A stretch of 64,000 nt of DNA from a virus: the UHGV virus genome UHGV-1550212, one strand, 5' to 3'. Below are positions 1-64,000 of this stretch, piece after piece. Within the stretch, counting starts at the first letter, position 1, and every line of letters starts with the position of its first letter. Below the pieces are notes generated by a model. That model made no database searches. It was not told where the DNA came from and was given only the letters and a program-made list of their open reading frames with translations. Both the position numbers and the translations under genes were made by a program.

Positions 1-1918
1 CAATTGATAGCACTTGTTTGCTATCTTTTGCTACTCTTGTCATAACTGCAAATATCGTAGCAAGCACACCAATCCCAAGTGCAGCCTTGCCCATGTCTTC
101 CCACTCAACAATTCGCCAAGCAAATATGCCAAGTGCAAGTGCACCAACCGCTGCAGCCATAGCAAGCACGCCTACACCAAGCTTTTGCATATCGCCATCT
201 TTGCCAGCAAGACGATTTGCACCAGCCATTGCCAATGCAAGTGTAGTAATTGTTATTGCAGGCGCAAATGCATATGTGTAATCAGGTATGAGTTCATGCC
301 AAGCCCAAATTGACAATGCAAGCACCGCTATTGAACCTGCAATCATCATCATTTGAGCACCGATGCCACCCTTAAGATTTGAGCCCTCTGTCTGCATTTT
401 GCTGAATGCATCAGCATTGCCAGATAGCTTCATACCAAGGCCTGCACCTGCAGATGATATGCCATTTGCAAAGCCGATTGCAAGACCCAATGCAACAATG
501 ACACCAAAGATTAAGCCAACAGATTCCCAGCTTGCTTCCATCAATTCACCTGCAGCAACCACTGCAAGCACAAACAGAGCAATTGAGCCTGATAGCATCA
601 GCATTTCTTTGCCCACTGCATTCTGCTGTCCTTTCTTGCCGCCTGAACCAAACAGCGATTCACCAGACAATGCTTTGCCAAGCACCCATATTGCTCCACT
701 GACAGCAAGCAAAGCAACTGAACCCATAACAACACCACTCCATGATACATTGCTAAATAGCATCATTGACAATGCGACCATGCTAAGCGCGCCTGCAATC
801 ATCATGACATTCTTTGCACCAGCTGATGCATCTTTGTCAGTGATTTTGCCAATTGCCCAATATGCTGCAATGAATGTCAATGTGCCAAGCGTGAACATTC
901 CAAGAGCTTCAAATGTCACAAGTTGACCAAATGACCATATTGTAAGACCCACAAGAGCAATTGCTGCAGCAGCTTTCATGACAACCTCTGTCGTTCTATC
1001 AAGAGATGCCACAAGTGATTCAACTTGGCTGACCATGTCAGCCACTGCAGTCATTGACTCTTTATGAGATTTCAGAGTTTCAGCAGCTTTCAAATACGAA
1101 TCGACAAGCTTATTCAAGGCAGCCTCAAATCTTGGAGCAGCCTTTTCAAGCCTGTCGACAATCAAATCGATAGCTTCAAGACCGCTTTCAAGCTGCAATC
1201 GTTTGACAGGCGACATATTTGTCAAAGAGTCAATGATTGTTGCAAAAGCAGTAGCTATCGTGCCCATTTTTGGGTCAATGTTGGGCGCATTGCTTGCATT
1301 GGCCTTGCTGTTTGCGATTGAGTCTTTTTCTTGACGTTCTGCAATGACGTCTGCAAATGTTGTCAGGTCATCAAGTTTTGATGACATCAATGCAAAGATG
1401 TTGCGTTGATTTTCCTCGATAACTTCAAGATAGACTCTTACAAGGTCACAATGTTGTGTAAATTCAGTATGTTGTGATTCAACATGCTCTGCAATCACAT
1501 CAAGCAAAACAGAAGCATCTGATATGTTTGTTGCAGCAGCTTTGTTTTCAATATGCTCTGCAATGATTTCAAGCAATGCGTTTGTGTCAGACAATAATGC
1601 AGATACTGATGTTGCTGAAGATGATTCGTCTGTTTGCAGTTCAGATATGATTTGAGCAAGACCTGCAAACATATTTGTTTCTGCACTCGAATCTTTTTCT
1701 TTCCATGATTGATACAAAACTGCACCAACAGTTGAGCACAATGACGCAACAATAGTGTCGTTGCCAACAATTGACATGAAAGTGTTTTCAAGCTTTGTCA
1801 GCTCATCATCACTGACATCAGTCGAAGATGCTGACGACGTGTCAGCATCTTCGAACTCTTGCCAGTTTGTTGGCTTGTCGCCTGTAGAATCGTAGACGTT
1901 TGTTTTGTCTTCAGCCAT
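1..1918 (-). CDS. Large hydrophobic Ala/Gly/Leu-rich protein; only the N-terminal ~639 codons are in the window (gene runs past position 1). Tape-measure-like or multi-pass membrane protein
   Basis: Minus-strand ATG at 1918-1916 (MAEDKTNVYDSTG...). I hand-translated both ends in the same frame (last in-window residues ...AVMTRVAKDSKQVLSI); the middle is inferred open because the ORF track lists no minus ORF here. Plus-strand ORFs 14-926 are its codon-aligned antisense. Confidence 0.45.
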   Translation of the reverse strand, partial: MAEDKTNVYDSTGDKPTNWQEFEDADTSSASSTDVSDDELTKLENTFMSIVGNDTIVASLCSTVGAVLYQSWKEKDSSAETNMFAGLAQIISELQTDESSSATSVSALLSDTNALLEIIAEHIENKAAATNISDASVLLDVIAEHVESQHTEFTQHCDLVRVYLEVIEENQRNIFALMSSKLDDLTTFADVIAERQEKDSIANSKANASNAPNIDPKMGTIATAFATIIDSLTNMSPVKRLQLESGLEAIDLIVDRLEKAAPRFEAALNKLVDSYLKAAETLKSHKESMTAVADMVSQVESLVASLDRTTEVVMKAAAAIALVGLTIWSFGQLVTFEALGMFTLGTLTFIAAYWAIGKITDKDASAGAKNVMMIAGALSMVALSMMLFSNVSWSGVVMGSVALLAVSGAIWVLGKALSGESLFGSGGKKGQQNAVGKEMLMLSGSIALFVLAVVAAGELMEASWESVGLIFGVIVALGLAIGFANGISSAGAGLGMKLSGNADAFSKMQTEGSNLKGGIGAQMMMIAGSIAVLALSIWAWHELIPDYTYAFAPAITITTLALAMAGANRLAGKDGDMQKLGVGVLAMAAAVGALALGIFAWRIVEWEDMGKAALGIGVLATIFAVMTRVAKDSKQVLSI

Positions 1919-1927
1919 AGTGTATCA

Positions 1928-2182
1928 TCAGAACTTTGGCAGTTCAAAATTATTGTTGAACTTTGGCATTGGCAGACTTGTCGGCATCATTGACTTTGCT
2001 TTGCGCATATATGCATCTTGTTGAGCCTTGATGCTTTTATGAGTACCGCTTTGTGAATCAGCATCGCCTTTTCGAGCTTCTTCTTCAGTTTTGATAAGCT
2101 CAAGAACATCATCCAGCAGCCATTGATATTCATAGTATGGCAATGCGTCCAATTCAGAAAACTGAAGAGGACATTTTTGCAT
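1928..2182 (-). CDS. Small hypothetical protein (84 aa from internal Met MQKCPLQFSELD...)
   Basis: ORF-track entry 1928..2326 trimmed to the Met at 2182 to remove a 128-nt out-of-frame overlap with the upstream gene ending at 2199. Confidence 0.3.
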   Translation of the reverse strand: MQKCPLQFSELDALPYYEYQWLLDDVLELIKTEEEARKGDADSQSGTHKSIKAQQDAYMRKAKSMMPTSLPMPKFNNNFELPKF

Positions 2183-2198
2183 GATGTATATGCGATTC

Positions 2199-3284
2199 TT
2201 ACAAAAGTTCCGATTCGAGATTTTGAACTGGTTGAAAAATCTGCTTGATTCCCTCTGGAAATCGAAACGGGGCTTCACCCTCCATGTGACACTTCGGGCA
2301 AGTGAACTTGATATTGTTAGATGCAAGAATCATGCACTTAGACAGAATCTTCAGCTTAAGCGGCAATTCTTTGAATGCATCCATTGCTTGGAACGACTGA
2401 CAAATTTGCTCAGCTTTCTTGACATTAAGACCTCGCCAATCAGGTGTAAGCCACTGAGCTGCAAGAATGTATGTCTTTGCGTTCATCAATGTGTCTTTGT
2501 CAAGTGTTCGCATGTACTCTGCAAAAACTTTGCCAACGCCGATTGTCGATGGCTTGAGTACAAGTTCGCCATACGAACGAGTTTGAACTCGATAGCAGCC
2601 GGTTTCAGAATCAATGTATTTGTCCATTGATTCATCGGGCTCATCCCAAGTCATATTGTCAGCAGTTAAGTCAAGCTTAAAATTATGCTTGCAAGTGCCT
2701 GATGAAATTTCCAGCGTAATCGGGTTTGTCAGCTCAGAGTTCTCAGGGAATGTGAGGTCGTGAATCAACATTATCAGGTACCACTTGTCGTGTTCGTATA
2801 TATCATCAACTGACCAATGATTCATGCCAGACTTGCTGACGCATCGAACGCATACCTTAACAATGTCGTTCAAATATGTTGCTGCTTCAGCTGGATTTGC
2901 ATTGTCATCAAGATTCGACCAGTGACGAATTTCACCTGCTCGACATGCTCGATAGATAATTTGCAAATCACTTGGGTACAGTCGACCTTGCTTAGCAAGC
3001 TTCGTCATGTCAACATTGAACCAGCCAGTGTCTGTAACTTCTGATTGACGTGCTCTTTCTGCAATACGCTCTTGAGCTACTTCAGTTGCAGCATCAATTG
3101 CGCTATCATTGACTCTTGTAGCTGCTTCAGCTTCTTCTACTACAGATGCAAGCGGATTGTTTCTACCCGCATTCTCACCGCCATCTGCTGGAATGACGAG
3201 ACGTTTCTTTTCTTGTGGCATATTGTAATGTATTTGAATGGTTTTGAATATGTATTTGAGATGTGCACACATTGAAAATATCAC
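2199..3284 (-). CDS. Hypothetical protein (361-aa ORF; true start may be the internal MPQEKKR)
   Basis: Long minus-strand ORF tightly packed between neighbours; C-terminal CPKC pair; no motif I can place. Confidence 0.5.
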   Translation of the reverse strand: MIFSMCAHLKYIFKTIQIHYNMPQEKKRLVIPADGGENAGRNNPLASVVEEAEAATRVNDSAIDAATEVAQERIAERARQSEVTDTGWFNVDMTKLAKQGRLYPSDLQIIYRACRAGEIRHWSNLDDNANPAEAATYLNDIVKVCVRCVSKSGMNHWSVDDIYEHDKWYLIMLIHDLTFPENSELTNPITLEISSGTCKHNFKLDLTADNMTWDEPDESMDKYIDSETGCYRVQTRSYGELVLKPSTIGVGKVFAEYMRTLDKDTLMNAKTYILAAQWLTPDWRGLNVKKAEQICQSFQAMDAFKELPLKLKILSKCMILASNNIKFTCPKCHMEGEAPFRFPEGIKQIFQPVQNLESELL

Positions 3285-3289
3285 ACAAA

Positions 3290-4585
3290 CTATTGTTTGC
3301 GTTGTAATGTCAGTAGTCCACAGTCATATACAGGTAAAAATCCTGCAGCATTGTAGTCTTCTGCATGTGATATGTCATTGTCTATAAAATGCTCACCAGT
3401 TCGCATATTATGCCAATGACATTGTATAACATTGCTTACTAATTTATAGTCATCTACATATTTTGTAGGGTCTTCTTTTGACAAGTCTATTGTAATAACG
3501 TCGGCAGTTTTCAATTGTTCTGTGTCATCGATGATTGACTTTAGCAATGCGACAATTGTATCAGCGTCATCCCAATCCCAAATTGTGACGCATCGATAGC
3601 CTTGCGACATTGCTTTGCAACATTTGTCTGCATGACTATTTGCATGTCTATGCCAATTTGCTGCAGAGCGGCCTGTCATATACTCAAAGCTATACGCACT
3701 ATTATGCGTAAACGTTGGATTGATTTCAATTGCTATGTTCTCATAGCGTAAGTCATATGTAAATGATTCTATTTGCGGTTGCTCAAACTCAAATTGAACG
3801 TTAAGCGATTCTAACAAGTATCGTTGCCACCATTGATTTTGCTTAGATATGATGTGACCTTGCGCAAGTTTACAATGTGTAGTCATGCAATAATATGGCA
3901 CACCATAACGCATCATATTTGTACGTACAACTGCTTGTGTGCGTCGTTTTAAGTCACCGCCCCACTTGTTGCCATACCGTTCAAGCTTTGTTTGCGTTGC
4001 CAGTTGTATATTCACACATCCATTTGCTTTGCCATATCGTTCAAGTTTGACTTGCGTAATTTTGTCCATAGGCCCAAATGCATTACCAAATTGTGCAATC
4101 TTTGTAGCTTTCATTTTGTCAATATTGCCAACACCTTTGCTGCCAAATCGAACAAGCTTAGTGTCGCCAACTTTGCATTTAACATCATGCAATTGTGATA
4201 TGAATTCTACACCGTATTTGAGCAAGTTATTGATGCGACCATTATAACGCTGTTTAATGATGCCATGCGATGTTTTGCGTGGTGCATAACGAACAAATGG
4301 TGTATTAGCAAGTTCAGCATCTCGCAATTCTTCAAGTTCTTTTATTCGAGCTGCATGTTCAGATGCGTTATCATATTGCAACGCGCCAGCATGACGTTCA
4401 TATGGCAATCTTCCATGCTTACGTATGAAAGCAATTTTGTTTGCATATTGCACACGTATCTTACTATGTGTAGATACTCTTGCGCTTAATTTTGCATATG
4501 GCGTTTCTGCAATCAATTTATCACGTTCAGCTTCAAGTTCTTTTATTCGAGCTTCAAGAGCATCACCAGTTAGTCGTTCAGCCAT
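3290..4585 (-). CDS. Homing-endonuclease-like protein, paralog 1 of 5 (coiled-coil N-module, (K/E)RYGxxxG repeats, Vsr/DUF559-like C-terminal nuclease domain)
   Basis: Start placed at MAERLTGDALEARIKELEAERDK by alignment with the paralog at 16845-17876. Repeats LVRFGSKGVGN / IAQFGNAFGP / LERYGKANG / LERYGNKWGG; C-terminal IEINPTFTHN ... GYRCVTIWDWDD ... GFLPVYDCG. The N-module is duplicated in this copy. Confidence 0.55.
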   Translation of the reverse strand: MAERLTGDALEARIKELEAERDKLIAETPYAKLSARVSTHSKIRVQYANKIAFIRKHGRLPYERHAGALQYDNASEHAARIKELEELRDAELANTPFVRYAPRKTSHGIIKQRYNGRINNLLKYGVEFISQLHDVKCKVGDTKLVRFGSKGVGNIDKMKATKIAQFGNAFGPMDKITQVKLERYGKANGCVNIQLATQTKLERYGNKWGGDLKRRTQAVVRTNMMRYGVPYYCMTTHCKLAQGHIISKQNQWWQRYLLESLNVQFEFEQPQIESFTYDLRYENIAIEINPTFTHNSAYSFEYMTGRSAANWHRHANSHADKCCKAMSQGYRCVTIWDWDDADTIVALLKSIIDDTEQLKTADVITIDLSKEDPTKYVDDYKLVSNVIQCHWHNMRTGEHFIDNDISHAEDYNAAGFLPVYDCGLLTLQRKQ

Positions 4586-4652
4586 TGTGCATGAATGTTC
4601 AATATGTAAATTCACTATATGTACATATAACACGAATATTCAAGTTAGATGC

Positions 4653-6644
4653 ATGGCTGAAGTCAAGAATCAAGTGTTTAATCCAGTAGCACAATTCAAA
4701 TCTGCTGAAGAAAAAGAAGCTGCGAAAGTTATATGGTGCAGTGAATCAGTCGCAATGGCATATGATGCAGTTGACCAAGGCTTGCCACTTAGAGCAAATC
4801 CGTGGTTCTTTGGCAATATTGCACTGCGTAAGCCCGGATTGCTATACAGATACACTGACATAGAATTGCGTGAATGGCTTAGATGCAAGTATGACATATT
4901 ATATTTTGCTGACACATGGTGTCAGATTTTAACTCCAGATGGCACAAGAAAGCATTTTAATTTGAGACCATATCAACGCAAAATGCTGCGTGCATATCAA
5001 CGACAAAAGTATACGATAGTTCTTACTGGGCGACAAGTAGGCAAAACGGTCGTTACATCAGTATTTCTCGCTTGGGCAGTCATTTTCAATCGTGAGCTTA
5101 ACATAGCAGTACTTGGCGACCGCTTGGCAACATCAAGTGAAAACCTGAACAAAACAAAAGACATCATAAACAATCTGCCGTTCTTTATGAAGCCTGGTGT
5201 GTTTGTTTGGAATGGCGGAATGGTCGCATTTGACAATGGTTGCAAAATTATCACAGGTACTGCTCAAAAGTCATCACTTGTCGGTAAGACAATTCACATC
5301 TTATATCTTGATGAGCTCGCAATTCCACCTGCTCAGCAATCAAAGACTCTTGTAGATTATGCATTGCCAACAATTGCGTCATTGCCAACTGGCAAAGTTA
5401 TCGTAACATCTACGCCATCTGGTGATAATGTGTTCAAGACTTTGTGGCTTGGTGCAATTAACAAAACAAATGGCTTCTTTCCAATTCAAGTAAACTGGTG
5501 GGATATTCCTGGCCGTGATGAAAAGTGGAAAGCTGAGCAAATCGCAATTCTTGGTGAAGATGCTTTCAATGAGCAATACAACTGCGTGTTCTTGTCAGGT
5601 GCAACGTCAATTTTCAATTCAAGAGCAATTGATGATATTGCAAGACGACAGCAAAAGTATGAATTTGTTGCTGATGAGCGTCTTGAATCACTACTCAGAT
5701 TCTTCATTGCTGATTCAGATGTCGGCACTGAACCCGAGCCGCACTCATTTATGACTTGGCGTGCAGATATTGACCCAGCAACACTCAAAAATGAAACATG
5801 TATCATCAATATTGACATTGCTGAAGGTTTATCTGGCGACTTTTCTGTCATACATGTGCATCGTATAGTTGACATTACAAAAGATGTTGAACTTGAACTT
5901 GATGCAAGCAATCTGTATGATATGTTTGACGATGACAAAAAATCATTGTTTGCAAAAGCAGTTGAAATGCAACGTCAAATGTCAGCAACACAAGCTCAAG
6001 ATGATGACGATGATGACGATGACGACTGGTTTGGCGCAGACGATGATGTCGCTCAAGGCGTTGATGCATATCAAGATTATGCGAATGCTGCAGTAGAAGA
6101 GATTGGCTTATGGCGTTCAAATGTGACATCAATCAAAGTCATGGCTCTGTATTTGCAGTTCTTAATGACGTATGTGTTTGATGCAAACAAAACAAAGATT
6201 ATCTATGAACGCAACAAATATGGTGGAGAGTTTCGTTCATATTGTTTGTCTGAACGTGCACGCAATATTGCAATTGATGAAGAGAGCTTCGTAAGCTTCC
6301 AACGAACTCTTGGTTCAGAACAACTTGCACCAGGCTGTTCAATTACGCCTGGCACCAAACCAGTGTACGTAAGACAGCTCAAAGACCTTATTGAAACTGG
6401 CAAGATTCTTGAAAACAATGCAGATACGCAAAGAGAGCTTACATATTTTGGCGGTGTCAAAGGCAAGAATGGTCACGTGTCATATCAGGCGTCACCTGGC
6501 TTCCATGATGACATTGCAATGACTCTTGTATCTCTTGCAGCATTTATGGACACTCGATGCAATGACTGGCTTGAACTGCTTGATGTGTTCTACAATGGCA
6601 GCAGTCAAACAAGTTCTGATGATGACGATGATGACTGGATTTGA
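4653..6644 (+). CDS. terL: Terminase large subunit (T4 gp17-like ATPase-nuclease)
   Basis: Walker A LTGRQVGKTVVTSVFLAWAV, Walker B HILYLDELA, C-terminal nuclease-domain GFHDDIAMTLVSLAAF, all closely resembling T4 gp17 as I recall it. Start moved to ATG 4653 (MAEVKNQ), divergent from the gene starting at 4585. Contains in-frame poly-Asp tracts at 6000-6026 and 6618-6635. Confidence 0.9.
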   Translation: MAEVKNQVFNPVAQFKSAEEKEAAKVIWCSESVAMAYDAVDQGLPLRANPWFFGNIALRKPGLLYRYTDIELREWLRCKYDILYFADTWCQILTPDGTRKHFNLRPYQRKMLRAYQRQKYTIVLTGRQVGKTVVTSVFLAWAVIFNRELNIAVLGDRLATSSENLNKTKDIINNLPFFMKPGVFVWNGGMVAFDNGCKIITGTAQKSSLVGKTIHILYLDELAIPPAQQSKTLVDYALPTIASLPTGKVIVTSTPSGDNVFKTLWLGAINKTNGFFPIQVNWWDIPGRDEKWKAEQIAILGEDAFNEQYNCVFLSGATSIFNSRAIDDIARRQQKYEFVADERLESLLRFFIADSDVGTEPEPHSFMTWRADIDPATLKNETCIINIDIAEGLSGDFSVIHVHRIVDITKDVELELDASNLYDMFDDDKKSLFAKAVEMQRQMSATQAQDDDDDDDDDWFGADDDVAQGVDAYQDYANAAVEEIGLWRSNVTSIKVMALYLQFLMTYVFDANKTKIIYERNKYGGEFRSYCLSERARNIAIDEESFVSFQRTLGSEQLAPGCSITPGTKPVYVRQLKDLIETGKILENNADTQRELTYFGGVKGKNGHVSYQASPGFHDDIAMTLVSLAAFMDTRCNDWLELLDVFYNGSSQTSSDDDDDDWI

Positions 6645-6653
6645 TTTGTGACA

Positions 6654-6707
6654 CATCATCACAAAACAAGCCAGCAGAATTGTCTGCTGGCTTGTTTTGT
6701 GATGATG
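6654..6707. terminator. Perfect 24-bp-stem hairpin (loop aattgt) between convergent terminase and DHFR genes; likely bidirectional terminator
   Basis: catcatcacaaaacaagccagcag / aattgt / ctgctggcttgttttgtgatgatg; begins 10 nt after the terminase stop. Confidence 0.6.
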
Positions 6708-6712
6708 TGCTG

Positions 6713-7216
6713 TCATCGTTTTCGATGGAAGACTTTGAATTTGTATCGTAACGTTCTGTCATTATCTGTGCATGTGTATAGTGCAGACTCAGATTTTTTA
6801 GTCCACATTCGCCAATTGACTGCAGGAAATCGAACGTCGCCTTCAGCATAATTGTCAATCATCGTCAAGTACATTCTGTCTGCATAAATCATTGCTTCTT
6901 CAAACAACTTAGAACCGCCGATGATAAACATGTTAGACGCAAATGCAGACTTGCAATATGCTATTGCATTGGCTAGCGTGCTAAATACGAAATAGTCGCT
7001 TGTTGGCTGCAATGTAGAGCTTATAACAATGTTAATTCTGTCGGGCAAGGGCTTGCAATTCATCGACTCAAAAGTCTTACGACCCATGATGACAATGTGA
7101 TTCTTTGTGAGTTTCTTGAAGTGCTGCAAGTCATGTGGAATATGCCAGGGCAAATCACCATTGCGACCTATGACATTGTTATTTGATACTGCTGCTATGA
7201 TATTGATGTATTGCAT
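6713..7216 (-). CDS. frd: Dihydrofolate reductase
   Basis: N-terminal IAAVSNNNVIGRNGDLPWHIPHDLQHFKKLTKNHIVIMGRKTFES is the canonical DHFR signature; 167 aa. Confidence 0.9.
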   Translation of the reverse strand: MQYINIIAAVSNNNVIGRNGDLPWHIPHDLQHFKKLTKNHIVIMGRKTFESMNCKPLPDRINIVISSTLQPTSDYFVFSTLANAIAYCKSAFASNMFIIGGSKLFEEAMIYADRMYLTMIDNYAEGDVRFPAVNWRMWTKKSESALYTCTDNDRTLRYKFKVFHRKR

Positions 7217-7231
7217 TGTTGATGAAGTTGT

Positions 7232-7537
7232 TTATAATGAGTCAGACACTACAGATGCATATTGCAAGACCTGTTTGCGAATATCACTGCCAATCAGTCG
7301 TTCATACTGCAGACGCAGTTTTGTAACTGTCATATTATCTGGCAGTTCTTTGATTTTGATGAACACACCAGCTCTATGACCTTTATCGATGTAGCCGCAT
7401 TTTTCACACATATTGCGCAAATTGTCGACGTATGACTCTTTGTCATTGACTGCAGATAGCATTTGCTGTCTGCTAAATGAATCGCCAATTGCAATTGATG
7501 CTATGAATTGTTTGAATGAATCCCAAGCAGTCATCAC
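7232..7537 (-). CDS. Hypothetical protein (101 aa)
   Basis: ORF with 4-nt start/stop overlap with the upstream gene. Confidence 0.45.
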   Translation of the reverse strand: MMTAWDSFKQFIASIAIGDSFSRQQMLSAVNDKESYVDNLRNMCEKCGYIDKGHRAGVFIKIKELPDNMTVTKLRLQYERLIGSDIRKQVLQYASVVSDSL

Positions 7538-7989
7538 ATATTTGACTTATAAGTTTCACAGCGTTTCCAATCTGTTGCAGACTTCAAGCCCTTCAAGTAT
7601 TCTACATACATTGGGTGCTCCCATGCAGGGTCATCAGTCACAGCAACATAGCCTTTGCTATGCTTATCTTTGTCAATAAGCATCTCTGCGTATTTTGGTG
7701 CAAGCAGTCGTTTGTTTGCAGCCCAAGCAAAATGACATTTGACAAAGTGCCGCGTAATTCTTGTGTATGCTGCTTTGACAGACTTTAGCATATCAGGGTC
7801 TGCAATGACATCTGACAAATTCTGTGGTGCTGCAGCAATGAAAACTGCTTCACAGTCTTTGTGCTTTGCCGCAATTTGCTGCAGCAAGTCTTCATGTGAA
7901 TTGAGATGCAGAATCGTCGAACAGATGACCACGATATCTGTTGCAGGTTCGATTCGCTTTGCTTGTTCTTTAAGAGATGGTTGTTCCAT
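7534..7989 (-). CDS. Hypothetical protein (151 aa)
   Basis: ORF in operon-like packing; no confident motif. Confidence 0.5.
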   Translation of the reverse strand: MEQPSLKEQAKRIEPATDIVVICSTILHLNSHEDLLQQIAAKHKDCEAVFIAAAPQNLSDVIADPDMLKSVKAAYTRITRHFVKCHFAWAANKRLLAPKYAEMLIDKDKHSKGYVAVTDDPAWEHPMYVEYLKGLKSATDWKRCETYKSNM

Positions 7990-7995
7990 GTTGTG

Positions 7996-8256
7996 TCAGA
8001 TTTTGATATGTCGTAGCAAAATTTTATGCAAATTCAACAATGATTGCGCTGCATATGCTGTATTTGGTTGAAGCTCTTTGCAGTTGTCGCATTTCAATGA
8101 CAGTTCAGTTATTTGAGCATCTGTGTCAATGTCAATTGCAGTTTGGCAAACTACACATTGCCATTTAAGTGTATGTGTATGCAAGTTGTTTACGAACAAC
8201 GTAGAGCCAAACTTGTCTTGCCAGTCTTCTGCGCATTTTGGATGAAACATTGTCAA
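7996..8256 (-). CDS. Small Cys-rich (zinc-ribbon-like) protein
   Basis: CxxC ... CxxC spacing (CVVCQ ... CDNC); 86 aa. Confidence 0.4.
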   Translation of the reverse strand: MTMFHPKCAEDWQDKFGSTLFVNNLHTHTLKWQCVVCQTAIDIDTDAQITELSLKCDNCKELQPNTAYAAQSLLNLHKILLRHIKI

Positions 8257-9254
8257 TGAGCCCAGTTAAGCCATACGTCATCAATTGATTGCGTAGTATA
8301 TTCACAATCATACAAAAAATCTACAAGAGCATCATAATTGCGTCTGCCCCATAATTTGTGCTTCAGACTGCCGATTTCTTCGTCTTTCTTGTAATTGTTG
8401 TAGATTCGTTCAAGCATTGCTGAAGAACCTGCTTTTGTGTCATATTCTGCCTCAAACAAACAGCCACAACTTGCTTTCTTTACAATTATGCGGTCATACA
8501 TTGACACTACTGCTCTCAAAATGCTCTTTGACTGCAATCGTAGCGTGTCAAGTTTATTGCATTGAGACTCCCATTTTTTGTACAACGTGTTGAATGATGG
8601 ATTGTCAAGTAGCTTGTCTGCAATTGCATACGCAAATGACATTGCATGCCAATCATCTGTTCTGAAGTCCTCTGTGTTATGCTTGTTGTAATAGGCGCCA
8701 GTCGGTGCACAGCCAATAAACGCTTCAAGCTGTCCAGCATCATTTCGCAATATACGCAATGAATGCTTGTTAAAGAATGACACCCATATGCGATTGTGCG
8801 CAACTATCACAGAATACTTGTTTTCGCATTTTGCAGCAGCATCACTTATTGAACGACAATCAATTTGCTTGCAAATTGATGTTATGAATGCTGCAAACTC
8901 TTCATGCTTCTTGAGCTTGTTTTGCGTGACGTCATACAGATGTAGCAGTCCATTGACAACAGAGTCAAGCTTAGCTTCGTCAGATTCAAAACTGCCAAAT
9001 GTTTCAAAGACTCGCATCTCTTTGTCAACAAGTGTTTCTACAATTGCATCAATATCTTTGCTAAGTAGTGTTTTGGGTTCTAACGTTGCATGCATAAATG
9101 TCAATTGAAGCAATGCATTTGCAGTTTGCTCAGACAACACATCATTTGCACGTGCAATGTCGATTGCAGCTTTAAGTTCTGTTCGTTTGACTTCAAAATA
9201 TCGTTGCAGCTGTAGTTTAAGTTGCTGAGAGTAGACGTTATTTGGTCTGAGCAT
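8253..9254 (-). CDS. Hypothetical protein (333 aa)
   Basis: Long ORF; promoter-like motif 9294-9320 lies ~40 nt upstream of its start. Confidence 0.55.
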   Translation of the reverse strand: MLRPNNVYSQQLKLQLQRYFEVKRTELKAAIDIARANDVLSEQTANALLQLTFMHATLEPKTLLSKDIDAIVETLVDKEMRVFETFGSFESDEAKLDSVVNGLLHLYDVTQNKLKKHEEFAAFITSICKQIDCRSISDAAAKCENKYSVIVAHNRIWVSFFNKHSLRILRNDAGQLEAFIGCAPTGAYYNKHNTEDFRTDDWHAMSFAYAIADKLLDNPSFNTLYKKWESQCNKLDTLRLQSKSILRAVVSMYDRIIVKKASCGCLFEAEYDTKAGSSAMLERIYNNYKKDEEIGSLKHKLWGRRNYDALVDFLYDCEYTTQSIDDVWLNWAH

Positions 9255-9293
9255 ATTTGGGACGGATTCTTGTCTTTACTTTACTATATGAAA

Positions 9294-9320
9294 ATTGTAC
9301 CACAAGTTGTCAAGTTTTGC
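9294..9320 (-). promoter_or_regulatory. Promoter-like motif (sense strand GCAAAA-N15-TACAAT variant)
   Basis: Plus strand reads attgtaccacaagttgtcaagttttgc; member of the recurrent intergenic motif family. Confidence 0.4.
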
Positions 9321-9363
9321 TAACTTTGACGACTTGTGGTACGTCTGTTTTGTACATATGCAG

Positions 9364-9732
9364 TTATTTGATTGCACGTTCAAACATTCTGCAGCACCAG
9401 TCTTTATATGCAGGATTGCCCTTGACATCTGCTCGGAATGCGCAGTTGATAAGAGTCTTCTCCTCATTAACAAAGCATGCATAACGGCAGTTTGCGCAAC
9501 AACGAGCATCTTCTTGTTTTGTGCAAAATGCTGCACATGTCATGTCATCTTCTGTGTTGCGAATTGTTTTTGTTGGCGTGTACTCATAAGTGCACTGACA
9601 AATGCCATTATGCTCACGATGAAAGAAGCAATTTTTGCAAATATGTGCAACTTCTTCAACTGGTGCTGATGCTGCATATGTTTGTTCTTGCTCTACTGCA
9701 GACTGTGCAGCAACTTTAGTCTTTTTTGCCAT
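9364..9732 (-). CDS. Cys-rich protein (about 13 Cys in 123 aa), possible zinc-binding regulator
   Basis: Start moved to MAKKTKVAAQ (ATG at 9732); the longer ORF-track N-terminus would read through the tandem repeat at 9759-9834. Confidence 0.45.
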   Translation of the reverse strand: MAKKTKVAAQSAVEQEQTYAASAPVEEVAHICKNCFFHREHNGICQCTYEYTPTKTIRNTEDDMTCAAFCTKQEDARCCANCRYACFVNEEKTLINCAFRADVKGNPAYKDWCCRMFERAIK

Positions 9733-9758
9733 TGTATCAAATATTTGTATTTGTAAGT

Positions 9759-9834
9759 TGTTTTGATGCAAAATGCAAAACAATATAAAATTGTTTTGAT
9801 GCAAAATGCAAAACAATATAAAATTGTTTTGATA
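9759..9834. repeat. Tandem direct repeat, 2.3 copies of a 33-bp unit
   Basis: ttgttttgatgcaaaatgcaaaacaatataaaa repeated head-to-tail; each unit contains the inverted pair ttgttttg / caaaacaa. Lies between the ligase stop (9836) and the Cys-rich gene start (9732). Confidence 0.8.
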
Positions 9835-9835
9835 T

Positions 9836-11740
9836 CTACAAAGATTTGAACAATTCCTCGTATGTTACAATTTTCTTGCCTTTTGCAAGTGCTGCTTTCA
9901 TTTTGTTCGACAGCTTGTTGACATCATTTGTGACAACATAGTCACATGCATCAATGTTTGCACCGACATCTTCAAGCTTACCATTTGCTGCATCAATAAA
10001 TGCGCCTTTTGTAGCCCAAGTAGGCTTAGGCGAGCCCGTCATGACAACTTTGATTGCTGCATCATTTGTAGACGTCTCTTTATGCATTTCATTAAACATT
10101 ACGAAGCATTGCGGAAAATGCTTGAGCAATCTTTGTATGACATTCAGCTTTATGAGCTTGTCAATTGGCTCCATGCTCAAGCCCTTAAAGTCATACTGAC
10201 AATTGCTGAAGTATGCAGATAACTGATACGCTGCTTTGCTGCCAAGACCAGGAATCTGCATGCATTCAATGAAATGCGATAAGTAAATGCTACTGAAGCG
10301 TTCACGTAAGCCTGCAATGACTGTACGGTCATTTTTGCTGTTTGTGTCAAACTGCAGCAGCTCAAACAGTCGTTCATTGTCAACTTCTTGCACAATGCAG
10401 AACAAGTCTTCAATTGTGGGCGCATCAGAGAATGTCAACATGACATCAAGATTGTCTTGTGCAATAAGCAAAGCCTCGCAAATTTTCGTAGCATAAACCC
10501 AACCAAGCCCATCGATGTTAAGCTTGCAAACGCCTTTGATAAACCTCGTGCATCTTGCAAATTCCTCAGGCATCATCAAGTGAATGCCATCGACATATGC
10601 ATGTACAGGAATGTCAGCTTTGCTGATATCACCAGGTTCAATACATTCTTGAATGTCTGGAATAATGTCGCCGCCCTTTTCAATACGAACAAGAGCGCCA
10701 GGCCAAATGTCATTTGCATGCAAAAAGCCATAGTGAAATGCTGAAGCTGCTTTTACTGTAGTGCCATCAAGCTCAACAGGCTCAAGTTCAACTCTCGGAA
10801 AAAGCTCACCATTGATTCGCTGACGCCAATCAATTCTAGTCACTCGAGTTACAGCAGACATTGCATCAAGCTTCAATGCAACCATGTTTGCGTATTCTGC
10901 TGCATTTGCAAACTGCTGCTCAATCCACAAGTCATCTGCAAAAGGCTTGACTACAATGCCATCAATGCGATATTTGAATTCTGGGCGTTCATTAGCAATT
11001 TTTGTGCAAGTTTCTGCAAACTCATTGTAATCAGTGACTTCAAAGACTTCTGCAATGAATTCTGCAGGCCAGCCAACTTTAGCAAGAGCATCTGCAGGAT
11101 TGGTTTGCTCATATGTTTTGCCATCAAGTGTGTCAGTCAACATGTATGCCATAGGGTCAATGTCTTCCATGCCACACATATCTAATGACTTCACAAATGC
11201 CGCAGCAGTATTACGCTCATTTTTGTATTTAACTGAGCCATCAGAGTTGAAGTGATACTTTTGTGCAAAAATGTCTTTTGCAATGACAGCTTCAAAGCGA
11301 ATCTGATATGGCTGTTCTGCTGCAGCAAGCTGCATCGGCACTTTGCCTGCTACAACAAATTTGCGCGTGACATCATAGCCCGTATAGCCATCACCACGAG
11401 TAACAACTTTTAGCAATCTGCCATCAGTGTCGTAATGTGCTTCACAGCCCATGCCGTCATACTTGTGCATAAGTAACATTTTATAACCAACAATGTTGCA
11501 CACAATATCATGCAATGTGGTTGTAAACTGTGACTTTGTGTGAATTGCAGCAAGACTTAATGCAGGTGTAAGATGCTTAACTTCTTGCTTGTTTGACTCT
11601 TCAAAACGAATCTTATGTTTAATGTCATCATTTGCAAGAAGCTGCTGTTCAAGAGCATCAAATGCATCATCAGACATTATCGGATTGCCCGCATAATATG
11701 CAGCTATAGCGTCATGGTACGTATTGAGCATGTCAGTCAT
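9836..11740 (-). CDS. ligA: NAD-dependent DNA ligase (LigA-like)
   Basis: Adenylation motif KYDGMGCEAHYDTDGRLLKVVTRGDGYTGYDVT (KxDG ... TRGDG); N-terminal Ia-like YYAGNPIMSDDAFDALEQQLL; 634 aa. Confidence 0.8.
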   Translation of the reverse strand: MTDMLNTYHDAIAAYYAGNPIMSDDAFDALEQQLLANDDIKHKIRFEESNKQEVKHLTPALSLAAIHTKSQFTTTLHDIVCNIVGYKMLLMHKYDGMGCEAHYDTDGRLLKVVTRGDGYTGYDVTRKFVVAGKVPMQLAAAEQPYQIRFEAVIAKDIFAQKYHFNSDGSVKYKNERNTAAAFVKSLDMCGMEDIDPMAYMLTDTLDGKTYEQTNPADALAKVGWPAEFIAEVFEVTDYNEFAETCTKIANERPEFKYRIDGIVVKPFADDLWIEQQFANAAEYANMVALKLDAMSAVTRVTRIDWRQRINGELFPRVELEPVELDGTTVKAASAFHYGFLHANDIWPGALVRIEKGGDIIPDIQECIEPGDISKADIPVHAYVDGIHLMMPEEFARCTRFIKGVCKLNIDGLGWVYATKICEALLIAQDNLDVMLTFSDAPTIEDLFCIVQEVDNERLFELLQFDTNSKNDRTVIAGLRERFSSIYLSHFIECMQIPGLGSKAAYQLSAYFSNCQYDFKGLSMEPIDKLIKLNVIQRLLKHFPQCFVMFNEMHKETSTNDAAIKVVMTGSPKPTWATKGAFIDAANGKLEDVGANIDACDYVVTNDVNKLSNKMKAALAKGKKIVTYEELFKSL

Positions 11741-11972
11741 CGTCTTCTTCTGTTAAATCATTTTCTTCTACCAATGTGTCGGTTGTGTCAATATCTGGAA
11801 ATTCGTAGTTGTTAGGTCGTTTTACGCTAATGTCATGCAAATGCTTCATAAGTTTATCACGAGTCATAAAGAACGTGTTATTATTATCATTTGCATACAT
11901 TAAGGGTTTTGCTGTAGATTCATATGTAGTTGCCGTGCATACATACAACGGCGAGCCATTCAGTGTTGGCAT
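11733..11972 (-). CDS. Hypothetical small protein with acidic C-terminus
   Basis: 79-aa ORF ending LTEEDDD; overlaps the ligase start by 8 nt. Confidence 0.4.
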   Translation of the reverse strand: MPTLNGSPLYVCTATTYESTAKPLMYANDNNNTFFMTRDKLMKHLHDISVKRPNNYEFPDIDTTDTLVEENDLTEEDDD

Positions 11973-11973
11973 T

Positions 11974-12417
11974 TCATTGCAATTGTTTTTGATACGCTAT
12001 CAATTCATTAAGCAATTCATCTGCATGACATTGAACAAGCAGTTGCCACGTTTTTGAATCAATGCCCTCAGTTTGCATATACAAGTCTACTACTCGTTTG
12101 TCAAACTTGTTTATTGCATCTACAGTAGCATTACTTGCAGGTTTGTCAACTTTCTTACCGCTGATAAAAGACCATTTTGGCTGTCTTGCATTACCAAGTT
12201 CTCTATGATAAGCATTCATAACTTGTGTCATGTCCATACCGAGTTTGTTGAATGCTTGAGCAATCTGCGGAAAGGCTATGGCAACATTGCGATTTGTCAT
12301 GAATGCATTGTCTGCTTTTTGTTTTGCAGTCAACTTATCATAATCGCTATCACGAACATACAATAGCTCCTTGAATTTGAAGAAGTCTACTTTTTGTGTG
12401 ATGAATTGTTCTGCCAT
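11974..12417 (-). CDS. Hypothetical protein (147 aa)
   Basis: ORF with promoter-like motif 12442-12470 immediately upstream. Confidence 0.5.
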   Translation of the reverse strand: MAEQFITQKVDFFKFKELLYVRDSDYDKLTAKQKADNAFMTNRNVAIAFPQIAQAFNKLGMDMTQVMNAYHRELGNARQPKWSFISGKKVDKPASNATVDAINKFDKRVVDLYMQTEGIDSKTWQLLVQCHADELLNELIAYQKQLQ

Positions 12418-12441
12418 TGAAGTTTATTGTTATATAGTGAT

Positions 12442-12470
12442 ATAGTACAACAAAAATCTCAAATTTGCAC
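12442..12470 (-). promoter_or_regulatory. Promoter-like motif (sense GTGCAAATTTGAGATTTTTGTTGTACTAT)
   Basis: Recurrent intergenic motif ~24 nt upstream of the start at 12417. Confidence 0.45.
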
Positions 12471-12471
12471 A

Positions 12472-12996
12472 CTATGATGGCTTTTTGTCATCAAATTTGA
12501 AAATGACTGGCATTGCAGAATCAGGCTTTATGTCGCCTTTGCTAACTGCGTCATTTAAGCATTCTACAATCTTTTTGCCAAAGTCTTTTACTTCTGCAGG
12601 AATTTTCTCATATGGCACATTTGATGACAATTGGGGCTCGTTTTGTTGATGCTCATTTTGTTGAAGCTCTGCTGTTTCAGATAGCTGCTTGTCAATTCGA
12701 GTACACATCAATTCATCACGTGCATCAATAAATTCTTGAATTGCTTGCAGCTGCTCAATGCTGCATATGACAACACATTGCAATAAGTTTGATGCATCAT
12801 AGAATGACATGCCAACAATTCGTGTAGTGTCATAATCGAATGCACATGAAGATTGCGCATAATCGATGTCTTTCAATGTATCCATAAACGACATTGATAA
12901 GTCTTCAATACCTGATACATCTGCAATGCTGAACACAAATTGTGTGCTGCCAACGCATTCATGCTTATCTGAAAATATGAGCTTATCTACTGTCAT
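12472..12996 (-). CDS. Hypothetical protein (174 aa)
   Basis: ORF; no confident motif. Confidence 0.5.
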   Translation of the reverse strand: MTVDKLIFSDKHECVGSTQFVFSIADVSGIEDLSMSFMDTLKDIDYAQSSCAFDYDTTRIVGMSFYDASNLLQCVVICSIEQLQAIQEFIDARDELMCTRIDKQLSETAELQQNEHQQNEPQLSSNVPYEKIPAEVKDFGKKIVECLNDAVSKGDIKPDSAMPVIFKFDDKKPS

Positions 12997-13208
12997 TTCG
13001 TAGTTACTTTTGTGATGATGCCCTTTGCAAGCATCTTTTTGTATGTGTCATAGCCGATAATGTCAATTGTTGTGTCGTTTACTCGCCGAACAATCAACTC
13101 TGCTTTATCTGCAGCAGACATGATGTTATCTGCAGCTTCTTTGTTTGCAGTGATAGCAGACCACTTACCATTACCGAGCTTAGTTATGTTTGCTTTGATT
13201 GATGTCAT
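12993..13208 (-). CDS. Hypothetical small protein (71 aa)
   Basis: ORF with 4-nt overlap to the downstream gene. Confidence 0.4.
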   Translation of the reverse strand: MTSIKANITKLGNGKWSAITANKEAADNIMSAADKAELIVRRVNDTTIDIIGYDTYKKMLAKGIITKVTTK

Positions 13209-13213
13209 TGTTG

Positions 13214-14557
13214 TCAGAATTGAAACATGTTGTTGATAAACGTATCGCCAAACTGCGCATCTGCAGCTTTTGACGTTATGTCATACGTTGCTGCATTGAT
13301 GCCGAGTGCAGTTATTGTTGATTGCGCATCTACAAGTTCATACACTTTGCAGCTTGGCTTTGTAATGTCTGTAAACGACATTGTGTACATGAAGTTTTCA
13401 AAGATATGTCTTGGTACTTCACGTGCATTCAAACATGCAAGTTGTCTATTTTCTGCAAATCGCGCCTTGAGCCATTCAAAGTCATCTGCAGGTACTGAGT
13501 CAACATTCATGAATGTCTTATATGCTGCAGTCAAAAACATTGCAATGACTTCGTCATCATACAAATCTTCACCAAGCATATATCGCATGCCAGGTTCCAA
13601 CTGTTTTGCATTGTCAGTTTCAATACCAAGAGACTTCAATGCATCGTAGATTTGGCCTACAGATAAATGCGACCAATTGTTGCCACGTTTCTTGAGCTTG
13701 CCAAACAATTCTGGGATGTTGTCACCAGCATCACCAAGCACAATCTTGTAAAACAAGAAACTTGGCACATGTTCATGAATCTCTGCATCAACATACTCAA
13801 GCAATGCTGCATATGGGTTGTCAAGAATGCGTGTTTTAACTTGAGCACCAGCAAAGCTGTCGAAGATGCTGCCGCCGACATTCTGCGACTTTTCACCAGC
13901 AAGTTCTTTGATGTGTTCAAGCACAAACTTGTCGCCCATCAGTACTCGAGACTTCTGCCACCCATTTGCTTTGCAGCCATTTTTGATGATTGCATATGCT
14001 GAACATGCGCCAGTGTATGTGTCAACACAAACACATTGAGTCAAGTCTTTGTCAGTGCCTTGATACAACACATTGCGGCCTTTTGACGTTGCATATCTGC
14101 TAAGCATGAAGATGACATCATCAGCTTCTGCTTCAGAAAGCTTAATGTGACGAATGCCATGCACTTCTTGCATCAACTTCAACCAGTCAAAGTATACACC
14201 ATAAACTTTGAGCCAGTTGATTGTCTGGTCATATGTTCGAGTGCCTTTGTAACCAGCATCTTCACCTTGTTCAAAGCCCTCTCTTGTCAAGTATTGATGC
14301 TTTGAGCGCCACAAATTCGACTTTTTGTCATCGACCGCAATGATGACATCATCAACAACATCTTCAAGTCTACGAAGCTCATTACAAAGGTCGAGCGTTA
14401 ACTTGGATATCAAAGACAGTCTTGATGCATTCTCATTCTTTTCGAATGACAAGTCTGTGCCTGATTTTGCTAATACTGGCACTCTGCTCTTCAACCACCA
14501 GCTTCCATCAATTACGTAGATGAACTTGTGATTATGAGTATTGTCAAGCTTTGTCAT
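13214..14557 (-). CDS. 5'-3' exonuclease / flap endonuclease (T4 RNase H-like)
   Basis: FIYVIDGSWW near N-terminus; SEAEADDVIFMLSRY ... GTDKDLTQC resembles T4 RNase H EADDHIAVL ... DGDFTQL; helix-hairpin-helix-like GDAGDNIP. Confidence 0.65.
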   Translation of the reverse strand: MTKLDNTHNHKFIYVIDGSWWLKSRVPVLAKSGTDLSFEKNENASRLSLISKLTLDLCNELRRLEDVVDDVIIAVDDKKSNLWRSKHQYLTREGFEQGEDAGYKGTRTYDQTINWLKVYGVYFDWLKLMQEVHGIRHIKLSEAEADDVIFMLSRYATSKGRNVLYQGTDKDLTQCVCVDTYTGACSAYAIIKNGCKANGWQKSRVLMGDKFVLEHIKELAGEKSQNVGGSIFDSFAGAQVKTRILDNPYAALLEYVDAEIHEHVPSFLFYKIVLGDAGDNIPELFGKLKKRGNNWSHLSVGQIYDALKSLGIETDNAKQLEPGMRYMLGEDLYDDEVIAMFLTAAYKTFMNVDSVPADDFEWLKARFAENRQLACLNAREVPRHIFENFMYTMSFTDITKPSCKVYELVDAQSTITALGINAATYDITSKAADAQFGDTFINNMFQF

Positions 14558-14805
14558 TGTCTGAATGCTTTTGCAATTGCTGATGTTGAGAGCATTGGCA
14601 CACTACCATTTTTGAAGCGAGGCTTTTTGTTTGACAACGACCACTTTTGCTTATGCCACTTTGAGCAGTTTGTGCCACGATTTGTTACATCTGCGCCGGA
14701 CCTTGAGCACTTGAGTCGGAAATCTTGTGCAGATGTGCAGTGCTTCTTTATTGAATGCTGACAATTATAGCAGCATTTATCTTGTGGTGTCACTGGATAT
14801 CTCAT
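14554..14805 (-). CDS. Hypothetical Cys-rich small protein
   Basis: ORF 14554..14913 trimmed to internal Met MRYPVTPQ (ATG 14805) to remove overlap with 14807..15274. Confidence 0.35.
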   Translation of the reverse strand: MRYPVTPQDKCCYNCQHSIKKHCTSAQDFRLKCSRSGADVTNRGTNCSKWHKQKWSLSNKKPRFKNGSVPMLSTSAIAKAFRQ

Positions 14806-14806
14806 G

Positions 14807-15274
14807 TCATTCAATGATAAGCGTATGACCAACTTCTTTCGCAAATGACACAATGCAGCCAAACAATTGCGGGTCACACCAAGGCTTGATGAACTGCTGC
14901 CACCAGTGAACATCAGATGACACCATCATTTCTTTGACAAGGTCTTCCTTTTCCCTGTCAAGATATGCAATATCACCCAATGCAAACATTGACTTCAAGA
15001 TGTTATCATCACTCATGTCAAACTTGCCAAGCCCTTGTTCGTCAACTTTTCGTGCAACTTTTATTGCATCAGGCAGCTTGCATGCCCCATTTGCGCATAA
15101 ACATGCTGCAAGAATTACAAATGCAGGCTTCTTATCCTGTGCAAGTCTGTATGCCCAATTGCGTGTTGCAGGAAAGTTTGGTACCCTGATGTCTACACCT
15201 TGAGGCAGATTTGATTCTTTAACTGCTTTGAGCTTGGCATCACTGCCAACCATGCCCATCTTTATTTGTGTCAT
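14807..15274 (-). CDS. Hypothetical protein (155 aa)
   Basis: ORF; no confident motif. Confidence 0.5.
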   Translation of the reverse strand: MTQIKMGMVGSDAKLKAVKESNLPQGVDIRVPNFPATRNWAYRLAQDKKPAFVILAACLCANGACKLPDAIKVARKVDEQGLGKFDMSDDNILKSMFALGDIAYLDREKEDLVKEMMVSSDVHWWQQFIKPWCDPQLFGCIVSFAKEVGHTLIIE

Positions 15275-15401
15275 ATATCAATCTTGGTCAAGAAATTGTT
15301 CTTCGTCATTTGACTGTTTCTTTGTCGACTCATCGACATTGTCTGCATCAAGCCATTTGTCATCTTGCTTGACTGTTCCAGTATCTGGTGCGTTCATATT
15401 G

Positions 15402-15797
15402 TCATCGGTTCTTTGAAAATGAAACTTGTGTTGATTGCTGTGGTCGTATATCGACAAACACTGAATCTACTGCGTCAAACTTAAGTGTCGCAAGTGAATC
15501 AATTGTCTGTCTTGCTTTTTGCAACTTGCGTGCTTTGATGCCTGATACTGTTGCAGACTTTTCAAGCAGATATGCATCACGAGGCGTCCAGTAACGAGCT
15601 TGCCAACGCATATGCATAGAGTCAACAATCAGATTTTCTGCTGCAGCGTCAATAATTGCCGCAGTTGATTGCTGAGTTGCATCAAGTCGTTGCTGCAACA
15701 CTGCTAATTGTTTTGTGTGCTGTTGCTGATGTTTGAATACTATGCTGATTGCTCCAAATAAGAGAAACCATGCAATAAACTGCAAAAATGACTTCAT
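15402..15797 (-). CDS. Hypothetical membrane-anchored protein (N-terminal hydrophobic helix)
   Basis: MKSFLQFIAWFLLFGAISIVF then Gln-rich coiled region; directly downstream of the clamp-loader gene. Confidence 0.45.
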   Translation of the reverse strand: MKSFLQFIAWFLLFGAISIVFKHQQQHTKQLAVLQQRLDATQQSTAAIIDAAAENLIVDSMHMRWQARYWTPRDAYLLEKSATVSGIKARKLQKARQTIDSLATLKFDAVDSVFVDIRPQQSTQVSFSKNR

Positions 15798-16801
15798 GAT
15801 TGCTGCACGAATTTTGAGAGCTCGAATGATAATGCGAGCATTGTTATGAATTGGTCAATTGATTGTTTCGACTCTACACCGTATTTGTGAGCTGCAATGA
15901 CAATGTCTCCAAGTCGTGCAACAAAACCGGGTGTGTTCTTTGAGAGCTTTGCATAGCACCAATTTGCAAAGTCAGTTGAGAGAGCATTGATGACTTCGGT
16001 TTCACGACCTTTGTATTGTGACAGTGTTTTGTAAAATTCACGTGGGTCTTTGCATGCAACAATGAAATCATACAGTTCTTCAAACTTTGCTGACATGCCC
16101 TTTGTGACATGCTCAAGCGTTATATGACGCTCGCCTTGATTGAAGACAAAGTAGCAAATGTTCAGAATTTTGCGGAAGTCTGGGTAGTTATCTTGAATTA
16201 GCTTGATGAGCGCTTCTTTTTCAATTGTGCATTCATTTTCCTTCAAGATATTGTAGACGCGAACCATGCATTTCTTCATCAACTGTTCTGCGACATCATC
16301 AGAAAAGTCGAATGATAGCATTTTGAGACGAGATTGAGCAATTGATGCATCAATGCGGTCTGGATAGTTGCAAGTTGCAATGAAAAACGCGATGCCTGCA
16401 AACTCTTCAATGGTGCCTCTTAAAGCCATCTGACTTTGCACAGATAAAAAATCCATTTCATCAAGCAGCACAACCTTTACGCCACTTGACGACAATGACA
16501 TATGCTGACAGAATTCTGAAATTGTGTTGCGAACTGTGTCAATGCCAGAATTCTTTGAGCAGTTAATTTGCAAAATTGAACGCCTATCAGTCCACTTCAA
16601 TGCCAATGCTCTTGCTGCGGTTGTTTTTCCACTTCCTGGTGCTCCTGCGAACAAATAATTTTGCGGCTGACCATTAAATGCTGCAGCATAATCATCAGGC
16701 ACAATTAACTCTTCGACTTTTGTTGGCCTGTAGCGTTCTAACCAAGTTTTATCTTTAAGGGATGCCATTTGTTGTTTGTTGTGATATGTGATATGATGCA
16801 A
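15794..16801 (-). CDS. Sliding-clamp loader subunit (T4 gp44 / RFC-like AAA+ ATPase)
   Basis: WLERYRPTKVEEL, P-loop AGAPGSGKTTAARALA, Walker B VVLLDEMDFLS, and NYPDFRKILN matching T4 gp44 NFPDFRKTIG. Confidence 0.85.
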   Translation of the reverse strand: MHHITYHNKQQMASLKDKTWLERYRPTKVEELIVPDDYAAAFNGQPQNYLFAGAPGSGKTTAARALALKWTDRRSILQINCSKNSGIDTVRNTISEFCQHMSLSSSGVKVVLLDEMDFLSVQSQMALRGTIEEFAGIAFFIATCNYPDRIDASIAQSRLKMLSFDFSDDVAEQLMKKCMVRVYNILKENECTIEKEALIKLIQDNYPDFRKILNICYFVFNQGERHITLEHVTKGMSAKFEELYDFIVACKDPREFYKTLSQYKGRETEVINALSTDFANWCYAKLSKNTPGFVARLGDIVIAAHKYGVESKQSIDQFITMLALSFELSKFVQQS

Positions 16802-16825
16802 AATGCATATTCATATTGTATATGA

Positions 16826-16856
16826 ATATGATACAACAAACGTGTCAATTTTGCAC
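16826..16856 (-). promoter_or_regulatory. Promoter-like motif (sense GTGCAAAATTGACACGTTTGTTGTATCATA)
   Basis: Recurrent motif ~25 nt upstream of the clamp-loader start. Confidence 0.45.
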
Positions 16857-17876
16857 AGCATGACCGCAATCGTACACAGGCAAAAAGCCTGCGTCAAGCA
16901 TCTCTTGTGTATCTTGTCCACAATCTTTAACATATTGTCGTGTTTTGAAATTATGCCAATGCTTATGAATTGTTGACTTGTCATCTGACAGCTGTGGATT
17001 GAGCGCGAAGTCAGTCGAGTCTACTGGTTCACCTGCAAGATGCTTTCTAATGGCATCAATGACTTCATTGTCATCCATCCATTCGAATATTGTAATGCAA
17101 GTGTAGCCATGCTTGAGAGCAAGCTGAGTTTTGTTGAAGTGATAGTCGAATGCAAGTGGATGATTATGCGTTGATTTGCCCATTGCATATGCAAATCCAT
17201 ATGCTGCATTGTGTGAAAACGTTGGGTTAATTTCAATGAGCAATTTGCAATGTTCATTGCTGTAGTTCAAATCAAATGAAAATCTATGCAATGAAATTTC
17301 ATCATAGCCACAATTGATGCAAAGTTCTTGCTGCAGTTTATCATGCCAATATTTGTTTATCGCTGAAATTGGGCGACCATTTGCATCTCTGCATCTCTTT
17401 GTCATGCAAAACCATGGCACACCATATCGTTGCAGCGTTGTTGCATTGATTTTTTGTTTAGGCCCAAATGCATTGCCATACAAGCGTTGTTTTGTTTCAA
17501 GCATTTTGTTAATGTTGCTTAGAGAGTCACCCCACTTTGCTCGTTTTGTTTCAATTGATTTTGCGACGTTGCCCCATGCATTGCCGTAGCGCTCTAAATT
17601 TGTTTGTCGTTGTTTAGCGACATTGCCCATGCCATTGCCATATTTTGCACGTTTTGATGCAACCATTTTCGCAGCAACATCTTTGCATTGATTGCTATGT
17701 TCTACACCATATTTGTGCAAACATGCTATTTTTCGATTGTACTTTGTTTTAATTGCGCCATGCGATGTTTTACGTGGCGCATATCTCACAAATGGCGTTT
17801 CTGCAAGCAATTTGTCTCTTTCCTCTTCAAGTTCTTTTATGCGAGCTTCAAGAGCTTCTCCTGTCAATTTTTCCAT
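16845..17876 (-). CDS. Homing-endonuclease-like protein, paralog 2 of 5
   Basis: MEKLTGEALEARIKELEEERDKLLAETPFVRYAPRKTSHG; repeats KYGNGMGN / ERYGNAWGN / LYGNAFGP / LQRYGVPW; C-terminal LLIEINPTFSHN ... GYTCITIFEWMDD ... GFLPVYDCG. Confidence 0.6.
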   Translation of the reverse strand: MEKLTGEALEARIKELEEERDKLLAETPFVRYAPRKTSHGAIKTKYNRKIACLHKYGVEHSNQCKDVAAKMVASKRAKYGNGMGNVAKQRQTNLERYGNAWGNVAKSIETKRAKWGDSLSNINKMLETKQRLYGNAFGPKQKINATTLQRYGVPWFCMTKRCRDANGRPISAINKYWHDKLQQELCINCGYDEISLHRFSFDLNYSNEHCKLLIEINPTFSHNAAYGFAYAMGKSTHNHPLAFDYHFNKTQLALKHGYTCITIFEWMDDNEVIDAIRKHLAGEPVDSTDFALNPQLSDDKSTIHKHWHNFKTRQYVKDCGQDTQEMLDAGFLPVYDCGHAVQN

Positions 17877-17906
17877 ATGTCATTTGTGTAAATGTCAACA
17901 AAAATA

Positions 17907-17941
17907 GCGCAGCAGTGTAATCTCACGACTAACTGCTGCGC
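17907..17941 (-). terminator. Hairpin (10-bp stem gcgcagcagt / actgctgcgc, 15-nt loop)
   Basis: Inverted repeat between the primase-helicase gene end (18111) and the paralog-2 start (17876). Confidence 0.35.
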
Positions 17942-18110
17942 TTGAACATTGTGCTATGAAAGAATGACCATCCCAAACACCCAAACAAGCACAAATGTTC
18001 CGACACAAGAAAACGGAAGAACCCGAAAGAAGCGAGGAGCACGCTTTGTTTGTGACTGGATTGTTATCAATGTATGTACTTATAGGGTGTTTGTTCGTGG
18101 GTTCTTGTCA

Positions 18111-21100
18111 TCAAAAGCTTCGATTCATCAGTTCATCAGCAAGTCGTTCAAGTTCAGTAGCAGCTTTTTGTCGCTTGGCTTCTCTTTCTGCTTCAACATC
18201 TGCTTTGCTTACTGGCGATTCCAAGTCTTTTGCAGGTGCATCTTCAATAACAGTCAAATTGCTGTCATCAAACTTGTTGTCAATGTCAACTCGTTTGAAT
18301 GATATGATGCCTGATGACACCTGAGCTTCTGCTTGTTGTTTGTCAAATACAAGGCTGCTAATTGTTGATTGCAGTTTTGTAGATGCCAGCAATCGTTCTG
18401 TGTTATCTGCAAAAATGTCATCAGTAAACAATACATGCAGCATTTGAGCAATCGAATCACGACTTCTGCTGCAGCCACTGTCAAATGCAGGCAACTGCTT
18501 AATTGCATAGATGTCGCCATCATGTACAGTAATTGCATTGAACATGCGTCTTGCAATTGATGCCACCGAATCAAGTACATCTGGTGATTGCGGCGTGTAG
18601 CCTCGTGAATCGAAGTATATGAGTGCAGAGTTCTTAACAATTTGGTCGACTACTTCTGATGCAATTGAGACTGCATCTTTGCTGTTATTGAAGACATCAT
18701 TTAGCATATATGACACAATCTTGATGTTCGACTCATGCATTGTGCCACTTGAACCCGCATCAAATATTGACACTGCATCTTTGATTGATTTGAGTCTTGC
18801 AAGTCGATACATGTCTTTGTTGTCAATGACATACATATCGATAGTCTTCATGATGGTGTCAAACAAGTAATGATGCGATAGTGTTCGCAATGCATGTCGC
18901 CAATCATCAAACACTCGTCTGTCTTCTACAAGATATGTAAGCTTGCCATTTTTCTTGACAAGTTCAAATCTGTCTGATTCTTGAACTTGCTCTGCTGGCA
19001 AATTCATGATAACTTCGAATGTAGCCTGATTGACAAATGATGCAAACATTTTGCCAATCTTGCTGTTCTTTTCTTGACGGTACTCTGCTCGAGCTTCTTT
19101 TGCAGCATTGAGAACTTGAGCAATCATCATGTCATCTGCAACAACATCTTGCACGACTTTGCATTCATAGCCATACGATGACAATGTGTTCTGAATGATG
19201 ACAAGCTGAGTAGCCCATTGTCGCCATTTCTGCTCAAACATATTGAGCTTATACGCAGTCAAGTGAATCTTGATTTCACCTGTGTACGGGTCACGATAAA
19301 AGTACGGTGCATTGAATGCCCATTCAAAGAAATCAAAGAGACTTCTTGAGTCATTGCGCTTTGTCTGCATTTGCAAAATGTCCCAGAATGACAGCTTTTC
19401 AACATTTGTTAATGTCAAGTCAAGCTCGTCATATGCAGTAATGTTTCGTGGGTCGCCATTTGATTTTGTCATACTGAAATACACATATGACTGAATGGAT
19501 ATTTTGCGAAGCCGTGAGTTAAATTGTTCGATTTCTTGACCTGTAAATGCCTCGTCATAAATGACATCAAATTCATAGCTGTCATTGATATCAATGCCAA
19601 CTGACAAGTAATTTGTGCAGAACAGCAGTTCAATATCACCAATTGTGCCAGATTCATTGATTGATTGAACAAAGTCATGCATTGCATTGTCACGCTTGTA
19701 GTACTTGACTTTTGGATTTCTGCCAAGCATCATTCGAACTGCGCCTACAATTGCATGAGTAAATGCGTCGCCTTTGTTTGTTGGGAACAGAATTCGTTTG
19801 CCTGCTTTAATTGCTGTTGAGATATGTGATGCAAGTTTTGTAATCTTGTCGCCGTCATGTTTGCAGCAGACAAATCTGACACCTTTGTTGTAATTAAGCG
19901 GCTTGTCGCAGAATATGACAGTGTCAAAATGACAGAACATGTGTTCAGCTACAGGTGTGCCTGTCATCAAAATGACTTTTGTCTGCAACTTTGTTAAGTT
20001 GTCAATCACATTTGCAGGTACAACATCACGATATGCAGACATTGTCAACAAGTGCGATTCGTCGACGACAACATAGTCATATAAAATTGACACTTCCTCT
20101 GGGTCAGCTAATGTAAATTTATCGAATGTCAAAGCTACATTGACATGCTTAGACAATTCAAGACCTCGTTGACCAAATGAGCAATACATGCCAAGGTCTG
20201 ACATCTCAATCTTTGATTGCAAGATTGATGTGTATGGTTCAATCAGCATGACTCGTTTTCCATCACGAGTAAGCTGCTTGATAAATTCTGTCTTGCCTGA
20301 GCCTGGCCGTGCAATCAAGTAATTGATGCCAGTTACAAATACTTCTTCAAGTTCATGCTTGTATGTTGACAAGTACTCATTTTCTGCAAGTTTGAAGACA
20401 TGCGTATGTCGAAGTTCAAAGTCTTTTTGCTGTGCAACTTTCGACATAATGTACTGACTGATTGCATCTTCTGTATTGTGTTCAGCAATCAGTTCATTGA
20501 CAGTTACAGATGACTTGTTAGCAAACTTGAATTTGAAGCCGTGCTTTTCACGAAGTTCTTTGACAGATGACCATACGCACGGACAAGTGCCTGCTGCATT
20601 ACGTTCAACTGCAGACCTGAATGAGTTTGCCCAGCTGTTATGCTCTGCATTGAACTTTGGATTACCCGAACACATTTGCAAGAACATTTGCAACACATGT
20701 TCATATTGACCACCTGTAGTTGACTTCAAATCATATAGCCATGCAAGTGTATAGGCCAAGCGATATCTACCAGTGTTGTCGTAGTTTTGTGGAGTGATTG
20801 TGAGCATTGTGCCCTCTTCAATCATTGTGATGTCATCACGTTGAGTGAAGACTTGCTCGCCGTCAGTCATTGCAGTCATATGAGACTTCGGCGCATAATC
20901 AAAACGACCTCGAAGTCTATCAAACATTGTCTTCAGTTTGTCGATGCAAAATTTTGCATCAACTGAAGCATAGATGCTAACATCAAACTCTGGTTGCTCA
21001 ATGAATTGCGCGTTTTGATTGATGATGACATCTTTATCACGTGCAACAAACAACGGCTGACTAATTTTGCAAACAGATGCATCAACTACTCGAGATTCAG

Positions 21101-21710
21101 ACATTTGACCTGACTTTTCAAGTCGTCTTGACAATGTATTGTTGACAGGATGCACTTCTCGAGCCATGTCATGATTGCCCTCTGATTCAAGCTGGTCACT
21201 CAGCAACACAAGGCATTTCCAAATGACATACAATTTTGCCTCATATGCATCAAGATATGCTTTCTTTGCTGCAGAAGCATTTTCAGATGACACAAATACA
21301 GCATCTTCAGTTTGAATTGACAGAGGCTTTGAGATTGTGTAGACGTGCAAGCCTGAACCAGAAGTCGACTTAAGCACAGCAACACACCACGGATATTTGC
21401 AAAGCATTGCAGCCAAACGTGGTTTGATGACTTCTACAAGTTCTTTTGAGTGAAAGTCCAAATCGACTGGCTGCAGACCTGACCAAGTCAAGTAGTCATG
21501 AACTTGTTGTTTTGGTCGAGCAAACATTGTCGATTGCGACACAAAGGGACGATGTGCTTTATCTACTGTGTCAAGTGACTCATCATTTGCAACTTTCATG
21601 ATGAGGTCATACAATGAAATTTGTTGCTTATTGACAGTGTCTTCTGTTTTACGAACACTGTCGCCCATCATGAACTTTATGCCACTGAGCAAATCTTTGA
21701 CGTTTGACAT
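18111..21710 (-). CDS. Primase-helicase: N-terminal archaeo-eukaryotic-primase-like domain fused to an SF2-type helicase
   Basis: N-terminus VDLDFH (DxD) and STSGSGLHVYT (sGxGxH) fit primase motifs I/II. Helicase motifs ARPGSGKTEF (I), VVVDESH (II), LMTGTP (III), QFNSRLRK (VI). 1199 aa. Confidence 0.55.
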   Translation of the reverse strand: MSNVKDLLSGIKFMMGDSVRKTEDTVNKQQISLYDLIMKVANDESLDTVDKAHRPFVSQSTMFARPKQQVHDYLTWSGLQPVDLDFHSKELVEVIKPRLAAMLCKYPWCVAVLKSTSGSGLHVYTISKPLSIQTEDAVFVSSENASAAKKAYLDAYEAKLYVIWKCLVLLSDQLESEGNHDMAREVHPVNNTLSRRLEKSGQMSESRVVDASVCKISQPLFVARDKDVIINQNAQFIEQPEFDVSIYASVDAKFCIDKLKTMFDRLRGRFDYAPKSHMTAMTDGEQVFTQRDDITMIEEGTMLTITPQNYDNTGRYRLAYTLAWLYDLKSTTGGQYEHVLQMFLQMCSGNPKFNAEHNSWANSFRSAVERNAAGTCPCVWSSVKELREKHGFKFKFANKSSVTVNELIAEHNTEDAISQYIMSKVAQQKDFELRHTHVFKLAENEYLSTYKHELEEVFVTGINYLIARPGSGKTEFIKQLTRDGKRVMLIEPYTSILQSKIEMSDLGMYCSFGQRGLELSKHVNVALTFDKFTLADPEEVSILYDYVVVDESHLLTMSAYRDVVPANVIDNLTKLQTKVILMTGTPVAEHMFCHFDTVIFCDKPLNYNKGVRFVCCKHDGDKITKLASHISTAIKAGKRILFPTNKGDAFTHAIVGAVRMMLGRNPKVKYYKRDNAMHDFVQSINESGTIGDIELLFCTNYLSVGIDINDSYEFDVIYDEAFTGQEIEQFNSRLRKISIQSYVYFSMTKSNGDPRNITAYDELDLTLTNVEKLSFWDILQMQTKRNDSRSLFDFFEWAFNAPYFYRDPYTGEIKIHLTAYKLNMFEQKWRQWATQLVIIQNTLSSYGYECKVVQDVVADDMMIAQVLNAAKEARAEYRQEKNSKIGKMFASFVNQATFEVIMNLPAEQVQESDRFELVKKNGKLTYLVEDRRVFDDWRHALRTLSHHYLFDTIMKTIDMYVIDNKDMYRLARLKSIKDAVSIFDAGSSGTMHESNIKIVSYMLNDVFNNSKDAVSIASEVVDQIVKNSALIYFDSRGYTPQSPDVLDSVASIARRMFNAITVHDGDIYAIKQLPAFDSGCSRSRDSIAQMLHVLFTDDIFADNTERLLASTKLQSTISSLVFDKQQAEAQVSSGIISFKRVDIDNKFDDSNLTVIEDAPAKDLESPVSKADVEAEREAKRQKAATELERLADELMNRSF

Positions 21711-21750
21711 ATTTTGTTGATGCTTTTTGTTTGGTCAAAATTATATTGAA

Positions 21751-21779
21751 TATGATACAACACTTGTGACATTTTTGCT
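21751..21779 (-). promoter_or_regulatory. Promoter-like motif upstream of the primase-helicase gene
   Basis: Plus strand tatgatacaacacttgtgacatttttgc; sense GCAAAAATGTCACAAGTGTTGTATCATA. Confidence 0.4.
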
Positions 21780-22426
21780 TAGAATGCGACACCGACATGT
21801 GCGCCAATCATAGCAGCTTTTGAGTCAACTTTCTTCATGCAGCCTGCATCAAGACCTATACGCCATTGTAAACTACTCTTACCAAATTGACGAGTGTATG
21901 ATAGCCAATACATGTCAATTGATTGCTTGTTAAATGTGCCAAATGCATAGTGAAAGTCTACATTATTTCGTGGTGCATCATGGTCAATGACTTTGATTGT
22001 CGTAGTTTGCACTTCACGAATAACTGTGTCTGCTTTGAACATCAAAACGTCCCAATCACGTTGCTTGATTGTGTTTTGCGTAATGTAGTCTTTTATTGCT
22101 ATTTGCAGTTTGTCTGACTTCAATGTGTCTGCATACTCATACTGTGCAAAGTAGTCATTAACATACTGCATAAGCTTTGTAGTGTCTATGTCAACTACAA
22201 GAGTCGTGTCACGATACACTGGCACTGGTATTGTCTTGCCAGGCATATGAACTGTGTCGTGTTTAATAACAGTGTCAGCTTTGACAATTGGCTCTGCATT
22301 TATAGCATCTTGATATGTTTGCCAGTCTTTTGGGCTGACAAAATGCCAATCTTTGAAAATCATGACAGCAGTCAATACAATGACTGCTGTCATGACTATG
22401 ATTTTGAGTGTCTTCAACATATTCAC
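21779..22426 (-). CDS. Hypothetical membrane-anchored protein (215 aa)
   Basis: N-terminal hydrophobic segment LKIIVMTAVIVLTAVMIF. Confidence 0.5.
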   Translation of the reverse strand: MNMLKTLKIIVMTAVIVLTAVMIFKDWHFVSPKDWQTYQDAINAEPIVKADTVIKHDTVHMPGKTIPVPVYRDTTLVVDIDTTKLMQYVNDYFAQYEYADTLKSDKLQIAIKDYITQNTIKQRDWDVLMFKADTVIREVQTTTIKVIDHDAPRNNVDFHYAFGTFNKQSIDMYWLSYTRQFGKSSLQWRIGLDAGCMKKVDSKAAMIGAHVGVAF

Positions 22427-24022
22427 TTATGCTTTTGCAGTTACAGATGATAAGACAATTCGTTGCAGGAAATTGCCTGCAGTGTCCATAATGTCCCAAG
22501 TAGTACTTGAGCCCTCATTGTTTGACAATGTAAATCTGATGTAATTCGATGTTCTTGTCAATTCATCGCGAATGATATTGTTGCCTGAACGTGCAATGTA
22601 ACTGCCAAATTTTTGCAATGCTATCTGAGCATTGTCTGTGTCAAGCAATGCAATTGATATGTCTACAGAAGAGCCCTTTGGGCAGTTGATTGTCTTGACA
22701 ACGAACAATGATTGAGCATCATCATTTATCACAAGCTTGCTGATAAGCGTAGGCACAGGTCTGTCAATCTGCAAGACTCTATCTACGCCCGCTTTTGCAT
22801 TGCCAATGACTGTCTTTTGATTGATGACTTTATGCACAATGTCATATGATTCAAATTTGACTTGAGGTTTACGATGCCAGCAAAGCATTGCAATGTCATC
22901 TTCAGACAGAATCAATTGCATTGAACGACTTATGCGTACTTGTCCAAGAGTTGACACGTAATCAAGCACAGCAGTAACATACACAAGAGCCATTTTTGGC
23001 TTGTTATCTGGATTGTCATCGTCTACAATGATAGGCGACCATTCAACTGCTTGTGTCGCGTTGTCAACATTTGCAAATTGCATATGTCGTATGCTTGAAT
23101 CTATGAGAACGCCTTCTGCATTGTATGCTTGCAAGATGACGTCATACGTGACATTCGCATCATCAATCAACTCAAGTCTTGAAATCCAATCTGACAGTTG
23201 CATTGTACGATGCTTCATCTGCATTTCAATGCATGCAGGCGCAAATTCGGATTCTTGTCGCAGTACTACATCTGCATACAAAGTCTCATCTTCATTGCCG
23301 GTCAACAGCAATGCTTGTTTGATTTCTCGAAGAGCAAACTGAGTAAATGTTCTGACTGCCCCAGATACAAGTGACTGCTCAAATGAGTAAACTTTGTCAT
23401 CATACACAAGTCCAATCTCAACATTGATATTTGATTGCAATGCTCGTCTTGTAGATGTGCCAAACACGAACTCACGAACTTTAGACATTTCATCACTGTT
23501 CATTGAACACAAGAAGTCAATATCGACAATCTTGAATTCAATTTCAGTAGTGAACTGCTCATTGTCAATGACGACAATCTTGTTTTTGACAGGTGTAAAC
23601 AATGAACGTGCTTTGATGTCAAGCAATGACATCAAACTGTATTTGACATCATCAATGTCAATTGACAGTCTAAGCCAAACGCCAATGACATTTGATGCAT
23701 AACGAAATCCACTGACTGCGTATAATCTGCATGTCAGATATTGCAGTTTGTCAAGCGATGTCGTCTTATATGCCGAATCTGCAAAATTTGCGACAATTGT
23801 GTCTGTGTATGAGTCTGGTGTCAGATATGTCGGCACCTGATATGTAGTGTTTTGTGCAACTGAACTGTATTCACGAACATTGTGTGTTTCTGCACCATCG
23901 GCATTCAATAGATGCACAACACCGCCACTTGCAATCTTATGCAAGGGCACGTCTGTCATGTCGTAGACACTTGAATCACCAATCTCAAGTGCAAAGTCTT
24001 CAGTCAGTCTCAGTCGTTGCAT
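22427..24022 (-). CDS. Hypothetical protein (531 aa)
   Basis: Long ORF; no motif recognised. Confidence 0.55.
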   Translation of the reverse strand: MQRLRLTEDFALEIGDSSVYDMTDVPLHKIASGGVVHLLNADGAETHNVREYSSVAQNTTYQVPTYLTPDSYTDTIVANFADSAYKTTSLDKLQYLTCRLYAVSGFRYASNVIGVWLRLSIDIDDVKYSLMSLLDIKARSLFTPVKNKIVVIDNEQFTTEIEFKIVDIDFLCSMNSDEMSKVREFVFGTSTRRALQSNINVEIGLVYDDKVYSFEQSLVSGAVRTFTQFALREIKQALLLTGNEDETLYADVVLRQESEFAPACIEMQMKHRTMQLSDWISRLELIDDANVTYDVILQAYNAEGVLIDSSIRHMQFANVDNATQAVEWSPIIVDDDNPDNKPKMALVYVTAVLDYVSTLGQVRISRSMQLILSEDDIAMLCWHRKPQVKFESYDIVHKVINQKTVIGNAKAGVDRVLQIDRPVPTLISKLVINDDAQSLFVVKTINCPKGSSVDISIALLDTDNAQIALQKFGSYIARSGNNIIRDELTRTSNYIRFTLSNNEGSSTTWDIMDTAGNFLQRIVLSSVTAKA

Positions 24023-24089
24023 ATTGTCGAAATCTTGTTTGTGTTATATGTACACAAAACTGCACCAGCAATTTTGCTGGTGCAGCTGG

Positions 24090-24347
24090 TTAATTGTTGA
24101 GATACTGCTGAAGCTCAACTTCTGTTGCAAGTCTACATTGCTTAATATTGAACACTGTCATAATATGACAACTCTTGCATTTATGCCAAATTTCAGCAAC
24201 AGCAGTTTGTGTGTTCTTTGGCAATGAGCGTCTGTACTTGACAATGTCTGTAGTGCCGCAGCATTTACATGTGCCAAGCACTACATACAATTTTGAGTTA
24301 GTCGCGCTCAATTGTGACATGTCTAACTTCTGCTTCTTCATAGCCAT
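24090..24347 (-). CDS. Small zinc-ribbon-like protein
   Basis: CKCCGTTD ... CKSCH Cys pairs; 85 aa; start may be one of three nearby Met. Confidence 0.4.
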   Translation of the reverse strand: MAMKKQKLDMSQLSATNSKLYVVLGTCKCCGTTDIVKYRRSLPKNTQTAVAEIWHKCKSCHIMTVFNIKQCRLATEVELQQYLNN

Positions 24348-25719
24348 GCTCTCTTAGCTTTTCAATGAGTGCTTCAACATCTGCTCGATAAGTGTCACGA
24401 TTGTCAGAACGTTCAACTACTTTGTACTCTTTCTTAAGTTCTACAATCTTTGCTTTTAGTTTTTTCTGCTCATCTTGAGTCAATCTGCTGACTGCAATTT
24501 CAAGAACTTTGTGATTGATTGAATGCTCATCAAGAATAGACTTGACTTGTTTAGTAGTCATCTTATGCAGTACAATGACTTCGTCAAGCACAAGTTGAAT
24601 GAACTTCATGATGTCTTCATACCACTGAATTGTAGTACGAATGTCTTCAAGTCGTTTTTGCTTGCGAATTTCATAGAATTGCAAACGCCACTCGACAAAT
24701 CGCATAATGAGTGAACCGACTGTTTTGTATCGACGAATCTTGTCATCGAAGTCAATGACAGTCAAGTTGTCACGTTCAATTCTGCAGAACATTGCAAGAG
24801 TCCAGTACAATGAGTCTTTTGCAAGCAACTCAACAAGTTTTGCTTTCGTAAACTTTATCTCATACAGAATCTTGTCTTTGTGAGAGTAATTTGTCCATGC
24901 TTCAATAATGTCACGGTCAAGCAGCATATTGAGATGGTTTTCATAGCCATCGAATGTGTTATTGTATGGGATTGCAGTTACATTGACTGTAGTGTCATCA
25001 ACAACTTCCATTCGACCATGATGCTCATATACACCATTGACAAGTCGCCATTCTCCTTGCAAGCCTTTGACATACGGCGTAATTTTGCGTTCAGAAATAT
25101 CTTCGCCATCAAGAGCATCAATAACAGCATTGCAAACTTCAATTGGATTACGATTGATAATTGTGCTTGAATAGCCAACCGCGATGCCCATAATTGAGTT
25201 TAGCAAAATTGTGGGCACAATTGGCAGATAAAATTGCGGCTCAACTTCAATGCCCTCTTGCCAACGATTTGTCAGCAACTCATTGTCTTTCATGAGCAAC
25301 TCAAATGCATCTGACAATCGAACAAAGATGTATCGAGGCGCACCTGCATATGGGCTGTAGAATGTACCAAACTGACCCTCACCAATGAAGTATGGAATGT
25401 TCTGCTTAAAGTCCTGAGACATGATTGTGATATTGCCCTCAAGACTTGTCTGGCCGTGTTCGTAACCACCCTCTGCTTTTACATAGCCCGCAAATGCACC
25501 TACAGTTTGCTTAACACCACCTTTAAGACGCTTGAGCGCAACATACATGATTTTTCGTGCAGTAGGCTTAAAGCCATCACGAACATCAGGTATTGCACGT
25601 TCAAATGCAGTGTGTAACGCATACTCTTTATATCGAGTATTCAAAAATTCCGCAATGGAAATTTGAATATCTTGTTCTGTCAATGGTTCTGTGTAAACTT
25701 CTTGTTTTCGTCGTGCCAT
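24298..25719 (-). CDS. DNA topoisomerase II, GyrA-like breakage-reunion subunit (T4 gp52-like)
   Basis: FLNTRYKEYALHTAFERAIPDVRDGFKPTARKIMYV matches the GyrA/ParC N-terminal signature (RAxPDVRDGxKP). Start placed at MARRKQEVY (ATG 25719) so the promoter motif at 25750-25777 stays upstream. Confidence 0.8.
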   Translation of the reverse strand: MARRKQEVYTEPLTEQDIQISIAEFLNTRYKEYALHTAFERAIPDVRDGFKPTARKIMYVALKRLKGGVKQTVGAFAGYVKAEGGYEHGQTSLEGNITIMSQDFKQNIPYFIGEGQFGTFYSPYAGAPRYIFVRLSDAFELLMKDNELLTNRWQEGIEVEPQFYLPIVPTILLNSIMGIAVGYSSTIINRNPIEVCNAVIDALDGEDISERKITPYVKGLQGEWRLVNGVYEHHGRMEVVDDTTVNVTAIPYNNTFDGYENHLNMLLDRDIIEAWTNYSHKDKILYEIKFTKAKLVELLAKDSLYWTLAMFCRIERDNLTVIDFDDKIRRYKTVGSLIMRFVEWRLQFYEIRKQKRLEDIRTTIQWYEDIMKFIQLVLDEVIVLHKMTTKQVKSILDEHSINHKVLEIAVSRLTQDEQKKLKAKIVELKKEYKVVERSDNRDTYRADVEALIEKLREHGYEEAEVRHVTIERD

Positions 25720-25749
25720 TGTAGCTAATTTGATTTTATTTCCTATATT

Positions 25750-25777
25750 ATTGTACAACGATGTTGTTAGATTTGCA
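25750..25777 (-). promoter_or_regulatory. Promoter-like motif (sense GATGCAAATCTAACAACATCGTTGTACAAT)
   Basis: Recurrent motif ~30 nt upstream of ATG 25719. Confidence 0.45.
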
Positions 25778-25951
25778 TCATTTGAATATCTTCAAATCTG
25801 CAAAGCTGCGCAGTAGACTGAATACGGAATACTAAGAATACACCAGAATCAGTGACGCATTTAACAAGTGCATCTTCATTTGTGGGCGTGTACAATACGA
25901 CATCCCAAGGTTCAAGTTGTTTTGCTTCTTCTGCTGTCATATGCGTAGTGT

Positions 25952-26920
25952 TTAATCAAGCCAATGCAACATATTCTCATCATCAAAACGAGATTCAAGC
26001 TCTGCTGTCGTAATGAATGCAAGTTTGTTCAGCATATACTGCTGCAATTCACGTTTGCGAATTGATTCAAATCTGACAAATGTTTCAGGCACTTCAAGTT
26101 CACCATCAGCATCATATGTTGCAACAGACGTGTCAACATTGATGTTATGAATCTTTTCACATGACACTCTGTACTTTGTCAAGTCAAAGCCTGGCATGCC
26201 ATCATTACGAGGCAGCAAACTCCACATAGCAAAGTTTTCTACAGCTTCAGCAACAAATGCAAGAGCTTCATGCATGTCAACACTATAGTCTTCTATAAGA
26301 TTTGCATACAATGTAGCTACAATGTTTTGGTGTGTTGCAAGGTCAAGCTTATTACTAATTGCATGCTCAAAAATGTCTTTGAAGTTCTCATACATAGTAA
26401 AGTTCTTCAAGACAAGTCGCTGTAATGCTGTGCGATCTTCAAGAGCTGCAAATGCTGCGTCATCATGCATTGCAGAAGCTGCTGCTTGCTGAGCATTCAG
26501 TACAACTGACACATCATGAATGACAAATTTTGAGTCAATCAATACTGACACTGCAATAAATGGTGCAACAGACTTTGAGTCTTTTTGAGCAAAGTCAATC
26601 TTAATGTGAAATGAATTGCCTTGTCGTGATTGCACTGAATGATAAATGTCGTAGTCGTTGACATACAGCTTAAAGTGCTGCTTGATTGCATCATTGACTG
26701 CATTGATGCCCGCATCATAAATGTTGCCAATCACTTCAAGTGCACGAGTGTTAAGCGTATGTGCAAGAAATGCTACGTTTTGATAGTTGACGAGTTTGTG
26801 AGACAAGTCAGTCGTGCTGTTAAGTTGTCTCATCAAATCATGCAGTGCATCGTATGACAATTTGATGTCATCTAATGTGTTGCACTCATGTATTGCGTTA
26901 ATTTGCTGTGCCAGAGTCAT
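25952..26920 (-). CDS. Hypothetical protein (322 aa)
   Basis: ORF; no motif recognised. Confidence 0.5.
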   Translation of the reverse strand: MTLAQQINAIHECNTLDDIKLSYDALHDLMRQLNSTTDLSHKLVNYQNVAFLAHTLNTRALEVIGNIYDAGINAVNDAIKQHFKLYVNDYDIYHSVQSRQGNSFHIKIDFAQKDSKSVAPFIAVSVLIDSKFVIHDVSVVLNAQQAAASAMHDDAAFAALEDRTALQRLVLKNFTMYENFKDIFEHAISNKLDLATHQNIVATLYANLIEDYSVDMHEALAFVAEAVENFAMWSLLPRNDGMPGFDLTKYRVSCEKIHNINVDTSVATYDADGELEVPETFVRFESIRKRELQQYMLNKLAFITTAELESRFDDENMLHWLD

Positions 26921-27164
26921 TTTGTGTATGTTCTTGATTTGCTTGTTCTGCTAAGTTGTTTATGAATGCTTTGAGCAATGTAATGATTGTTGTTAGCAAC
27001 TGAATTTGAAACAATACAATGCTAAACACGACAATTGCTACAACGCAAAATGAAATGAAGAGCATATTGATGTCAAATTTGTTTGCTATCAATGTTTGCA
27101 GCCAAGTTATGACTGCAAACATTGAAATCAGTATGAATGCTTTGTGCTGTGATAACGATTTCAT
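26898..27164 (-). CDS. Small two-helix membrane protein (holin-like topology)
   Basis: 88 aa, two hydrophobic helices and a polar C-terminus; not adjacent to a lysin, so function open. Confidence 0.35.
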   Translation of the reverse strand: MKSLSQHKAFILISMFAVITWLQTLIANKFDINMLFISFCVVAIVVFSIVLFQIQLLTTIITLLKAFINNLAEQANQEHTQNDSGTAN

Positions 27165-27880
27165 TTGAAATGTGTGGATGTTGGATTAGTGTCGGTCATT
27201 CTAACATGCCAATCATAAATGAACCATCTTGCGAGGTCATCATTTTTGATGTTATGAGTTTTGACATACTGTTCAGGACCTAATGCCTCACCAGTTTCAG
27301 GATTGACTGCGAAATGAGATTCATCTACATTAGTAGACTTGTTTTTGATGTTTGAGATTCGGAGCTTTGTATGCAGTTCAGTGCCATCAGATTGCAGTGT
27401 TTTGACATAGAATGCAGTTTTTGTCGTTGCTTCATTGTCAAGCCATACTCCAAACTTAACTCCGTGCGATTTCCAGTATGCATTGTCAGCATCCCTGATT
27501 GCTTTGAAGTTCGGGTCATCCAACCAAGGTTTGAAGACGTATACAGCATGTTGTTCTTTTCGAGTGATTTCGCCTTTGCCTTCACAAACTGTATGATACA
27601 GCCGCATTGCAGTTTCTTCATCAAAATAGTAAGTCAGATTGCCTGGCTTATCAAATGTGCCAAGCTGTTGACCATCGATTACAAGAATGAATGTGTACCG
27701 CGAATCCTTAAAGAATTCTACTTGTACAGGCTGTTTGTGCTGTTTGCTGTTAAGCAGTCTGTCAATTGTAATGACTGCCCAGTTGGTGCCTGTCTTTGTT
27801 TTGTTGCCGTGAAACAGTTCAGGATATGAAACTGTGTAAGGCAATGCTTTGTACTTCCAATGTTCATTAAAGCTTTTCAT
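27161..27880 (-). CDS. Hypothetical protein (239 aa)
   Basis: ORF preceded by three tandem promoter-like motifs. Confidence 0.5.
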   Translation of the reverse strand: MKSFNEHWKYKALPYTVSYPELFHGNKTKTGTNWAVITIDRLLNSKQHKQPVQVEFFKDSRYTFILVIDGQQLGTFDKPGNLTYYFDEETAMRLYHTVCEGKGEITRKEQHAVYVFKPWLDDPNFKAIRDADNAYWKSHGVKFGVWLDNEATTKTAFYVKTLQSDGTELHTKLRISNIKNKSTNVDESHFAVNPETGEALGPEQYVKTHNIKNDDLARWFIYDWHVRMTDTNPTSTHFK

Positions 27881-27963
27881 ATGTAGAGATTTTTGTAGTT
27901 TGTATCAATTGCATTCTATATCAATTGTATCTTGTATCAAATACATTATATTGATATATGATA

Positions 27964-28110
27964 ATTGTACTACAAAAATCCCAAATTTGCACACTTTGAT
28001 AATCAAAAGTGCAAACAAAATTCAAAGTTATATTGTACATCACAAAGTGCAAATTTGCACTTTGTGATGTTAAAATGCCCCATTGTACAATATTTTGTGC
28101 TATTTTGCAC
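27964..28110 (-). promoter_or_regulatory. Three tandem promoter-like motifs, the middle one embedded in a perfect 26-bp palindrome (28041-28066)
   Basis: attgtactacaaaaatcccaaatttgcac (27964-27992), attgtacatcacaaagtgcaaatttgcac (28032-28060), attgtacaatattttgtgctattttgcac (28082-28110); palindrome cacaaagtgcaaatttgcactttgtg. Confidence 0.5.
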
Positions 28111-28215
28111 AAAGCAGCATGTTAAAATGTAACCATTTATAACGCTGCAAAATGTCTGCATAAAATAAGCAGCTTAGCAATCTAAGCTGCTGTCATTGTA
28201 TGCATGCAGTCACTG

Positions 28216-28701
28216 TCATTTGTAGTGCTCAGTTATGTATGCTGAGCATAGCAATACAACTGATATGCAAATGACAATGTATGTTGGTGTAATCAGTGTC
28301 ACATTAAATAGCAATGCAGTCAATGCGCATACTGTTACTGATATAAGTGTTGAAATGAATACTGCATATGTACTAAACTTGCTTTTGAATAGACGCTCAA
28401 TGATGTACGTTGTTACAATAGATAGCAAGACTATGCATACAAATAACAGCAACCAAGTTGAGTTTGACGTTGTCGGCTCTTCAATAAATTGCAATGTTGC
28501 AGATGATACTTCAATGTTGTTTGGCGCTTGTAAAGTGCCACTTGCTGCATCTGCGTACATCACAGTTAAGTAGTGTCGTTGAATTTCTGCTGCGTCTACT
28601 TTATAGATTCTATGCCATGCAACATCTGATATGATGTATGTTGCAGCCATAAATGCAGCAATGCATAGCATATAAGAGCCAAACTTTGCAATCGGTTTCA
28701 T
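28216..28701 (-). CDS. Multi-pass membrane protein (about 4 predicted TM helices)
   Basis: Start at MKPIAKF (ATG 28701); hydrophobic runs YMLCIAAFMAATYIISDVAW, WLLLFVCIVLLSIVTTYII, VFISTLISVTVCALTALLF, IVICISVVLLCSAYI. Confidence 0.5.
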   Translation of the reverse strand: MKPIAKFGSYMLCIAAFMAATYIISDVAWHRIYKVDAAEIQRHYLTVMYADAASGTLQAPNNIEVSSATLQFIEEPTTSNSTWLLLFVCIVLLSIVTTYIIERLFKSKFSTYAVFISTLISVTVCALTALLFNVTLITPTYIVICISVVLLCSAYITEHYK

Positions 28702-28735
28702 GCAAATATATTTTTGTTTGTATATGTACATAAAA

Positions 28736-28765
28736 GAGCAAGTTCTCAATGTGGAGAACTTGCTC
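28736..28765 (-). terminator. Hairpin (12-bp stem gagcaagttctc / gagaacttgctc, loop aatgtg)
   Basis: Perfect inverted repeat downstream of the tRNA/non-coding region on the minus strand. Confidence 0.4.
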
Positions 28766-29159
28766 AGCTGACCTGTTGCCAGGTGAAAGCGTGGTGCAGC
28801 ACCTTGTGCTGCAATGGCTATGCTGCCATCGCCATAACGGGCTGAGCATTGCCCAGCATCATTACACGACCAGCTGCATTAAGCGTACGCTTTGCTTTGT
28901 TGAAAAATTTGCCAGTTATCTGGTATCTGCACATCTATTCAAGCGACCTACTATGCAATCAAATGCCTGTCGAGCCCAATGTTTGAGCAGTTGTTTGTCA
29001 GATGCTCAGCTGACTGCAGTCTTTCTGAGTGTATCAAGTTCAGCGATTCTGCATCTTTGCTAAATGGCAATAGTTCAGGTGGACTCGCCGAGAATCGAAC
29101 TCGGGTCTTACATAGCGCATCCTTGACTTGGTCCTGTAAACAGGGTTGTCAACATGCAT
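28766..29159 (-). ncRNA. Candidate structured non-coding RNA region downstream of the tRNA cluster, including a tRNA-like 3' half at about 29075-29105
   Basis: About 390 nt with no credible ORF, more GC-rich than surroundings, internal repeats (gctcagctgac twice) and a T-arm/acceptor-like CCGAGTTCGATTCTCGGCGAGTCCACC for which I could not find a pairing 5' acceptor strand. Confidence 0.25.
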
Positions 29160-29230
29160 TGCAATACGACAGGACTCGAACCTGCGACCTCGGATTGGAC
29201 GTCCGCGCTCTTACCGCTGAGCTACGTATT
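29160..29230 (-). tRNA. tRNA-Gly(UCC)-like, atypical (G at position 33, G1:G72 mismatch); possibly a pseudo-tRNA
   Basis: Minus strand GAATACG-TA-GCTCAGCGGTAAGAGC-GCGGA-CGTCCAA-TCCGA-GGTC-GCAGG-TTCGAGT-CCTGT-CGTATTG; canonical D and T arms, anticodon TCC. Confidence 0.5.
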
Positions 29231-29321
29231 CTTATCAATTGACTGCACTGCAATGCAATCAATCGTGCCAATGATATTTGACGCATAATTGCAGTTATGC
29301 GTAACAATTCAAATGTCATTG

Positions 29322-29394
29322 AGCCAACTGCAGGAGTCGAACCTGTAACCTGCTGATTACAAATCAGCTGCTCTGCCAATTGAGCTAAGTTGGC
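29322..29394 (-). tRNA. tRNA-Thr(UGU)
   Basis: GCCAACT-TA-GCTC-AATTGGCA-GAGC-A-GCTGA-TTTGTAA-TCAGC-AGGTT-ACAGG-TTCGACT-CCTGC-AGTTGGC-T; acceptor stem 7/7 paired. Confidence 0.8.
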
Positions 29395-29476
29395 ATAAAG
29401 TCGTTGGGCCATTGCAACCCAAACCTATCATCTTTGTCTAACCAAAGATGCAAGTGTTCTCTTACACCACGACTTG

Positions 29477-29548
29477 TAGCCGAACTTGGAGTCGAACCAA
29501 GCTTTCGAGAATGAAAATCTCGCGTCCTAACCGATAGACGAAACGGCC
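29477..29548 (-). tRNA. tRNA-Glu(UUC)
   Basis: Anticodon arm CGAGA-TTTTCAT-TCTCG, T arm CTTGG-TTCGACT-CCAAG, D loop with GG; acceptor stem has two mismatches at its base, so ends are +/- 2 nt. Confidence 0.65.
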
Positions 29549-29731
29549 AAGAGCAGTTCAAGTCTGCAGCATTGAACTGCGGAAACAATGCCTGTACGGG
29601 CAGCAAATTGTGCAGATACAGCGACATTGCAAAATCACACCGAACCAAGTTTGTGGCTCTTCTGTCTCATAAAAACAAGTAATCATTACACTTGGCACCA
29701 ATGATTCTGATGTAAAAATCGGTGTGTTATG

Positions 29732-29816
29732 CGGAGAGTAAGGGATTCGAACCCCTGGTACGTTGCCGTACAGTGGTTTTCAAGACCACCGCCATCGACC
29801 GCTCGGCCAACTCTCC
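29732..29816 (-). tRNA. tRNA-Ser(UGA), long variable arm
   Basis: GGAGAGT ... GTGGT-CTTGAAA-ACCAC, variable arm TGTACGGCAACGTACCA, T arm AGGGG-TTCGAAT-CCCTT, acceptor 3' ACTCTCC perfectly paired. Confidence 0.85.
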
Positions 29817-30010
29817 ATAAAACATTGCATAAGCATTCTTATCTCTTGATGAGACCAAGTAGCTAATTTGGCAAGTTTGTTATATCTATCGTGACTGTTG
29901 CAGTTTGTTTGTCACTCAATACACAAAACTTTCGAACATTCATTGACAGCACTGCAATATCGCTTTTTAAGCTTAGCCATCAATGTATTTATGCAATGTA
30001 TAACAATTCG

Positions 30011-30092
30011 TAGCCAAACCGGGACTTGAACCCAGACTCCTAATGGAACAACATTTTGAGTGTTGCGTGTCTACCAATTCCACCATTTGGCC
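30011..30092 (-). tRNA. tRNA-Leu(CAA), long variable arm
   Basis: Anticodon arm CAACA-CTCAAAA-TGTTG, variable arm about 13 nt, T arm CTGGG-TTCAAGT-CCCGG, acceptor GGCCAAA/TTTGGCT. Confidence 0.8.
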
Positions 30093-30182
30093 ATTTACAA
30101 ATGCAATCTATTTCACAACTGTTTGCATTTGCATTGTTTAACACTAAAAATATGATTCATCTAATCAAAAACCAGAGAATTG

Positions 30183-30256
30183 TAGGGTAGACAGGACTCA
30201 AACCTGCGACCACGTGGTCCCAAACCACGCATTCTAATCAACTGAACTACTACCCT
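30183..30256 (-). tRNA. tRNA-Pro(UGG)
   Basis: AGGGTAG-TA-GTTC-AGTTGATTA-GAAT-G-CGTGG-TTTGGGA-CCACG-TGGTC-GCAGG-TTTGAGT-CCTGT-CTACCCT-A. Confidence 0.85.
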
Positions 30257-30262
30257 AAGTAG

Positions 30263-30334
30263 TTGAACCGTCTGGACTCGAACCAGAAATGGCTGAACCA
30301 AAATCAGCTGTGTTACCGATTACACCACGATTCA
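30263..30334 (-). tRNA. tRNA-Gln(UUG)
   Basis: TGAATCG-TG-GTGT-AATCGGTA-ACAC-A-GCTGA-TTTTGGT-TCAGC-CATT-TCTGG-TTCGAGT-CCAGA-CGGTTCA-A. Confidence 0.85.
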
Positions 30335-30398
30335 ATCAAATGCAAATCTTTGTAAGGCGTTTGCAATCCTGTAATTTGTTTATGTATTTTATAGTGAT

Positions 30399-30427
30399 AT
30401 AATACTACAAACATTTATGATTTGCAC
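30399..30427 (-). promoter_or_regulatory. Promoter-like motif upstream of the tRNA operon (sense TGCAAATCATAAATGTTTGTAGTATTAT)
   Basis: Same TGCAAA-N16-TAnnAT architecture as the protein-gene motifs, about 65 nt upstream of the tRNA-Gln 5' end. Confidence 0.45.
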
Positions 30428-30450
30428 CATATACTGTAACTTTGTATCAC

Positions 30451-30813
30451 TTAATTGTACAATATGACTCTGTCTTTAAGTTTGTGCATGTGTAGCACGC
30501 TTGTAATATCTACTGGCAACTTATATGACCCATCAGATATTGCAAATGCAGCAAGTTGCATAATCAAATCTGCATTGTCTGTAAGAACTTCTGCAAATTT
30601 ACTGGCATCACAACATGCATAATACTTGCGAATTGTTGTTGCTTGTTTTTGTATGATGACGCGCACGTAAACAGTTTGAGCAATGATTGCGCGTCGTAAA
30701 TCAACTTTGACAATACACATAGTGTCATCGTGGTCATTTATGACATGTCGCCATACACCGTCATTGCAAATGCCGTGCTGTGCTATAAGTATTTTCGTGA
30801 TATCAGACATCAT
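30451..30813 (-). CDS. Hypothetical protein (120 aa)
   Basis: ORF; no motif recognised. Confidence 0.45.
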   Translation of the reverse strand: MMSDITKILIAQHGICNDGVWRHVINDHDDTMCIVKVDLRRAIIAQTVYVRVIIQKQATTIRKYYACCDASKFAEVLTDNADLIMQLAAFAISDGSYKLPVDITSVLHMHKLKDRVILYN

Positions 30814-30858
30814 CTCTGTTCAAATATAATTTTTTGATAATAAAATTCCATACAAATA

Positions 30859-31356
30859 TCATTCGATGTTACCAGATAATATCCGAATGGCATCCAATGC
30901 ATTTTCTCGTATTAAGCCAAACTTACCTATAACTTGAACAAAATGTTTGTCATTTTCAAATGTTGAGTCGTCAAGAATGACATATTGTTTGATGTTATGT
31001 TTATCAACAAGCGCAGGCACTGCAGCAAATCTGTCATAAAAGCCCTCAGCATAAATTGATGGCAACAAATAGCCCGGCATATTGCGCTTAAGCCACATTG
31101 TCTTGCAGTCATCAAGAATAGCCCAACTACTTATCAAGCAAATTGCGCCAACATCTGACATCTGACAAATGTATCTCAACCAGCCAACACAACGTTCGTC
31201 AAATAATTGACCAAACTCATCTCTCGACTGCACATCCATGTTTGCACGATGTTTTGACATGTGCAACATATTGAGATTATCTTGGCTATTCAAAACGCCA
31301 TCAATATCCAAGAAAATTACTTTGTCAGGCCAAATCACTTTGCTTGCTGCGTTCAT
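30859..31356 (-). CDS. HAD-superfamily hydrolase (possible 5'-nucleotidase-type phosphatase)
   Basis: HAD motif I VIFLDIDGVLNS and later ILDDS; 165 aa. Confidence 0.45.
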   Translation of the reverse strand: MNAASKVIWPDKVIFLDIDGVLNSQDNLNMLHMSKHRANMDVQSRDEFGQLFDERCVGWLRYICQMSDVGAICLISSWAILDDCKTMWLKRNMPGYLLPSIYAEGFYDRFAAVPALVDKHNIKQYVILDDSTFENDKHFVQVIGKFGLIRENALDAIRILSGNIE

Positions 31357-32200
31357 AACGATGCTTTATTATGTCTTCTATTGTTAGATTGAGCGCAGGC
31401 CACGTGTCAAACACTTTTTGTAATTGCTCATCTGACTTATTAAGAAGCTTCTTATATGTTGTGCTCAATGATTGATAATGAGCGTCAAGAGCTTTGCTGA
31501 TGTGCGCAAGTGGTATTTGCAAATGCACAATACAATGCAGCACAAATGCTTGTTTGCGAAGTCTTTGAACGCCACCATCCAAACGCCAAATTTGCAGCAT
31601 ATTGCATTTTAACGCATCTTCATACAATGACTGCACAACTTGTATGTTATGCTCTGCTGTAGTACGTCTGCTATCGCGTTTTGTTGCTGCAAGCGACCTG
31701 CGTGAATCTGGGCGTTGTCTTGTGTGCTTAATAGTCTGTGCTGTGACATCATTGATATGAATATGAGTTTTCTCAATGTCAATGAATTCAGTACGATGTT
31801 CTTTTGCTGCAGTTTTTCGTCTGCCAAGTACACGTTTGTCATATACTTGTTCTTGCAGTCGTTCAGACAACTCTGCTTGCAAATCTGCGACTTGTTTGCG
31901 CAATATTGCATTTTGCGCAGATTGTTGTGCTGCAATATCTGCAACAGACATAATGTCAAAGACTGTGTTGAGCTGCAGCCATACATTATATGCGCATTCT
32001 ACAATATGACGTTTGGCTGCATCAATTGTTGCAAATTGCTCACGAGTCTTAAATGCATCAAGCATTGTGCTTATGACATACGCATGCTCACGTTGAATTA
32101 TTGTGATATTGATGCCACCAATTGTTGCAGTCCATTGCATTGGCGCAGATAACTGCACATTGACAGATGCATCAATAGACTTGCGCAATGAATCAAACAT
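31325..32200 (-). CDS. Hypothetical protein with coiled-coil region (291 aa)
   Basis: ORF; its ATG (32200-32198) is preceded on the sense strand by the C-rich spacer CCCCCCCACCCCC. Confidence 0.5.
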   Translation of the reverse strand: MFDSLRKSIDASVNVQLSAPMQWTATIGGINITIIQREHAYVISTMLDAFKTREQFATIDAAKRHIVECAYNVWLQLNTVFDIMSVADIAAQQSAQNAILRKQVADLQAELSERLQEQVYDKRVLGRRKTAAKEHRTEFIDIEKTHIHINDVTAQTIKHTRQRPDSRRSLAATKRDSRRTTAEHNIQVVQSLYEDALKCNMLQIWRLDGGVQRLRKQAFVLHCIVHLQIPLAHISKALDAHYQSLSTTYKKLLNKSDEQLQKVFDTWPALNLTIEDIIKHRYERSKQSDLA

Positions 32201-32208
32201 GGTTGCTT

Positions 32209-32221
32209 GGGGGTGGGGGGG
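32209..32221. repeat. Homopolymeric G tract GGGGGTGGGGGGG in the 24-nt spacer between two minus-strand genes
   Basis: Plus strand ttgggggtgggggggtca; striking in AT-rich DNA. Confidence 0.8.
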
Positions 32222-32224
32222 TCA

Positions 32225-32734
32225 TCATAACATTATGAGTTGTTGACGTGCTTGCATCTGCTCAATGCAATCATCACCTGTTATGCACAAATACTGAGGC
32301 AACTTGTCAAGTGAAATGAGCGTGCAAATGTATGGGTCAAAGAACTTATTTGTTGATGCAAGCAAATCGTAAAATAGACATGCTTGTTCTGCATCAAGTC
32401 GAGTAACAACAAGTCTATTGTAGCCAGGCGCATCGAAACCACATTTAAGCAAATGTCTACCGACGCGTATGTCATTGCCCATTGTCAATGTTGCTACAAG
32501 CATGCTGTCACATTCTACTGCAGGTTCTGAGTAGTGCCAGTTAATTGATGCATACGCAGTTAACACATACATGCCAGCAGTGACGTCCCATTCAGACTCT
32601 GCAATAATTGCCCATGTGCGCTTACCATTGTGCTCAATTTCAACAAAATCACCCCTTGTATATGAATCTACAAGCTTTGCAGTTATCAGATACTGCAGTT
32701 GTTCTATGCTATTGTATTTGATGCAAGTTTTCAT
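32225..32734 (-). CDS. Hypothetical protein (169 aa)
   Basis: ORF ending with TGA immediately before the C-rich spacer. Confidence 0.5.
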   Translation of the reverse strand: MKTCIKYNSIEQLQYLITAKLVDSYTRGDFVEIEHNGKRTWAIIAESEWDVTAGMYVLTAYASINWHYSEPAVECDSMLVATLTMGNDIRVGRHLLKCGFDAPGYNRLVVTRLDAEQACLFYDLLASTNKFFDPYICTLISLDKLPQYLCITGDDCIEQMQARQQLIML

Positions 32735-33029
32735 AATCTGTCAATATAAAGCATCGTACAAGTCTTGAAACGAGTCGTCTATGACCCGTCTCAACTCGTA
32801 TCATATGCTTGGTGAATAGTGGACCTGCTGCTGTAACACAATGTCTGTCAAGGGCATTTAGTACTTTGTTCATTGCAATCAATGGGTGCAAATGACTATT
32901 CGGCCAGCATTCTTCTGCAATGTATGTCAAAATGCCATCGCCATATGACACGACTGCGCATTTGTCTGCAACAAGATGCTTCTTAGCAATCTCTGCAACT
33001 TTCTGTGTAGAACAACACATCACAATCAA
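32709..33029 (-). CDS. Hypothetical protein (106 aa)
   Basis: ORF; 4-nt overlap with the topoisomerase gene end. Confidence 0.4.
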   Translation of the reverse strand: MIVMCCSTQKVAEIAKKHLVADKCAVVSYGDGILTYIAEECWPNSHLHPLIAMNKVLNALDRHCVTAAGPLFTKHMIRVETGHRRLVSRLVRCFILTDYENLHQIQ

Positions 33030-35020
33030 TCATCTGCAGCATCACCATCGAAGCCCATTAGTACTTTGCGTACATGCGCATTGCCGCCGAGCCATGCATT
33101 GATTGCATCCCATGAGTCTTCTTTAGCGACTACTTGTTCGAGTACTGGCGCAGACATAATGTCTTCAAACTCTGTAGAAGTCAATGATGCAAGACCCTTC
33201 TTATGATTGACTTCCCAGTCTTTGCTGCCATTGAATTTGTCTGCGACTTTATTGTAATCATCATAGAAGTAGAACTTTCGCTCTTCACCAGTTTTGCGAT
33301 TGTTGCAAATGATGATTGGCGTGACTACGTTGTACACAAGGCCCATGTCAAATAACTCAGGCCAGAACTTATAGAAGAATAACTGCAGCAATGATGAAAT
33401 GCTGTAGCCATCAACATCAGCATCAGTCAAAATGCAAATCTTGCCATAGCGTAATTTGCGTGGGTCTGCTTTTTCATTGAATCGCAAGCCAAGCGACTGC
33501 ATCAAACCAGCAATTTCAGGCTTTTCTATGAGTTTCTTTGGATTGTCATAGTAGCAATTGCCGATTGACTTACCGCGAATGCAGTAGAAGCCTTGAGTAA
33601 GTGCATTTCGATTGACTCGAATACCTTGTGATGCAGAATCACCTTCTACAATGAATAGCATGCATTCATTACGATTTGTCTTTTGTGCAGCATCTACAAG
33701 TTTATTGACGTGAAACTGCTTTGTCTTGACTTCAAGTTTCTTATTGAGCTCCTTGGCTTCTTTGGCTTTCTCTTTCTCTTCTTCAATCTGTTTCTTGATT
33801 TTGCAGTCCATCAAGATGCGGTCAAGAATTTCAGTTTTTGTCAAGTACTTCTTGAGCTTATCTGAAATGAGAATTGGAAAGCCAAACTTTTGTGTTTTTG
33901 TAGCCAATTTATCTTTGACCTGCGCATCGAATTCAGGATTGGGGATTTTCCACATCGACAAAATTGACATGTGCTTAAATACGTCTTTCTTTGCAGGTTC
34001 AAACCCATATTTGTTTTTGATGTGACTAATCAAAAAGTCTGCGCATACATTCGCGATGAAGTCCATATGCGTGCCATAGTCACATCGAATTGAATTGACT
34101 ATTGCAAAGCTTTCAAAGAAGCCTGCTCTACTTGGACCAATCTCAAAACTGTAGTTTTCGTTTTCATCACCACGAAATTCTTGAGTATGTTCCCATAAGT
34201 CTTTGTATTCCCAGAAGTGTTTGAACTTGAACTCATAGTTTTCACCAGTGACTTCATTGTGCCATTCAACTACAAGTGGATTGTTTACATCGCAGCCCAT
34301 AACTGCGACTTCAATTGCTCGTGATAGCCACTTGTCTACAGTGTCATCTGGAATGTGGTCAAGCGGAGCTGCGTTAATCCACTCCCATCTGCCAAGGTCA
34401 AGATGAGCTTCGATGTATGTAAAATGTTCAGACTTACGGCATTTGCTGACTTTTGCCTCATCATGTCGCCCCATGTTGTCATACCAGCAAATTTCAAGTT
34501 TTTTGCCATCTTTTGCTGTAATGACTTTGAATGACTTAGACATCACATTGACAAGTGACGCGCCAAGACCATTTGTGCCAGACAATGCGCCGCGGTCAGC
34601 AACAAAATTTGAACCAGACCTCAATGAGCCAAATACCATCTGCGGTATGTACTCATTGTACTCTGGATGCATCACTACAGGAATGCCACCGTTGTCCCAT
34701 ACTGCAAGCTTGCCTGTTTTTGGGTTGACTGTGACAGATATGCGATTGACTACTTCTTGTGCATGACTTTGAATGTTACGTTGACGCTCATCAAAACTAT
34801 TATTGATGCACTCATTAAACATTGTATTCAAGCCAATTGACTGATATGTGTCATAGACACGTCGAATCGGTCTTTCAGCATCTTCATATGGACGATACAA
34901 CTCACATTCTTGTTCCGCAAGAAATTCAAGCGAACCTATGTACATGCCGGGCTTCAGTAGACAATGCTCGCGCGATGAAAGTTTTTTGAATTTTTCTGTC
35001 AGAGTGTTTATGTCAGACAT
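33026..35020 (-). CDS. DNA topoisomerase II, GyrB-like ATPase + TOPRIM subunit (T4 gp39/gp60-like, fused)
   Basis: ATPase motifs GLNTMFNECINNSFDE, VWDNGGIPV, GTNGLGASLVNVMS; TOPRIM motifs LFIVEGDSA and KICILTDADVDGYSI. Start at MSDINTL (ATG 35020). Confidence 0.85.
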   Translation of the reverse strand: MSDINTLTEKFKKLSSREHCLLKPGMYIGSLEFLAEQECELYRPYEDAERPIRRVYDTYQSIGLNTMFNECINNSFDERQRNIQSHAQEVVNRISVTVNPKTGKLAVWDNGGIPVVMHPEYNEYIPQMVFGSLRSGSNFVADRGALSGTNGLGASLVNVMSKSFKVITAKDGKKLEICWYDNMGRHDEAKVSKCRKSEHFTYIEAHLDLGRWEWINAAPLDHIPDDTVDKWLSRAIEVAVMGCDVNNPLVVEWHNEVTGENYEFKFKHFWEYKDLWEHTQEFRGDENENYSFEIGPSRAGFFESFAIVNSIRCDYGTHMDFIANVCADFLISHIKNKYGFEPAKKDVFKHMSILSMWKIPNPEFDAQVKDKLATKTQKFGFPILISDKLKKYLTKTEILDRILMDCKIKKQIEEEKEKAKEAKELNKKLEVKTKQFHVNKLVDAAQKTNRNECMLFIVEGDSASQGIRVNRNALTQGFYCIRGKSIGNCYYDNPKKLIEKPEIAGLMQSLGLRFNEKADPRKLRYGKICILTDADVDGYSISSLLQLFFYKFWPELFDMGLVYNVVTPIIICNNRKTGEERKFYFYDDYNKVADKFNGSKDWEVNHKKGLASLTSTEFEDIMSAPVLEQVVAKEDSWDAINAWLGGNAHVRKVLMGFDGDAADD

Positions 35021-35050
35021 GTCTGTAAATTGAGATGTTTGTATATGTAT

Positions 35051-35079
35051 ATTGTACAACAAGAATGCAAAACTTGCAC
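35051..35079 (-). promoter_or_regulatory. Promoter-like motif (sense AGTGCAAGTTTTGCATTCTTGTTGTACAAT)
   Basis: About 30 nt upstream of ATG 35020. Confidence 0.45.
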
Positions 35080-35207
35080 TGAAAATATACACATTTTCAC
35101 ATAACAGCAAGCATAATGCCAAGCAGCACTGCAAGACATATCAAACCTATGCCAAGAACAATAAAGTCCAGCATAGAATACGTGTCATTAGACTGTTTCA
35201 TAAGTAG

Positions 35208-36134
35208 TTATCGCAATTGATTCTTTGCAATGAATGCATTGATGTGCTCTGGCTTGCATACAGCACGATAGTAGAGTTCAAATACTCGTTTAGCAGATGG
35301 CAATTTGCATGCAGTCAAATCTTTATTTTGCATTATAACACCAGTGATGTACTTAATGTCATGTCGTTCAATGTCTGAACAATTATGCTTTGCAGCAAAT
35401 TCAAATGCTTGCTTGATAATTTTTGAACATTCTGCTGTGGTGCATTGCTGAAACGCTATGCAAAACTCTGCATAAGTGCTGCAGTCATTTTGCAGATGTA
35501 ATGCAACAGATGATTTCAACATTGATTCTGTTAAGTACTTTGGCAGCTTGCACAAAATTTTGACGTACTTGCACTTGTCATCTGTCACATGCACGTAGCC
35601 AGACACTGCAAGCATTCTAACATATCGAACAAGTTCTCTATGCTGTAGTGCTGTGCGCAGTATGACATTATTTTGCAGCAAAATTTCATTGTCAACTGTG
35701 CAGTTAAGTGGCAATGTGTTGTATGCTACTTTAAGATACGATAGCTTCGTTAATTGTTGTAAGCCATCATAGCCAACAAAATCTGCTGGCACAATCAGTG
35801 GCAGACTGCAAACGACTTGTCGATTATTTCTGTCAACAATTGTGATTGCTGGGTTTTGCAAGTCAAGCACAGATTTTGAGCAAAACACTTGCATGACACC
35901 TTGAACTGTGACAAATCCGAAGTTCTTGCACAATTGCATATTGCATGTACGAGCTTCTGCTGCGCTAATTGTTGCAATGGGCAACTGTTTGTCGCTACGC
36001 ACATGCATTGGAGCTGGCCATATTGGGTCAGCTCTCAATACAAGCACATGTTTATTGCAGTCATATATTGCAGCAAAATCTGCAAGATTGCTGATGTATC
36101 TTAAAGTAGTGTTACAAATCCCATTCATATGCAT
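35208..36134 (-). CDS. Hypothetical Cys-rich protein (start uncertain)
   Basis: ORF 35208..36350 trimmed to internal Met MHMNGICNT because the N-terminal part overlaps the upstream gene out of frame. Confidence 0.45.
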   Translation of the reverse strand: MHMNGICNTTLRYISNLADFAAIYDCNKHVLVLRADPIWPAPMHVRSDKQLPIATISAAEARTCNMQLCKNFGFVTVQGVMQVFCSKSVLDLQNPAITIVDRNNRQVVCSLPLIVPADFVGYDGLQQLTKLSYLKVAYNTLPLNCTVDNEILLQNNVILRTALQHRELVRYVRMLAVSGYVHVTDDKCKYVKILCKLPKYLTESMLKSSVALHLQNDCSTYAEFCIAFQQCTTAECSKIIKQAFEFAAKHNCSDIERHDIKYITGVIMQNKDLTACKLPSAKRVFELYYRAVCKPEHINAFIAKNQLR

Positions 36135-36945
36135 TGTCTTGTACAGGTCCACTAATTTGAACATCGAGGCCAAAGCGCTCAAGATAGCCATCGCAGAAAT
36201 CAAGCCCATATTTGTTGCACTGTCTGAATGCATACTGGAACTTATCCAAGATTGCCCATAGATAAGGCTTTGAGCCTTCTGTGGGATATCCGCCCTTTCT
36301 GTAATGCCACCAGCGCATGATATCATGAAACTCCCAATCTTCTGCTTCACATTCTACTGTAAAGCAGTCATGATATTTTGCCATCTGAGGCCAGAGTTCA
36401 GTATTGATGCGTTGACGAGTTGCTGCGCAGTCATCAAGCAACTCAAGAAACTCTTCAGGCGCATCAATCATGGGCAGATTTGCTTCATTGACATCTATTT
36501 CTGCATCATTCGACAGCAGCTTTGTGATACGACCATTATGCTCCGCAATGTCCTCATAGACTTTTTTGCGCGTAGCATCCATAGTCGCAGTCCACTTCGT
36601 GCCCTCTTCAATTTTCGGAAGTTGCTTGTCTTTGTTTTCATTCCATTCAGGTGACTGGTCGAATATTGCCTTGCGACGAATATCGACAAGCTCCAAAAAG
36701 AAGGGCTTCGTCAACATAACAGTGTCACCCAGAATTTCTTTTGCTTGTTCAAAGCCCTCAATTTTGATTGAGTCTGCTGCAGCACAAATCTGCTCCTGAA
36801 TTTTGTCTGCAGCTTCAAGAATGATGCGAGCTTTTGTTTTGATGTCGTAAGATGCAGAATGTAAGCCAAGCTGCTCTGCAATTTCTACGGAATTTTGAAG
36901 ACGAGCCTGCATGGCTTCTTCATTGTTCTTCTTTCCTCGTGCCAT
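36112..36945 (-). CDS. Hypothetical protein (277 aa)
   Basis: ORF; acidic, no motif recognised. Confidence 0.5.
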   Translation of the reverse strand: MARGKKNNEEAMQARLQNSVEIAEQLGLHSASYDIKTKARIILEAADKIQEQICAAADSIKIEGFEQAKEILGDTVMLTKPFFLELVDIRRKAIFDQSPEWNENKDKQLPKIEEGTKWTATMDATRKKVYEDIAEHNGRITKLLSNDAEIDVNEANLPMIDAPEEFLELLDDCAATRQRINTELWPQMAKYHDCFTVECEAEDWEFHDIMRWWHYRKGGYPTEGSKPYLWAILDKFQYAFRQCNKYGLDFCDGYLERFGLDVQISGPVQDNAYEWDL

Positions 36946-36960
36946 AATGTTATTGTTTTG

Positions 36961-37209
36961 CTATATGAGACTTGTTATGACTTCAAGCACATGTTCTTTT
37001 GAATAGCACTTATCAAACTTATGCTTGAAGTCAAATAGTGACTCAAGCTTTGTTAAGTACCATTGATTGTCATACTTGAACCAGACTCGAGCATTTGCCG
37101 AACATATTGCATGCATTGCAGCATTCTGGTCTTCTTCAGGATTACGCCACTTAGACCCAAAGTGATATTGCAATGTAATGCCGCATTTATGAATTTCGTG
37201 CAATTTCAT
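36961..37209 (-). CDS. Hypothetical small protein (82 aa)
   Basis: ORF. Confidence 0.4.
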   Translation of the reverse strand: MKLHEIHKCGITLQYHFGSKWRNPEEDQNAAMHAICSANARVWFKYDNQWYLTKLESLFDFKHKFDKCYSKEHVLEVITSLI

Positions 37210-37218
37210 GTGTACTTG

Positions 37219-37473
37219 CTAAAATGTTAACTGTAATGACTTGATATTGCTGCATTCGATTTTTAACATGGCCAACTTGTCATGTGCAGCCATTGCGTCA
37301 TATTTGATGTTTGCAATTTCGAGCTTTTGTGCAATTTTGTATGCAGTGGCAGCATCAGTAGATATGCAGATGCAATTGCCAATGACTATATTTGCTGCAT
37401 CTGTTATGTTAACTTTGCATGCATTATCATTGTTATCAATGACTTCGATGCATTTGATTGAGTTAAAGTCCAT
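37219..37473 (-). CDS. Hypothetical small protein (84 aa)
   Basis: ORF with promoter-like motif 37526-37554 upstream. Confidence 0.4.
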   Translation of the reverse strand: MDFNSIKCIEVIDNNDNACKVNITDAANIVIGNCICISTDAATAYKIAQKLEIANIKYDAMAAHDKLAMLKIECSNIKSLQLTF

Positions 37474-37525
37474 ATTGCAGAGGTTTAGTATATTTGACTC
37501 TATATTATTTATAGATTAATACTAC

Positions 37526-37554
37526 ACACTTGCAGATTTTGCACTTAATTGATA
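37526..37554 (-). promoter_or_regulatory. Promoter-like motif (sense GTGCAAAATCTGCAAGTGTGTAGTATTAAT)
   Basis: Recurrent motif in the divergent intergenic region. Confidence 0.4.
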
Positions 37555-37644
37555 AATAATTTGTAAACATTTTCACAAACTTTTAACAGCTCTTTCGCTT
37601 ATGAAAACTACTCAACTCTGGTTTGAACGCCAGCAGTCAATCGC

Positions 37645-37651
37645 GGGGGGG
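37645..37651. repeat. Homopolymeric G7 tract 27 nt upstream of the plus-strand gene at 37678
   Basis: caatcgcgggggggctcttc in an otherwise AT-rich intergenic region. Confidence 0.8.
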
Positions 37652-37677
37652 CTCTTCGTGCTCCTGATTACATAGAT

Positions 37678-38370
37678 GTGCGGTTTACGCTCGTAGATGA
37701 TATGAGCATACATTGTGCATATATGCCAAACATATATGTGTTTGCTGATGGCAATGAGTATGCAATATCTCCAATAGGTTCACAATCACTTGATTATGAC
37801 GGCTCATGTATTGTACGTATTACCAAGTCAGACTGGATTGAAATGTTTGGCGCTGGTGTTACACAAGGCAGACTTAAATTTGGCTATGGTACAAATGAGC
37901 TTGAATTTTGTGAATTGATAAGCACTGCAACTGCTGAAGTCAAATTCGTTATTGGTTATGAGCAAAACCAGTCTGTCACTGCAACATTTAGTGATTTGCT
38001 GCATAATCCACTTGTCGCAACAAACAACAATTCTGCACAAGCAACAATTACATATACATTTAGTCATGCGACATTTAGAACAGCAGCATTTACGATTATC
38101 GGTAATGTGACATTTATTCCAGGCGGTGATGTAAGTAAAACAGCTATAATTCTTGCGCCTAATTATAGTATAACAATTAAGTACACTACGTCATCAACGC
38201 CAAAACTATTTGAGCATTCAATGACATTTGAGCGTAACAATGAAATGCTTGAGTATGTTGGCACTGAAGTAGACAGACATGCGTATTGTCAAATGAGACG
38301 TAGAACTACGGGCTCAACTGTATATTGTCATGTGTATATTGATGATAGCATGCTTAATATGATGGATTGA
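37678..38370 (+). CDS. Hypothetical protein (230 aa), one of only two plus-strand genes
   Basis: ORF begins with GTG at 37678 (ATG alternative at 37702); followed by a strong hairpin. Confidence 0.5.
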   Translation: MRFTLVDDMSIHCAYMPNIYVFADGNEYAISPIGSQSLDYDGSCIVRITKSDWIEMFGAGVTQGRLKFGYGTNELEFCELISTATAEVKFVIGYEQNQSVTATFSDLLHNPLVATNNNSAQATITYTFSHATFRTAAFTIIGNVTFIPGGDVSKTAIILAPNYSITIKYTTSSTPKLFEHSMTFERNNEMLEYVGTEVDRHAYCQMRRRTTGSTVYCHVYIDDSMLNMMD

Positions 38371-38385
38371 TAGTTGTAATATTGC

Positions 38386-38430
38386 GCAAAAAGAAAGCCG
38401 AACTGAATTTCAGTTCGGCTTTCTTTTTGC
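38386..38430. terminator. Perfect 21-bp-stem hairpin with flanking A/T runs; bidirectional terminator between convergent genes
   Basis: gcaaaaagaaagccgaactga / att / tcagttcggctttctttttgc. Confidence 0.7.
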
Positions 38431-38446
38431 ATACGCTTATGCTATG

Positions 38447-41400
38447 TTAGAACAGAGCAATGATGTTGTCGACAAACATAAAGCATGCATGCAGCAATTC
38501 AGCTGTCGGCATCATCTCATATGCTTTGCCATCATACATGAATCGCACAGTGACAATGGGTGACACTTCATCTTTGAATGCAAGCACAGGAACATCTACA
38601 CCTGCAGTCAATTGCACTTCAACATCCTTGTCAGCTGCTACATCTTTAGCAATCACTGTAATATCTCGACAACGACCAGCAGCTACTGCATATCTAACAT
38701 TTGTCAATGTAGCAGACATGTCAGCAAGAGCTTGCATGATTTGTTGCTGAGTAAATTGCTCAACTGACTTCTTTGCAGCCTTGACAGCTTCGATATCTTG
38801 TGTGTTTGCAAGAATCAATGCTACCACTGCAGGGTCAGAAGTAGTCCACCAACGACCATCAATTGCAAGCCACAGTCGATTGCCATTGACGTCAATTGCA
38901 TATGCATATTGAGTGTTTGGCGCCAATGCGACTTTTCGAGTGTTCTTTAAGAACTCTGCCGCATCAGGAGCCGCAACAATGTTCTTGACAAATGACGGCA
39001 GCATTTCAGCTTCAAATGTTTGTGTAGCTTCAAAGACACCGCCATGTGCATCGTCATCAATTCTGCCTGCAAAGCGTTTGCAGATTTGAATGATTGTAGC
39101 CATGCCTACCGTTGAAACGACTTGACGTTTCATTGCAGGCATTTGCAGAGGCATTGTATCTTGCGCAATGTACAATGATGTCGTATTAATAGTGTCAAGT
39201 ACTCGTGCAATGTCTGCAGTATCAACAATTACAAACCAGTCGCCGTCATGGCAGACAATAAGTTGCTTGCTGTCATTTGCATATGTCAGCAATACTGCAA
39301 TGTCATTTTTGATTGAGATTGCAGGAATCCATGCTTGTTGCAGAGGTAAGTCAAGATTTGGTGTGCCGCATGGATAAAGCGCAGATGGCTGCATAATTGA
39401 GCGGCAATCAAAACCTATTGAACTTACAAGCTGCAGAACTTCGCCACGAATGCAAGCATTACTTTGATTCTGTGTCATGTCATATGCAAGCCAACTGCAA
39501 ATTGCTTTGATTGATGACACTGGAAATGCTACGCCAATTGTGCTGTATGCAATCTTGCCGTCTGCTGACAATGACTCATCAACTGCAATGCCAGCATCAT
39601 TGAACAATGACATATCAATTGAACAATGGAATTCGCCACCAGGCATTGGACCTGCAGCAATGCCATAGCCAGGACCAAGTGACAGCCATTCTTTCATTGC
39701 ATCTGAATTGTATGACGAGAACTTGTACAACACGTATGACTTATGCGGGTCACTAACTGACTTGCGAATCTCCATCTTGGCGCCTGCTTTCTTTGCAATT
39801 GCTTTAATGTTATCGGCGTGCTTCTTTGCCTCAGACTTATCAAATTTGCCTTCATCAAGTTGAGCAATCTTGCCAAGCGCATAAGCAGTCCATGCAATTG
39901 ACAATTGATTCAGCGCGCCAACTTCTGACCACGACTTTTCTGCAAACCATGAGCCAAGACCAGATTTGTCAAGAGTTTCTTTGCGTTCAGCTTTTGTTGC
40001 AGCATCCCACCACTTGCCTGTTGCAGGCAACACAACGTCTTTGATTTGCTCCTTGCGAAGCTCATTGACACCGATTTTGCCCTCATGAACATGCGCATTT
40101 GCATGATATGCTCTAAGAGCAGCCAATGCAGCATCATATGAGTCATAGTCTTGCGGCCAGAATTCCCCATTCTTGCCAATGATGCCCCATACGCCCTTTG
40201 ACTTTTCTTGTATGACAGAATCTTTGTCACCGGCAGCTTCATTGACAAATGCTGTGTTAAGATACGCAATGACATGCTGAAGCTCTTTGTCATCTGCAGA
40301 CTCATTGACATTCTTAGCGTAATCACCAAGAATTGATTCAACTTTGCCACGCAAATTGCTTGGCATATCATCAAGGTCAAGATTGCCATACTTCGTGACT
40401 TCTGGTTGAGACAATCCAAGCAATTTCAACACCTTATCACGGTACTTGTTTGCGAGCTTCTTCCAAATCCAGCGGAATGTTACAGCGCCAATCAGAAATT
40501 TGATGAGGCCCTCATCAAGTACATGCTGTTCACGCAAATATGACGTAATGCATGAACGTTGACCATCAGTCAAGTCAACCCACATTTTATCAAGCAATAT
40601 TGAATCTGGGTTGCTTGCAATGCCAGCACCACTGCGGTTGTACACATTCATTCTGTCAATTGCTGGTGTTGCGTCATTGTCCCACCAAGCTTGTGCATAT
40701 GAACATCCAGCAGGATTTGAGATTGCCTCATTAATGTACATGACATTGAAGATTTCGCAAAGACGCTTGCGGCATTCATGTGACATAACTTGCCATTGTT
40801 CGGCAATTTTGTCTTCTGACCACTGCAGCAACATGTCTGCAAATTCTTTACCTGCGCATTGCTCAACTACACCATGTTTTGAACGCCAATAATTGTCAGG
40901 CTCAATCTGCGCAATTGCATGAACAAATGAAGTCAGATTGTATGACGCAGATTCGCAAATGCAATGCTGTTCAATGTAGCTACGAACAGCAAGTGCAGTG
41001 TCTTCCGGCAAGTTGCTATATGGTGACTCATAGATGTTTGCTTGCTGATTGAGCATATGTGGAGCAACTTCTGCAATGATTTGCTTGCGAACATTCAATG
41101 GCCATGCATTCCATGAAGATTCTACAGATTCATCAAGATGCATGCCAATTGCATCCATAACTGCATCAGCATCTTTGCCCAACAGTTCGTCAAACAATTT
41201 GTCTACTACTGCAGTGTCATATCGCAAATTTGGCTGAGCTTTTGCAAGAGCATTCATCATTGCTTTGCGTTCTTGTTTTGACGCATTGTTCCATGTGCCA
41301 GCATACAATTCTGCTGTCGCGCTTTCACAGACAATATCTGCAGCAGCATATGCTTGCTTCATAATGTCCATGAAGATTGACTTCATTTTTGGATGCATCA

Positions 41401-41653
41401 CATGATACTTTTCATTGTAGATGTCAAGTACGCCATAAACATCTTTCAATGGTCGAATGCTTTCTGATGAGCCGAATGATGGCTTCAAAATTGAATTGCA
41501 TACACGTTCAACGGTGCCACGCATAAACTTGACATCACTTCGCTTGTCACTGATAGACATAAATGCATCAATGACAGACTTGATGGTGTCATCTGCAGCT
41601 TCATTAACAAAGCCTACTGGTCGACCGCCAAACTTGTTTGTTTGTGTTGTCAT
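38447..41653 (-). CDS. Large hypothetical protein (1068 aa)
   Basis: Uninterrupted ORF; no catalytic motif recognised by eye. Confidence 0.6.
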   Translation of the reverse strand: MTTQTNKFGGRPVGFVNEAADDTIKSVIDAFMSISDKRSDVKFMRGTVERVCNSILKPSFGSSESIRPLKDVYGVLDIYNEKYHVMHPKMKSIFMDIMKQAYAAADIVCESATAELYAGTWNNASKQERKAMMNALAKAQPNLRYDTAVVDKLFDELLGKDADAVMDAIGMHLDESVESSWNAWPLNVRKQIIAEVAPHMLNQQANIYESPYSNLPEDTALAVRSYIEQHCICESASYNLTSFVHAIAQIEPDNYWRSKHGVVEQCAGKEFADMLLQWSEDKIAEQWQVMSHECRKRLCEIFNVMYINEAISNPAGCSYAQAWWDNDATPAIDRMNVYNRSGAGIASNPDSILLDKMWVDLTDGQRSCITSYLREQHVLDEGLIKFLIGAVTFRWIWKKLANKYRDKVLKLLGLSQPEVTKYGNLDLDDMPSNLRGKVESILGDYAKNVNESADDKELQHVIAYLNTAFVNEAAGDKDSVIQEKSKGVWGIIGKNGEFWPQDYDSYDAALAALRAYHANAHVHEGKIGVNELRKEQIKDVVLPATGKWWDAATKAERKETLDKSGLGSWFAEKSWSEVGALNQLSIAWTAYALGKIAQLDEGKFDKSEAKKHADNIKAIAKKAGAKMEIRKSVSDPHKSYVLYKFSSYNSDAMKEWLSLGPGYGIAAGPMPGGEFHCSIDMSLFNDAGIAVDESLSADGKIAYSTIGVAFPVSSIKAICSWLAYDMTQNQSNACIRGEVLQLVSSIGFDCRSIMQPSALYPCGTPNLDLPLQQAWIPAISIKNDIAVLLTYANDSKQLIVCHDGDWFVIVDTADIARVLDTINTTSLYIAQDTMPLQMPAMKRQVVSTVGMATIIQICKRFAGRIDDDAHGGVFEATQTFEAEMLPSFVKNIVAAPDAAEFLKNTRKVALAPNTQYAYAIDVNGNRLWLAIDGRWWTTSDPAVVALILANTQDIEAVKAAKKSVEQFTQQQIMQALADMSATLTNVRYAVAAGRCRDITVIAKDVAADKDVEVQLTAGVDVPVLAFKDEVSPIVTVRFMYDGKAYEMMPTAELLHACFMFVDNIIALF

Positions 41654-41712
41654 ATATCAACTATTTTGATTGTCAATCAATTGATTTGTTTGTTATATGT
41701 ATGCAACAATGC

Positions 41713-41748
41713 AAAATGAACCTGCAAATTTCTTCGCAGGTTCATTTT
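41713..41748 (-). terminator. Hairpin (13-bp stem aaaatgaacctgc / gcaggttcatttt) downstream of the reductase gene
   Basis: Inverted repeat followed on the sense strand by a T-rich run. Confidence 0.5.
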
Positions 41749-41766
41749 TGAGCATGTCATGCAATA

Positions 41767-44700
41767 TCAATTACATGCTGAATGTCCGCAGTTGGTGCAT
41801 CGAACACAGCCATCAAACTTGACCATGTCACCGCCGCATTCAGGACACTTTGCATACATCTTTGAGCCATCTTGAATATGCAGTTTCAATGCGCGCCCAA
41901 TTGCTTTGCAGAATGTTCCGACAGATGCAAAGCTTTTTGCAGTTTGGTCGACAATTTCGCCAAGGTCAATGCCATTGCGAAGCATCGTTGAGTACAGTCG
42001 AGTAATTGTTTGCTGCTCGTCTGAACCAAGACGTTCTGAGATATTATCATAGTGCTGCAAGAATGACAAATTATCACCAAGCTTGTAGTGCTTCTTATCA
42101 GTCTTTGTGATTGTCGTTTGTTCAATGCCTTGCAACTTGTCGAATTCATCTTTGTCAAGTTCAAATGCAAAGATTTCATAAGGTCGACCGTCATCACAGC
42201 CTACAAGAATACACCACTTGCGCTTATACACTGACACGCAATACACTGCAGCAGGCAATACTGGTTTTCGTTTTGAGCGATGACCAGATTGCAAGATGTG
42301 CGACTTGTCTTTTGACTGCTTGTCATCTTTTACGAGAACACCTGCACGTGAGCCATCTCGATAAATTGTGCAGCCTTTGCAGCCAGATTTCCATGCAGTC
42401 AGATAAATTTCACGAACAAGCTCTTTTGTTGCAGAGTTTGGAATGTTGACCGTTACAGAAATTGACGAGTCAATGTATTTTTGCAATGCACCTTGCAATT
42501 TCACCTTGCCAATCCAGTCAACATCTTCAGTAGTTGCCTTGTAGTATGGTGATTGAATAAGCAATTCATCAATGACTGCTTGCGGAGCATTTGACAACCA
42601 AGCTTTGATGCGAGACATTTCTGCTTCTGACCATTCAATGCCAGTATCTTTGACAAGAGTAAATTTGCCATCGCCAAGCTGCACTCGTTTACAAATCCAC
42701 TGCATCAACGGATAATGAACTACAGCGTATTCAATGAACTTGTCACCAGTAGTCTCATCAATGAAGTTGATGTCGGCCTCATTATCAACTGCAGTTGGCT
42801 TACGACGACGTTTATGTAGTGGCATAAATACGGGCTCAATACCAGACGTTGTCTGAGTCATCAAAGCTGTAGTGCCTGTTGGTGCAATTGTGGTCGTGTT
42901 AATGTTTCGACGGCCAAATTGCTGATAAGTTTTGATGTGCTCATCATCAATCAGTTCAGATAGCATACGCTGGATGAACTTTGATTGCACATCTGTGTCA
43001 TAGTCAAATATTGCAAATGAGCCACGAATCTTTGCCAAGTCAATTGACGCTTCATAAGTCGCCTTTACAAGCCATTGTTGCATAGTGACTGCGAAGTCAA
43101 TTGACTCCTGCGAGCCATAACGCAAGCCAAGCATCGCCATTGCATCGCCAAGCGCAAGGAAGCCCATGCCATATCGACGAGTGTTTGTCAGTTTATCATA
43201 AACTTTGTGCCACAAGTCAAGTTCAGTCTTTTTGATGTCAAAGTCTTCTTTATCTGACCGAACCTTTGCAATGATTCGTTGCACTGCTTCAATTTCAAGC
43301 TGCACAAGGTCATCCATGATGACTGCACAGTCATATGTATCTTTGTAGAATGTCTCAAAGTCAAATGATGCATCAGCAGTCCAAGGATTAAGCACATATG
43401 CAGTCAAATTGCGATGCGACAAAATGCAGCTTGCATATGCAGCGAGAGGCTGTTCACCGCAATTTAGTGTATTGACTACTTGCTTGTCATTGACAGCAAT
43501 AAAGAAATTGTGGAAGTCTTCTACTGTGCCATTGTACACATCTGCTTTGTTCATGTGACGTGTTGCAACGACTTTGACAATTGCATCACCAGTAGTGTCA
43601 ATGTCTGCATATTTGCTGCAGTCACCTAACGCTGCGCAAGCATCACAGCAATATGCTTGTTCACGATTGTCATAAGAAACTTCGAATTCTTTACCACAGC
43701 ACTCGCATTGTTTGATAACTGTGTTTCGTTCTGTTTTTACAAGCTCGTCAGTCTTCAATGCAATTGATAGCTTATCTGCGCTTGGCATATCAATTGCCCA
43801 CAATGAGTCATTTGTTGCAAGGTCAATTGCATTCTTGAAATCGCCATTAGCAAGCCTGAACTCATGATTTGCTGTGCAATTGATGACATGGCCGTCATCA
43901 AGCACAATTTGAATGATTTGCGCATTATGTGCAGTCAATCTGGGTCGACGCATTGTGCGCACAACGAGCTTGCCATTAGAGTCAAGACAATATACTGGAA
44001 TGTCTTCACCACTATCAGCAAGCTCTTTGAATGTCTTCAAACCTGAGCCATCAGCAACAAGTACTTTTGTGTCACCTGTGAAGCATGGATTTGTTGAGCG
44101 CTCTTCATACATTTTGCCATATGCTTTCGAGTTCGACTCTTCCATGATACGGTCCCAGAAGAACACGCCGGGTTCTGCAGATGCCCATACGTTATCAACA
44201 ATTTTGTCAAACAATGCTTTTGCATCTGATGTCTTATGCAGCTCTTGGCCATTAGAGCCACGCCAAACATGCTCAAACTGTTGTTCTGCAAGCACTGCAC
44301 GCATAAATGCATCAGTAAGCTTGATTGAAATGTTTGCGCCTGTGATTTTCGTCAAGTCCTTTTTTGCATCAATGAACTTATCTGCGTCAGGATGCTCAAT
44401 TGACAATGACAACATCAATGCGCCACGCCTGCCATTTTGTGCAACTTCTTTTGTTGATGTTGAAAAACGTTCCATAAATGACACTACACCAGAAGTTGTA
44501 ATAGCACTGTTATGCACTTCTACGTCTTCTGGACGAATGTGCGACAAATCATGACCAACGCCACCACGACGCTTCATCAACTGAACTTGCTCTTCATCTG
44601 TTTTGAAGATGCCGCCATATGAATCTGCGTCATTGCCAATTACATAGCAATTTGACATTGACGTGTAACCGCCAAGACCAATACCAGCCATTGGAGAACC

Positions 44701-44988
44701 ACCAAGCACAAACCGCTTAAAAGGCTCAAGTAAATATGCAAGTCGTTCTTTTGACAATACACGTTTGCCTGTCTGTTCTTCAAATTGTGATTCGATGCGG
44801 TCAAATTCATTGACCCAGCGCTCATGCATATCAGACAATGAGTGTTCATACAAATTGTCTTTGTCATGATGCAAGTATTTTGACATGCATATGTCAGCAG
44901 CCATTGAATCGCCTGTAAATTCATGCGTCAGTGTAGTGTGCACTTCAGCATATTCAGGCGACCCAATTTGAATGGGATGTTTTGTCAT
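41767..44988 (-). CDS. nrdJ: Ribonucleotide reductase, class II-like (NrdJ-type) catalytic chain, interrupted by an intein
   Basis: RRGALMLSLSIEHPDADKFIDAK signature; catalytic motif split as ...ERSTNP | intein | CGEQPLAAY, giving NPCGEQPL after excision; C-terminal zinc ribbon CPECGG ... CVRCTNCGHSAC. Start at MTKHPIQ (ATG 44988). Confidence 0.75.
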   Translation of the reverse strand: MTKHPIQIGSPEYAEVHTTLTHEFTGDSMAADICMSKYLHHDKDNLYEHSLSDMHERWVNEFDRIESQFEEQTGKRVLSKERLAYLLEPFKRFVLGGSPMAGIGLGGYTSMSNCYVIGNDADSYGGIFKTDEEQVQLMKRRGGVGHDLSHIRPEDVEVHNSAITTSGVVSFMERFSTSTKEVAQNGRRGALMLSLSIEHPDADKFIDAKKDLTKITGANISIKLTDAFMRAVLAEQQFEHVWRGSNGQELHKTSDAKALFDKIVDNVWASAEPGVFFWDRIMEESNSKAYGKMYEERSTNPCFTGDTKVLVADGSGLKTFKELADSGEDIPVYCLDSNGKLVVRTMRRPRLTAHNAQIIQIVLDDGHVINCTANHEFRLANGDFKNAIDLATNDSLWAIDMPSADKLSIALKTDELVKTERNTVIKQCECCGKEFEVSYDNREQAYCCDACAALGDCSKYADIDTTGDAIVKVVATRHMNKADVYNGTVEDFHNFFIAVNDKQVVNTLNCGEQPLAAYASCILSHRNLTAYVLNPWTADASFDFETFYKDTYDCAVIMDDLVQLEIEAVQRIIAKVRSDKEDFDIKKTELDLWHKVYDKLTNTRRYGMGFLALGDAMAMLGLRYGSQESIDFAVTMQQWLVKATYEASIDLAKIRGSFAIFDYDTDVQSKFIQRMLSELIDDEHIKTYQQFGRRNINTTTIAPTGTTALMTQTTSGIEPVFMPLHKRRRKPTAVDNEADINFIDETTGDKFIEYAVVHYPLMQWICKRVQLGDGKFTLVKDTGIEWSEAEMSRIKAWLSNAPQAVIDELLIQSPYYKATTEDVDWIGKVKLQGALQKYIDSSISVTVNIPNSATKELVREIYLTAWKSGCKGCTIYRDGSRAGVLVKDDKQSKDKSHILQSGHRSKRKPVLPAAVYCVSVYKRKWCILVGCDDGRPYEIFAFELDKDEFDKLQGIEQTTITKTDKKHYKLGDNLSFLQHYDNISERLGSDEQQTITRLYSTMLRNGIDLGEIVDQTAKSFASVGTFCKAIGRALKLHIQDGSKMYAKCPECGGDMVKFDGCVRCTNCGHSACN
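43462..44085 (-). mobile_element. Intein (208 aa) inserted at the catalytic Cys of the reductase
   Basis: Starts CFTGDTKVLV (block A), block B TANHEF, block F DVYNGTVEDFHNFFIAV, ends ...VVNTLN followed by Cys +1; middle has a small Cys cluster (CECCGK ... CCDAC ... C), no LAGLIDADG motif seen. Confidence 0.65.
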
Positions 44989-45029
44989 TGTAACAGTGCA
45001 TTTAAGTGTTTTAACTGTTTTATGTATAA

Positions 45030-45057
45030 ATTGTACAACAATGGGCAAAATTTTGCA
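45030..45057 (-). promoter_or_regulatory. Promoter-like motif (sense TGATGCAAAATTTTGCCCATTGTTGTACAAT)
   Basis: About 40 nt upstream of the reductase ATG; its TGCAAA element lies inside the left arm of the hairpin at 45055-45108. Confidence 0.45.
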
Positions 45058-45108
45058 TCAACTCAAAACAGCCAAGCAATTCATTGCTTGGCTGTTTTGA
45101 GTTGATGC
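45055..45108 (-). terminator. Perfect 25-bp-stem hairpin (loop ttca)
   Basis: gcatcaactcaaaacagccaagcaa / ttca / ttgcttggctgttttgagttgatgc. Confidence 0.55.
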
Positions 45109-45296
45109 GCACCTGCTATTTTACTTGAACAGCTTCTGCAAGAATGAAACTGCAATCTACTACATCATCTTCTTCGCATTTAGAATTGAAGTACTGCTGA
45201 GCATCCTTGGCATTGTCAAATGCTTCATACCATCGATGGTCAATGTAGTCTACTAATACAAGATAGTGTTTCATAGTTAGTTGCAGTTAGTTGTAG

Positions 45297-45752
45297 TTAT
45301 TGTGCTTTACCAGTGTAATAAGTGATTGCATCAATGTAAGGCTGTTCTTTAGACATTAGCCAATCAATGCCAAATACTGTATCTTGACGAAATCTTCGTT
45401 GTGCAATCATTTGAACTTCGATTGGCATATCTACGTCCTTGCCAAATCTGATTGTATTTGCAAGTTCTGTGATTGCATATCTGAGAATTGTGTCAGTACT
45501 CATTGTTAATGTGCTTTCCGGCAATTGCCAGTAACGTTCTTGGAATGCTCGATTTGCTGAGTAAGTCCAAAGTTCAAGTCTTGCATTTCTGCAATCATAT
45601 GAAACAATCAGACTTAATCCTTTTGTCCAGCAATGTGCTATCTTAATGATAGGGTTGTTGTCATTGATTGATGACATTGCTTGCAATCTTTCGAAATCTT
45701 TAACATATCTGTTATCATTCGAAAGCTGTTCCATTATTTCACCGTAAGTCAT
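45297..45752 (-). CDS. Hypothetical protein (151 aa)
   Basis: ORF with promoter-like motif at 45798-45825. Confidence 0.5.
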   Translation of the reverse strand: MTYGEIMEQLSNDNRYVKDFERLQAMSSINDNNPIIKIAHCWTKGLSLIVSYDCRNARLELWTYSANRAFQERYWQLPESTLTMSTDTILRYAITELANTIRFGKDVDMPIEVQMIAQRRFRQDTVFGIDWLMSKEQPYIDAITYYTGKAQ

Positions 45753-45797
45753 TGTAGTAGAGGTTAAAATATATTAATATATAATAATTATACTACA

Positions 45798-45825
45798 AAG
45801 TTGTCAGATTTGCACCAGAATGTAT
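45798..45825 (-). promoter_or_regulatory. Promoter-like motif (sense GGTGCAAATCTGACAACTTTGTAGTATAA)
   Basis: Recurrent motif upstream of the start at 45752. Confidence 0.45.
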
Positions 45826-45941
45826 AACAAGTTTGCATAAAAGTTTTACATAAAATGCAAACAAAACAAGCAGACTGCAATTGCAGCCTGCTTGCGCCAA
45901 AACAGAAAAAGATGATAACTTACTAACCCAAAAACCTAACT

Positions 45942-47483
45942 TTATCTACTTGCAGAATCCCGCATTGAAGTCATGACTTGCTCTTGAATTGTTATAGGCA
46001 TGATGTTGAAGTCTGACAATTCAGCAATGTCATCAACGTCAAGAGCTCTCAATGTATCTGTGGTGCAACAAGTCACAATGATTGACTTGCGAACAAACTC
46101 ATCTGCGACATTCCACAATAGTTGACAAATTGCTCGATTGTCAAGACAAATTTCATTAACTGTACGAACAAGACTGTACCATGCAGTCACATTGTTGCGT
46201 TTCAGAGTTTCAAGCATATATCGTGCAAGCCCAAAACCTGCTACATATAACCCAGTCTGTTTGTTGAATGACTCGATTGCGTATGCATCAAACAATGCTT
46301 CTGTCATCAAGGGCATTGCTGCAGTCATTCTGTAGTATCGATAGTCAACGCAGACAATTAGCCAGTTAACATATGAATTGACTGCATATGCATATGCCTT
46401 GAAGCCAAGGTCATTCAAGATTTTGCAAACAGCATTGTAAGTCGATTCATCAGCATTGCCAAAGTTTGCAAGCAACTTAACTTTCAGAATGTCTTCACCA
46501 ATTGCATTTCTTGTAGCAGTGAATGATGGCATACATGCAAAGCTTCTTTTGCAGATGTCTGTGATAAGTTGCTGTGCATCATTTACAAGTTGTCTTGCAG
46601 CCTCAGCACGTTTTTCAGACTGTGCTTGATATTTTGGTCGCAACTGTGATGAGCCAGTCGCAGCACCATATCGCATAGCAGCTTGCCAGTCCTTGAGATT
46701 ATTTTGCAATTCACGAACATAGTCTGCAGCAACCATTGCAGATGGAGTTCTTTGTTGCTCGATTAGTTTGTTGATGTTTGCAAGCACATCTGATGCAAAC
46801 ATATCTTTTGGCTTGACTCTTGCAATTTCAGCAAGCACTGCCGGTACACGAGCAATACCGCGAGGTTCATTTGAAACTACTACTGCATAGTCTACAAGTG
46901 CCTCACATACAAGCTGCTCATCAACAAAGTACTCAGGATTCTGCACAGCATCTTCAACAACTGCAATCAATGTTGCTCTACGATTGTCATCAGGTTTGTT
47001 GCCAAACAGCTCAATGTACAGCATGTCTGCTTGCTGGTCTGTCATTGAACCTGCGATGTCAATTGACTTTGCAAGTTTGTTAAGCAGTTCAGCTTGCTTA
47101 CTTGACAATCTGACTTTGTATGACGACTCTACGGCTTCTTTGACTGCTTTGAGTTTTCTATCAATGTCAAGGCTGCTTTCATTGACATTCATGCCGACAA
47201 TACTTGCAGCTTCAGTGTTAAATTGCTCAACAGTTTCTGCTGCAGTTATTGGCACTGACACAATAGATTGTTTTGCATTTGCTGCAAGCTGATTGAGTCG
47301 ATTGACTGCTTCAGAATCTTGCACAACTGCAAGATATCTTACGCACAGCTCATCAATCTGTGAAAGATAACTTTGGGTCATGTTTATCGAAAAAATGTTG
47401 TTTCTTGACGAATAGCTGTTGGATGCAATTTGCGGAAACACTTCGACATTTCTAAGTTCTGATGATGACAACAATGTTTCCAT
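45942..47483 (-). CDS. Hypothetical protein (513 aa)
   Basis: Long ORF; no motif recognised. Confidence 0.55.
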   Translation of the reverse strand: METLLSSSELRNVEVFPQIASNSYSSRNNIFSINMTQSYLSQIDELCVRYLAVVQDSEAVNRLNQLAANAKQSIVSVPITAAETVEQFNTEAASIVGMNVNESSLDIDRKLKAVKEAVESSYKVRLSSKQAELLNKLAKSIDIAGSMTDQQADMLYIELFGNKPDDNRRATLIAVVEDAVQNPEYFVDEQLVCEALVDYAVVVSNEPRGIARVPAVLAEIARVKPKDMFASDVLANINKLIEQQRTPSAMVAADYVRELQNNLKDWQAAMRYGAATGSSQLRPKYQAQSEKRAEAARQLVNDAQQLITDICKRSFACMPSFTATRNAIGEDILKVKLLANFGNADESTYNAVCKILNDLGFKAYAYAVNSYVNWLIVCVDYRYYRMTAAMPLMTEALFDAYAIESFNKQTGLYVAGFGLARYMLETLKRNNVTAWYSLVRTVNEICLDNRAICQLLWNVADEFVRKSIIVTCCTTDTLRALDVDDIAELSDFNIMPITIQEQVMTSMRDSASR

Positions 47484-47495
47484 GTGATATGTATT

Positions 47496-48104
47496 TTAGC
47501 CTGCAAACTCATTGATTTTTAGGTCATTTGTCGTAACTGCAAAGCAATCAATGTGCAGCCATGTGACGTCTTTTTCTATACGACAACGATGCGGCAATTC
47601 ATCTGCATGCTCTTTAATGAGCTTTCGCATTTCTGCAGCAGTCATATCTGCAGACTGACAATCAATTGCTGCGCCATTACAATGAGCACTCAAATAAAGC
47701 TTGTTTGCAAGCGTTTTGTCTTTTGGAATTTGACAAATATTGCATCGTAAGCCACGTTGACTCATTGCGCCGCCTTTAGCCCAATTATTGACACATAACG
47801 GCACTTTCAGCACAAATTTGCGTAATGCAAGCAGCAAATCAAGCAGTTCTCTGTCAAGAAACTGCCAAGAATTATCGCCAAACTTGTCATAGCAGTGTTT
47901 GCATACAAGTTCTTTTATGCTGAAATATTGCTTAAGCTCTGCAATAACAGAGTCTCTTGAAGCACTTGCAATATCTGCAATGTTAGTTATGCTGTTGTTG
48001 CTGTTGTTCATGTTGTCTGTCAAGTTCTTTGCATTTGCACTCATTTCGTTCACCCATGACTTTTGTAATACCTGCAGTTGCAAACATGCCTGCGACTGCG
48101 CCAA
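47496..48104 (-). CDS. Peptidase M15-family cell-wall hydrolase (endolysin candidate); true start probably internal (MNNSNNS, about 48011)
   Basis: Zinc-ligand motifs YLSAHCNGAAIDCQSADM (SxHxxGxAxD) and TWLHID (WxHxD). ORF-track N-terminus overlaps the holin-like gene out of frame. Confidence 0.6.
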   Translation of the reverse strand: MAQSQACLQLQVLQKSWVNEMSANAKNLTDNMNNSNNSITNIADIASASRDSVIAELKQYFSIKELVCKHCYDKFGDNSWQFLDRELLDLLLALRKFVLKVPLCVNNWAKGGAMSQRGLRCNICQIPKDKTLANKLYLSAHCNGAAIDCQSADMTAAEMRKLIKEHADELPHRCRIEKDVTWLHIDCFAVTTNDLKINEFAG

Positions 48105-48294
48105 TTATGCCTGCAACTGCGCCAAGTTGTTCAGTTGTTTTGCCAGTTGCTACGACTTCCCATATGATTGCAAAACAAACAACGAGTAATATAAAGATGC
48201 CTATAAAAGTCACAGCTACGACAAAAAATGATTTGACTGACACACCAGTGTCATTCGTCACTAAGTTGCGCATTGTAAATTTGTTGTTATTCAT
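47983..48294 (-). CDS. Holin-like small membrane protein
   Basis: Two hydrophobic helices (FFVVAVTFIGIFILLVVCFAIIW; LGAVAGIIGAVAGMFATAGI) and a charged C-terminus; directly upstream of the M15 peptidase. Confidence 0.5.
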   Translation of the reverse strand: MNNNKFTMRNLVTNDTGVSVKSFFVVAVTFIGIFILLVVCFAIIWEVVATGKTTEQLGAVAGIIGAVAGMFATAGITKVMGERNECKCKELDRQHEQQQQQHN

Positions 48295-48396
48295 AGGGAT
48301 GGCGAACTGTACACATTGTGCATATTGTACACACTATATATTGTATGTGTTTGTATATGTATTTTAACAGGCATTAGCAAACAATACAAAAACAAC

Positions 48397-48438
48397 AAAT
48401 GAAAGTGGCCCAGATGTATATCTGAGCCACTTTCATTT
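48397..48438 (-). terminator. Hairpin (13-bp stem aaatgaaagtggc / gccactttcattt with inner stem cagat / atctg)
   Basis: Inverted repeat between the nucleotidyltransferase-kinase gene end and the holin start. Confidence 0.5.
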
Positions 48439-48455
48439 ATCGTATAGTCTGTTTA

Positions 48456-50111
48456 TTATGCAAGTAGTGTTTGCAGCATATAGCAGCCTTTTGCATATGC
48501 AACAATTGCTTTTGCAGGATTGTTCTTGATGTATGCAGGTAACTTGAGCCAAATCAATGACACAAGTACTTTCTGTCGCAGCGTCAAATCAAGTTCATCG
48601 ATATTGTAGCCAATGACTTTTGCTCTGACATCGCCATCAACATAATCGAATTGCTGATATGCTGACTGATTGAATGCATCATAGCCAGACAAGCCATACG
48701 CAAACTTTGCAATGTCATAATCGATGTCACCTGTCATCTTAACGTCACCAAAGTAGCCTCTTGGGTCAATGAACATGCATTTTGATGAATCTGCACTGAA
48801 CATCGTATTTGACGTATTCGGGTCACCATGAATGAATGACCAATTTTCGCATGCATAGTCAATTGAATCTTCTTGCGACAAGAAGAGTCTTAACTTGCTC
48901 ATCAGTTCATCGAATGGCATCAATGCAATGCCATTGAATGATTTGATGCCTGCTACAAGTGACTTGACTTCAGCATATCTTGCAATAGTAGTCTCAATGT
49001 ACTCTTTGCGCATTGCGTCAATCATTTGTTGTCTGCTAACGGGCCAAATCTCGTCATTGTCAAGATTGCTTGCATGCAATTCATTGATTGACTGCTTGAA
49101 TGTCGTCATGCAGCCGCGCGCAATTGCAGCATATCTACGCTCAATATCAACTTTATTGAGGAACTGATGCACAGTCACTCCGTTAATTTTCGACATTTTG
49201 ATGAAGTCTTCACCAGTTTCAAATATCGATGGAATGACTGTTGATTCTGCATTCATCGCATGACGATACCACTCTTGCTCTTTCTGAATGAGTGCCAAGC
49301 CTCGAGCATTTGTAGCAGATTTTGTAACAATATCGCCATCAATGCTAATGCTATTGAAATATCGCACTTCATTGTCACGTGCAGTCTTGACTGCTTCACT
49401 GACAAATACACCACGTTCACCATATGAATGACAACCAGCAATTTCATATCTGTCTACAAATGTAACGTTGGTCATCAAATCAGCAAAATCAGCATTGCTA
49501 TCATTGTGCTGCATATCAATGACATTGTTATGAAATGCTGCAGGTACATAGTATGCACCGACAATGCCACTATGATATGTTGACTCACATATGTGGTCAA
49601 GCATATATGATTCTGCATCTGCATATGAACCTACTTTGTTGTACACTTCTGCAGGAATAAGATGAAGTCTGCAATCAATATCATTTGACGTGCAGCAAGT
49701 TATGCAGCCAGTTTTGAATTTGTCAAGTGGCAATTCAATATCGCCAAGCCACACATCAGACCAATGATAGAATACATTGCATTCACCAATGTTGTTAGCA
49801 ATAAACATTGCTACATCTGCGCATGCTTTTGCTGAGCCATCAGCTTTGTCATGCACAATAGTTGACAATTTGATATCTGGCGCAAATGCTGCAGCATGTT
49901 CATGAATCATTGCTGCATGAGTGTCATTTGCACATGCAACAATGAATTCATCAAACTGTTGAGCATAGGATGTCAAAATCTTTGCGAGCACTGTTTGTTT
50001 GCCTGCATTTACAAGCGTTTTTGGAATGTAGTTATTACCAGTCATTGTTGACATGCGAGTGCCCAAACCACATGCAATGATTGCTAACACATTTGGATAT
50101 TGATGAGACAT
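48456..50111 (-). CDS. Bifunctional sugar-phosphate nucleotidyltransferase + aminoglycoside-phosphotransferase/choline-kinase-fold kinase
   Basis: N-terminal LAIIACGLGTRMSTMTGNNYIPKTLV resembles the LicC/RmlA-type signature; C-terminal kinase motifs FIHGDPNTSN (HGDxxxxN) and FIDPRG. Start at MSHQYPNV (ATG 50111). Confidence 0.65.
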   Translation of the reverse strand: MSHQYPNVLAIIACGLGTRMSTMTGNNYIPKTLVNAGKQTVLAKILTSYAQQFDEFIVACANDTHAAMIHEHAAAFAPDIKLSTIVHDKADGSAKACADVAMFIANNIGECNVFYHWSDVWLGDIELPLDKFKTGCITCCTSNDIDCRLHLIPAEVYNKVGSYADAESYMLDHICESTYHSGIVGAYYVPAAFHNNVIDMQHNDSNADFADLMTNVTFVDRYEIAGCHSYGERGVFVSEAVKTARDNEVRYFNSISIDGDIVTKSATNARGLALIQKEQEWYRHAMNAESTVIPSIFETGEDFIKMSKINGVTVHQFLNKVDIERRYAAIARGCMTTFKQSINELHASNLDNDEIWPVSRQQMIDAMRKEYIETTIARYAEVKSLVAGIKSFNGIALMPFDELMSKLRLFLSQEDSIDYACENWSFIHGDPNTSNTMFSADSSKCMFIDPRGYFGDVKMTGDIDYDIAKFAYGLSGYDAFNQSAYQQFDYVDGDVRAKVIGYNIDELDLTLRQKVLVSLIWLKLPAYIKNNPAKAIVAYAKGCYMLQTLLA

Positions 50112-50136
50112 TGTGTAGTGTTGCTTATATGAAAAT

Positions 50137-50192
50137 ATTGTACAACATGCATTGCAAATTTGCAATGATACAACATGCATTGCTATTTTGCA
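50137..50192 (-). promoter_or_regulatory. Two tandem promoter-like motifs; the first contains the 18-bp palindrome cattgcaaatttgcaatg
   Basis: attgtacaacatgcattgcaaatttgca + atgatacaacatgcattgctattttgca, 26 nt upstream of ATG 50111. Confidence 0.5.
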
Positions 50193-50440
50193 AGATGACA
50201 ATGCTTACGCCATACTGCAATTTCAACATCTGTAGCAAAATCAAAGTGCAAGCCATGCAATTGTTTCATGTCATATTGACGTCTTGCAATATACTTGTTG
50301 CCAACTCGCTCAACAACAGAACCAACTTCTACTACATTTTTAGAATGTCGTGGCTCATGTAATGGCACTCTGAATATGTATCTGCCATCTAATGTTGACA
50401 TTATATCACCATTGTCAATTATGCCTGTTTGCCTGCTCAT
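50183..50440 (-). CDS. Hypothetical small protein (85 aa)
   Basis: ORF overlapping the promoter-like repeats of the downstream gene; weak. Confidence 0.3.
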   Translation of the reverse strand: MSRQTGIIDNGDIMSTLDGRYIFRVPLHEPRHSKNVVEVGSVVERVGNKYIARRQYDMKQLHGLHFDFATDVEIAVWRKHCHLAK

Positions 50441-50455
50441 TGTTAAAGCATCAAG

Positions 50456-51130
50456 TTATTTTTGAATGTCTGCAAGTTCTGCTGCAATTCTATTGTATGC
50501 TAATATGTGCTTAATTGCGTCATCAAGCAGCTTGTTAAATTCAAGATACTGCTGCAGCACTTTGTCATTCTGCAATGACTGCTCAAGCGCAGCATAATCA
50601 CCTGCAAACGGGCGATTCATTGACAGACCAAAGTTCTTCGCGCATTTAGCATAAAAAGCATTGTACTCTGCAGCATCAATCGGTGTCGCGTCATGAGCAT
50701 TAAGCGCACTTTCACTGAGCAATGGGATTGTAAGTTTTCTGCAACGAGTAAACTCATCTTTGTCGACATACAGCACAGAACAACGAACGACATGGTCTTC
50801 TGCATTCATGCCGCCAGTCAACAAATCCATGTCCCAATCGAAGCAAATGTTGTAGATGTACAGCATCACAGTTCGATGTTTTTTGTAGACAAATTTCCAG
50901 TATCGAGACTTCTTGCATATATCTTTGATATGCTGCAAGTCATGCATAAATTTGTCATACGATATCGCATCAAAGCGAGGCAATGATTTGTTGTCAATGA
51001 ATGCGTTTGCTGCATCTGCACAACGTTTGAATTCTGCTTGATGCATATTTAGCTCTTCTGTGCGCTTTGCTACAAGTGCTTCATATTCTGCTTTTGCAAG
51101 TTCAAGTCTTGCTTCATACAAACTTTGCAT
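50456..51130 (-). CDS. Hypothetical protein (224 aa)
   Basis: ORF; no motif recognised. Confidence 0.5.
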   Translation of the reverse strand: MQSLYEARLELAKAEYEALVAKRTEELNMHQAEFKRCADAANAFIDNKSLPRFDAISYDKFMHDLQHIKDICKKSRYWKFVYKKHRTVMLYIYNICFDWDMDLLTGGMNAEDHVVRCSVLYVDKDEFTRCRKLTIPLLSESALNAHDATPIDAAEYNAFYAKCAKNFGLSMNRPFAGDYAALEQSLQNDKVLQQYLEFNKLLDDAIKHILAYNRIAAELADIQK

Positions 51131-51155
51131 ATTTGTGTACGTTTATGAGTTTCTG

Positions 51156-51611
51156 TTAAAATTTGCCATCTGCTACTTGAAAGCATCGATAGCCAAGCTC
51201 TCGCCATTTAGCAACCATAGAATCACGGTCTTCAAGTATAAACGCGATTTGTTTCAGCTCATCTTCAGACAAGGCTTCTACAAGCAATTCAGGCTTGACA
51301 AGTGTATCATGACGTTTATCACCATCTTTTCGCATAAGAATTTGCGGATTGACGATTCTGCCATCTGTATGCTGTGCAAGCCAAATTTCTGTCATTTGTC
51401 TACAGCTTTCACGACGACCTGTGCAGAATATGATTCTGTAGCCAACTTGCTGCAAATCGCAAAGCAAGTCAAGCACAGTCATAATGGGCATGTCTTCATG
51501 ACAGTGTGCATAAAACGCATCCCAATCTTTGTTTGATTGTTGAAGATATTTTAGACGGTCGCCAACTTTTGAAATTGTTCCGTCAATGTCGCATATAATG
51601 ATATTTGCCAT
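51156..51611 (-). CDS. HAD-family polynucleotide 3'-phosphatase-like protein (resembles the phosphatase domain of T4 polynucleotide kinase)
   Basis: IIICDIDGTIS (DxDGT), IIFCTGRRE, and C-terminal ILEDRDSMVAKWRELGYRCFQVADGKF, which matches my recollection of the T4 Pnk tail [27 protein letters not shown]. Confidence 0.6.
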   Translation of the reverse strand: MANIIICDIDGTISKVGDRLKYLQQSNKDWDAFYAHCHEDMPIMTVLDLLCDLQQVGYRIIFCTGRRESCRQMTEIWLAQHTDGRIVNPQILMRKDGDKRHDTLVKPELLVEALSEDELKQIAFILEDRDSMVAKWRELGYRCFQVADGKF

Positions 51612-51630
51612 GATGTGTATGCTTATGAAA

Positions 51631-51654
51631 GGAAGAGCTCAATTGAGCTCTTCC
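51631..51654 (-). terminator. Palindromic hairpin ggaagagctc-aatt-gagctcttcc
   Basis: Perfect 24-bp palindrome 20 nt upstream of the phosphatase start and downstream of the preceding gene. Confidence 0.45.
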
Positions 51655-51685
51655 TGATAGTCAACTTGATAAACCTCTACGAAAA

Positions 51686-52558
51686 TCAAGCCTGACTACT
51701 TTTGTTGATTACGAGATACTTGTATCGTTCTTTGATTGTGATGTTCTTTGATTTTGCAGCCTCGATTTCTTTGCGTTCCTTGGAGGAATAGTTGAACTTG
51801 ATATAGTCGGAGAACAATTCGGGCTTATCTGCTACTTCATTGTTCTTGACTTCTTTTACAAGAGTTTGCTGAAACTCATTGATTGTAGTGAAACCGAGGA
51901 ATGACTGGAACTTGTTAAGCGGAAACAGCTTATCTGTGTTGTCCTCGAATGTCGGGAATTCGTCAGAATACGTAATTTCAATTTGGTCTACAAAATATCT
52001 GAGTTTTTCCCAGGGTTCCTTGCCAATGAGGAGAATGTTCTGATGGTCGAGTTTTTCCTCGAACATTTCCAGGAGACATTCGTATGATTTTACGAGACGA
52101 ACTCCAGGATATGTAATTGATGCAATTGAACGAGGTTTGTGAGTCGTCTTAACTTCTTTATTGTACGTTTCCTCGTCAATGCAATAGATGTATCGCTTAA
52201 CCTTGTCGTATTCTTTAGGAAGATAGTTGTTGTCAAGGAATTGCTTGTCAACTACAATGAAACTGAAAGGATAGAGTTCATTGAATCGTTGGCGAAGCTG
52301 TTCTGTTGCAAGGAAGAAATGCGAGCCATCTTTTGCTGCAAATTCCATATTTGAATTGCATCCTGCATATGCAATGTATCTGTTTCGCTTCCATTTGAGG
52401 AATCGACTTACCAGGTTCTTTTCGAAGATGTCCTTGTATTTGAAGTTAGTGTCCCAGTACTCCTTAACAATTCCATCTTGCATTTTTCTTGACAATTTTG
52501 AATTGTCTACCGGCCTATCAGTAAAAACTGAAGGTTTGTTTGCGTTGTATAATCCCAT
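51686..52558 (-). CDS. Hypothetical protein (290 aa) with codon usage unlike its neighbours
   Basis: ORF whose sense strand is visibly richer in GAG/CTC/CGA/TCC-type codons than flanking AT-rich genes; no motif recognised. Confidence 0.5.
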   Translation of the reverse strand: MGLYNANKPSVFTDRPVDNSKLSRKMQDGIVKEYWDTNFKYKDIFEKNLVSRFLKWKRNRYIAYAGCNSNMEFAAKDGSHFFLATEQLRQRFNELYPFSFIVVDKQFLDNNYLPKEYDKVKRYIYCIDEETYNKEVKTTHKPRSIASITYPGVRLVKSYECLLEMFEEKLDHQNILLIGKEPWEKLRYFVDQIEITYSDEFPTFEDNTDKLFPLNKFQSFLGFTTINEFQQTLVKEVKNNEVADKPELFSDYIKFNYSSKERKEIEAAKSKNITIKERYKYLVINKSSQA

Positions 52559-52595
52559 TGTAGTAGAGGTTTGTTAATTTATTATTTATAGATAT

Positions 52596-52624
52596 ATAAT
52601 ACTACGACAATGCAAATTTTGCAC
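52596..52624 (-). promoter_or_regulatory. Promoter-like motif (sense GTGCAAAATTTGCATTGTCGTAGTATTATA)
   Basis: About 38 nt upstream of the start at 52558. Confidence 0.45.
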
Positions 52625-52653
52625 TGTCGTAGCATAAAAGTTTACACATTTTT

Positions 52654-53004
52654 TTACAAATGTGAGAACAACTTATTCGTAACTCGTTCAATTGCAAATT
52701 CAACACCATATTGCAATAACTGTTCAGTGCTAAATGACCTTGCTGCACGTGCAGGTGCTACAATATGCTTTGATTGCGCATACAAAATCCAAGTATCAGT
52801 TGGCCTGTCATAAGTAACTGTCAGTCTGTATGTTTGCAACACAAACTCTTGACTAAAGTGTTCTCTTCGCCAAAACTCTGGTTCTGCAATATGCAAATCA
52901 AACCAAGCAAACTCAAACAAGATTTGTTCGAGTTGACGTTGATGCTTGCGTTCAGCACGATATGTACCGCTGAACAGATACTTGATGATGTTCATCATTT
53001 GCAA
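52654..53004 (-). CDS. Hypothetical protein (116 aa)
   Basis: ORF. Confidence 0.45.
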   Translation of the reverse strand: MQMMNIIKYLFSGTYRAERKHQRQLEQILFEFAWFDLHIAEPEFWRREHFSQEFVLQTYRLTVTYDRPTDTWILYAQSKHIVAPARAARSFSTEQLLQYGVEFAIERVTNKLFSHL

Positions 53005-53711
53005 TCATTATGCTGAGTATGAATTGCGTTGCCCTGTGAATCCAAGCGAATCGCAGTTTGCATTGCGACTTCAGATTGTATTTGTTCTGCCACATAAGAC
53101 TTTCCGATGCCCCCGCCTGGATGTACTGCCCTGAACCTATCAAAATCTGTGCCCAGCTGCTCAGCAACAGACAGCATGATATTATCACCAACGAGCTGAG
53201 ATGCCAGCAGAGAATTCGTCGGAATTCGCGGATTGCGTGAGTCCTCATCAATTGCTGGCAATGACACAAGCAAATCTGCCCAAGCATTCATATCAGTGAC
53301 CTTGCCACCAGCAAAGTTGATGCCAATGATTTGGCAATTCGGTGCAAGCAATTCACGATGTTCACGAAGATATGTCATTGCAGTTGCAAGTTCAGATGTG
53401 TTGCCAGTTTTGCTGAATGCTACAATAACATCGTTGTTTCGAATCATGCCAAAGTCACCATGCATTGCATGCACTGCATCAAAGAATGATGCGTTCAATG
53501 ACAAGCAATAACATGTTGCAGCAAGTTTTTCACAGCAATGCACATTTTTACCAATGCCAGTGAACAACACTTTGCCATCAGACTTCAATGCATTTGCAAT
53601 GATATCTGCTGCAATACCAAGAACGTCATATTGCGCATCTGAAATATTGTTGTGCCATGCTACAAGCGATTCAACTGATGCAGCAATGCCTTTGTGTACA
53701 AGTGTTTTCAT
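52995..53711 (-). CDS. SIS-domain sugar-phosphate isomerase, arabinose-5-phosphate isomerase-like (KdsD/KpsF-type SIS domain without CBS domains)
   Basis: GKVLFTGIGKN, HGDFGMI, VIVAFSKTGNTSEL and FRAVHPGGGIGK line up with the KdsD motifs GKVVVMGMGKSG / HGDLGMV / VIAISNSGES / SHPGGALGRKLL as I recall them. Start at MKTLVHKG (ATG 53711). Confidence 0.75.
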   Translation of the reverse strand: MKTLVHKGIAASVESLVAWHNNISDAQYDVLGIAADIIANALKSDGKVLFTGIGKNVHCCEKLAATCYCLSLNASFFDAVHAMHGDFGMIRNNDVIVAFSKTGNTSELATAMTYLREHRELLAPNCQIIGINFAGGKVTDMNAWADLLVSLPAIDEDSRNPRIPTNSLLASQLVGDNIMLSVAEQLGTDFDRFRAVHPGGGIGKSYVAEQIQSEVAMQTAIRLDSQGNAIHTQHNDCK

Positions 53712-53730
53712 TTTTGTGATGTTTGAAGGT

Positions 53731-54411
53731 TCAAAGAAACTTGAGTTTTGACAGCATTTCAGTGTCTTGTTCAGTGTTGATGCAGAGCTCTTGCATAACA
53801 TCAAGCAATGCAGACCATAATTGCTCATATGATTTGCCGTTGTTCATAACAACAGCGTCAACAAACAGCTCATCTATGTGTTGTTCACTTGAATGACTGA
53901 TGTTTTGCTTGACATCATCATTGACAATTTTAATGAGTTTGAAACCTCTTGAACGCAATGCGGTCGCTTCGTTTGGATATCGACAATCGCCAACACAAAT
54001 AAGTGCTTCATTATGACAATTGTCAAGTCGATACAGCAAACTGTTTACAAAGAAGTCTTCACCATACAGTTTCTTGAGCGCATCTGAAACATCAAGATGC
54101 ACATTGCGAATCGATGAACCTGCAAACTCTACAAAGTGTTTCTGTTTGAATGCATTGTTATGCAAGTCTTGCAAATTGTAGCCCAGTGTACTTGCAATAA
54201 ATGCTTTCAGTGGCTTTGCAAAGCACTCATATGCAAGATTGCAGCCACATGGCCAGTATGGATTTGCTTCAATTTGCTGCAAAGTTGATGTGTAAATGCC
54301 ATCAATTACAGTGAACTTGCATTTAGTCATGACTCGAATCATCGCCCAAGCCAAATCTTTGCCTACGCCTGCATGACCAACAAGCGCAATTTTTGTTATG
54401 TCATCATTCAT
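53731..54411 (-). CDS. Deoxynucleoside monophosphate kinase (T4 gp1-like)
   Basis: P-loop KIALVGHAGVGKDLAWAMI versus T4 gp1 KLIFLSGVKRSGKDTTADFI; C-terminal D-x-R ... E pattern also similar. Confidence 0.65.
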   Translation of the reverse strand: MNDDITKIALVGHAGVGKDLAWAMIRVMTKCKFTVIDGIYTSTLQQIEANPYWPCGCNLAYECFAKPLKAFIASTLGYNLQDLHNNAFKQKHFVEFAGSSIRNVHLDVSDALKKLYGEDFFVNSLLYRLDNCHNEALICVGDCRYPNEATALRSRGFKLIKIVNDDVKQNISHSSEQHIDELFVDAVVMNNGKSYEQLWSALLDVMQELCINTEQDTEMLSKLKFL

Positions 54412-54793
54412 TGCACCACTGTTTAAGAGTCACAAAATTGTTGAAGTCTGCATAAAAGTCATCACCACCGTTAAGCATTGCGACATTCTCAAGTTCATTG
54501 AGAATGATTTGCTTATCAATGACTATTGCAAGAGCGTCAAAGTCTTCTTTTGATTGCAAGTTAAGTAGCACAGGATGACCTTTGAGTCTTGTAGTTAATG
54601 TTGCTGGCAGTCTATGCACAGACTTCTTTTTCTTTGACTGCGTAGGATGTTTTGAGCGCTTTCTTGTAGCAGTCAGCTGAATATCATAATCAATTTCAAG
54701 CAAACCTGCATCTTGCATTACAAAATTGAGATTAACATGCACAGGATACTTTTGCTGAATGTCTATGAATTCTTGTAATTTGTCGTTTATCAT
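54404..54793 (-). CDS. Hypothetical protein (start at MINDKLQEF)
   Basis: ORF 54404..54886 trimmed because a promoter-like motif (54817-54845) and hairpin (54852-54879) lie inside the longer N-terminal extension. Confidence 0.45.
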   Translation of the reverse strand: MINDKLQEFIDIQQKYPVHVNLNFVMQDAGLLEIDYDIQLTATRKRSKHPTQSKKKKSVHRLPATLTTRLKGHPVLLNLQSKEDFDALAIVIDKQIILNELENVAMLNGGDDFYADFNNFVTLKQWCNE

Positions 54794-54816
54794 TTGAAAT
54801 GCATTTGTATATGATA

Positions 54817-54845
54817 ATTGTACCACGTATGCATCAACTTTGCAC
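54817..54845 (-). promoter_or_regulatory. Promoter-like motif (sense GTGCAAAGTTGATGCATACGTGGTACAATT)
   Basis: 24 nt upstream of ATG 54793. Confidence 0.45.
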
Positions 54846-54851
54846 ACAAAA

Positions 54852-54879
54852 CAAGACCAGCTCAATTGAGCTGGTCTTG
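54852..54879 (-). terminator. Hairpin caagaccagctc-aatt-gagctggtcttg
   Basis: 12-bp perfect stem; shares the core agctcaattgagct with the hairpin at 51631-51654. Confidence 0.5.
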
Positions 54880-54897
54880 CGGTCATATGTAGACTTC

Positions 54898-55470
54898 TTA
54901 AAATTTGGATAGACTCGTAGTATCAAGCGATGCAATTGAATCAATGCGCAAAGAATCTGCTATAGGTGCGCAATCATCAATTGGGTGACTTGCAGGCTTA
55001 ACTTTGAGCATATACATTCTGCAGTTGCCAATATCTATAAGGGAACCAGAACGTGTCATATAATCACAGCCCAAAATGCCAACGACTTCATGACCAAGTG
55101 CTTTGCTAAGCTGAACTAAAATAGGCGAAATGTCATCAATAAACATGTCCAGCTCTACAGAGCCATTTGCGATAGTAATGTCTGCATCTATTGCATGAGA
55201 TACTTGAAGAGCCCCTGTGACATATGATAGTCGCTTAACTGAACGCTCTTTGCCAACCATGTCATGAGTAGCAACAAATGTGCTATCAATCAATGACAAT
55301 GACGCGCCAGTATCAAGCAAAAGCCATGCATCGACACCATTGACATTTGCATGTACAAATGGCAGGCTCTTCAAAACAATCGGTGACTGTGATTGCTGCA
55401 ATGCTTCATTGCACATTGTCAGCGTCATAATCGCAAGTAGCGATATAAGAAACAATTTGAATGCTTTCAT
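54898..55470 (-). CDS. Secreted or lipid-anchored retropepsin-like aspartic protease
   Basis: N-terminal signal-like MKAFKLFLISLLAIMTLTMC followed by the aspartyl-protease motif AWLLLDTGASLSLID. Confidence 0.55.
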   Translation of the reverse strand: MKAFKLFLISLLAIMTLTMCNEALQQSQSPIVLKSLPFVHANVNGVDAWLLLDTGASLSLIDSTFVATHDMVGKERSVKRLSYVTGALQVSHAIDADITIANGSVELDMFIDDISPILVQLSKALGHEVVGILGCDYMTRSGSLIDIGNCRMYMLKVKPASHPIDDCAPIADSLRIDSIASLDTTSLSKF

Positions 55471-55474
55471 AAGG

Positions 55475-57232
55475 CTACTCTGCTTTTGTTGCTTGCATCA
55501 GTTCAGCAAAGCTTACAGTGTAAGCATCTTCACCAACAGTCACATATGCAGCATCAACATTTGAGTCATTGCCTGTGTATGCAACCAAGGTGCCTGCTGG
55601 AATTTCTACACCGTCAATTGTTAGCATCGAATTGACAAGCTTGTATGTCTTGTTATCTTCGAAGTTCTCATTGACATATGCAGCAGCAATCATTGTTGAA
55701 CGTTTACGAGATTCATTGACAAAGCTTGCGCCAACAAGTTCTGACAGCTTCTTCTTTGTTGCTGCAGAGCATTTGTCATATGCAATGTCAATTGCGAGGT
55801 CTACATCACCAAGTTCCTTTGCAATGAGTTCATCAATCTGAGACAGCTTCTTGTCATCTTTGACAGCGACAAAATTCATTGCAAACTTGCGAGCGTTGTC
55901 TGACAATGATTCATCAATGTTCCACTGTTTCATCAATGTCTGCTTCAACACCTTGTCAAGTTCTGACCAGTCCTTATCTGCAAGAGTAGTTGCATCAAAG
56001 TCTTCATTGCTGAACTGCTTCAGCACTTTGACTTTGTCATCATGTGACAATGCTGACCACTTGTTTGCAGCGTCTTCAGCAGATTCAAGCAGAGGCTTGA
56101 TTGCATCTTTGAGTTCTTGCGGCCAAGTTTCAGGCGCTTTGAGCAGCATCTCAGATGAGTTGTACTCAAGCATGTCTGTCATGATTGCAAGCTTGACATT
56201 GTTAGCTTTCTCTTCAGGTGACAGAGCTTTGAATTTTTCAGCCCAGTCTTCAGATTCAGTCACGATTGATGCAGGCTTTGCAAAACCAGCAACAAAAACG
56301 AGCTTGTACATGATGTTCGTCATGAATGAGCAAGCTGCATCGATATCTGACTGAGTTGCTGCAGATTGAGCATCACGAATGTTGAGCAATGCCTGACGAA
56401 GAGACATAATGCCTACAACAGGGTCAGACCATGTCAATACAACTGAACTATCGATTGTGATGCCCTTGTCAAATCGCATATTTTCTGCAATGCGGTCAGC
56501 AAGTTCAGGCAGTTCAGTGTAGTACTGCTCAAGCGCTGCATGTGCAGCAGGAATTGAAACTTTTGCAGCATCAAATGCGTTGTTGATGTGCATAACATGC
56601 GCAGTTTGAATTGACTGCATCAACATCGACACTACTGCAGATTCTGTTGCAACATCATCTGTTGCAGCTTCATTAACAAATGACGCCATTGCATTTTGCA
56701 GCATGTATTGATGGTCTCGTACTGGCAACTCAACAATTTCAAAGCCTTCAAGAGACTTTGGCGAATCAGTTGCTGAACCTGCTTCAAGACACTTCTTTGA
56801 TGCATTGTCAATGACAAACCACATCTTTTGTGCTTTGAGTGCAATGTAAGTCTTGTCTTTTGATTGCTGAACAGTCATGTTGTCAAGAGCCAACGCACTG
56901 ATTGGCAAATTCTTGACTGCTGACTTGTCAAGTGCTTCATTGACTGCTACATTGTCATCACTCATTAACTGAGTATTTGCAGCAAATGTTGCAGAATCAA
57001 TGCTAAGCTCTTTGCCATCAGGCATAGAGAACTTAACTGCATCTGCAACATCAAGCACTTGCACCATGGCGCCTGCTTCGACTTTGTCATCACCAACAGC
57101 GAACTCAGTTACAACCTGATATGCCTTGTTAGCTTCAACAGTTTCAACAGACTCCATAATGAACTTTGCTGTACTGCAAGAGATTTTGTGCTTTTTCATG
57201 TTCATGTATGAATTTGAGTGTTTGTTGTTCAT
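55475..57232 (-). CDS. Hypothetical acidic protein (585 aa), possibly virion-associated given its position near the capsid gene
   Basis: Long ORF; preceded by three tandem promoter-like repeats. Confidence 0.55.
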   Translation of the reverse strand: MNNKHSNSYMNMKKHKISCSTAKFIMESVETVEANKAYQVVTEFAVGDDKVEAGAMVQVLDVADAVKFSMPDGKELSIDSATFAANTQLMSDDNVAVNEALDKSAVKNLPISALALDNMTVQQSKDKTYIALKAQKMWFVIDNASKKCLEAGSATDSPKSLEGFEIVELPVRDHQYMLQNAMASFVNEAATDDVATESAVVSMLMQSIQTAHVMHINNAFDAAKVSIPAAHAALEQYYTELPELADRIAENMRFDKGITIDSSVVLTWSDPVVGIMSLRQALLNIRDAQSAATQSDIDAACSFMTNIMYKLVFVAGFAKPASIVTESEDWAEKFKALSPEEKANNVKLAIMTDMLEYNSSEMLLKAPETWPQELKDAIKPLLESAEDAANKWSALSHDDKVKVLKQFSNEDFDATTLADKDWSELDKVLKQTLMKQWNIDESLSDNARKFAMNFVAVKDDKKLSQIDELIAKELGDVDLAIDIAYDKCSAATKKKLSELVGASFVNESRKRSTMIAAAYVNENFEDNKTYKLVNSMLTIDGVEIPAGTLVAYTGNDSNVDAAYVTVGEDAYTVSFAELMQATKAE

Positions 57233-57366
57233 ATGATATGATATATATCAAGTGCAGCAATTGAACAGATTGCAAAAACAATGCTCAGACTGTAAAGTCT
57301 GAGCATTGAACGACTAAATTGTACATCTTCCACAATGATATAGAATCATTGTTAATATTGTATTGA

Positions 57367-57478
57367 TATTGTACAACATGCATTGCATATTTGCAATGAT
57401 ACAACATGCAAAATGCACTTGCACTTTGATGCAAAGTACTGCGTACACAACATGCATCGCGTATTTGCATTTTGACGC
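57367..57478 (-). promoter_or_regulatory. Array of three tandem promoter-like units
   Basis: attgtacaacatgcattgcatatttgca / atgatacaacatgcaaaatgcacttgca / tactgcgtacacaacatgcatcgcgtatttgca; closely related copies at 50137-50192 and 58517-58590. Confidence 0.5.
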
Positions 57479-57482
57479 AATG

Positions 57483-58565
57483 TCATTGTTGTTTATGCCA
57501 GCCATATGATGCCTGACCAGCATCATACACTTCTACGAAGCCATGGTCGTACATAAAATCTTCATTACGAGTGCCCTTGCCCCCATTAGTGCCAAGAATA
57601 CGGTCTGCGCCATGCATAAGCAGCATATTATTTGTGACATGTTGCTTTGTCAGCATATTGAACCAGTGTTTGCTATATGACAAGCCAAGACCATCAAAGC
57701 CCAGCTTTGTGTACACACCACCGTCAAACTTGCTTAAATCACAATATGATAACACAGATTCAGGGTCATATGTCTTGATAAAGTGCTTAAAGATTCGTTC
57801 AGCACCACCAACAACTTTGGTTGCTGCACAAAGACGTAGCAATTCATATTGATAGCGCTTATTGTATCGTGGACGACCAAATGTCATAAGTTGATGAATG
57901 ACATAACCACCAAGCAACTCAAGTGGATGACCTTCAATCAACGCAAGATTGATAAAATTGCCTGAGCACTTGCCTTGCAAATGATGTTCAATCAAAAATT
58001 GATTTGCAGTATACTTGTCAATTTCAACAACTTTAAGCTTGCGAGCATATACAATCTTTGATTTGTCTACGATTTGATGCTTGATGTGATTGATAACTTT
58101 CTTGGCGTCATCCCAGTCCCACACATGAATGCAATGAAAGCCTGCTGATTTGGCGATGTCTGTTTTCTTTGCATGAATATCACAAGGCAAATGCGAATCT
58201 TTTGCATCATGCATAAACAGATGTTCAAATGAATGTGTGCTGTTATGTGAAAATGCAGGATTGATGTTAATGACAATATTGTCATGTCGAAAATCGAAGA
58301 CTTCATCGCCAATGACAAAGTTGCGCTCAAAATTTATACCGACATGTTTGAGTAACACTTGATGCCACACATCTTTATAGGCTGATTCAAGCTTGCTTAG
58401 CTCATCACAGTTTGCAATGTTTTTGTAACGTTGAATAGCAGCATCAAAGTCAAGATTGACTTCAGCGTAGTCTGCATTTTTATCGTAGTGAAATTTTGAG
58501 CTCATGTGTATAATTTTGTATGAGATTATTGTACAACATGCAAATGCATGTTGCATTTGATGCAA
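57483..58565 (-). CDS. Homing-endonuclease-like protein, paralog 3 of 5 (nuclease-like domain N-terminal, different downstream module)
   Basis: DNIVININPAFSHN ... GFHCIHVWDWDD near the N-terminus; C-terminal GFVEVYDAG shared with the other paralogs; middle region with ANQFLIEHHLQG. Confidence 0.55.
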   Translation of the reverse strand: MHQMQHAFACCTIISYKIIHMSSKFHYDKNADYAEVNLDFDAAIQRYKNIANCDELSKLESAYKDVWHQVLLKHVGINFERNFVIGDEVFDFRHDNIVININPAFSHNSTHSFEHLFMHDAKDSHLPCDIHAKKTDIAKSAGFHCIHVWDWDDAKKVINHIKHQIVDKSKIVYARKLKVVEIDKYTANQFLIEHHLQGKCSGNFINLALIEGHPLELLGGYVIHQLMTFGRPRYNKRYQYELLRLCAATKVVGGAERIFKHFIKTYDPESVLSYCDLSKFDGGVYTKLGFDGLGLSYSKHWFNMLTKQHVTNNMLLMHGADRILGTNGGKGTRNEDFMYDHGFVEVYDAGQASYGWHKQQ

Positions 58566-58590
58566 AGTACTGCGTACACAACATAAAGTA
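58517..58590 (-). promoter_or_regulatory. Promoter-like repeat units between two homing-endonuclease-like genes
   Basis: attgtacaacatgcaaatgcatgttgcatttgatgcaaagtactgcgtacacaacat; shares ttgatgcaaagtactgcgtacacaacat with 57420-57460. Confidence 0.45.
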
Positions 58591-58612
58591 CAAGTTTGTC
58601 TTTTGATAGACT

Positions 58613-59674
58613 TTACTTTGTATTGCTACGCGTCATTGTTAAATGACCGCAATCATACACATCAACTTCTGTTTTGCCAAGCATGCATGTATGACAATTT
58701 ATTTTGAAATCTGCTGCAGCGTAATCAGGATAGTTTAGTGGAGATTCTTTTGACAAATCAATTTCAATTGTGTCAGTAGTTTTAAGCTGTTCAGTACCTG
58801 CAATGATATCTGCAATAAGATTGATAACTTCTTCTTGTGAATCCCAATCAAACACAGTTATGCAACGATAGCCTACATCAAGTGCAAGTTTTGTTTTATT
58901 GTAATGGTATTGCGCACCAATAACATTGTTGTCTTTTGCTCGACCAGTTAAATATGCAAAACTAACAGTGCAGTTGTGCGTAACTGTTGGACAAATTTCT
59001 ATAAGTAACTTTGCAGGCTCATACTGCAAATCATATGTTTGATTATTGATGTTAAACTCGTACTGTGTATCAATTGCCAACTGTCGTAATAACGCATCAT
59101 GCCACATCATATTACATTTAGAAATTGTTTTGGATGACAATCTGCATTGAGGCAATTGACATGGCCAATCTACGCCGTACATTTGTTGTGTTGTTTGACG
59201 CATTTTGTTAACATCACCAAAATGATTGCCATATCGATGCTCTTTGGTTTTAAGCGACTGCTCAATATTGACATTGCCTACACAACCATAACGTTCAAGT
59301 TTTGTTGCAGCAGTTTTGCTAACATCACCATGTCCATTACCAAATTTGGCGACTTTAGTTGCAAGTATTTTATGACTTGGGCCAAATGCATTGCCATACA
59401 ATTCTTGTTTAGTCGCAAGCATTTTGTCGATATTACAACCAGCGCCATAAGTGTTATGCATAGTTTGCATACGCTGTCGAATAAATTTTGGCACAGATAA
59501 AGGACTTTCTACACCATATTTGCGTAAGCAACTGATTTTGCATGCGTACTTTTGCTTGATGACAGAATGTGCATTTCGACGTCCTATGTAAGTATTTTCT
59601 GATGTAGCAGCAAGCTCTGCATCTCTAAGAACTTCAAGTGCAGCAATTCGTGCTTCAATTTCTTCAGATGTCAT
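58613..59674 (-). CDS. Homing-endonuclease-like protein, paralog 4 of 5
   Basis: MTSEEIEARIAALEVLRDAELAAT; repeats LERYGCVGN / HRYGNHFGD / QMYGVDWP; LLIEICPTVTHN ... GYRCITVFDWD ... VDVYDCGH. Confidence 0.6.
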   Translation of the reverse strand: MTSEEIEARIAALEVLRDAELAATSENTYIGRRNAHSVIKQKYACKISCLRKYGVESPLSVPKFIRQRMQTMHNTYGAGCNIDKMLATKQELYGNAFGPSHKILATKVAKFGNGHGDVSKTAATKLERYGCVGNVNIEQSLKTKEHRYGNHFGDVNKMRQTTQQMYGVDWPCQLPQCRLSSKTISKCNMMWHDALLRQLAIDTQYEFNINNQTYDLQYEPAKLLIEICPTVTHNCTVSFAYLTGRAKDNNVIGAQYHYNKTKLALDVGYRCITVFDWDSQEEVINLIADIIAGTEQLKTTDTIEIDLSKESPLNYPDYAAADFKINCHTCMLGKTEVDVYDCGHLTMTRSNTK

Positions 59675-59694
59675 TTTTTAATAGCATATTGATA

Positions 59695-59723
59695 ATTGTA
59701 CAACATACAAATGCGTTTTGCAT
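59695..59723 (-). promoter_or_regulatory. Promoter-like motif (sense TGCAAAACGCATTTGTATGTTGTACAATT)
   Basis: 21 nt upstream of ATG 59674. Confidence 0.45.
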
Positions 59724-59759
59724 TTTTGATGTAGCAATTGCTTGCACAGTTTGCAAAAA

Positions 59760-59790
59760 AGAACCGCTTGCAATCTAATTGCAAGCGGTT
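59760..59790 (-). terminator. Hairpin gaaccgcttgcaat-cta-attgcaagcggttc (14-bp stem)
   Basis: Perfect inverted repeat downstream of the capsid gene on the minus strand. Confidence 0.5.
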
Positions 59791-60021
59791 CAATGAATAC
59801 GTTTGTCAGAAACTGTCAATGTGTGCAATCGCTTGAAGAGTTAGCTGAACAGCTTGTTGATGCGATTGCTGCATTGGTGACTACCAAGCAGCCCATTGAA
59901 CATTGGATTCGACATCAACGTCTTTGTGGTTGTTGTTGAACTCACCAAGCCAGCAAGTATCATTTAGCAAGTTTCCAAACTTAACGTACTTGTCGTTCCC
60001 CGGCTTGGGTGGCGCAGGTTG

Positions 60022-61737
60022 TCAAATCCAGCCGTAGTCGCTGTGGATAGCGAAGGTGAGATAAGCCAACTCGGGATACATACCCGTCTCCGCGAGAGCG
60101 TAATCCGACTCAATCAGCAACTTAGGTGCTGCTGTACCCTCAGCGGTTAATTCCACACTTGATGCAAGGTCATATGGCATGAATACACATCCCTGGTTGA
60201 CATTCTCTACGTCAACGCCGTCAGCAGTCTTGTTCGTACGAAGAACGAGAACAGTGTTATCGTTCAGCGGCTGCTTAGGATTGCAATAGATTTTAATGCC
60301 AGCCAAGTCACCTGCATAATACAGGTTCTTGTTGTCCTGTACCAGCGTATTGTCAAGAGCTGCAACAAAGTTCTTCTGAGCCTTAATTGCAACCAAGGCA
60401 ATCGTATTGACCACAGCAGCATCACCAGCACCGAAACGCGACAGGTTGCCAATGATTGTCGAAGCAGCCAGGATACGAGTTGCGATACGAGCCTGACGGG
60501 TAATCTGGTTCTCAGCCGAGCTGTTCGATTCAGCGTTAGGAACCATGCCGAACTCAGCCGTGCGGTCTACACCCATCTTGTCAACGAATGCAGGAGCCTG
60601 GAATTCCGAGAATGCCTTGGCAGTCGAACCAGCGTAGCCAATGTACAAGTTCAGGTTGTAGCCCTGAGCAGCCAACAGCTGAGCATGTGTCGTAACACCA
60701 AGTGCACGCATGCGCTTCAGACCATTGTCGTTGATTGACTGCGTGATTTCATTCTGCATTGCATTCTTGATGATTGCAACTGCATCCAAACCGCGAGCAC
60801 GGAGGTCCTTAACCTGGCGACGAGTCAGAGCACCCCAAGTCTGGTACGTCTTAACTTCGATAGCCTTTGAGAAGGTGCGGAGCTCCAGCATGTTCGGGTT
60901 GCCAGCCTCAGCCTCAGAACGAGACATTGGATTGCCGTCAAGGTCATCCATTGCAGCGAAGCCGTGGATGTGTTCGTCACCAGCCGAAACCAGGTCGAAC
61001 ATAACCTCAGTCATGCCAGTCAGCATGTCAGTTACAGCACCTGTAGCGTCAACCGAGTAGATTTTCGATGCAGCCATTGCAACATCAGCCAACGACTTGT
61101 CAGGAGCAACAGTCATTGCGCCACCAGCGCCAACGGTATATACGCCTTCATTGCGAACTACGAGGTAGCCTGCAACACGCGATACCTGTACGAACGTTAC
61201 CTTGGCAGCAAGCTCACCAGCAGCTGAACCGCCGATGTACAGAACTTGACCCTTCTTGAGGCCATGAACCATTGTCTGCGAAGCAACATTGTACAACTCC
61301 TTCCACTTGATGAGGAAGTAGCGAGGACCCTTGGCTGCGTTCAACTTGCCACCACCATACACGTAGTCTACATAGTCCAGCTGAACCAGCGGGCTGTATA
61401 CAGGAATGGCCGGGAGCAGGTCGAACAGAATCGTGTTGGCTGCGATGTTCATGTTCAGAGCCAGAACATTGGCAGCTACATCGATTGAACCACGCTTACG
61501 CGACGGGTCATGGAACTGTGCTTGCGTACCTGGGTCAGCAGGGAAAGCGACCGGACCTACGCCATTGAGATTCTGCGAATACGTCGACTCAAACGACTCG
61601 TTCATATACTGAACGTTCTGAGCGATTGATGCGAGCAGATACTTCTTAGCGGGCGAAAGCTTGGAGTCAAACGACTCATCAAGAACAGGGCCCCACTTTT
61701 TCAGCAATGCATCAATCTGTGTACGTTTTGCGTTCAT
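60022..61737 (-). CDS. Major capsid protein (T4 gp23-like)
   Basis: N-terminus TQIDALLKKWGPVLDE versus T4 gp23 TKAELLNKWKPLLEGE; internal QVKDLRARGLDA versus AQDLRAVHGMDA; codon usage noticeably more GC-rich at third positions than neighbours. Confidence 0.8.
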   Translation of the reverse strand: MNAKRTQIDALLKKWGPVLDESFDSKLSPAKKYLLASIAQNVQYMNESFESTYSQNLNGVGPVAFPADPGTQAQFHDPSRKRGSIDVAANVLALNMNIAANTILFDLLPAIPVYSPLVQLDYVDYVYGGGKLNAAKGPRYFLIKWKELYNVASQTMVHGLKKGQVLYIGGSAAGELAAKVTFVQVSRVAGYLVVRNEGVYTVGAGGAMTVAPDKSLADVAMAASKIYSVDATGAVTDMLTGMTEVMFDLVSAGDEHIHGFAAMDDLDGNPMSRSEAEAGNPNMLELRTFSKAIEVKTYQTWGALTRRQVKDLRARGLDAVAIIKNAMQNEITQSINDNGLKRMRALGVTTHAQLLAAQGYNLNLYIGYAGSTAKAFSEFQAPAFVDKMGVDRTAEFGMVPNAESNSSAENQITRQARIATRILAASTIIGNLSRFGAGDAAVVNTIALVAIKAQKNFVAALDNTLVQDNKNLYYAGDLAGIKIYCNPKQPLNDNTVLVLRTNKTADGVDVENVNQGCVFMPYDLASSVELTAEGTAAPKLLIESDYALAETGMYPELAYLTFAIHSDYGWI

Positions 61738-61825
61738 GATTGAATTTGTTTGTTATTGAAAGTGAAACATATATTTCTGTATAATATGTATAGAACTACT
61801 GACATTGATTGAATTGTGAAAATGG

Positions 61826-63217
61826 TCATTTTTCAATCTTTTTGAGCAATGCATGACCACAATCATAGACTTCGACGAAGCCTGACGCAATCATTTGTTG
61901 CCTATCAAACCCATTGTCAAGTAGATGTTCCCATGTCTTTGTATTGTGCCAATGCAATTGAATTGATGATTTATCTGTACTAAGCTGCGGATTTTTTGAA
62001 AAGTCTGCACAGTCAATTTTGTCACCGTTAAGATGCTTACGAATGCATTCAATGACAGTGTCGTGGTCATCCCAGTCCCATATTGTTATGCATACATAGC
62101 CATGTTGTAATGCAATTTGTGTCTTGTCAAAATGACTATCATGTCTCTTTGGCCTATTACGCTTTGTGCGCTTAGTAATATATGCATATGAGTATGTTGA
62201 GTTATGCGAAAATGTTGGATTCACTTCAATCAACAATTTGCAATGTTCATTTTCATAATGCAAGTCATATGAAAAGCCAAGTAGCTTAACATCGTCATAA
62301 CTGCAATCAATGTTAAGCTCTTGTTGCAACTTATCATGCCAAAATTGATTTGGCTTAGATATTATGTTGCCTTGACTGTTTATGCAGTTAGAAGTCATAC
62401 ATGACCATGGCACGCCATAACGCTCAATGTTTGTTTTGTTTGCACTTGCTTGAATTTTTGACAATGGGCCCCATGGATGACCATACTTTGCACGCTTGAC
62501 ATCTGCACCACGTTTAGCAACTTCACGATAATCGCCATAACGCTCTTTTCTTGTAGCAAGCATTTTTGCAATATTGCCCGCGCCACGAGAGCCATATCTA
62601 AGCTCTTTAGTCTTTTGAGCTTTGGCGTAATCACCACAAAATGCATTGCCATATCGAGCAATTTTTGTTGCTTTCATTTTTTCAATGTTGCCTGCACCAG
62701 CATTGCCATAACGTTCAAGTTTTGTTTGCTTGGACAATTCAACATTGCCAAATTTGTTGCCATAACGCACTAATTTTGTTTCTTGTGAACGTTGACGTAT
62801 TTCTTGCACTTGTGCACAGTATTCTACGCCATAGCGTTTTAACATTGTTATTCGTTGATTATATGCACGTTTAATAGGTGCATGCGATGTTCGTTTTGGC
62901 CCATATTTAACAAACTCAGTAGATGCAAGTAATTCATCACGCTCACGTTCAAGTTCTGCAATTCGTTGTTGTATATGGACATCATACACAGGCTGCTCAG
63001 AAATGTCATCAATAGCTGTCGTTTCTAATTTAGCAAGTTTGCGTTTAAGAGCTTTTGTTGTTTGCGTGCAGCTCATTTTTATCAATGCATGTGCATGTCT
63101 GCCACAGTCAAGTACAATGTTAGGCTCATTTGCAAGGCGTTCATCACGTTTACATTCTGCAGCATGTATTGCATCAATAAGTTGTCGTCTCTTTACATTA
63201 TATTCGTCTTGTGTCAT
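61826..63217 (-). CDS. Homing-endonuclease-like protein, paralog 5 of 5
   Basis: IAELERERDELLASTEFVKYGPKRTSHAPIK; repeats VRYGNKFGN / ERYGNAGAGN / IARYGNAFCGD / LRYGSRGAGN / ERYGDY / AKYGHPWGP / ERYGVPW; LLIEVNPTFSHN ... GYVCITIWDWDD ... GFVEVYDCGH. Confidence 0.6.
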   Translation of the reverse strand: MTQDEYNVKRRQLIDAIHAAECKRDERLANEPNIVLDCGRHAHALIKMSCTQTTKALKRKLAKLETTAIDDISEQPVYDVHIQQRIAELERERDELLASTEFVKYGPKRTSHAPIKRAYNQRITMLKRYGVEYCAQVQEIRQRSQETKLVRYGNKFGNVELSKQTKLERYGNAGAGNIEKMKATKIARYGNAFCGDYAKAQKTKELRYGSRGAGNIAKMLATRKERYGDYREVAKRGADVKRAKYGHPWGPLSKIQASANKTNIERYGVPWSCMTSNCINSQGNIISKPNQFWHDKLQQELNIDCSYDDVKLLGFSYDLHYENEHCKLLIEVNPTFSHNSTYSYAYITKRTKRNRPKRHDSHFDKTQIALQHGYVCITIWDWDDHDTVIECIRKHLNGDKIDCADFSKNPQLSTDKSSIQLHWHNTKTWEHLLDNGFDRQQMIASGFVEVYDCGHALLKKIEK

Positions 63218-63333
63218 AATTATCTGTGTTTAATTTATGTATACTATTGTATTGTAGCATTGACTACTTTGCGCATAACAAAAAAGAAGCCAAGTCATTT
63301 GACTTGGCTTTGAAATGTGTACTTGCAGTTGTA

Positions 63334-63909
63334 TTAGAACTGAGAACCGACAACTCGTGGCACTGCAAGTTCGCTCGTAAGAGTAACTTGGCAAGTGTAA
63401 ATGTCGTCACTATTCTTGTCATGTGAATCAACTGCGCTGATAGGACCCTTAGGGAATCCATTCTTGTACGACGTTACTCTCCAGGCTGTTCCAACCTGAT
63501 TATTTTCAACGAGAATCCAAGAACCTACATAGTTCTTCTTGAGACCCATGGCTCCCGTGAGAGGATTCCTGCGTTTAGCATTCCAACTTTGGAAAGCATT
63601 GTAAATCACAGGGTCATTGGTGTCTGGTCCATGCAAGTTCAGATTCATTGTGATAGTCAGGTTATGAATGTTGCTGACTGTCAATGCTGAGAACTGACGA
63701 GACTGATTTTGTGCAACTTTTTGTGAAACCACATCAGGCGCATTGTCAAGTGTGCCCAAACCTGAAATTGACTGAATTTGCTCATCAATTGTATCTGGAA
63801 TCACAACGCCTGTAGGTGGCATAAGTGTGAGCTCGAACAATGAACTGAACACGGGTTCAGCATATTCGGCAGTCACTTCGCTGTTTTTGATATGCGGTAA
63901 CTTCGGCAT
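63334..63909 (-). CDS. Hypothetical protein (191 aa), possibly a virion structural protein
   Basis: ORF upstream of the capsid-gene region; no motif recognised. Confidence 0.45.
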   Translation of the reverse strand: MPKLPHIKNSEVTAEYAEPVFSSLFELTLMPPTGVVIPDTIDEQIQSISGLGTLDNAPDVVSQKVAQNQSRQFSALTVSNIHNLTITMNLNLHGPDTNDPVIYNAFQSWNAKRRNPLTGAMGLKKNYVGSWILVENNQVGTAWRVTSYKNGFPKGPISAVDSHDKNSDDIYTCQVTLTSELAVPRVVGSQF

Positions 63910-64000
63910 GATTGTAATGTGTTATTAAATTGTTCTTGTTTTGTTATGCGTCATCGTACAGTGAATGAATTATCGTCATCTTCTGTAGTAGTTGGGTCAT

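Follow-up and report, generated by a model that had tools for sequence, protein, structure and literature searches.

A motif-rich 1068-residue protein of a large uncultivated phage is probably the precursor of a capsid-internal protein

The DNA analysed here is a 64,000-nucleotide stretch of the virus genome UHGV-1550212, referred to below as the window. Its source is a recurrent uncultivated phage of ~176 kb that has been seen in metagenomes only and that probably infects a Bacteroidota species. Among cultured phages, its closest relatives are Chryseobacterium MA9V, Tenacibaculum PTm1 and Sphingomonas PAU, all of them large, together with the Lak megaphages; an earlier sequence-only reading had called the phage T4-like, which holds for the head module, with its Gp23-family capsid protein and S77 protease, and does not hold elsewhere. 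In the window and in the orthologous loci, the gene studied here is flanked by RNR and topoisomerase II genes. The following features make up the locus.

38386..38430, strand not assigned: downstream hairpin, a 22-bp perfect palindrome (-34.3 kcal/mol, z -8.8)
38447..41653, minus strand: complete coding sequence of 1068 aa, stop codon included, with an ATG start (118.4 kDa, pI 5.3)
41691..41701, minus strand: promoter-like 11-mer TACATATAACA, 37 nt upstream of the ATG
41713..41748, minus strand: upstream hairpin, terminator of the RNR gene (-24.5 kcal/mol, z -6.1)

The sequence-only reading was right about the extent of the open reading frame, its ATG and its strand. Comparison with a 95%-identical metagenomic copy (L001) revealed 108 codons that differ synonymously and 33 that differ non-synonymously; because the changes are mostly synonymous and the dN/dS value is 0.08, the open reading frame is a real gene under purifying selection. 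Its start codon is backed by homologues with the same N-terminus, M..N(K/R)FGG.P, and an identical protein has been recorded as a 'hypothetical protein' on a 176-kb contig. The strong hairpins that had been claimed on both sides of the gene were also confirmed. Both have an A-run before and a U-run after them, which is the pattern of bidirectional terminators, and the downstream one is a bidirectional terminator between the 1068-residue gene and the convergent ORF 37678-38370. The 11-mer TACATATAACA has only three exact copies in the window, each directly upstream of a gene (the large terminase, a 531-aa ORF and the 1068-residue gene), while a form with two mismatches precedes the capsid gene and a TACATAT core is found upstream of the orthologues. 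Terminator, promoter-like element, gene and terminator would form a transcription unit of their own, which is probably expressed alongside late genes such as terminase.

The protein had been described as an orphan, and this was nearly right. Pfam and PHROGs returned nothing significant for it (matches such as Cas9_a and Vip3A_N, with E above 0.008, were rejected as sub-threshold noise), megablast and tblastn against 50,697 phage records found no match to the protein or the gene, and no match was obtained in the PDB with a profile of the C-terminal domain. Homology to T4 IPI, IPII, IPIII, Alt, gp67 or gp68 was not detected with Pfam, PHROGs or tblastn of the 50,697 phage genomes, and recognisable effector domains of polyvalent proteins were absent from the Pfam and PHROGs results. 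A word-indexed search of 5.8 billion clusters yielded a single relative, at 97%; the same kind of search returned only P0009 and P0016 with the C-terminal alignment and nothing with module B (see below). It was an exhaustive phmmer search of 1.84 billion representatives that qualified the orphan status, since it revealed 15 proteins, each matching separate pieces of the query. An IMG/VR locus search with one of these relatives, P0004, found nothing, and self-BLAST of the protein revealed no internal repeats.

The statement that the protein has no recognisable motifs was not borne out. The pattern [LIV]-x-E-[SAG] occurs 12 times in residues 1-693, where 2.7 copies are expected (0 of 5000 shuffles reached this count), and every one of the 12 sites has V, L or I at P3. 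Residues 694-1068 contain a single copy (0.75 expected), which is the chance level, and no strict site. The strict form [LIV][NDCH]E[SAG] was found 11 times in this protein versus a total of 16 for the remaining 45 ORFs of 150 aa or more, with copies in the N-terminus of the capsid protein and in a 585-aa protein among the 16. All 12 motif glutamates are invariant among 15 population variants, which agrees with a cleavage role but is not above background (P 0.31). In the predicted structure, 10 of the 12 sites lie at coil or helix ends versus a background of 72% (P 0.30), a test of site accessibility that is uninformative because the model of residues 1-693 is poor (pLDDT 44). Two other gene products of the window are needed for comparison.

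60022..61737, minus strand: Gp23-family major capsid protein, the reference for the protease site (PF07068, E 1.8e-10)
55475..57232, minus strand: 585-aa protein with a DUF5856/Dps-like core, eight motif sites by motif count and the leader ...AKFIME|S

In the N-terminal region of the capsid protein, the motif is present twice, as VLDE21|S and YMNE47|S, and both sites are conserved in the capsid proteins of PTm1, MA9V-2 and PAU at ~36% identity; anchoring them to the known cleavage site of T4 gp23 failed with a PDB sequence and profile search. No protease gene of the S77 type was found in the window itself. Just beyond its end, however, a 98%-identical sister contig encodes a Peptidase_S77 (T4 gp21-type) protease-scaffold of 1316 aa (L009:2204-6154), whose S77 domain, at L009:2204 to ~2750, matches PF03420 with E 3.9e-6 and 26.9 bits versus a gathering threshold of 27 and matches the PTm1 protease with E 2.6e-19. 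The lineage therefore possesses such a protease, and the scaffold part of this fusion comprises ~1130 residues. The whole protein carries 22 motif sites where 5.7 are expected (0 of 2000), and the protease-scaffolds of PTm1 and MA9V-2 carry 19-20 (3 expected) and 17 (5.9 expected), respectively. In addition, PAU gp152, gp153 and gp154 ('internal capsid protein') start with MKT(L/I)..LYE|A, which are T4-like leaders ending in the motif. Two other candidates for the processing enzyme were rejected: a 191-aa ORF upstream of the capsid gene is a baseplate-type protein, and a retroviral-type aspartyl protease (54898-55470) has a lipoprotein-like signal peptide and belongs to a catalytic class that does not suit cleavage after Glu in a Gp23/S77 system.

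From this distribution, we infer that [LIV]-x-E|[SAG] is a protease cleavage site and that the 1068-residue protein is a protease substrate located in the head; the 585-aa protein is probably another substrate of the same protease. The genomic neighbourhood counts against this reading, as do the absence of the protease gene from the window, the borderline Pfam score of the S77 domain, the results of the accessibility and population tests and the failure to anchor the capsid sites to T4 gp23. The gene is surrounded by genes of nucleotide metabolism and replication, the capsid gene lies ~20 kb away, and the head-assembly cluster with the protease and capsid genes does not contain it. Together with the fact that the motif is made of common residues, this neighbourhood would suit a non-virion protein, repetitive and cytoplasmic, in which h-x-E-[SAG] has a structural part, for example as a helix cap or linker, and none in proteolysis; the gene would then sit between RNR and topoisomerase II because its product acts in DNA metabolism or host takeover. 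We consider such a protein highly improbable. The motif is concentrated in the proteins that a gp21-type protease cuts (capsid propeptide, scaffold and internal-protein leaders), whereas the enzymes of the window (RNR, topoisomerase, ligase, terminase and others) have no more copies than chance would give, and modules that are unrelated in sequence have only this motif in common, at their borders. Moreover, in the T4 genome the internal-protein genes are likewise scattered, apart from the head genes.

The protein can be divided as follows.

41600..41653, minus strand: residues 1-18, N-terminal leader MTTQTNKFGGRPVGFVNE|A, ending in the first motif site; candidate capsid/core-targeting leader
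39575..41599, minus strand: residues 19-693, scaffold-like multi-module region, mostly helical, with 11 further sites
41129..41323, minus strand: module A, residues 111-175 (SATAELYAGTWNNASKQERK...MHLDE|), from BLAST to the N-termini of P0002, P0004, P0006 and P0008 at 37-42% identity
40301..40510, minus strand: module B, residues 382-451 (GLIKFLIGAVTFRWIWKKL...NVNE|), basic (pI 9.5), the best-conserved module (pLDDT 62-79)
40082..40237, minus strand: module C, residues 473-524 (VIQEKSKGVWGIIGKNGEFWPQDYDS..ALRAYHANAHVHE|), a small beta-hairpin and helix domain (pLDDT 76-80)
38450..39574, minus strand: residues 694-1068, C-terminal domain starting SLSADGK; predicted mature product of ~375 aa

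The leader follows the pattern M..N(K/R)FGG.P...FV(N/M)E|(S/A), which is common to P0002 and P0004-P0008; it ends in VNE|A and is unlike the MKT...E|A leaders of T4 and PAU. The further predicted cuts fall after E110, 175, 209, 234, 309, 381, 451, 472, 524, 601 and 693 and would give fragments of 21-92 aa. In the homologues, module A directly follows the leader, and the motif bounds module B on either side in six of six cases (alignment A5). The C-terminal domain starts right after a motif site (E|SLSxDGK) in five of five cases, the homologues being P0002, P0003, P0009 and P0016; the five include stand-alone versions of this domain with leaders of 7-8 residues, MSKNYINE|A and MQHYINE|A. Structure prediction, which had been proposed as a check, gave an uneven answer: residues 1-693 were modelled as helical with low confidence, while the C-terminal domain was modelled at pLDDT 67.5 as an alpha/beta domain with small beta-barrel subdomains. 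No fold match and no sequence relatives with known function were found for this domain; its resemblance to jumbo-phage proteins with a 'KTSC/metallopeptidase-like N-terminal fusion domain' is very weak (TM below 0.25). It is also the most variable part of the protein within the population.

Distant homologues share the locus order RNR - gene - topoisomerase II, and the positional homologues are all enriched in the motif (for example, 16 copies in P0004 versus 2.9 expected). Between these positional orthologues, modules have been shuffled, gained and lost, with the motif staying at module borders, and the locus of L007 comprises two separate genes. Module C also occurs in other phage lineages. 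In P0010 and P0013, it is joined to DUF5856 proteins and then followed by FS[DE] in place of h-x-E; outside the clade, it is trailed by another enriched linker, KxFS[DE] (6 copies versus 0.6 expected). Such shuffling with the cleavage motif kept at the edges, the split locus in L007 and the recurrence of module C, a small folded domain (pLDDT ~78), in unrelated phage proteins with lineage-specific linkers would fit a polyprotein of small effectors, in which modules A, B, C and others of 20-90 residues are the functional products, freed in the capsid and delivered with the DNA, and the locus would amount to a quickly reshuffled collection of small proteins aimed at the host, with a logic like that of polyvalent proteins. 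However, the modules have no recognisable function, most of the region was modelled at very low confidence, scaffold likeness explains the modules more simply, and the multi-site propeptides of phiKZ and SPN3US are mostly cleared from the head (PMC10052503). Effectors as the purpose of the modules thus appear quite unlikely.

Several comparisons pointed to this scaffold likeness. With a profile of scaffold-derived units, the 1068-residue ORF came first among 185 ORFs (E 0.0035, marginally significant), followed by the 585-aa protein (E 0.0095) and then by an ORF with E 0.45. Residues 174-228 match residues 808-860 of the scaffold (34% identity over 56 residues, E 0.008), which like the profile result is suggestive rather than decisive, and the 585-aa protein matches scaffold residues 232-318 with E 0.001. 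The 7-mer PVGFVNE of the leader is identical to residues 1287-1293 of the protease-scaffold protein, in an 18-residue alignment with 56% identity and E 0.08. A unit profile built from the homologues instead gave no significant match to the 1068-residue query (E 2.5). The likeness of the protein to the scaffold is weak (E 0.003-0.08) and confined to short units, which counts against a head precursor. The sequence-only reading had named confident homology to a routine structural protein as the result that would refute it, and the findings go half-way there: the N-terminal two-thirds resembles scaffold modules, weakly (E ~0.003-0.008).

The units and the one module in common with the scaffold, the mostly helical N-terminal region and the scaffold-like number of sites also agree with an auxiliary scaffolding or core protein, the whole of which, C-terminal domain included, would serve head assembly (size determination, core nucleation) and would be degraded and expelled at maturation, leaving no functional internal protein. 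In T4, gp22, gp67 and gp68 are degraded and expelled when the head matures. The orthologue P0004, which has no C-terminal domain at all, speaks for this alternative and against a head precursor; therefore, 'cargo delivery' cannot be the sole role of the locus, and the conserved core of the family consists of the leader and modules A and B. Against a scaffolding role for the whole protein, the phage already has a ~1130-residue scaffold fused to its protease; the C-terminal 375 residues are without a strict site; a stand-alone C-terminal domain behind a leader of 7-8 residues is the architecture of T4 and PAU internal proteins and not that of a scaffold; and the locus is highly mosaic among related phages, which is unusual for an essential assembly factor. 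We regard both the assembly role of the whole protein and its complete removal from the head as unlikely.

The explanation that we consider probable, judging from sequence comparisons, is that the product of the 1068-residue gene is made as a precursor, which the T4 gp21-type (Peptidase_S77) prohead protease cuts to yield a capsid-internal protein. The sequence-only reading had offered an injected, an internal-head or an anti-defence protein, and of these only the internal-head protein gained support, through the motif copies, the scaffold likeness and the terminator-bounded unit with an 11-mer shared with terminase. According to the proposed mechanism, the 693-residue N-terminal part, an 18-residue leader plus a string of short scaffold-like helical modules, would co-assemble with the scaffolding core and so carry the protein into the prohead. 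The protease would then cut after the Glu of [LIV]-x-E|[SAG] at 11-12 sites, reducing the N-terminal part to fragments of 18-92 residues that may leave the head or remain as internal peptides. Cutting would also release the site-free C-terminal domain with the new N-terminus SLSADGK, and this domain, ~375 residues long, would stay with the DNA inside the head. That it is later ejected into the host, or that it has any activity, is speculation. An extended form of the scheme, which we judge unlikely, treats the prohead as a reaction chamber in which a 118-kDa mosaic precursor is turned into about a dozen small proteins and a 41-kDa domain. At least some of these products would be delivered with the DNA as early effectors, in a set that is rapidly reshuffled; examples are the widely shared module C, module B with its basic character and the C-terminal domain, which varies fast. 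The modules derived from the scaffold would act as a packaging tag of general use that can evolve, and equivalent polyproteins of other lineages would use their own protease-matched linkers, such as KxFS[DE].

For one of the largest unannotated genes of this phage, the proposed precursor provides a testable prediction, namely that the protein is cut, at which sites, by which enzyme and which product is left in the head. If the scaffold-like modules do act as a packaging signal, they would represent a long natural counterpart of the capsid-targeting sequence of T4, and this, if true, bears on how phages load and evolve ejected proteins and on the engineering of protein delivery. We also offer [LIV]-x-E|[SAG] as a cleavage motif for the whole PAU/PTm1/MA9V/Lak-related clade, with the predicted use of spotting head-internal proteins of these large phages by sequence alone; within the window, it already flags the 585-aa DUF5856 protein and possibly a 224-aa protein.

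The family of the 1068-residue protein is a new one, of a known kind of head protein. T4 gp21 cuts after L/I-X-E, and capsid-targeting leaders are short and N-terminal (PMC9026906, PMC10052503). IPI, IPII, IPIII and Alt of T4 are processed by gp21 and have an N-terminal capsid-targeting sequence; with Asp in place of the P1 Glu, T4 proteins are still targeted but no longer processed. Several features of that system recur here: a Gp23-family capsid protein together with an S77 protease, a motif (L/I/V)-x-E with the predicted cut following Glu, and a short N-terminal candidate leader that stops at a predicted site. Here too the gene lies apart from the head cluster, in a locus that is highly variable among related phages, and the predicted mature C-terminal product has no homology to anything else. 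The differences are that the protein has no sequence homology to any T4 IP or Alt and that its predicted mature domain is preceded by a multi-module region of 693 residues and 12 sites, where the T4 proteins have a leader of 10-19 residues. Its leader is also unlike the MKTYQEFIAE of T4, which PAU gp152-154, from the same clade, do resemble.

In phiKZ and SPN3US, multiple cuts remove long propeptides (PMC9026906, PMC10052503), and the inner-body and ejection proteins of these phages (protease gp175/gp245) have long multi-site propeptides. The 1068-residue protein resembles them in its predicted long N-terminal propeptide with several redundant sites, all after Glu, and in the C-terminal position of its predicted mature part (PMC10052503, PMC9026906), and this is also a large phage with many unannotated head proteins. 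In contrast to their motif (S/A/G)-x-E, the P3 position here holds L/I/V, like that of T4; the sequences are not similar, and the clade is PAU/PTm1/MA9V-like with a T4-type capsid protein recognisable by Pfam. With the protease-scaffolds of its own clade (PTm1 ORF300, MA9V-2 gp209 and L009:2204-6154), the protein shares the motif at similar density and helical units of the form W..(L/A)(S/T)...(R/K)..(I/L), as well as, at marginal similarity, one alignable module (E 0.008) and the heptapeptide PVGFVNE. Unlike them, it has no protease domain, is encoded ~20 kb from the head genes and adds a 375-residue site-free alpha/beta domain. Polyvalent proteins, which occur in phages and conjugative elements, combine several effector domains (nucleases, ARTs, MuF, ArdC, metallopeptidase and others) in one polypeptide (Iyer et al. 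2017, PMC5512222). Like these, the 1068-residue protein is a large mosaic with fast module shuffling that is presumably packaged in the head and proteolytically processed. The enzymatic and anti-restriction domains that define polyvalent proteins were not detected in it with Pfam or PHROGs, and where those proteins have an in-built metallopeptidase, processing here would be carried out by the prohead protease.

The gene and its two flanking hairpins are placed as follows.

38447..41653, minus strand: coding sequence with an ATG start, 1068 residues, 118.4 kDa, pI 5.3
38386-38430: downstream hairpin, perfect 22-bp palindrome, -34.3 kcal/mol, z = -8.8
41713-41748: upstream hairpin, -24.5 kcal/mol, z = -6.1

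Comparison with the 95%-identical copy in L001, an ENA metagenome scaffold, showed 108 codons with synonymous and 33 with non-synonymous changes (dN/dS = 0.08), the changes falling mostly at third positions; this is a real gene. An identical protein is recorded as 'hypothetical protein' on a 176-kb contig, and it belongs to a cluster (≥90% identity) of 44 proteins drawn from many samples. The strong hairpins that the sequence-only reading had noted on both sides were confirmed; each has an A-run before it and a U-run after it, indicating that the gene is its own transcription unit, and a simple terminator scan called neither of them. Just downstream, segment 37262-38386 holds a convergent 230-aa ORF without homologues (37678-38370, plus strand), and in L001, otherwise 94-95% identical, its place is taken by unrelated sequence that has a 142-aa gene on the opposite strand. 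This segment is a small replacement hot spot beside the palindromic terminator.

The sister contigs measure 175.6-181 kb, so the window belongs to a large phage. It contains the following head, packaging, replication and metabolism features.

60022-61737: Gp23-family major capsid protein
in the window: large terminase
in the window: T4-type topoisomerase II, NAD ligase and intein-containing ribonucleotide reductase (RNR)
in the window: 7 tRNAs

The description of the phage as T4-like held for the head module only. Among cultured phages, Chryseobacterium phages MA9V-1/2, Tenacibaculum phages PTm1/PTm5/pT24 and Sphingomonas phage PAU come closest to this phage, with 33-39% identity at the protein level, and the Lak megaphages stand further off (~28-31% identity). 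The RNR gene (41767-45048, minus strand) encodes a class II-type large subunit with an intein (PF14890), and in the related contig L003 it is two adjacent genes (1125 and 430 aa). A permuted tmRNA called by ARAGORN beside the seven-tRNA cluster (28727-29169 / 29161-30334, both minus strand) is probably false, as Rfam finds 7 tRNAs and no tmRNA. Three homing-endonuclease-like genes (HNH / DUF7487; 57483-58565, 58613-59674 and 61826-63217, minus strand) flank the capsid gene and separate it from the protease-scaffold gene, whereas those two genes adjoin in PTm1 and MA9V-2. The G+C content is 49% in the capsid gene region versus ~40% elsewhere.

The 1068-residue protein had been regarded as an orphan. 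Indeed, nothing significant was found in Pfam or PHROGs, there was no nucleotide or tblastn match among 50,697 phage genomes, a word-indexed search of 5.8 billion clusters returned a single relative (97%), and an alignment of the C-terminal domain had no match in a PDB profile search. However, exhaustive phmmer searching of 1.84 billion representatives found 15 proteins matching separate pieces of it, and BLAST against these proteins delimited the modules of which it is built.

residues 1-18: leader, M..N(K/R)FGG.P..., common to P0002 and P0004-P0008
residues 111-175: module A, directly after the leader in homologues
residues 382-451: module B, the best-conserved module
residues 473-524: module C, GKWGI...AYH, shared with unrelated phage proteins, DUF5856 (Dps-like) ones among them
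residues 694-1068: C-terminal domain, common to P0002, P0003, P0009 and P0016

P0002 (837 residues) and P0004 (818 residues) lie at the same genomic position (RNR, gene, few small genes, topoisomerase II subunit) with module sets that differ from that of the query. In L007 (Logan SRR25477481 contig, 168-2777), the locus is in two genes: P0008, of 440 aa, carries the leader, modules A and B and others and ends at a stop, and the second ORF starts MSTNLNQDGSKSVIQKK... in module C and runs into the C-terminal domain (P0003), with an apparent frameshift inside module C between the two. This split is either an assembly error or a truly split or frameshifted gene. Taken together, these comparisons indicate a locus that is conserved in position and mosaic in content.

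The claim that the protein has no recognisable motifs did not survive a reading of its homologues, in which a tetrapeptide (VNES, LDES, VNEA, VMES etc.) of the form [LIV]-x-E-[SAG] was noticed. Residues 1-693 contain 12 copies versus 2.7 expected, a number reached by 0 of 5000 shuffles, and residues 694-1068 contain one, the chance level. Copies of the strict form [LIV][NDCH]E[SAG] number 11 in the protein and 16 in total in the other 45 ORFs of ≥150 aa. The motif is at or below chance in the RNR, topoisomerase, ligase and terminase of the window, and all of the clade homologues are enriched (observed/expected: P0004 16/2.9, P0005 7/1.6, P0006 6/0.6, P0007 9/2.3, P0002 8/3.1). Its copies are placed at module edges: module B has the motif on both flanks in 6/6 homologues, with an interior 29-38% identical; module C ends with it in every clade member; and the C-terminal domain starts immediately after it in 5/5 proteins (VDE↓SLSADGK, IDE↓ALSEDGK, VNE↓SLSEDGS, MSKNYINE↓ALSTDGK and MQHYINE↓ALSQNGK; arrows mark predicted cuts). 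Proteins sharing module C outside the clade showed no enrichment of [LIV]-x-E-[SAG], and P0010, from another phage lineage, has KxFS[DE] 6 times versus 0.6 expected, so the linker is lineage-specific. P0010 and P0013 are multi-module proteins ending in DUF5856 with modules separated by KxFS[DE], which suggests analogous polyproteins fitted to a protease of different specificity. A reading of the 1068-residue protein as a polyprotein with small modules that are themselves delivered effectors seems to us quite unlikely.

The serine protease gp21 of T4 belongs to Peptidase_S77 and cleaves head proteins at L/I-X-E, after the Glu; internal proteins of T4 have 10-19-residue N-terminal capsid-targeting leaders ending in a gp21 site, and long propeptides with several redundant cleavage sites occur in phiKZ and SPN3US (PMC9026906; PMC10052503). 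The N-terminus of the window's capsid protein, ...KKWGPVLDE↓SFDS...NVQYMNE↓SFES, contains two motif sites, both conserved in PTm1, MA9V-2 and PAU, with N at P1' of the second site in PAU. The PTm1 'prohead core scaffolding protein and protease' has 19-20 sites versus ~3 expected, and the MA9V-2 'prohead core protein serine protease' (1207 residues) has 17 versus 5.9. PAU gp152 (scaffolding), gp153 and gp154 ('internal capsid protein') start MKT(L/I)..LYE↓A(KLNE↓A), resembling the T4 leader MKTYQEFIAE↓A. No S77 protease gene was found inside the window; the phage's own lies 10 kb past the window end in a 98%-identical IMG/VR contig.

L009:2204-6154 (IMGVR_UViG_3300045988_149023): own protease-scaffold ORF, 1316 residues, 3' of the portal gene

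Its N-terminus matches Peptidase_S77 (PF03420, E 3.9e-6, at the gathering threshold), the ORF matches the PTm1 protease (E 2.6e-19), and its remaining ~1130 residues contain 22 sites versus 5.7 expected (0/2000 shuffles). As judged from sequence, the motif thus appears to mark exactly the gp21-type substrates of this clade: capsid protein, protease-scaffold and internal proteins. The S77-scaffold fusion has a length of 564 aa in PTm1 and of 1207 aa in MA9V-2; in PAU, protease and scaffold are encoded by separate genes. In L009, the next genes encode a sheath-like protein (972 aa) and then a membrane-like protein of 249 aa that contains a long (PE)n repeat.

The scaffold region consists of short units, W..(L/A)(S/T)...(R/K)..(I/L), such as DWWYNASVADRNQLIEQIG, that are also present in the 1068-residue protein (GTWNNASKQERKAMMNALA, GKWWDAATKAERKETLDK). 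With a profile from 11 scaffold units only, this protein ranked first among 185 stop-to-stop window ORFs (E 0.0035, three units), followed by a 585-aa ORF (E 0.0095) and the next at E 0.45. In BLAST, residues 174-228 aligned with scaffold 808-860 (34% identity, E 0.008), and residues 11-28 of the leader aligned with scaffold 1286-1303, sharing the identical heptapeptide PVGFVNE; with a unit profile seeded from homologues, the match was not significant. These similarities are individually weak and mutually consistent. The most economical reading, which we consider fairly probable, is that the protein is the precursor of a head protein, cut to an internal 375-residue domain. The scaffold-like N-terminal region would bring it into the core of the prohead; cleavage by the S77 protease at 11-12 sites would release fragments of 18-92 residues, and the site-free 375-residue domain would stay as an internal head protein. 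An accessory scaffold without lasting product would agree with P0004, which is without the C-terminal domain, and is in our view unlikely. A protein outside the virion, with the motif playing a structural part, strikes us as very improbable.

The structure model of residues 1-693 was poor (pLDDT 44), a string of short helices in which modules B and C alone reached pLDDT 70-80. In this low-confidence model, 10/12 sites lay in coil or at helix ends versus 72% of all residues, which does not set the sites apart from the background. All 12 site glutamates were invariant in 15 population variants, and the sole motif-core changes were V-to-I at P3 and A-to-T at P1'; motif-site conservation in these variants did not differ from background (P 0.31). 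Variable positions were more frequent in the C-terminal domain (95/375) than in the N-terminal region (66/693; Fisher P 3e-11). Within the 90%-identity population, amino-acid variation was concentrated in residues 800-1068 (window 38450-39250), e.g. TINTT/AVDVA at 821-825, although ω was 0.06-0.22, i.e. purifying selection persists. The variability of the last ~270 residues could reflect interaction with a variable partner. Ejection into the host and any anti-defence role are speculative, as the C-terminal domain lacks relatives that would be informative.

The 11-mer TACATATAACA has exactly 3 copies in the window (chance expectation in 128 kb ~0.03 by our own estimate), all intergenic and just 5' of a gene.

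~23 nt 5' of where the large terminase probably starts
19 nt before a 531-aa ORF, 22427-24022
37 nt before the gene of the 1068-residue protein

The capsid gene has the counterpart TACATATTATA, and a TACATAT core lies upstream of the orthologues in the related contigs L002, L003 and L007. These three copies are the basis for suggesting that the gene is co-expressed with packaging and head genes. A second promoter-like element, TTGTAGTAT-AATTATATA (TTGT(A/G)GTA(T/C)-A(A/T)T(A/T)-(A)TATA), precedes a different set of at least 8 minus-strand genes (starts 9254, 16801, 21710, 27880, 37473, 45752, 52558 and 59674), and forms a distinct class, probably of different timing.

Other candidate substrates were found in the window.

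55475-57232, minus strand: 585-aa ORF with DUF5856/Dps-like core (PF19174, phrog_858)
50456-51130, minus strand: motif site in short N-terminal leader, MQSLYE↓ARLE...
14807-15274, minus strand: motif site in short N-terminal leader, MTQIKMGMVGSDAKLKAVKE↓S

The 585-aa ORF has 8 motif copies versus 2.6 expected (z 3.5), a leader ...AKFIME↓S and matches to scaffold units, and tblastn matched it to nothing in cultured phages. It is probably another substrate of the prohead protease, of ferritin/Dps-like type and packaged in the head. The leader MQSLYE↓ARLE... resembles the PAU leaders MKT..QLYE↓A, and the two shorter proteins are candidates for small head-internal proteins. A 190-aa ORF (54898-55470, minus strand) directly follows the 585-aa ORF downstream; it encodes an aspartyl protease domain of retroviral type (PF13650, E 1.6e-6), unusual in a phage, with a lipoprotein-like signal sequence, MKAFKLFLISLLAIMTLTMC.

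In practice, these results are chiefly of use because head-internal proteins can now be predicted from sequence by means of the clade's cleavage motif. The cited literature contains no description of this combination, in which a T4-type motif goes with a scaffold-like, mosaic propeptide of 693 residues and a shuffled locus of conserved position. Gp21-type protease substrates and internal head proteins with a multi-site propeptide are a kind of protein already well known from T4 and phiKZ/SPN3US; the family itself is new, with no earlier description, and is confined to uncultivated relatives of the PAU/PTm1/MA9V clade.

Follow-up and report, generated by a model that had tools for sequence, protein, structure and literature searches.

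The nrdJ locus and the position of its insert

The window, i.e. the whole stretch of 64,000 nucleotides from the virus genome UHGV-1550212 that was analysed, carries on its minus strand a gene for a predicted class II ribonucleotide reductase, nrdJ, which is interrupted by what is very probably a class 1 mini-intein (Table 1). With the insert still in place, the gene product scores 448 bits against the NCBIfam model TIGR02504 (NrdJ_Z, cutoff 400) and matches Pfam Ribonuc_red_lgC with E=5e-74; the dependence on cobalamin is predicted from this family match. A mechanical call of open reading frames places the gene at 41767..45048(-), which implies a TTG start at 45048, while comparison with the homologue P0001 suggests that translation probably starts at the ATG at 44988 (MTKHPIQ). 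A 25-bp hairpin is found at 45055-45108. At the other end of the product lies a zinc-ribbon tail, which can be assigned to the host reductase and not to the intein, and which is also present in the intein-free homologues P0030 and P0050. A megablast search with the gene as query gave no matches among 50,697 phage records, and at the protein level the matches are at most 44% identical; hence a cultured relative was not obtained.

Table 1. Features of the nrdJ locus, in coordinates of the window.
Feature	Position	Strand	Description or evidence
nrdJ precursor gene, predicted class II (adenosylcobalamin-dependent) ribonucleotide reductase	41767..44988	-	1073 codons + stop; 120.7 kDa precursor
N-extein, 301 aa, ending ...YEERSTNP	44086..44988	-	Translation; aligns to intein-free NrdJ up to NP of NPCGE
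Putative class 1 mini-intein, 208 aa, 22.9 kDa	43462..44085	-	Translation, HMMs, PDB matches, family alignment, AF2 model, Foldseek
N-terminal HINT subdomain, aa 1-99	43789..44085	-	TIGR01445 over aa 1-77; block A Cys1, block B T71ANH74 at 43864-43875
Insert at canonical endonuclease position, aa 100-168 (low-confidence linker + zinc finger)	43582..43788	-	Family alignment; pLDDT 51-78
FCS-like treble-clef zinc finger core, aa 122-153	43627..43722	-	Predicted ligands C127, C130, C146, C150
C-terminal HINT subdomain, aa 169-208	43462..43581	-	PDB matches, family alignment, AF2 model
Block F DVYNGTVEDFHNFF	43501-43542	-	F:4 = Asn185, F:13 = His192
Block G VVNTLN	43462-43479	-	Leu207, Asn208
C-extein, 564 aa + stop, first residue Cys+1 (codon 43459-43461)	41767..43461	-	Alignment of spliced sequence to T. 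maritima NrdJ
Reductase C-terminal CxxC...CxxC zinc-ribbon tail (CPECGGDMVKFDGCVRCTNCGHSACN)	41770..41847	-	Also in intein-free homologues

The initial annotation had described a 208-codon insertion in the reductase frame, marked by a first Cys, the motifs TANHEF and VEDFHNFFIAV and a terminal Asn before Cys, and had left the strand unstated. Read on the plus strand, 43462-44085 contains many stop codons, which places the feature on the minus strand; there it consists of 208 codons in frame (CFTGDTKVLV...TANHEF...VEDFHNFFIAV...VVNTLN) in which all of the claimed motifs are present. Its N-terminal junction reads ...ERSTNP|CFTGD..., and its C-terminal junction ...NTLN|CGEQPL. Alignment to intein-free NrdJ, which had been proposed as a check, identifies the segment as an insertion and not as a native domain of the subfamily: among the 120 best NrdJ homologues, 87 are contiguous at [ST]NPCGE and 33 have an insert exactly at NP|CGE.

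Excision yields STNPCGEQPL and so restores the NPCGE motif as had been claimed; this sequence aligns without gaps to NrdJ of Thermotoga maritima (1xje) across the finger loop. The corresponding stretch there is STNPCGEIGL with its Cys at chain position 322, which we take to be the thiyl-radical site. By this alignment, Cys+1 is the predicted thiyl-radical cysteine of the NPCGE finger loop, so that the intein would N-terminally adjoin the catalytic cysteine, which doubles as the putative +1 splicing nucleophile. The boundary is confirmed by a second genome, L001, which is ~95% identical to the window on both flanks: its homology stops 39 nt into the intein (from 44047) and restarts at 43461. 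As this is the first base of the Cys+1 codon, the TLN|C junction is fixed independently. No co-conversion tract was seen beside the site in the comparison of the window with L001, the mismatches per 100 nt being flat near the junction, and a tblastn search of the window with four intein queries found no further inteins.

Evidence for an intein with a predicted HINT fold

The segment scores 45 bits against the NCBIfam model intein_Nterm (TIGR01445), for which the cutoff is 24.5, and in isolation it matches Pfam Intein_splicing with E=1.3e-8 and 35.2 bits, i.e. 0.6 bits under the gathering cutoff of 35.8. Sequence matches in the PDB include the DnaE and NrdJ-1 inteins, the best with E=1.6e-5. 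An AF2 model of the intein (pLDDT 81.9, pTM 0.71) retrieves solved inteins with Foldseek at about E=1e-8, with a probability of 1.0 and target-normalised TM scores of 0.7-0.8, and the top 50 matches are inteins or Hedgehog/BIL HINT domains. The model therefore predicts a HINT fold, and profile and fold matches together put the predicted intein identity far beyond chance. The N-terminal HINT subdomain, modelled with a pLDDT of 85-95, aligns to the Npu and Ssp DnaE inteins.

The residues associated with splicing are in place, with two exceptions. Cys1, the block A nucleophile, is invariant in the family alignment A1, as are N73 and H74 of block B (T71-A-N-H74), in which T71 is at least 90% conserved. 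Block F reads D182VYNGTVEDFHNFF195, and its F:13 residue, His192, is invariant in the same alignment. The intein ends in Leu207-Asn208, that is with a terminal Asn directly before Cys+1. A class 3 intein, which would have a WCT motif, lack Cys1 and carry Cys at F:4, was ruled out by the presence of Cys1 and by the Asn at F:4. At two assisting positions the intein departs from the canonical residue, namely at F:4, with Asn for Asp, and at G:6, with Leu for His. Asn at F:4 (Asn185) is the family consensus, and this position has been described as less conserved (PMC4031507). The penultimate His (G:6) is missing, with Leu207 in the window and Met at the same residue in the sister genome L003. A residue other than His is found at G:6 in about 5% of functional inteins (PMC4031507), so that His at this position helps splicing but is dispensable, and phage inteins keep the penultimate His inconsistently (PMC5050341).

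A site-specific family with an HNH endonuclease

The word-indexed homologue search with the intein alone gave P0121 as the sole match, and it was an exhaustive search of representatives that revealed the family. By sequence, the intein belongs to a large and common family that is specific for this insertion site. The family has roughly 900 members. Full-size members have ~450-500 aa and combine an HNH endonuclease with a CxxC...CxxxC zinc finger. The window copy and its HNH-bearing relatives have in common the N-terminal HINT subdomain (37-51% identity), the finger, a block F of the form DVYNGTV..HNFF and an N-x-[LKR]-[NQ] end. One of these relatives, P0004, carries the NCBI annotation 'HNH endonuclease [Saprospirales bacterium]'.

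Among 148 inteins at the site, which were delimited by anchoring on block F, the penultimate residue is Leu in 63, Lys in 26, Arg in 23 and His in 4, and the terminal residue is Asn in 75 and Gln in 73. The earlier description of a penultimate Leu in place of His was right as to the residue, but Leu is not unusual here: judged by the alignment it is the family consensus and not a quirk of the window copy.

The finger occurs without HNH in 17 of the 22 mini members that lack a penultimate His, and P0014, P0016, P0018, P0019, P0020 and P0024 represent independent deletion variants in which it is retained. Minis without a finger exist at the same site as well (P0123, P0254, P0270, P0224 and P0158), and in the relative P0121 the finger is degenerate, with two Cys lost.

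The endonuclease region and its zinc finger

As the initial annotation had stated, the intein is a mini-intein without LAGLIDADG domain: no Pfam or NCBIfam match to LAGLIDADG was obtained, and the insert at the endonuclease position has only 69 aa. HNH (PF13392 and PF01844) likewise gave no match, either in the whole intein (E up to 0.1) or in its middle segment (E up to 10), while the relatives P0002 and P0010 match HNH_3 (PF13392). The family alignment shows that the window copy has lost the HNH and helical regions that full-length relatives possess, and that it keeps the finger. The guess of a non-canonical endonuclease remnant was borne out to the extent that the small Cys cluster corresponds to the finger that accompanies HNH (PF13392) in full-length relatives; on this alignment it is a predicted remnant of an HNH-type and not of a LAGLIDADG endonuclease.

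The finger has the motif CxxC-x15-CxxxC, and the columns C, C, R-E, C and C are invariant across 70 family members. In the AF2 model it forms a β-hairpin (122-137) and a helix (148-153) at moderate confidence (pLDDT 51-78). Its match to Pfam zf-FCS is below the cutoff (E=0.079 and 13.2 bits, cutoff 22.4), but 31 of the 70 members match zf-FCS with E values of up to 1, the best being 1e-5, and there are matches to further treble-clef families too. The finger therefore appears to resemble zf-FCS or treble-clef fingers, and the motif suggests that it binds zinc. A search of PDB sequences with the finger profile gave only marginal matches, the N-terminal CxxC segment of archaeal AlaRS (E=0.002) and C2H2 fingers, which are uninformative on function.

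As the nuclease is absent, the intein has probably lost the ability to move by itself and would be inherited vertically with the phage, although a helper endonuclease acting in trans may still be able to mobilise it.

Sister genomes and selection

All four of the closest relatives (P0001, P0002, P0003 and L004) hold an insert at this site, and three unrelated types of insert, with 208, 463 and 183 aa, occur among them at this one peptide bond. The ~95%-identical genome in which homology restarts at the Cys+1 codon carries a different, 463-aa HNH intein at the same site. A search of IMG/VR with the spliced extein for an intein-free allele in this phage group gave L004 as the sole match, and L004 has the intein as well.

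Three genomes with ~5% nucleotide difference allow selection to be estimated. Their dN/dS is 0.08-0.12 for the intein and 0.03-0.045 for the exteins, with similar dS in both; all catalytic and zinc-ligand residues are kept, and there are no stops or frameshifts. The low dN/dS of the intein argues that it still splices. The middle region, with a dN/dS of 0.12-0.38 from very few changes, shows the weakest constraint within the intein in two of the three genome pairs. Residue 207 differs between sister genomes, being either Leu or Met.

Proposed splicing mechanism

The steps proposed for this intein follow the established class 1 pathway. An N-S acyl shift at Cys1 would be helped by Thr71 and His74 of block B. 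Cys+1, the catalytic cysteine of the reductase itself, would then attack the thioester to give a branched intermediate, which would be resolved by cyclisation of Asn208, with His192 (F:13) helping instead of the missing penultimate His. A final S-N shift would link ...STNP to CGEQPL and release an active enzyme of 97.8 kDa and a free intein of 22.9 kDa, the predicted peptide at the ligated junction being ...ERSTNPCGEQPL. As the finger loop is split by the intein, the precursor should be inactive until splicing has occurred. An intein-less nrdJ target that the HNH intein of P0002 (463 aa) may cleave would be of the type ...ACAAATCCA|TGCGGTGAA....

Alternative readings of the insert

The four closest relatives all carry an insert and an intein-free allele was not found in the phage group, which is what would be expected if the 208-aa segment were a native reductase domain that is never removed. 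Such a domain would not occur as three different insert types at one peptide bond, however, nor would 87 of 120 homologues do without any insert; the segment also splits the catalytic finger loop and combines a predicted HINT fold with the catalytic residues of an intein, so that the probability of a native domain is negligible. Hardly better is the case for a C-terminal junction that lies earlier by three residues, …KQVVN|TLNCGE, in which Thr would be the +1 nucleophile. Thr is permitted at this position, and with 11 residues from HNF to the Asn of VVN the distance of the terminal Asn from block F would be close to the usual one, there being 10 residues between HNF and the terminal Asn in Npu DnaE. 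This junction would leave TLN inside the invariant NPCGE loop, however, and the homology of L001 restarts at the Cys and not at the Thr codon. The F-G hairpin of family members, which align as ...N-x-[LKR]-[NQ]|CGE, is moreover even longer, and variation between Leu and Met at 207 fits a residue of the intein and not one of the finger loop; we consider the earlier junction very improbable.

A splicing-dead or impaired intein, in a decaying nrdJ whose reductase is trapped as an inactive precursor, would agree with the absence of the nuclease domain and with the non-canonical Asn at F:4 and Leu at G:6, and the degenerate finger of P0121 shows that decay does happen in the family. But these are the consensus residues among more than 140 members, full-length HNH copies included, and functional inteins without His at G:6 are documented (PMC4031507). 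Together with intact reading frames in three genomes and the dN/dS values of intein and exteins, this leaves a dead intein improbable. More room has to be given, though it is still on the unlikely side, to the reading that the kept finger is functional and not a neutral leftover, be it as a clamp for HINT folding, as a metal or redox switch or as a DNA-binding module for a nuclease acting in trans. The window copy has lost the regions that flank the finger but not the finger itself, which is retained in most minis without penultimate His and in the independent deletion variants; its four Cys and its R-E pair do not vary among 70 members or among the three sister genomes. Against this, finger-less minis occur at the same site, P0121 is without two of the Cys, the middle region is the least constrained in two of three dN/dS comparisons, and persistence may only mirror how recent the deletions are. 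The narrower proposal, that selection keeps the finger in endonuclease-less minis as a clamp of the HINT halves or for zinc- or redox-conditional splicing and dNTP synthesis, is a little less likely again; if true, the finger would be a natural module for conditional splicing and not debris of a homing endonuclease. The preferred reading, held with high confidence from sequence and model, is that 43462-44085(-) is a self-splicing class 1 mini-intein in the NrdJ of a T4-like phage, which derives from an HNH family and has lost its nuclease.

Significance and relation to known inteins

For annotation, the locus should be treated as one nrdJ gene with an intein and a mature enzyme of 865 and not 1073 aa; the label 'HNH endonuclease', which some of its relatives bear in databases, should be avoided for the segment. 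The family offers a natural series at one peptide bond, from full HNH-plus-finger inteins over independent deletion intermediates to finger-only minis, and this series, together with two unrelated intein alleles in 95%-identical phages, illustrates the cycle of invasion, decay and re-invasion. Its Leu/Lys/Arg-Asn/Gln ends, half of them with Gln, are natural sequences for Asn or Gln cyclisation without a penultimate His. As a compact 208-aa Cys1/Cys+1 intein with the native flanks NP and CGE, the window copy could be a candidate tool for protein engineering. Among the known intein sites of ribonucleotide reductases, the position N-terminal of the radical Cys is the most frequent (Dassa et al. 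2009, PMC2677866), and for this reason the finding is of modest weight: the intein lies at the best-known site of these enzymes and in a common family, and current understanding is not overturned.

The closest counterparts by site are the contiguous RIR1 inteins of class I/II reductases, whose InBase site is described in PMC2677866 and which likewise have a ribonucleotide reductase as host, the same peptide bond and the catalytic Cys as +1 nucleophile; compared by description, the window copy differs from them in its origin, an uncultivated T4-like phage, and in being a 208-aa mini that has a zinc finger and ends in Leu-Asn. The HNH-plus-finger inteins of NrdJ from bacteria and phages (such as P0004, and P0002 of a sister phage) share the site and the CxxCGxxF...RE..(F/Y)CSxxC finger, but have 400-500 aa, with HNH_3 (PF13392) and helical, DNA-binding-like regions, both of which the window copy lacks. 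Likened again by description, RIR1 of Chilo iridescent virus (CIV) is also a viral intein of a ribonucleotide reductase with a non-canonical C-terminus; its native end is Gln, as in half of the family found here, while the window copy ends in Asn. According to the summary in PMC4031507, splicing with this C-terminal Gln is efficient (Amitai et al. 2004), and Ssp DnaE also lacks the penultimate His, as indicated by the title of reference 87 in the same paper.

The split intein NrdJ-1 from marine metagenomes (PDB 8ubs) is similar in its class II reductase host and its HINT fold and is among both the sequence and the fold matches, although its sequence similarity to the window intein is weak (E=0.0066). 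In contrast to the contiguous intein of the window, it is fractured by a free-standing endonuclease gene, and its insertion point follows the catalytic Cys and thereby lies one residue nearer to the C-terminus (PMC2677866). Npu and Ssp DnaE and other natural mini-inteins, the best PDB matches in sequence and fold, are class 1 HINT domains that are also without a nuclease; Npu and Ssp DnaE differ from the window intein in host protein and site, in being split and in having no zinc-finger insert.

Location of the insertion in the reductase gene

The initial annotation had placed a 208-codon insertion with intein motifs in the ribonucleotide reductase gene, giving no strand. Every motif that it quoted is found on the minus strand, where 208 codons are open (CFTGDTKVLV...INCTANHEF...VEDFHNFFIAVNDKQVVNTLN); the plus-strand translation of the same interval is riddled with stops. 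The mechanical ORF list gives the enclosing frame a TTG start, an extension that reaches up to a 25-bp perfect hairpin, but the true nrdJ start is probably the downstream ATG (MTKHPIQ...), which is also the start of the 98%-identical homologue P0001. Translation from this ATG yields a precursor of 1073 aa with the flanks ...YEERSTNP/C...N/CGEQPLAAY (slashes mark the intein boundaries). The frame matches the NCBIfam model NrdJ_Z (TIGR02504, adenosylcobalamin-dependent ribonucleoside-diphosphate reductase) with 448 bits against a cutoff of 400, the insert included, as well as Pfam Ribonuc_red_lgC (E=5e-74). Without the 208 residues the product is 865 aa long and aligns gap-free to Thermotoga maritima NrdJ (PDB 1xje) across kinSTNPCGEIGL. 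The aligned cysteine is chain position 322 of 1xje, the residue that forms the thiyl radical at the finger-loop tip, and the insert thus lies directly N-terminal of the catalytic residue. With a GC content of 41.7%, the intein is not an outlier relative to its exteins (42.6% and 43.1%). A 213-aa frame antisense to nrdJ that overlaps the intein start is known from the mechanical ORF list only, and the strongly synonymous-biased divergence of the minus-strand frame argues against its being coding.

Positions of the insertion and of neighbouring features
Feature	Position	Strand	Remarks
Enclosing ORF	41767..45048	-	TTG start
nrdJ, probable start	41767-44988	-	ATG at 44988
Intein	43462-44085	-	precursor residues 302-509
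Predicted zinc finger			intein residues ~122-153; C127, C130, C146, C150
Antisense ORF	43913-44554	+	213 aa
nrdJ region of contig L001	10001-13987		syntenic with 41767-44988
Hairpin, just upstream of nrdJ	45055-45108		25-bp stem, -45.8 kcal/mol, z=-10.1
Hairpin, downstream of 1068-aa ORF	38386-38430		21-bp stem, -34.3 kcal/mol, z=-9.0
Third hairpin	48395-48438		
ORF directly downstream of nrdJ	38447-41653	-	1068 aa
Large ORF	18111-21710	-	1199 aa

Identity and fold of the intein

The N-terminal part of the insert (residues 1-77) matches NCBIfam intein_Nterm (TIGR01445) with 45 bits against a cutoff of 24.5, and Pfam Intein_splicing is matched at E=1.3e-8 with 35.2 bits, 0.6 bits below its cutoff. 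A phmmer search of PDB sequences yields the NrdJ-1 intein 8ubs and, with E values down to 1.6e-5, DnaE inteins, which align in two segments that span blocks A-B and F. An AlphaFold2 model built from a 25-sequence family alignment (A1) has a mean pLDDT of 81.9 and a pTM of 0.71, with pLDDT values of 85-95 over residues 1-100 and 87-91 over residues 171-208. Foldseek comparison of the model with the PDB returns exclusively inteins and other HINT domains (Ssp and Npu DnaE, Ssp DnaB, Mtu RecA, NrdJ-1, Pab PolII, Mxe GyrA, Hedgehog and BIL) with E values near 1e-8, a probability of 1.0 and a target-normalised TM of 0.7-0.8. Sequence and model together identify the element as a class 1 mini-intein, inserted where reductases have their classic intein hot spot. 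A class 3 intein was rejected, as Cys1 is present and position F:4 is Asn, not Cys. No further inteins were detected within the 64-kb window. The intein has 10 cysteines in its 208 residues, among them Cys33 (44085-3*32; motif PVYC(L/F)D), which is conserved in at least 90% of alignment A1.

The possibility that the segment is a native reductase domain can be weighed by alignment to intein-free NrdJ proteins, the check which the initial annotation had proposed and whose outcome favours its reading. The motif [ST]NPCGE is contiguous in 87 of the 120 best homologues, and the other 33 carry an insert of 135-475 aa precisely between NP and CGE. These inserts are of several unrelated types: that of the window, ending in ...NTLN, the 463-aa insert of P0002 (...NNRQ), that of P0003, P0072 and P0091 (...LVHN), and further ones. 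A native domain was rejected on both counts, insert-free homologues and unrelated inserts in the rest.

The third type belongs to the next-closest relative, P0003 (1071 aa, NrdJ 68% identical), and has a canonical His-Asn end (...GILVHN/CGE). It is a 183-aa mini-intein in P0003 and measures 292-296 aa with an HNH_3 match in P0072 and P0091, which points to a second family with the same pattern of decay.

Predicted zinc finger and loss of the nuclease

Alignment of the window intein with the inserts of P0002 and P0004-P0027 reveals four features common to a family of 310-475-aa inteins: the N-terminal HINT half (37-44% identity, a figure over the whole intein), a finger of the pattern CExCGxxF-x7-RE-xx-(F/Y)C(S/C)xxC, block F as DVYNGTV(D/E)xxHNFF, and a C-terminal N-x-(L/K/R/M)-(N/Q). 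Full-length members additionally include an HNH_3 nuclease (PF13392; E=1.8e-8 in P0002, and E=7.8e-5 in P0010 with 22.7 bits, under the gathering cutoff of 24.8), and long helical regions flank their finger on both sides. Both flanking regions are lost from the window copy, leaving the finger alone. Across a 70-member finger alignment the four cysteines and the Arg-Glu pair are invariant; scanned singly, 31 of the 70 match Pfam zf-FCS (best E=1e-5), and others match further treble-clef families, among them VATC, YacG, DUF2256 and zf-FLZ. The window segment matches zf-FCS weakly (E=0.079), and its modelled shape, in which residues 122-137 form a beta-hairpin and 148-153 a helix (pLDDT 72-78), is consistent with a treble clef. 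This comparison indicates that the ancestral homing endonuclease was of the HNH type, not LAGLIDADG, and that the surviving cysteine cluster is most likely its zinc-finger module, for which zinc and DNA binding are inferred. The suggestion of a degenerate or non-canonical endonuclease remnant is thereby borne out.

The family is very common. An exhaustive phmmer search with the 208-aa intein over 1.84 billion cluster representatives gives 2799 proteins at E<=1e-3 and 881 at E<=1e-10, and in at least 123 of the best 150 matches the intein directly follows N-P (or N-L), that is, the same reductase site. In a pooled set of 148 inteins delimited at NP/C...C(G/S)E, the C-terminal residue is Asn in 75 and Gln in 73, the penultimate residue is Leu in 63, Lys in 26, Arg in 23 and His in only 4, and the modal form (83 members) has 440-520 aa with HNH and finger. 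The Leu-Asn end, the cysteine cluster and the lack of LAGLIDADG, which had been noted as oddities, are therefore present but are all family norms, and Asn instead of Asp at F:4 is a further family-wide deviation. Among the 22 members of at most 260 aa without penultimate His, the finger is kept and HNH is absent in 17; the smallest finger-bearing member seen is the window copy, with P0001. The alignments thus place the window intein as a nuclease-less descendant of HNH-plus-zinc-finger inteins.

The closest word-indexed relative of the mini-intein is P0121 (35% identity), a 227-aa fragment on a 1229-bp contig. Its finger is degenerate (CEVSGKEF...REICSENG, two Cys gone), it ends in ...VNQFN, and its upstream flank differs (...YVPGC/C); it may lie at another site or in another host protein.

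Allele replacement and the splice junction

The related 181-kb contig L001 (ena:ERZ27260843:k119_20060) is syntenic with the window and ~95% identical on either side of the intein. Going down from 45108, blastn detects homology as far as 44047, 39 nt inside the intein; it is then lost and restarts at 43461, where the Cys+1 codon begins, to continue for 11.7 kb. The L001 intein (in P0002) is 463 aa long, ends in Gln (...VFVNNRQ/CGEQPL) and contains an HNH_3 domain together with a zinc finger of the type seen in the window copy; its N-terminal HINT part shares 51% protein identity with that of the window, and the remainder is hardly alignable. Different inteins at the same bond in near-identical phage genomes amount to an intein allele replacement, with the mobile unit ending exactly at TLN/C. 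An alternative junction, VVN/TLNC, would better suit the usual spacing of blocks F and G, but was rejected on the DNA homology boundary with L001 and the family alignment.

Selection and probable splicing competence

The same mini-intein is found in three genomes ~5% apart in nucleotide sequence, namely the window, L003 (the contig carrying P0001) and L004 (an IMG/VR viral contig of 175.6 kb). Nei-Gojobori estimates across the three give dN/dS of 0.08-0.12 for the intein and 0.03-0.045 for the exteins, with dS alike (0.14-0.23 vs 0.20-0.22). Similar dS with low dN/dS implies that the intein has co-diverged with the gene under purifying selection, which identifies it as vertically inherited. 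Cys1, T71, H74, H192, N208, Cys+1 and the four finger cysteines are unchanged; position 207 is Leu or Met, so this side chain is not critical. With a dead intein in its catalytic loop the reductase would be inactive, and such strong constraint on intein and exteins would be unexpected; on this indirect evidence the window intein is probably splicing-competent.

Phage context

The phage behind the window is uncultivated, T4-like and ~175-181 kb long; among its genes are those for a Gp23-type major capsid protein, a T4-type large terminase, a topoisomerase II subunit and an NAD-dependent DNA ligase. In a megablast search with the gene, none of 50,697 deposited phage genomes gives a nucleotide match, and the closest phage NrdJ proteins reach at most 44% identity. 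The two large ORFs have no Pfam match at E<=1e-3; the one next to nrdJ is conserved in L001 and L003. The hairpins on either side of nrdJ and this ORF are long, perfect, intergenic and kept in L001 (self-reverse blastn matches); the window's hairpins may be terminators or regulatory stems. In several of the Bacteroides crAss-like phages PhiCrAssBcn14-18 and cr108_1 (records H14-H17, H23-H24), the NrdJ match falls into two pieces spanning ~3.6-3.7 kb vs ~2.5 kb in relatives, annotated as two reductase genes and another gene; an intervening element (intein, intron or fractured gene) is the probable cause.

Proposed splicing pathway and comparison with known inteins

Following the established class 1 pathway (PMC4031507), splicing would begin with an N-S acyl shift at Cys1, helped by Thr71 and His74, and proceed by trans-thioesterification through Cys+1, the enzyme's own radical cysteine. 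Asn208 would then cyclise, with His192 (F:13) available as helper where His G:6 is absent, and an S-N shift would finish the ligation. G:6 is not His in about 5% of functional inteins, and in the RNR intein of Chilo iridescent virus the native C-terminal Gln supports splicing better than Asn does (PMC4031507).

Neither the mini form that keeps only the finger nor the HNH-finger family with its Leu-(Asn/Gln) end was found described as such in a full-text literature search; as its coverage did not extend to InBase or to many subscription papers, no claim is made that they are undescribed. Of mild interest are the natural decay series with its persistent finger and the swap of intein alleles between 95%-identical genomes. 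Penultimate His is inconsistently retained in phage inteins (Kelley et al., PMC5050341), and knowledge of HNH-type inteins goes back to Dalgaard et al. 1997, as cited in the same paper. Phage reductase genes with inteins are on record, though cultured phages are described as providing few of them (PMC3653736). The split NrdJ-1 intein differs from that of the window in its insertion point, which lies one residue further on (Dassa et al., PMC2677866).

Follow-up and report, generated by a model that had tools for sequence, protein, structure and literature searches.

A long perfect hairpin as a probable intrinsic terminator beside the ribonucleotide reductase promoter of an uncultivated gut phage

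PeSLs (promoter-early stem-loops; Arbiol et al., 2010, PMC2839356; Comeau et al., 2014, PMC4122927) combine a stem-loop with a promoter in one motif; ORFans lie between such motifs and are shuffled by means of them. Their stem-loop may overlap the -35 box, which is one of several ordinary arrangements (PMC2839356). These terminator/promoter cassettes of T4-type phages are the closest described system for the locus analyzed here, which lies upstream of a ribonucleotide reductase gene. As in PeSLs, an intergenic stem-loop (a putative terminator or attenuator) adjoins and overlaps the -35-type box of a consensus phage promoter, and it flanks a small ORFan that is replaced or lost in close relatives, with a homology breakpoint at the stem-loop.

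The window (the whole stretch of 64 kb that was analyzed) is phage DNA with about 40% GC and nearly all genes on the minus strand, and it belongs to an uncultivated phage of the gut whose genome has about 175 kb. Its genes include a T4-type large terminase, DHFR, an intein-bearing ribonucleotide reductase, an endolysin and seven tRNAs. The nearest kin of the terminase are found in Chryseobacterium and Tenacibaculum phages (32-47% identity), and across the whole window no Shine-Dalgarno sequence precedes any gene, the leaders being C/A-rich. Because the terminase kinship and these leaders both fit, the host is probably a member of Bacteroidota. Using positions 44000-46500 as a query, no DNA-level match to known phages was obtained from the INPHARED collection. 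In IMG/VR, a colinear relative about 95% identical was found on a 175.6-kb contig, and the locus is also present on many short gut-metagenome contigs.

The Pfam matches of the reductase were Ribonuc_red_lgC (4.9e-74), Intein_splicing and TSCPD, and the gene calls of relatives have the same length as ours. The Intein_splicing match covers residues 318-497 and is below the gathering score, and the TSCPD-like region is C-terminal. At the gathering threshold, Rfam reported only the seven tRNAs in the window and nothing at 45-45.3 kb; no cobalamin riboswitch or other Rfam family was found upstream of the reductase, and no NrdR-like palindrome was seen there by eye. Several other observations were made elsewhere in the window. 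ARAGORN called a permuted tmRNA at 28727-29169 (minus strand) beside the seven-tRNA cluster (29161-30334), and this call may be a false positive, as Rfam at the gathering threshold reported no tmRNA at these positions. A C-tract, GACCCCCCCACCCCCAAGCAACC, which could be slippage-prone, lies at about 32203-32225 (minus strand) directly 5' of the ATG at 32200, in a genome of 40% GC. At 9762-9831 (minus strand), just upstream of the ORF 9364-9816, a 33-nt unit occurs twice in tandem, each copy consisting of an AT-rich hairpin, CAAAACAATTTTATATTGTTTTG, followed by CATTTTGCATC.

The coordinates of all features are collected in Table 1. On the gene strand, the 151-aa ORF is followed by a 22-nt spacer, the 52-aa ORF, 7 nt and the hairpin, which begins after the TAG stop of the 52-aa ORF and ends at the reductase promoter; the TGCAAA box, 16 nt, the TACAAT element (45035-45030) and the reductase ATG complete the order.

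Table 1. Coordinates of the features discussed (positions in the window, or in the named contig for the alternative cassettes).
Feature	Coordinates	Strand	Remarks
Perfect palindromic hairpin	45055-45108	-	26-nt arms, 2-nt centre; kept in 22 related loci
Putative terminator core	45060-45094	-	12-bp GC-containing stem-loop, then UUUUGAGUU; predicted to end the two-gene unit 45752-45116
Predicted reductase promoter	45030-45057	-	TGCAAA box 45057-45052, 16-nt spacer, TTGTTGTACAAT 45041-45030; exact family member
Ribonucleotide reductase	41767-44988	-	1073 aa, ATG at 44988, downstream of hairpin; intein
52-aa accessory gene	45116-45274	-	ATG start, begins MKHYLVLVDYIDHRWYEAFDNAK; stop 7 nt before hairpin
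Leader/spacer of 52-aa gene	45275-45299	-	CAACTAACT(G) x2.5; 22 nt from upstream stop to ATG
151-aa ORF	45297-45752	-	First gene of the same predicted transcription unit; weak DUF7000 match below threshold
Predicted upstream terminator hairpin and promoter	45787-45895	-	Hairpin 45895-45866, then TGCAAA...TATAAT 45814-45787; would start the two-gene unit
Promoter family, I	9321-9294, 12469-12442, 16855-16828, 25777-25750, 27991-27964	-
Promoter family, II	28059-28032, 28109-28082, 35078-35051, 45057-45030, 45814-45787	-
Promoter family, III	50164-50137, 54844-54817, 57395-57368, 58555-58528, 59722-59695	-
Sister hairpins with stem and (G)UUUUG tail	41713-48, 48394-441, 45866-95, 59761-91
Sister hairpins with stem and (G)UUUUG tail, continued	57279-308, 24060-85, 54852-79, 22360-95
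27-bp perfect hairpin	6652-6709		Between convergent terminase (4425-6644, +) and DHFR (6713-7216, -)
22-bp perfect A/U-flanked hairpin	38386-38430		Between convergent genes 37678-38370 (+) and 38447-41653 (-)
Alternative cassette	L044:2440-2888		No gene called
Alternative cassette	L045:3462-3860		71-aa ORF MNELIKQQQICYNDK
Alternative cassette	L046:546-945		71-aa ORF MNELIKQQQICYNDK
Alternative cassette	L047:980-1380		101-aa ORF called

The original prediction had described a perfect 25-bp hairpin at this place, and the analysis bears out that it is real and non-random. The two 26-nt arms (45055-45080 and 45083-45108) are 100% complementary, which physically corresponds to 25 bp and a 4-nt loop, and the RNA fold is far more stable than that of shuffled sequences (-49.9 kcal/mol against -22.7 +/- 3.6, z = -7.7). 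By our own arithmetic (64000 x 4^-26), about 1e-11 perfect inverted repeats with 26-nt arms are expected by chance in 64 kb. Read as sense (minus-strand) RNA, the 5' side consists of an outer stem GCAUCAACUC (45108-45099), A4 (45098-45095) and an inner stem CAGCCAAGCAAU (45094-45083), and after the centre GA the 3' side consists of AUUGCUUGGCUG (45080-45069), U4 (45068-45065) and GAGUUGAUGC (45064-45055). The full hairpin was assigned -42.6 kcal/mol and the inner 12-bp stem alone -16.9 kcal/mol. The U-tract consists of four U followed by GAGUU, and its length is 3-5 U across strains, with just 3 U in three haplotypes. Because this tract is base-paired inside the full hairpin, the consensus terminator scan passed over it. 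The hairpin is built symmetrically from an outer stem of 10 bp, A4 and an inner stem of 12 bp, a design identical to that at 6652-6709 and 38386-38430, though here both neighbouring genes run in the same direction. Its sequence is unique in the window except for a marginal likeness to the hairpin at 6652-6709 (score 14 against 11-15 in the null), and the motif GTTGATGCAAAATT showed no enrichment (38 occurrences, 31 expected). We also considered a dispersed repeat or mobile element and rejected it: a pattern common to the two long hairpins matched only the same locus in IMG/VR.

The hairpin adjoins a genuine reductase promoter, as had been predicted, the promoter being an exact member of a family with 33 matches in the window. 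The further claim that one arm of the hairpin includes the TGCAAA box was right about the overlap and too wide about its extent, for only 3 nt (TGC, 45055-45057) are in the arm. The box itself is part of a palindrome, GCAAAATTTTGC (45056-45045). Alignment of gene upstream regions revealed that the bipartite motif TGCAAA(t)TTG...TTGTTGTACAAT recurs. Searching TGCAAA-N15-GTACAAT with at most 2 mismatches gave the 33 matches, compared with 8.5 +/- 3.0 expected (0 of 100 shuffles reached 33), and the exact copies, nine in number, are every one on the gene strand. From this recurrence we take TGCAAA-N16-TACAAT to be a phage-specific promoter family. The upstream box is often palindromic, TGCAAA(n)TTTGCA, which suggests that it may be bound by a dimeric factor, and it lies 16 nt from an extended -10 element. 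The family matches neither the Bacteroidota -33/-7 consensus nor the TTGACA of E. coli, and its layout resembles that of middle promoters with an activator box. Upstream of the locus, another copy behind a hairpin would drive the 151-aa/52-aa pair, making it a two-gene unit bracketed by hairpins.

Two additional features were noticed around promoters of the window. Positions 28037-28070 form a 34-nt perfect palindrome without spacer, ACATCACAAAGTGCAAA joined directly to TTTGCACTTTGTGATGT, centred on a TGCAAA/TTTGCA box; it sits within three tandem promoter copies (27964-28109) upstream of the gene 27161-27880 and could be an operator. Besides, the genes starting at 45752 and 52558 have a common leader, AACCTCTACTACA-ATG (45753-45800 and 52559-52605, minus strand), upstream of which is a very AT-rich stretch with TATAAT/TATAAA, and this combination may represent a second class of promoter or leader.

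About ten other post-gene hairpins in the window have the same design of a stem and a (G)UUUUG tail, on the gene strand, and putative terminator stems in this phage are generally long (12-27 bp). In the imperfect ones, the mismatches are G·U pairs as sense RNA and A·C as antisense. For this reason these hairpins are 5-12 kcal/mol stabler as sense RNA (sense/antisense: -26.5/-20.9, -37.1/-24.7, -23.4/-16.8 and -27.8/-22.1 kcal/mol), a bias that suggests selection at the RNA level on the transcribed strand. Our own tally of wobbles, about 7 sense-compatible against 1 antisense-compatible, is only suggestive (one-sided p ~0.035). The hairpin at 38386-38430 looks like a bidirectional terminator; there and at 6652-6709, where genes converge, a symmetric A-tract/U-tract makes sense as serving both directions. 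In the IMG/VR relative, the hairpin between terminase and DHFR (L042, about 2010-2065) has its 4-nt loop inverted (CAAT to ATTG or the reverse) and its outer stem decayed.

The variation of the hairpin was analyzed in a population sample of 22 related metagenome loci, from which eleven haplotypes were folded; a 19-mer scan of metagenome contigs gave 33 chance matches and 2 true loci. The stem is kept in 22 of 22 loci, with haplotype energies from -36 to -44 kcal/mol. Ten of the eleven haplotypes are fully paired across 22-26 bp, and the remaining one, with 6 A and 4 U, has a 2-nt bulge. Apart from this 6/4 haplotype, the lengths of the A-tract and U-tract covary (3/3, 4/4, 5/5). Three of the four stem substitutions, a small sample, are transitions that give G·U in the sense RNA only (A>G in L003, L006 and L008; C>T, A>G and C>T in L053), and the fourth breaks pairing at the outermost pair. 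The outer 10 bp are invariant in the 22 loci except for the three outermost pairs, and variability in the region is highest at the bases that directly adjoin the palindrome on either side; no covariation between these flanking bases was consistent across haplotypes. The loop is free to vary in sequence (GA, TC or a 10-nt variant).

Seven loci have GA at the hairpin centre and 14 have TC, and none has GC or TA. GA and TC are exact reverse complements, and both occur on otherwise identical haplotypes (L003 and L008, L011 and L012). When the state of the centre was compared with the SNPs on either side and with the tract length, all four combinations were present. This distribution implies recurrent inversion within the hairpin. 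An assembly artefact is unlikely by reasoning, because both orientations were obtained across assemblers and k-mers of at least 31 tie the centre to unique flanks. We infer that the flips and the symmetric indels are products of intrastrand template switching or of arm-to-arm recombination, processes by which long palindromes would stay perfect without selection on each pair. Hairpin-loop inversion is well documented in plastid non-coding DNA (PMC6824564, PMC12928735), where the small 'flip-flop' inversions are likewise recurrent and homoplasious, turn a spacer between perfect inverted repeats and are independent of the flanking haplotype; unlike them, the present case concerns a phage population sampled from metagenomes and putative terminators with centres of 2-4 nt.

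Upstream of the hairpin, the original prediction had pointed to an unannotated 52-codon ORF and named its conservation as one possible check. Both the reality of the ORF and selection on it are supported: on about 30 metagenome contigs it was called as a gene, always with 52 aa, and a homolog exists in another large phage. Nine of its 12 polymorphic sites fall on third codon positions, eight of the 12 are synonymous, and pN/pS is about 0.11 (28 synonymous and 128 non-synonymous sites), by which the ORF is judged to be under purifying selection. An exhaustive HMMER search over 1.8 billion representative proteins obtained a 45-aa homolog (47% identity, E = 9e-4) with the motif LVxYIDHRWxExFD; in a profile search its E-value improved to 8e-20 and a further copy was found on a 173-kb contig. 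On the contigs with homologs the gene lies amid other small ORFs, and in L022 no reductase was called within about 8 kb on either side. L022 (ENA ERZ18533978 NODE_71, 173 kb), which carries the distant homolog, has long uncalled stretches, for example 2894-5746 and 9152-10775, and either an alternative genetic code or deficient gene calling may be the reason for them.

The AlphaFold model of the 52-aa protein is a confident beta-beta-alpha-beta fold (pLDDT 89). Foldseek search with this model against the PDB obtained no significant hit (best E = 0.25-0.7), and the phage p56 Ung inhibitor, which was among these best hits, was discounted as evidence. Against BFVD only uncharacterised small phage proteins were obtained (TM 0.75-0.84, E >= 0.006), and the search of Pfam and PHROGs gave nothing. 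No meaningful match was found by tblastn with the 52-aa and 151-aa ORFs, and the only homologs found for the 151-aa ORF had at least 88% identity. Taken as a whole, the sequence comparisons indicate that the 52-aa ORF is a real accessory gene, optional among strains. It resembles phage 'morons' and ORFans in being a small accessory gene present in some strains with a putative terminator behind it, and it differs from them in having no promoter of its own, being apparently co-transcribed with the upstream ORF and, in some strains, translationally coupled to it.

A triple repeat had also been reported near the start of this ORF. It is present, but Tandem Repeats Finder gave 2.5 copies with period 10 and 93% matches, placed a few bases away from the predicted 45278-45304. 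There are two exact AGTTAGTTG copies and a degenerate third one that overlaps the stop codon of the 151-aa ORF. Elsewhere in the window the exact 9-mer is absent, and the repeat unit is not enriched as a recurrent leader element (19 occurrences in the window, 16 expected; exact copies only here). In L003 and L006 the spacer is shortened to 8 nt by a 14-nt deletion; in L002 and L009 the repeat is missing and the upstream ORF overlaps the start codon (ATGA); and it is also missing from the four strains with an alternative cassette. Only CAACT, immediately 5' of the ATG, is constant among loci with the 52-aa ORF. Slippage that duplicated part of a G-poor, C/A-rich and unstructured leader, a type of leader present at every gene of the window, accounts best for the repeat, which is dispensable and probably non-functional.

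In these four strains (L044-L047), an unrelated stretch of about 340 nt takes the place of leader and 52-aa ORF together, and the upstream ORF is a 153-aa variant. No paralog of the alternative-cassette ORF was found in the window. Sequence identity returns precisely where the hairpin begins and extends across the promoter into the reductase, so that hairpin, promoter and reductase are unchanged in these strains, and the left junction of the swap falls in the 3'-terminal part of the 151-aa ORF instead of at another stem-loop/promoter motif. The hairpin/promoter junction thus seems to bound a slot where strains exchange small accessory genes.

Considering these results together, we think it likely that the hairpin is an intrinsic terminator abutting the reductase promoter and part of a composite terminator/promoter junction that bounds the accessory-gene slot. 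Rho-independent termination in the sense RNA would end the unit of the 151-aa and 52-aa ORFs, and the hairpin would probably shield the reductase promoter from read-through and provide a stable 3' end for the upstream mRNA. The working part would be the inner 12-bp stem with its UUUUGAGUU tail; the upstream A4 would pair with U4, as in symmetric or bidirectional terminators, and the outer 10 bp would make the stem unusually long. An RNA hairpin is preferred to a DNA cruciform because of the G·U changes on the sense strand and because the U-tract tail is common to other putative terminators. The perfection and length of the palindrome would probably be maintained mainly at the DNA level, where template switching or recombination between arms could convert one arm to match the other and invert the centre. 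Hairpin and promoter may together form a composite junction at which small genes are swapped, as with PeSL motifs. The structure and its conservation, the promoter family, the replacement of the cassette, the flip and the symmetric indels are observed, whereas termination at the hairpin, the template-switch mechanism and the use of the junction in recombination are inferred.

Several observations stand against the favoured reading. The U-tract is short, with only three U in three haplotypes, is itself paired and was missed by the consensus scan; no convergent gene at the hairpin accounts for the symmetric design; the left cassette junction lies inside the 151-aa ORF, at its 3' end; and the wobble asymmetry is only suggestive (p ~0.035). 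Moreover, the outer 10 bp are dispensable for termination yet near-invariant. Their conservation is not explained by the terminator model, and we favour homogenisation at the DNA level for it.

Beyond being RNA signals, the long perfect palindromic terminators of the phage lineage might act as hot spots of recombination or template switching at the DNA level, where the hairpin-mediated strand switching responsible for flipped centres and equalised arms would create the breakpoints for ORFan exchange as well, a possible extension of the terminator reading that we regard as rather doubtful. If true, the terminator/promoter junction would be a built-in gene-swapping module in a Bacteroidota-infecting phage, mechanistically distinct from PeSL-PeSL homologous recombination, for which the stem-loop would have to be a genomic repeat, as it is not here.

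The invariant outer stem can also be read in another way, which we consider unlikely, namely as part of an RNA with two states similar to tI/sib of lambda. The terminated RNA would carry only the inner hairpin and be stable; with the outer 10 bp located past the U-tract, the outer duplex would form only in read-through RNA, which would be an RNase III substrate. Cleavage of the full 26-bp duplex would then process the polycistronic RNA or trigger decay of the upstream part (retroregulation). RNase III needs a duplex of roughly 20-22 bp, a length that the perfect 26-bp duplex in read-through RNA exceeds; the contrast between an outer stem invariant in the 22 loci and hypervariable bases immediately flanking it points the same way, as do the substitutions present, which give G·U in the sense RNA. 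On the other hand, the sister hairpin at 6652-6709 has a decayed outer stem in L042, a close relative, arm homogenisation at the DNA level gives perfection without selection, and natural phage RNase III sites usually have internal loops. The likeness to lambda, a terminator hairpin that becomes a longer duplex only in read-through RNA, is one of predicted structure, there being no sequence relation.

We find it very unlikely that the long stem is an adaptation resisting phage-encoded processive antitermination, by which read-through from upstream would be stopped here. Terminator stems >14 bp confer such resistance in pLS20, average terminator stems having 7-9 bp (PMC10325885), and phage stems in the window are generally long, at 12-27 bp. 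However, the window yielded no antitermination system, the stem before the U-tract has 12 bp, or 16 bp if A·U pairs are counted, and the extra 10 bp come after the U-tract, where they cannot aid termination at that tract.

Finally, the original prediction had proposed that the hairpin may form only when the promoter is not in use, and the reverse. Such a switch at the DNA level would work through a cruciform, or a protein bound to the palindrome, that removes or distorts the TGCAAA box. It is not supported, and we hold it highly improbable, since the overlap is confined to the last 3 nt of the arm and the evidence favours action at the RNA level. In its favour, negative supercoiling can cause a long perfect palindrome with a 2-nt centre to extrude, the repeated flips of the centre reveal that the arms interact in DNA at some frequency, and three of the six box positions are in the arm. 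Against it, the arm covers neither the -10 element nor the remainder of the promoter, the tolerated stem changes are G·U in sense RNA and would be mismatches in DNA hairpins, and other promoter copies have no such hairpin. Among PeSLs, stem-loops that overlap the -35 box make up an ordinary subclass, for which no switch function is claimed (PMC2839356).

The features of the locus are real and largely ordinary in kind, with a neat population-genetic footprint, and it is no new kind of regulatory device. With symmetric or bidirectional terminators it has in common a GC-containing stem whose helix is lengthened by A4 on one side and U4 on the other; in contrast to them, its neighbours are on the same strand, so that one direction is needed, and ten more base pairs lie outside the A/U tracts. 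Several differences also separate it from PeSLs. The predicted promoter is TGCAAA-N16-TACAAT without a Shine-Dalgarno sequence, whereas that of PeSLs is a sigma-70 consensus (TTGACA) with one and with AT-rich DNA upstream; the PeSL motif of about 100 bp is repeated in its genome, while here only the promoter half recurs and the stem-loop does not; the host lineage is different, being probably Bacteroidota; and mini-circles are not part of the evidence here. In addition, the left breakpoint of the swap is in a gene end and only the right one is at the motif, and as no stem-loop/promoter motif exists at the left junction, a PeSL-type recombination model fits one side only.

For annotation, the locus marks a transcription-unit boundary, recovers a 52-aa gene that a length cutoff had missed and provides a predicted promoter consensus for a gut phage of about 175 kb without a cultured close relative. 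For evolution, it brings together at one putative terminator, across independent metagenomes, inversion of the centre, symmetric indels in the arms and gene replacement ending at the hairpin, and so the PeSL idea would be extended beyond the T4-like phages of Proteobacteria.
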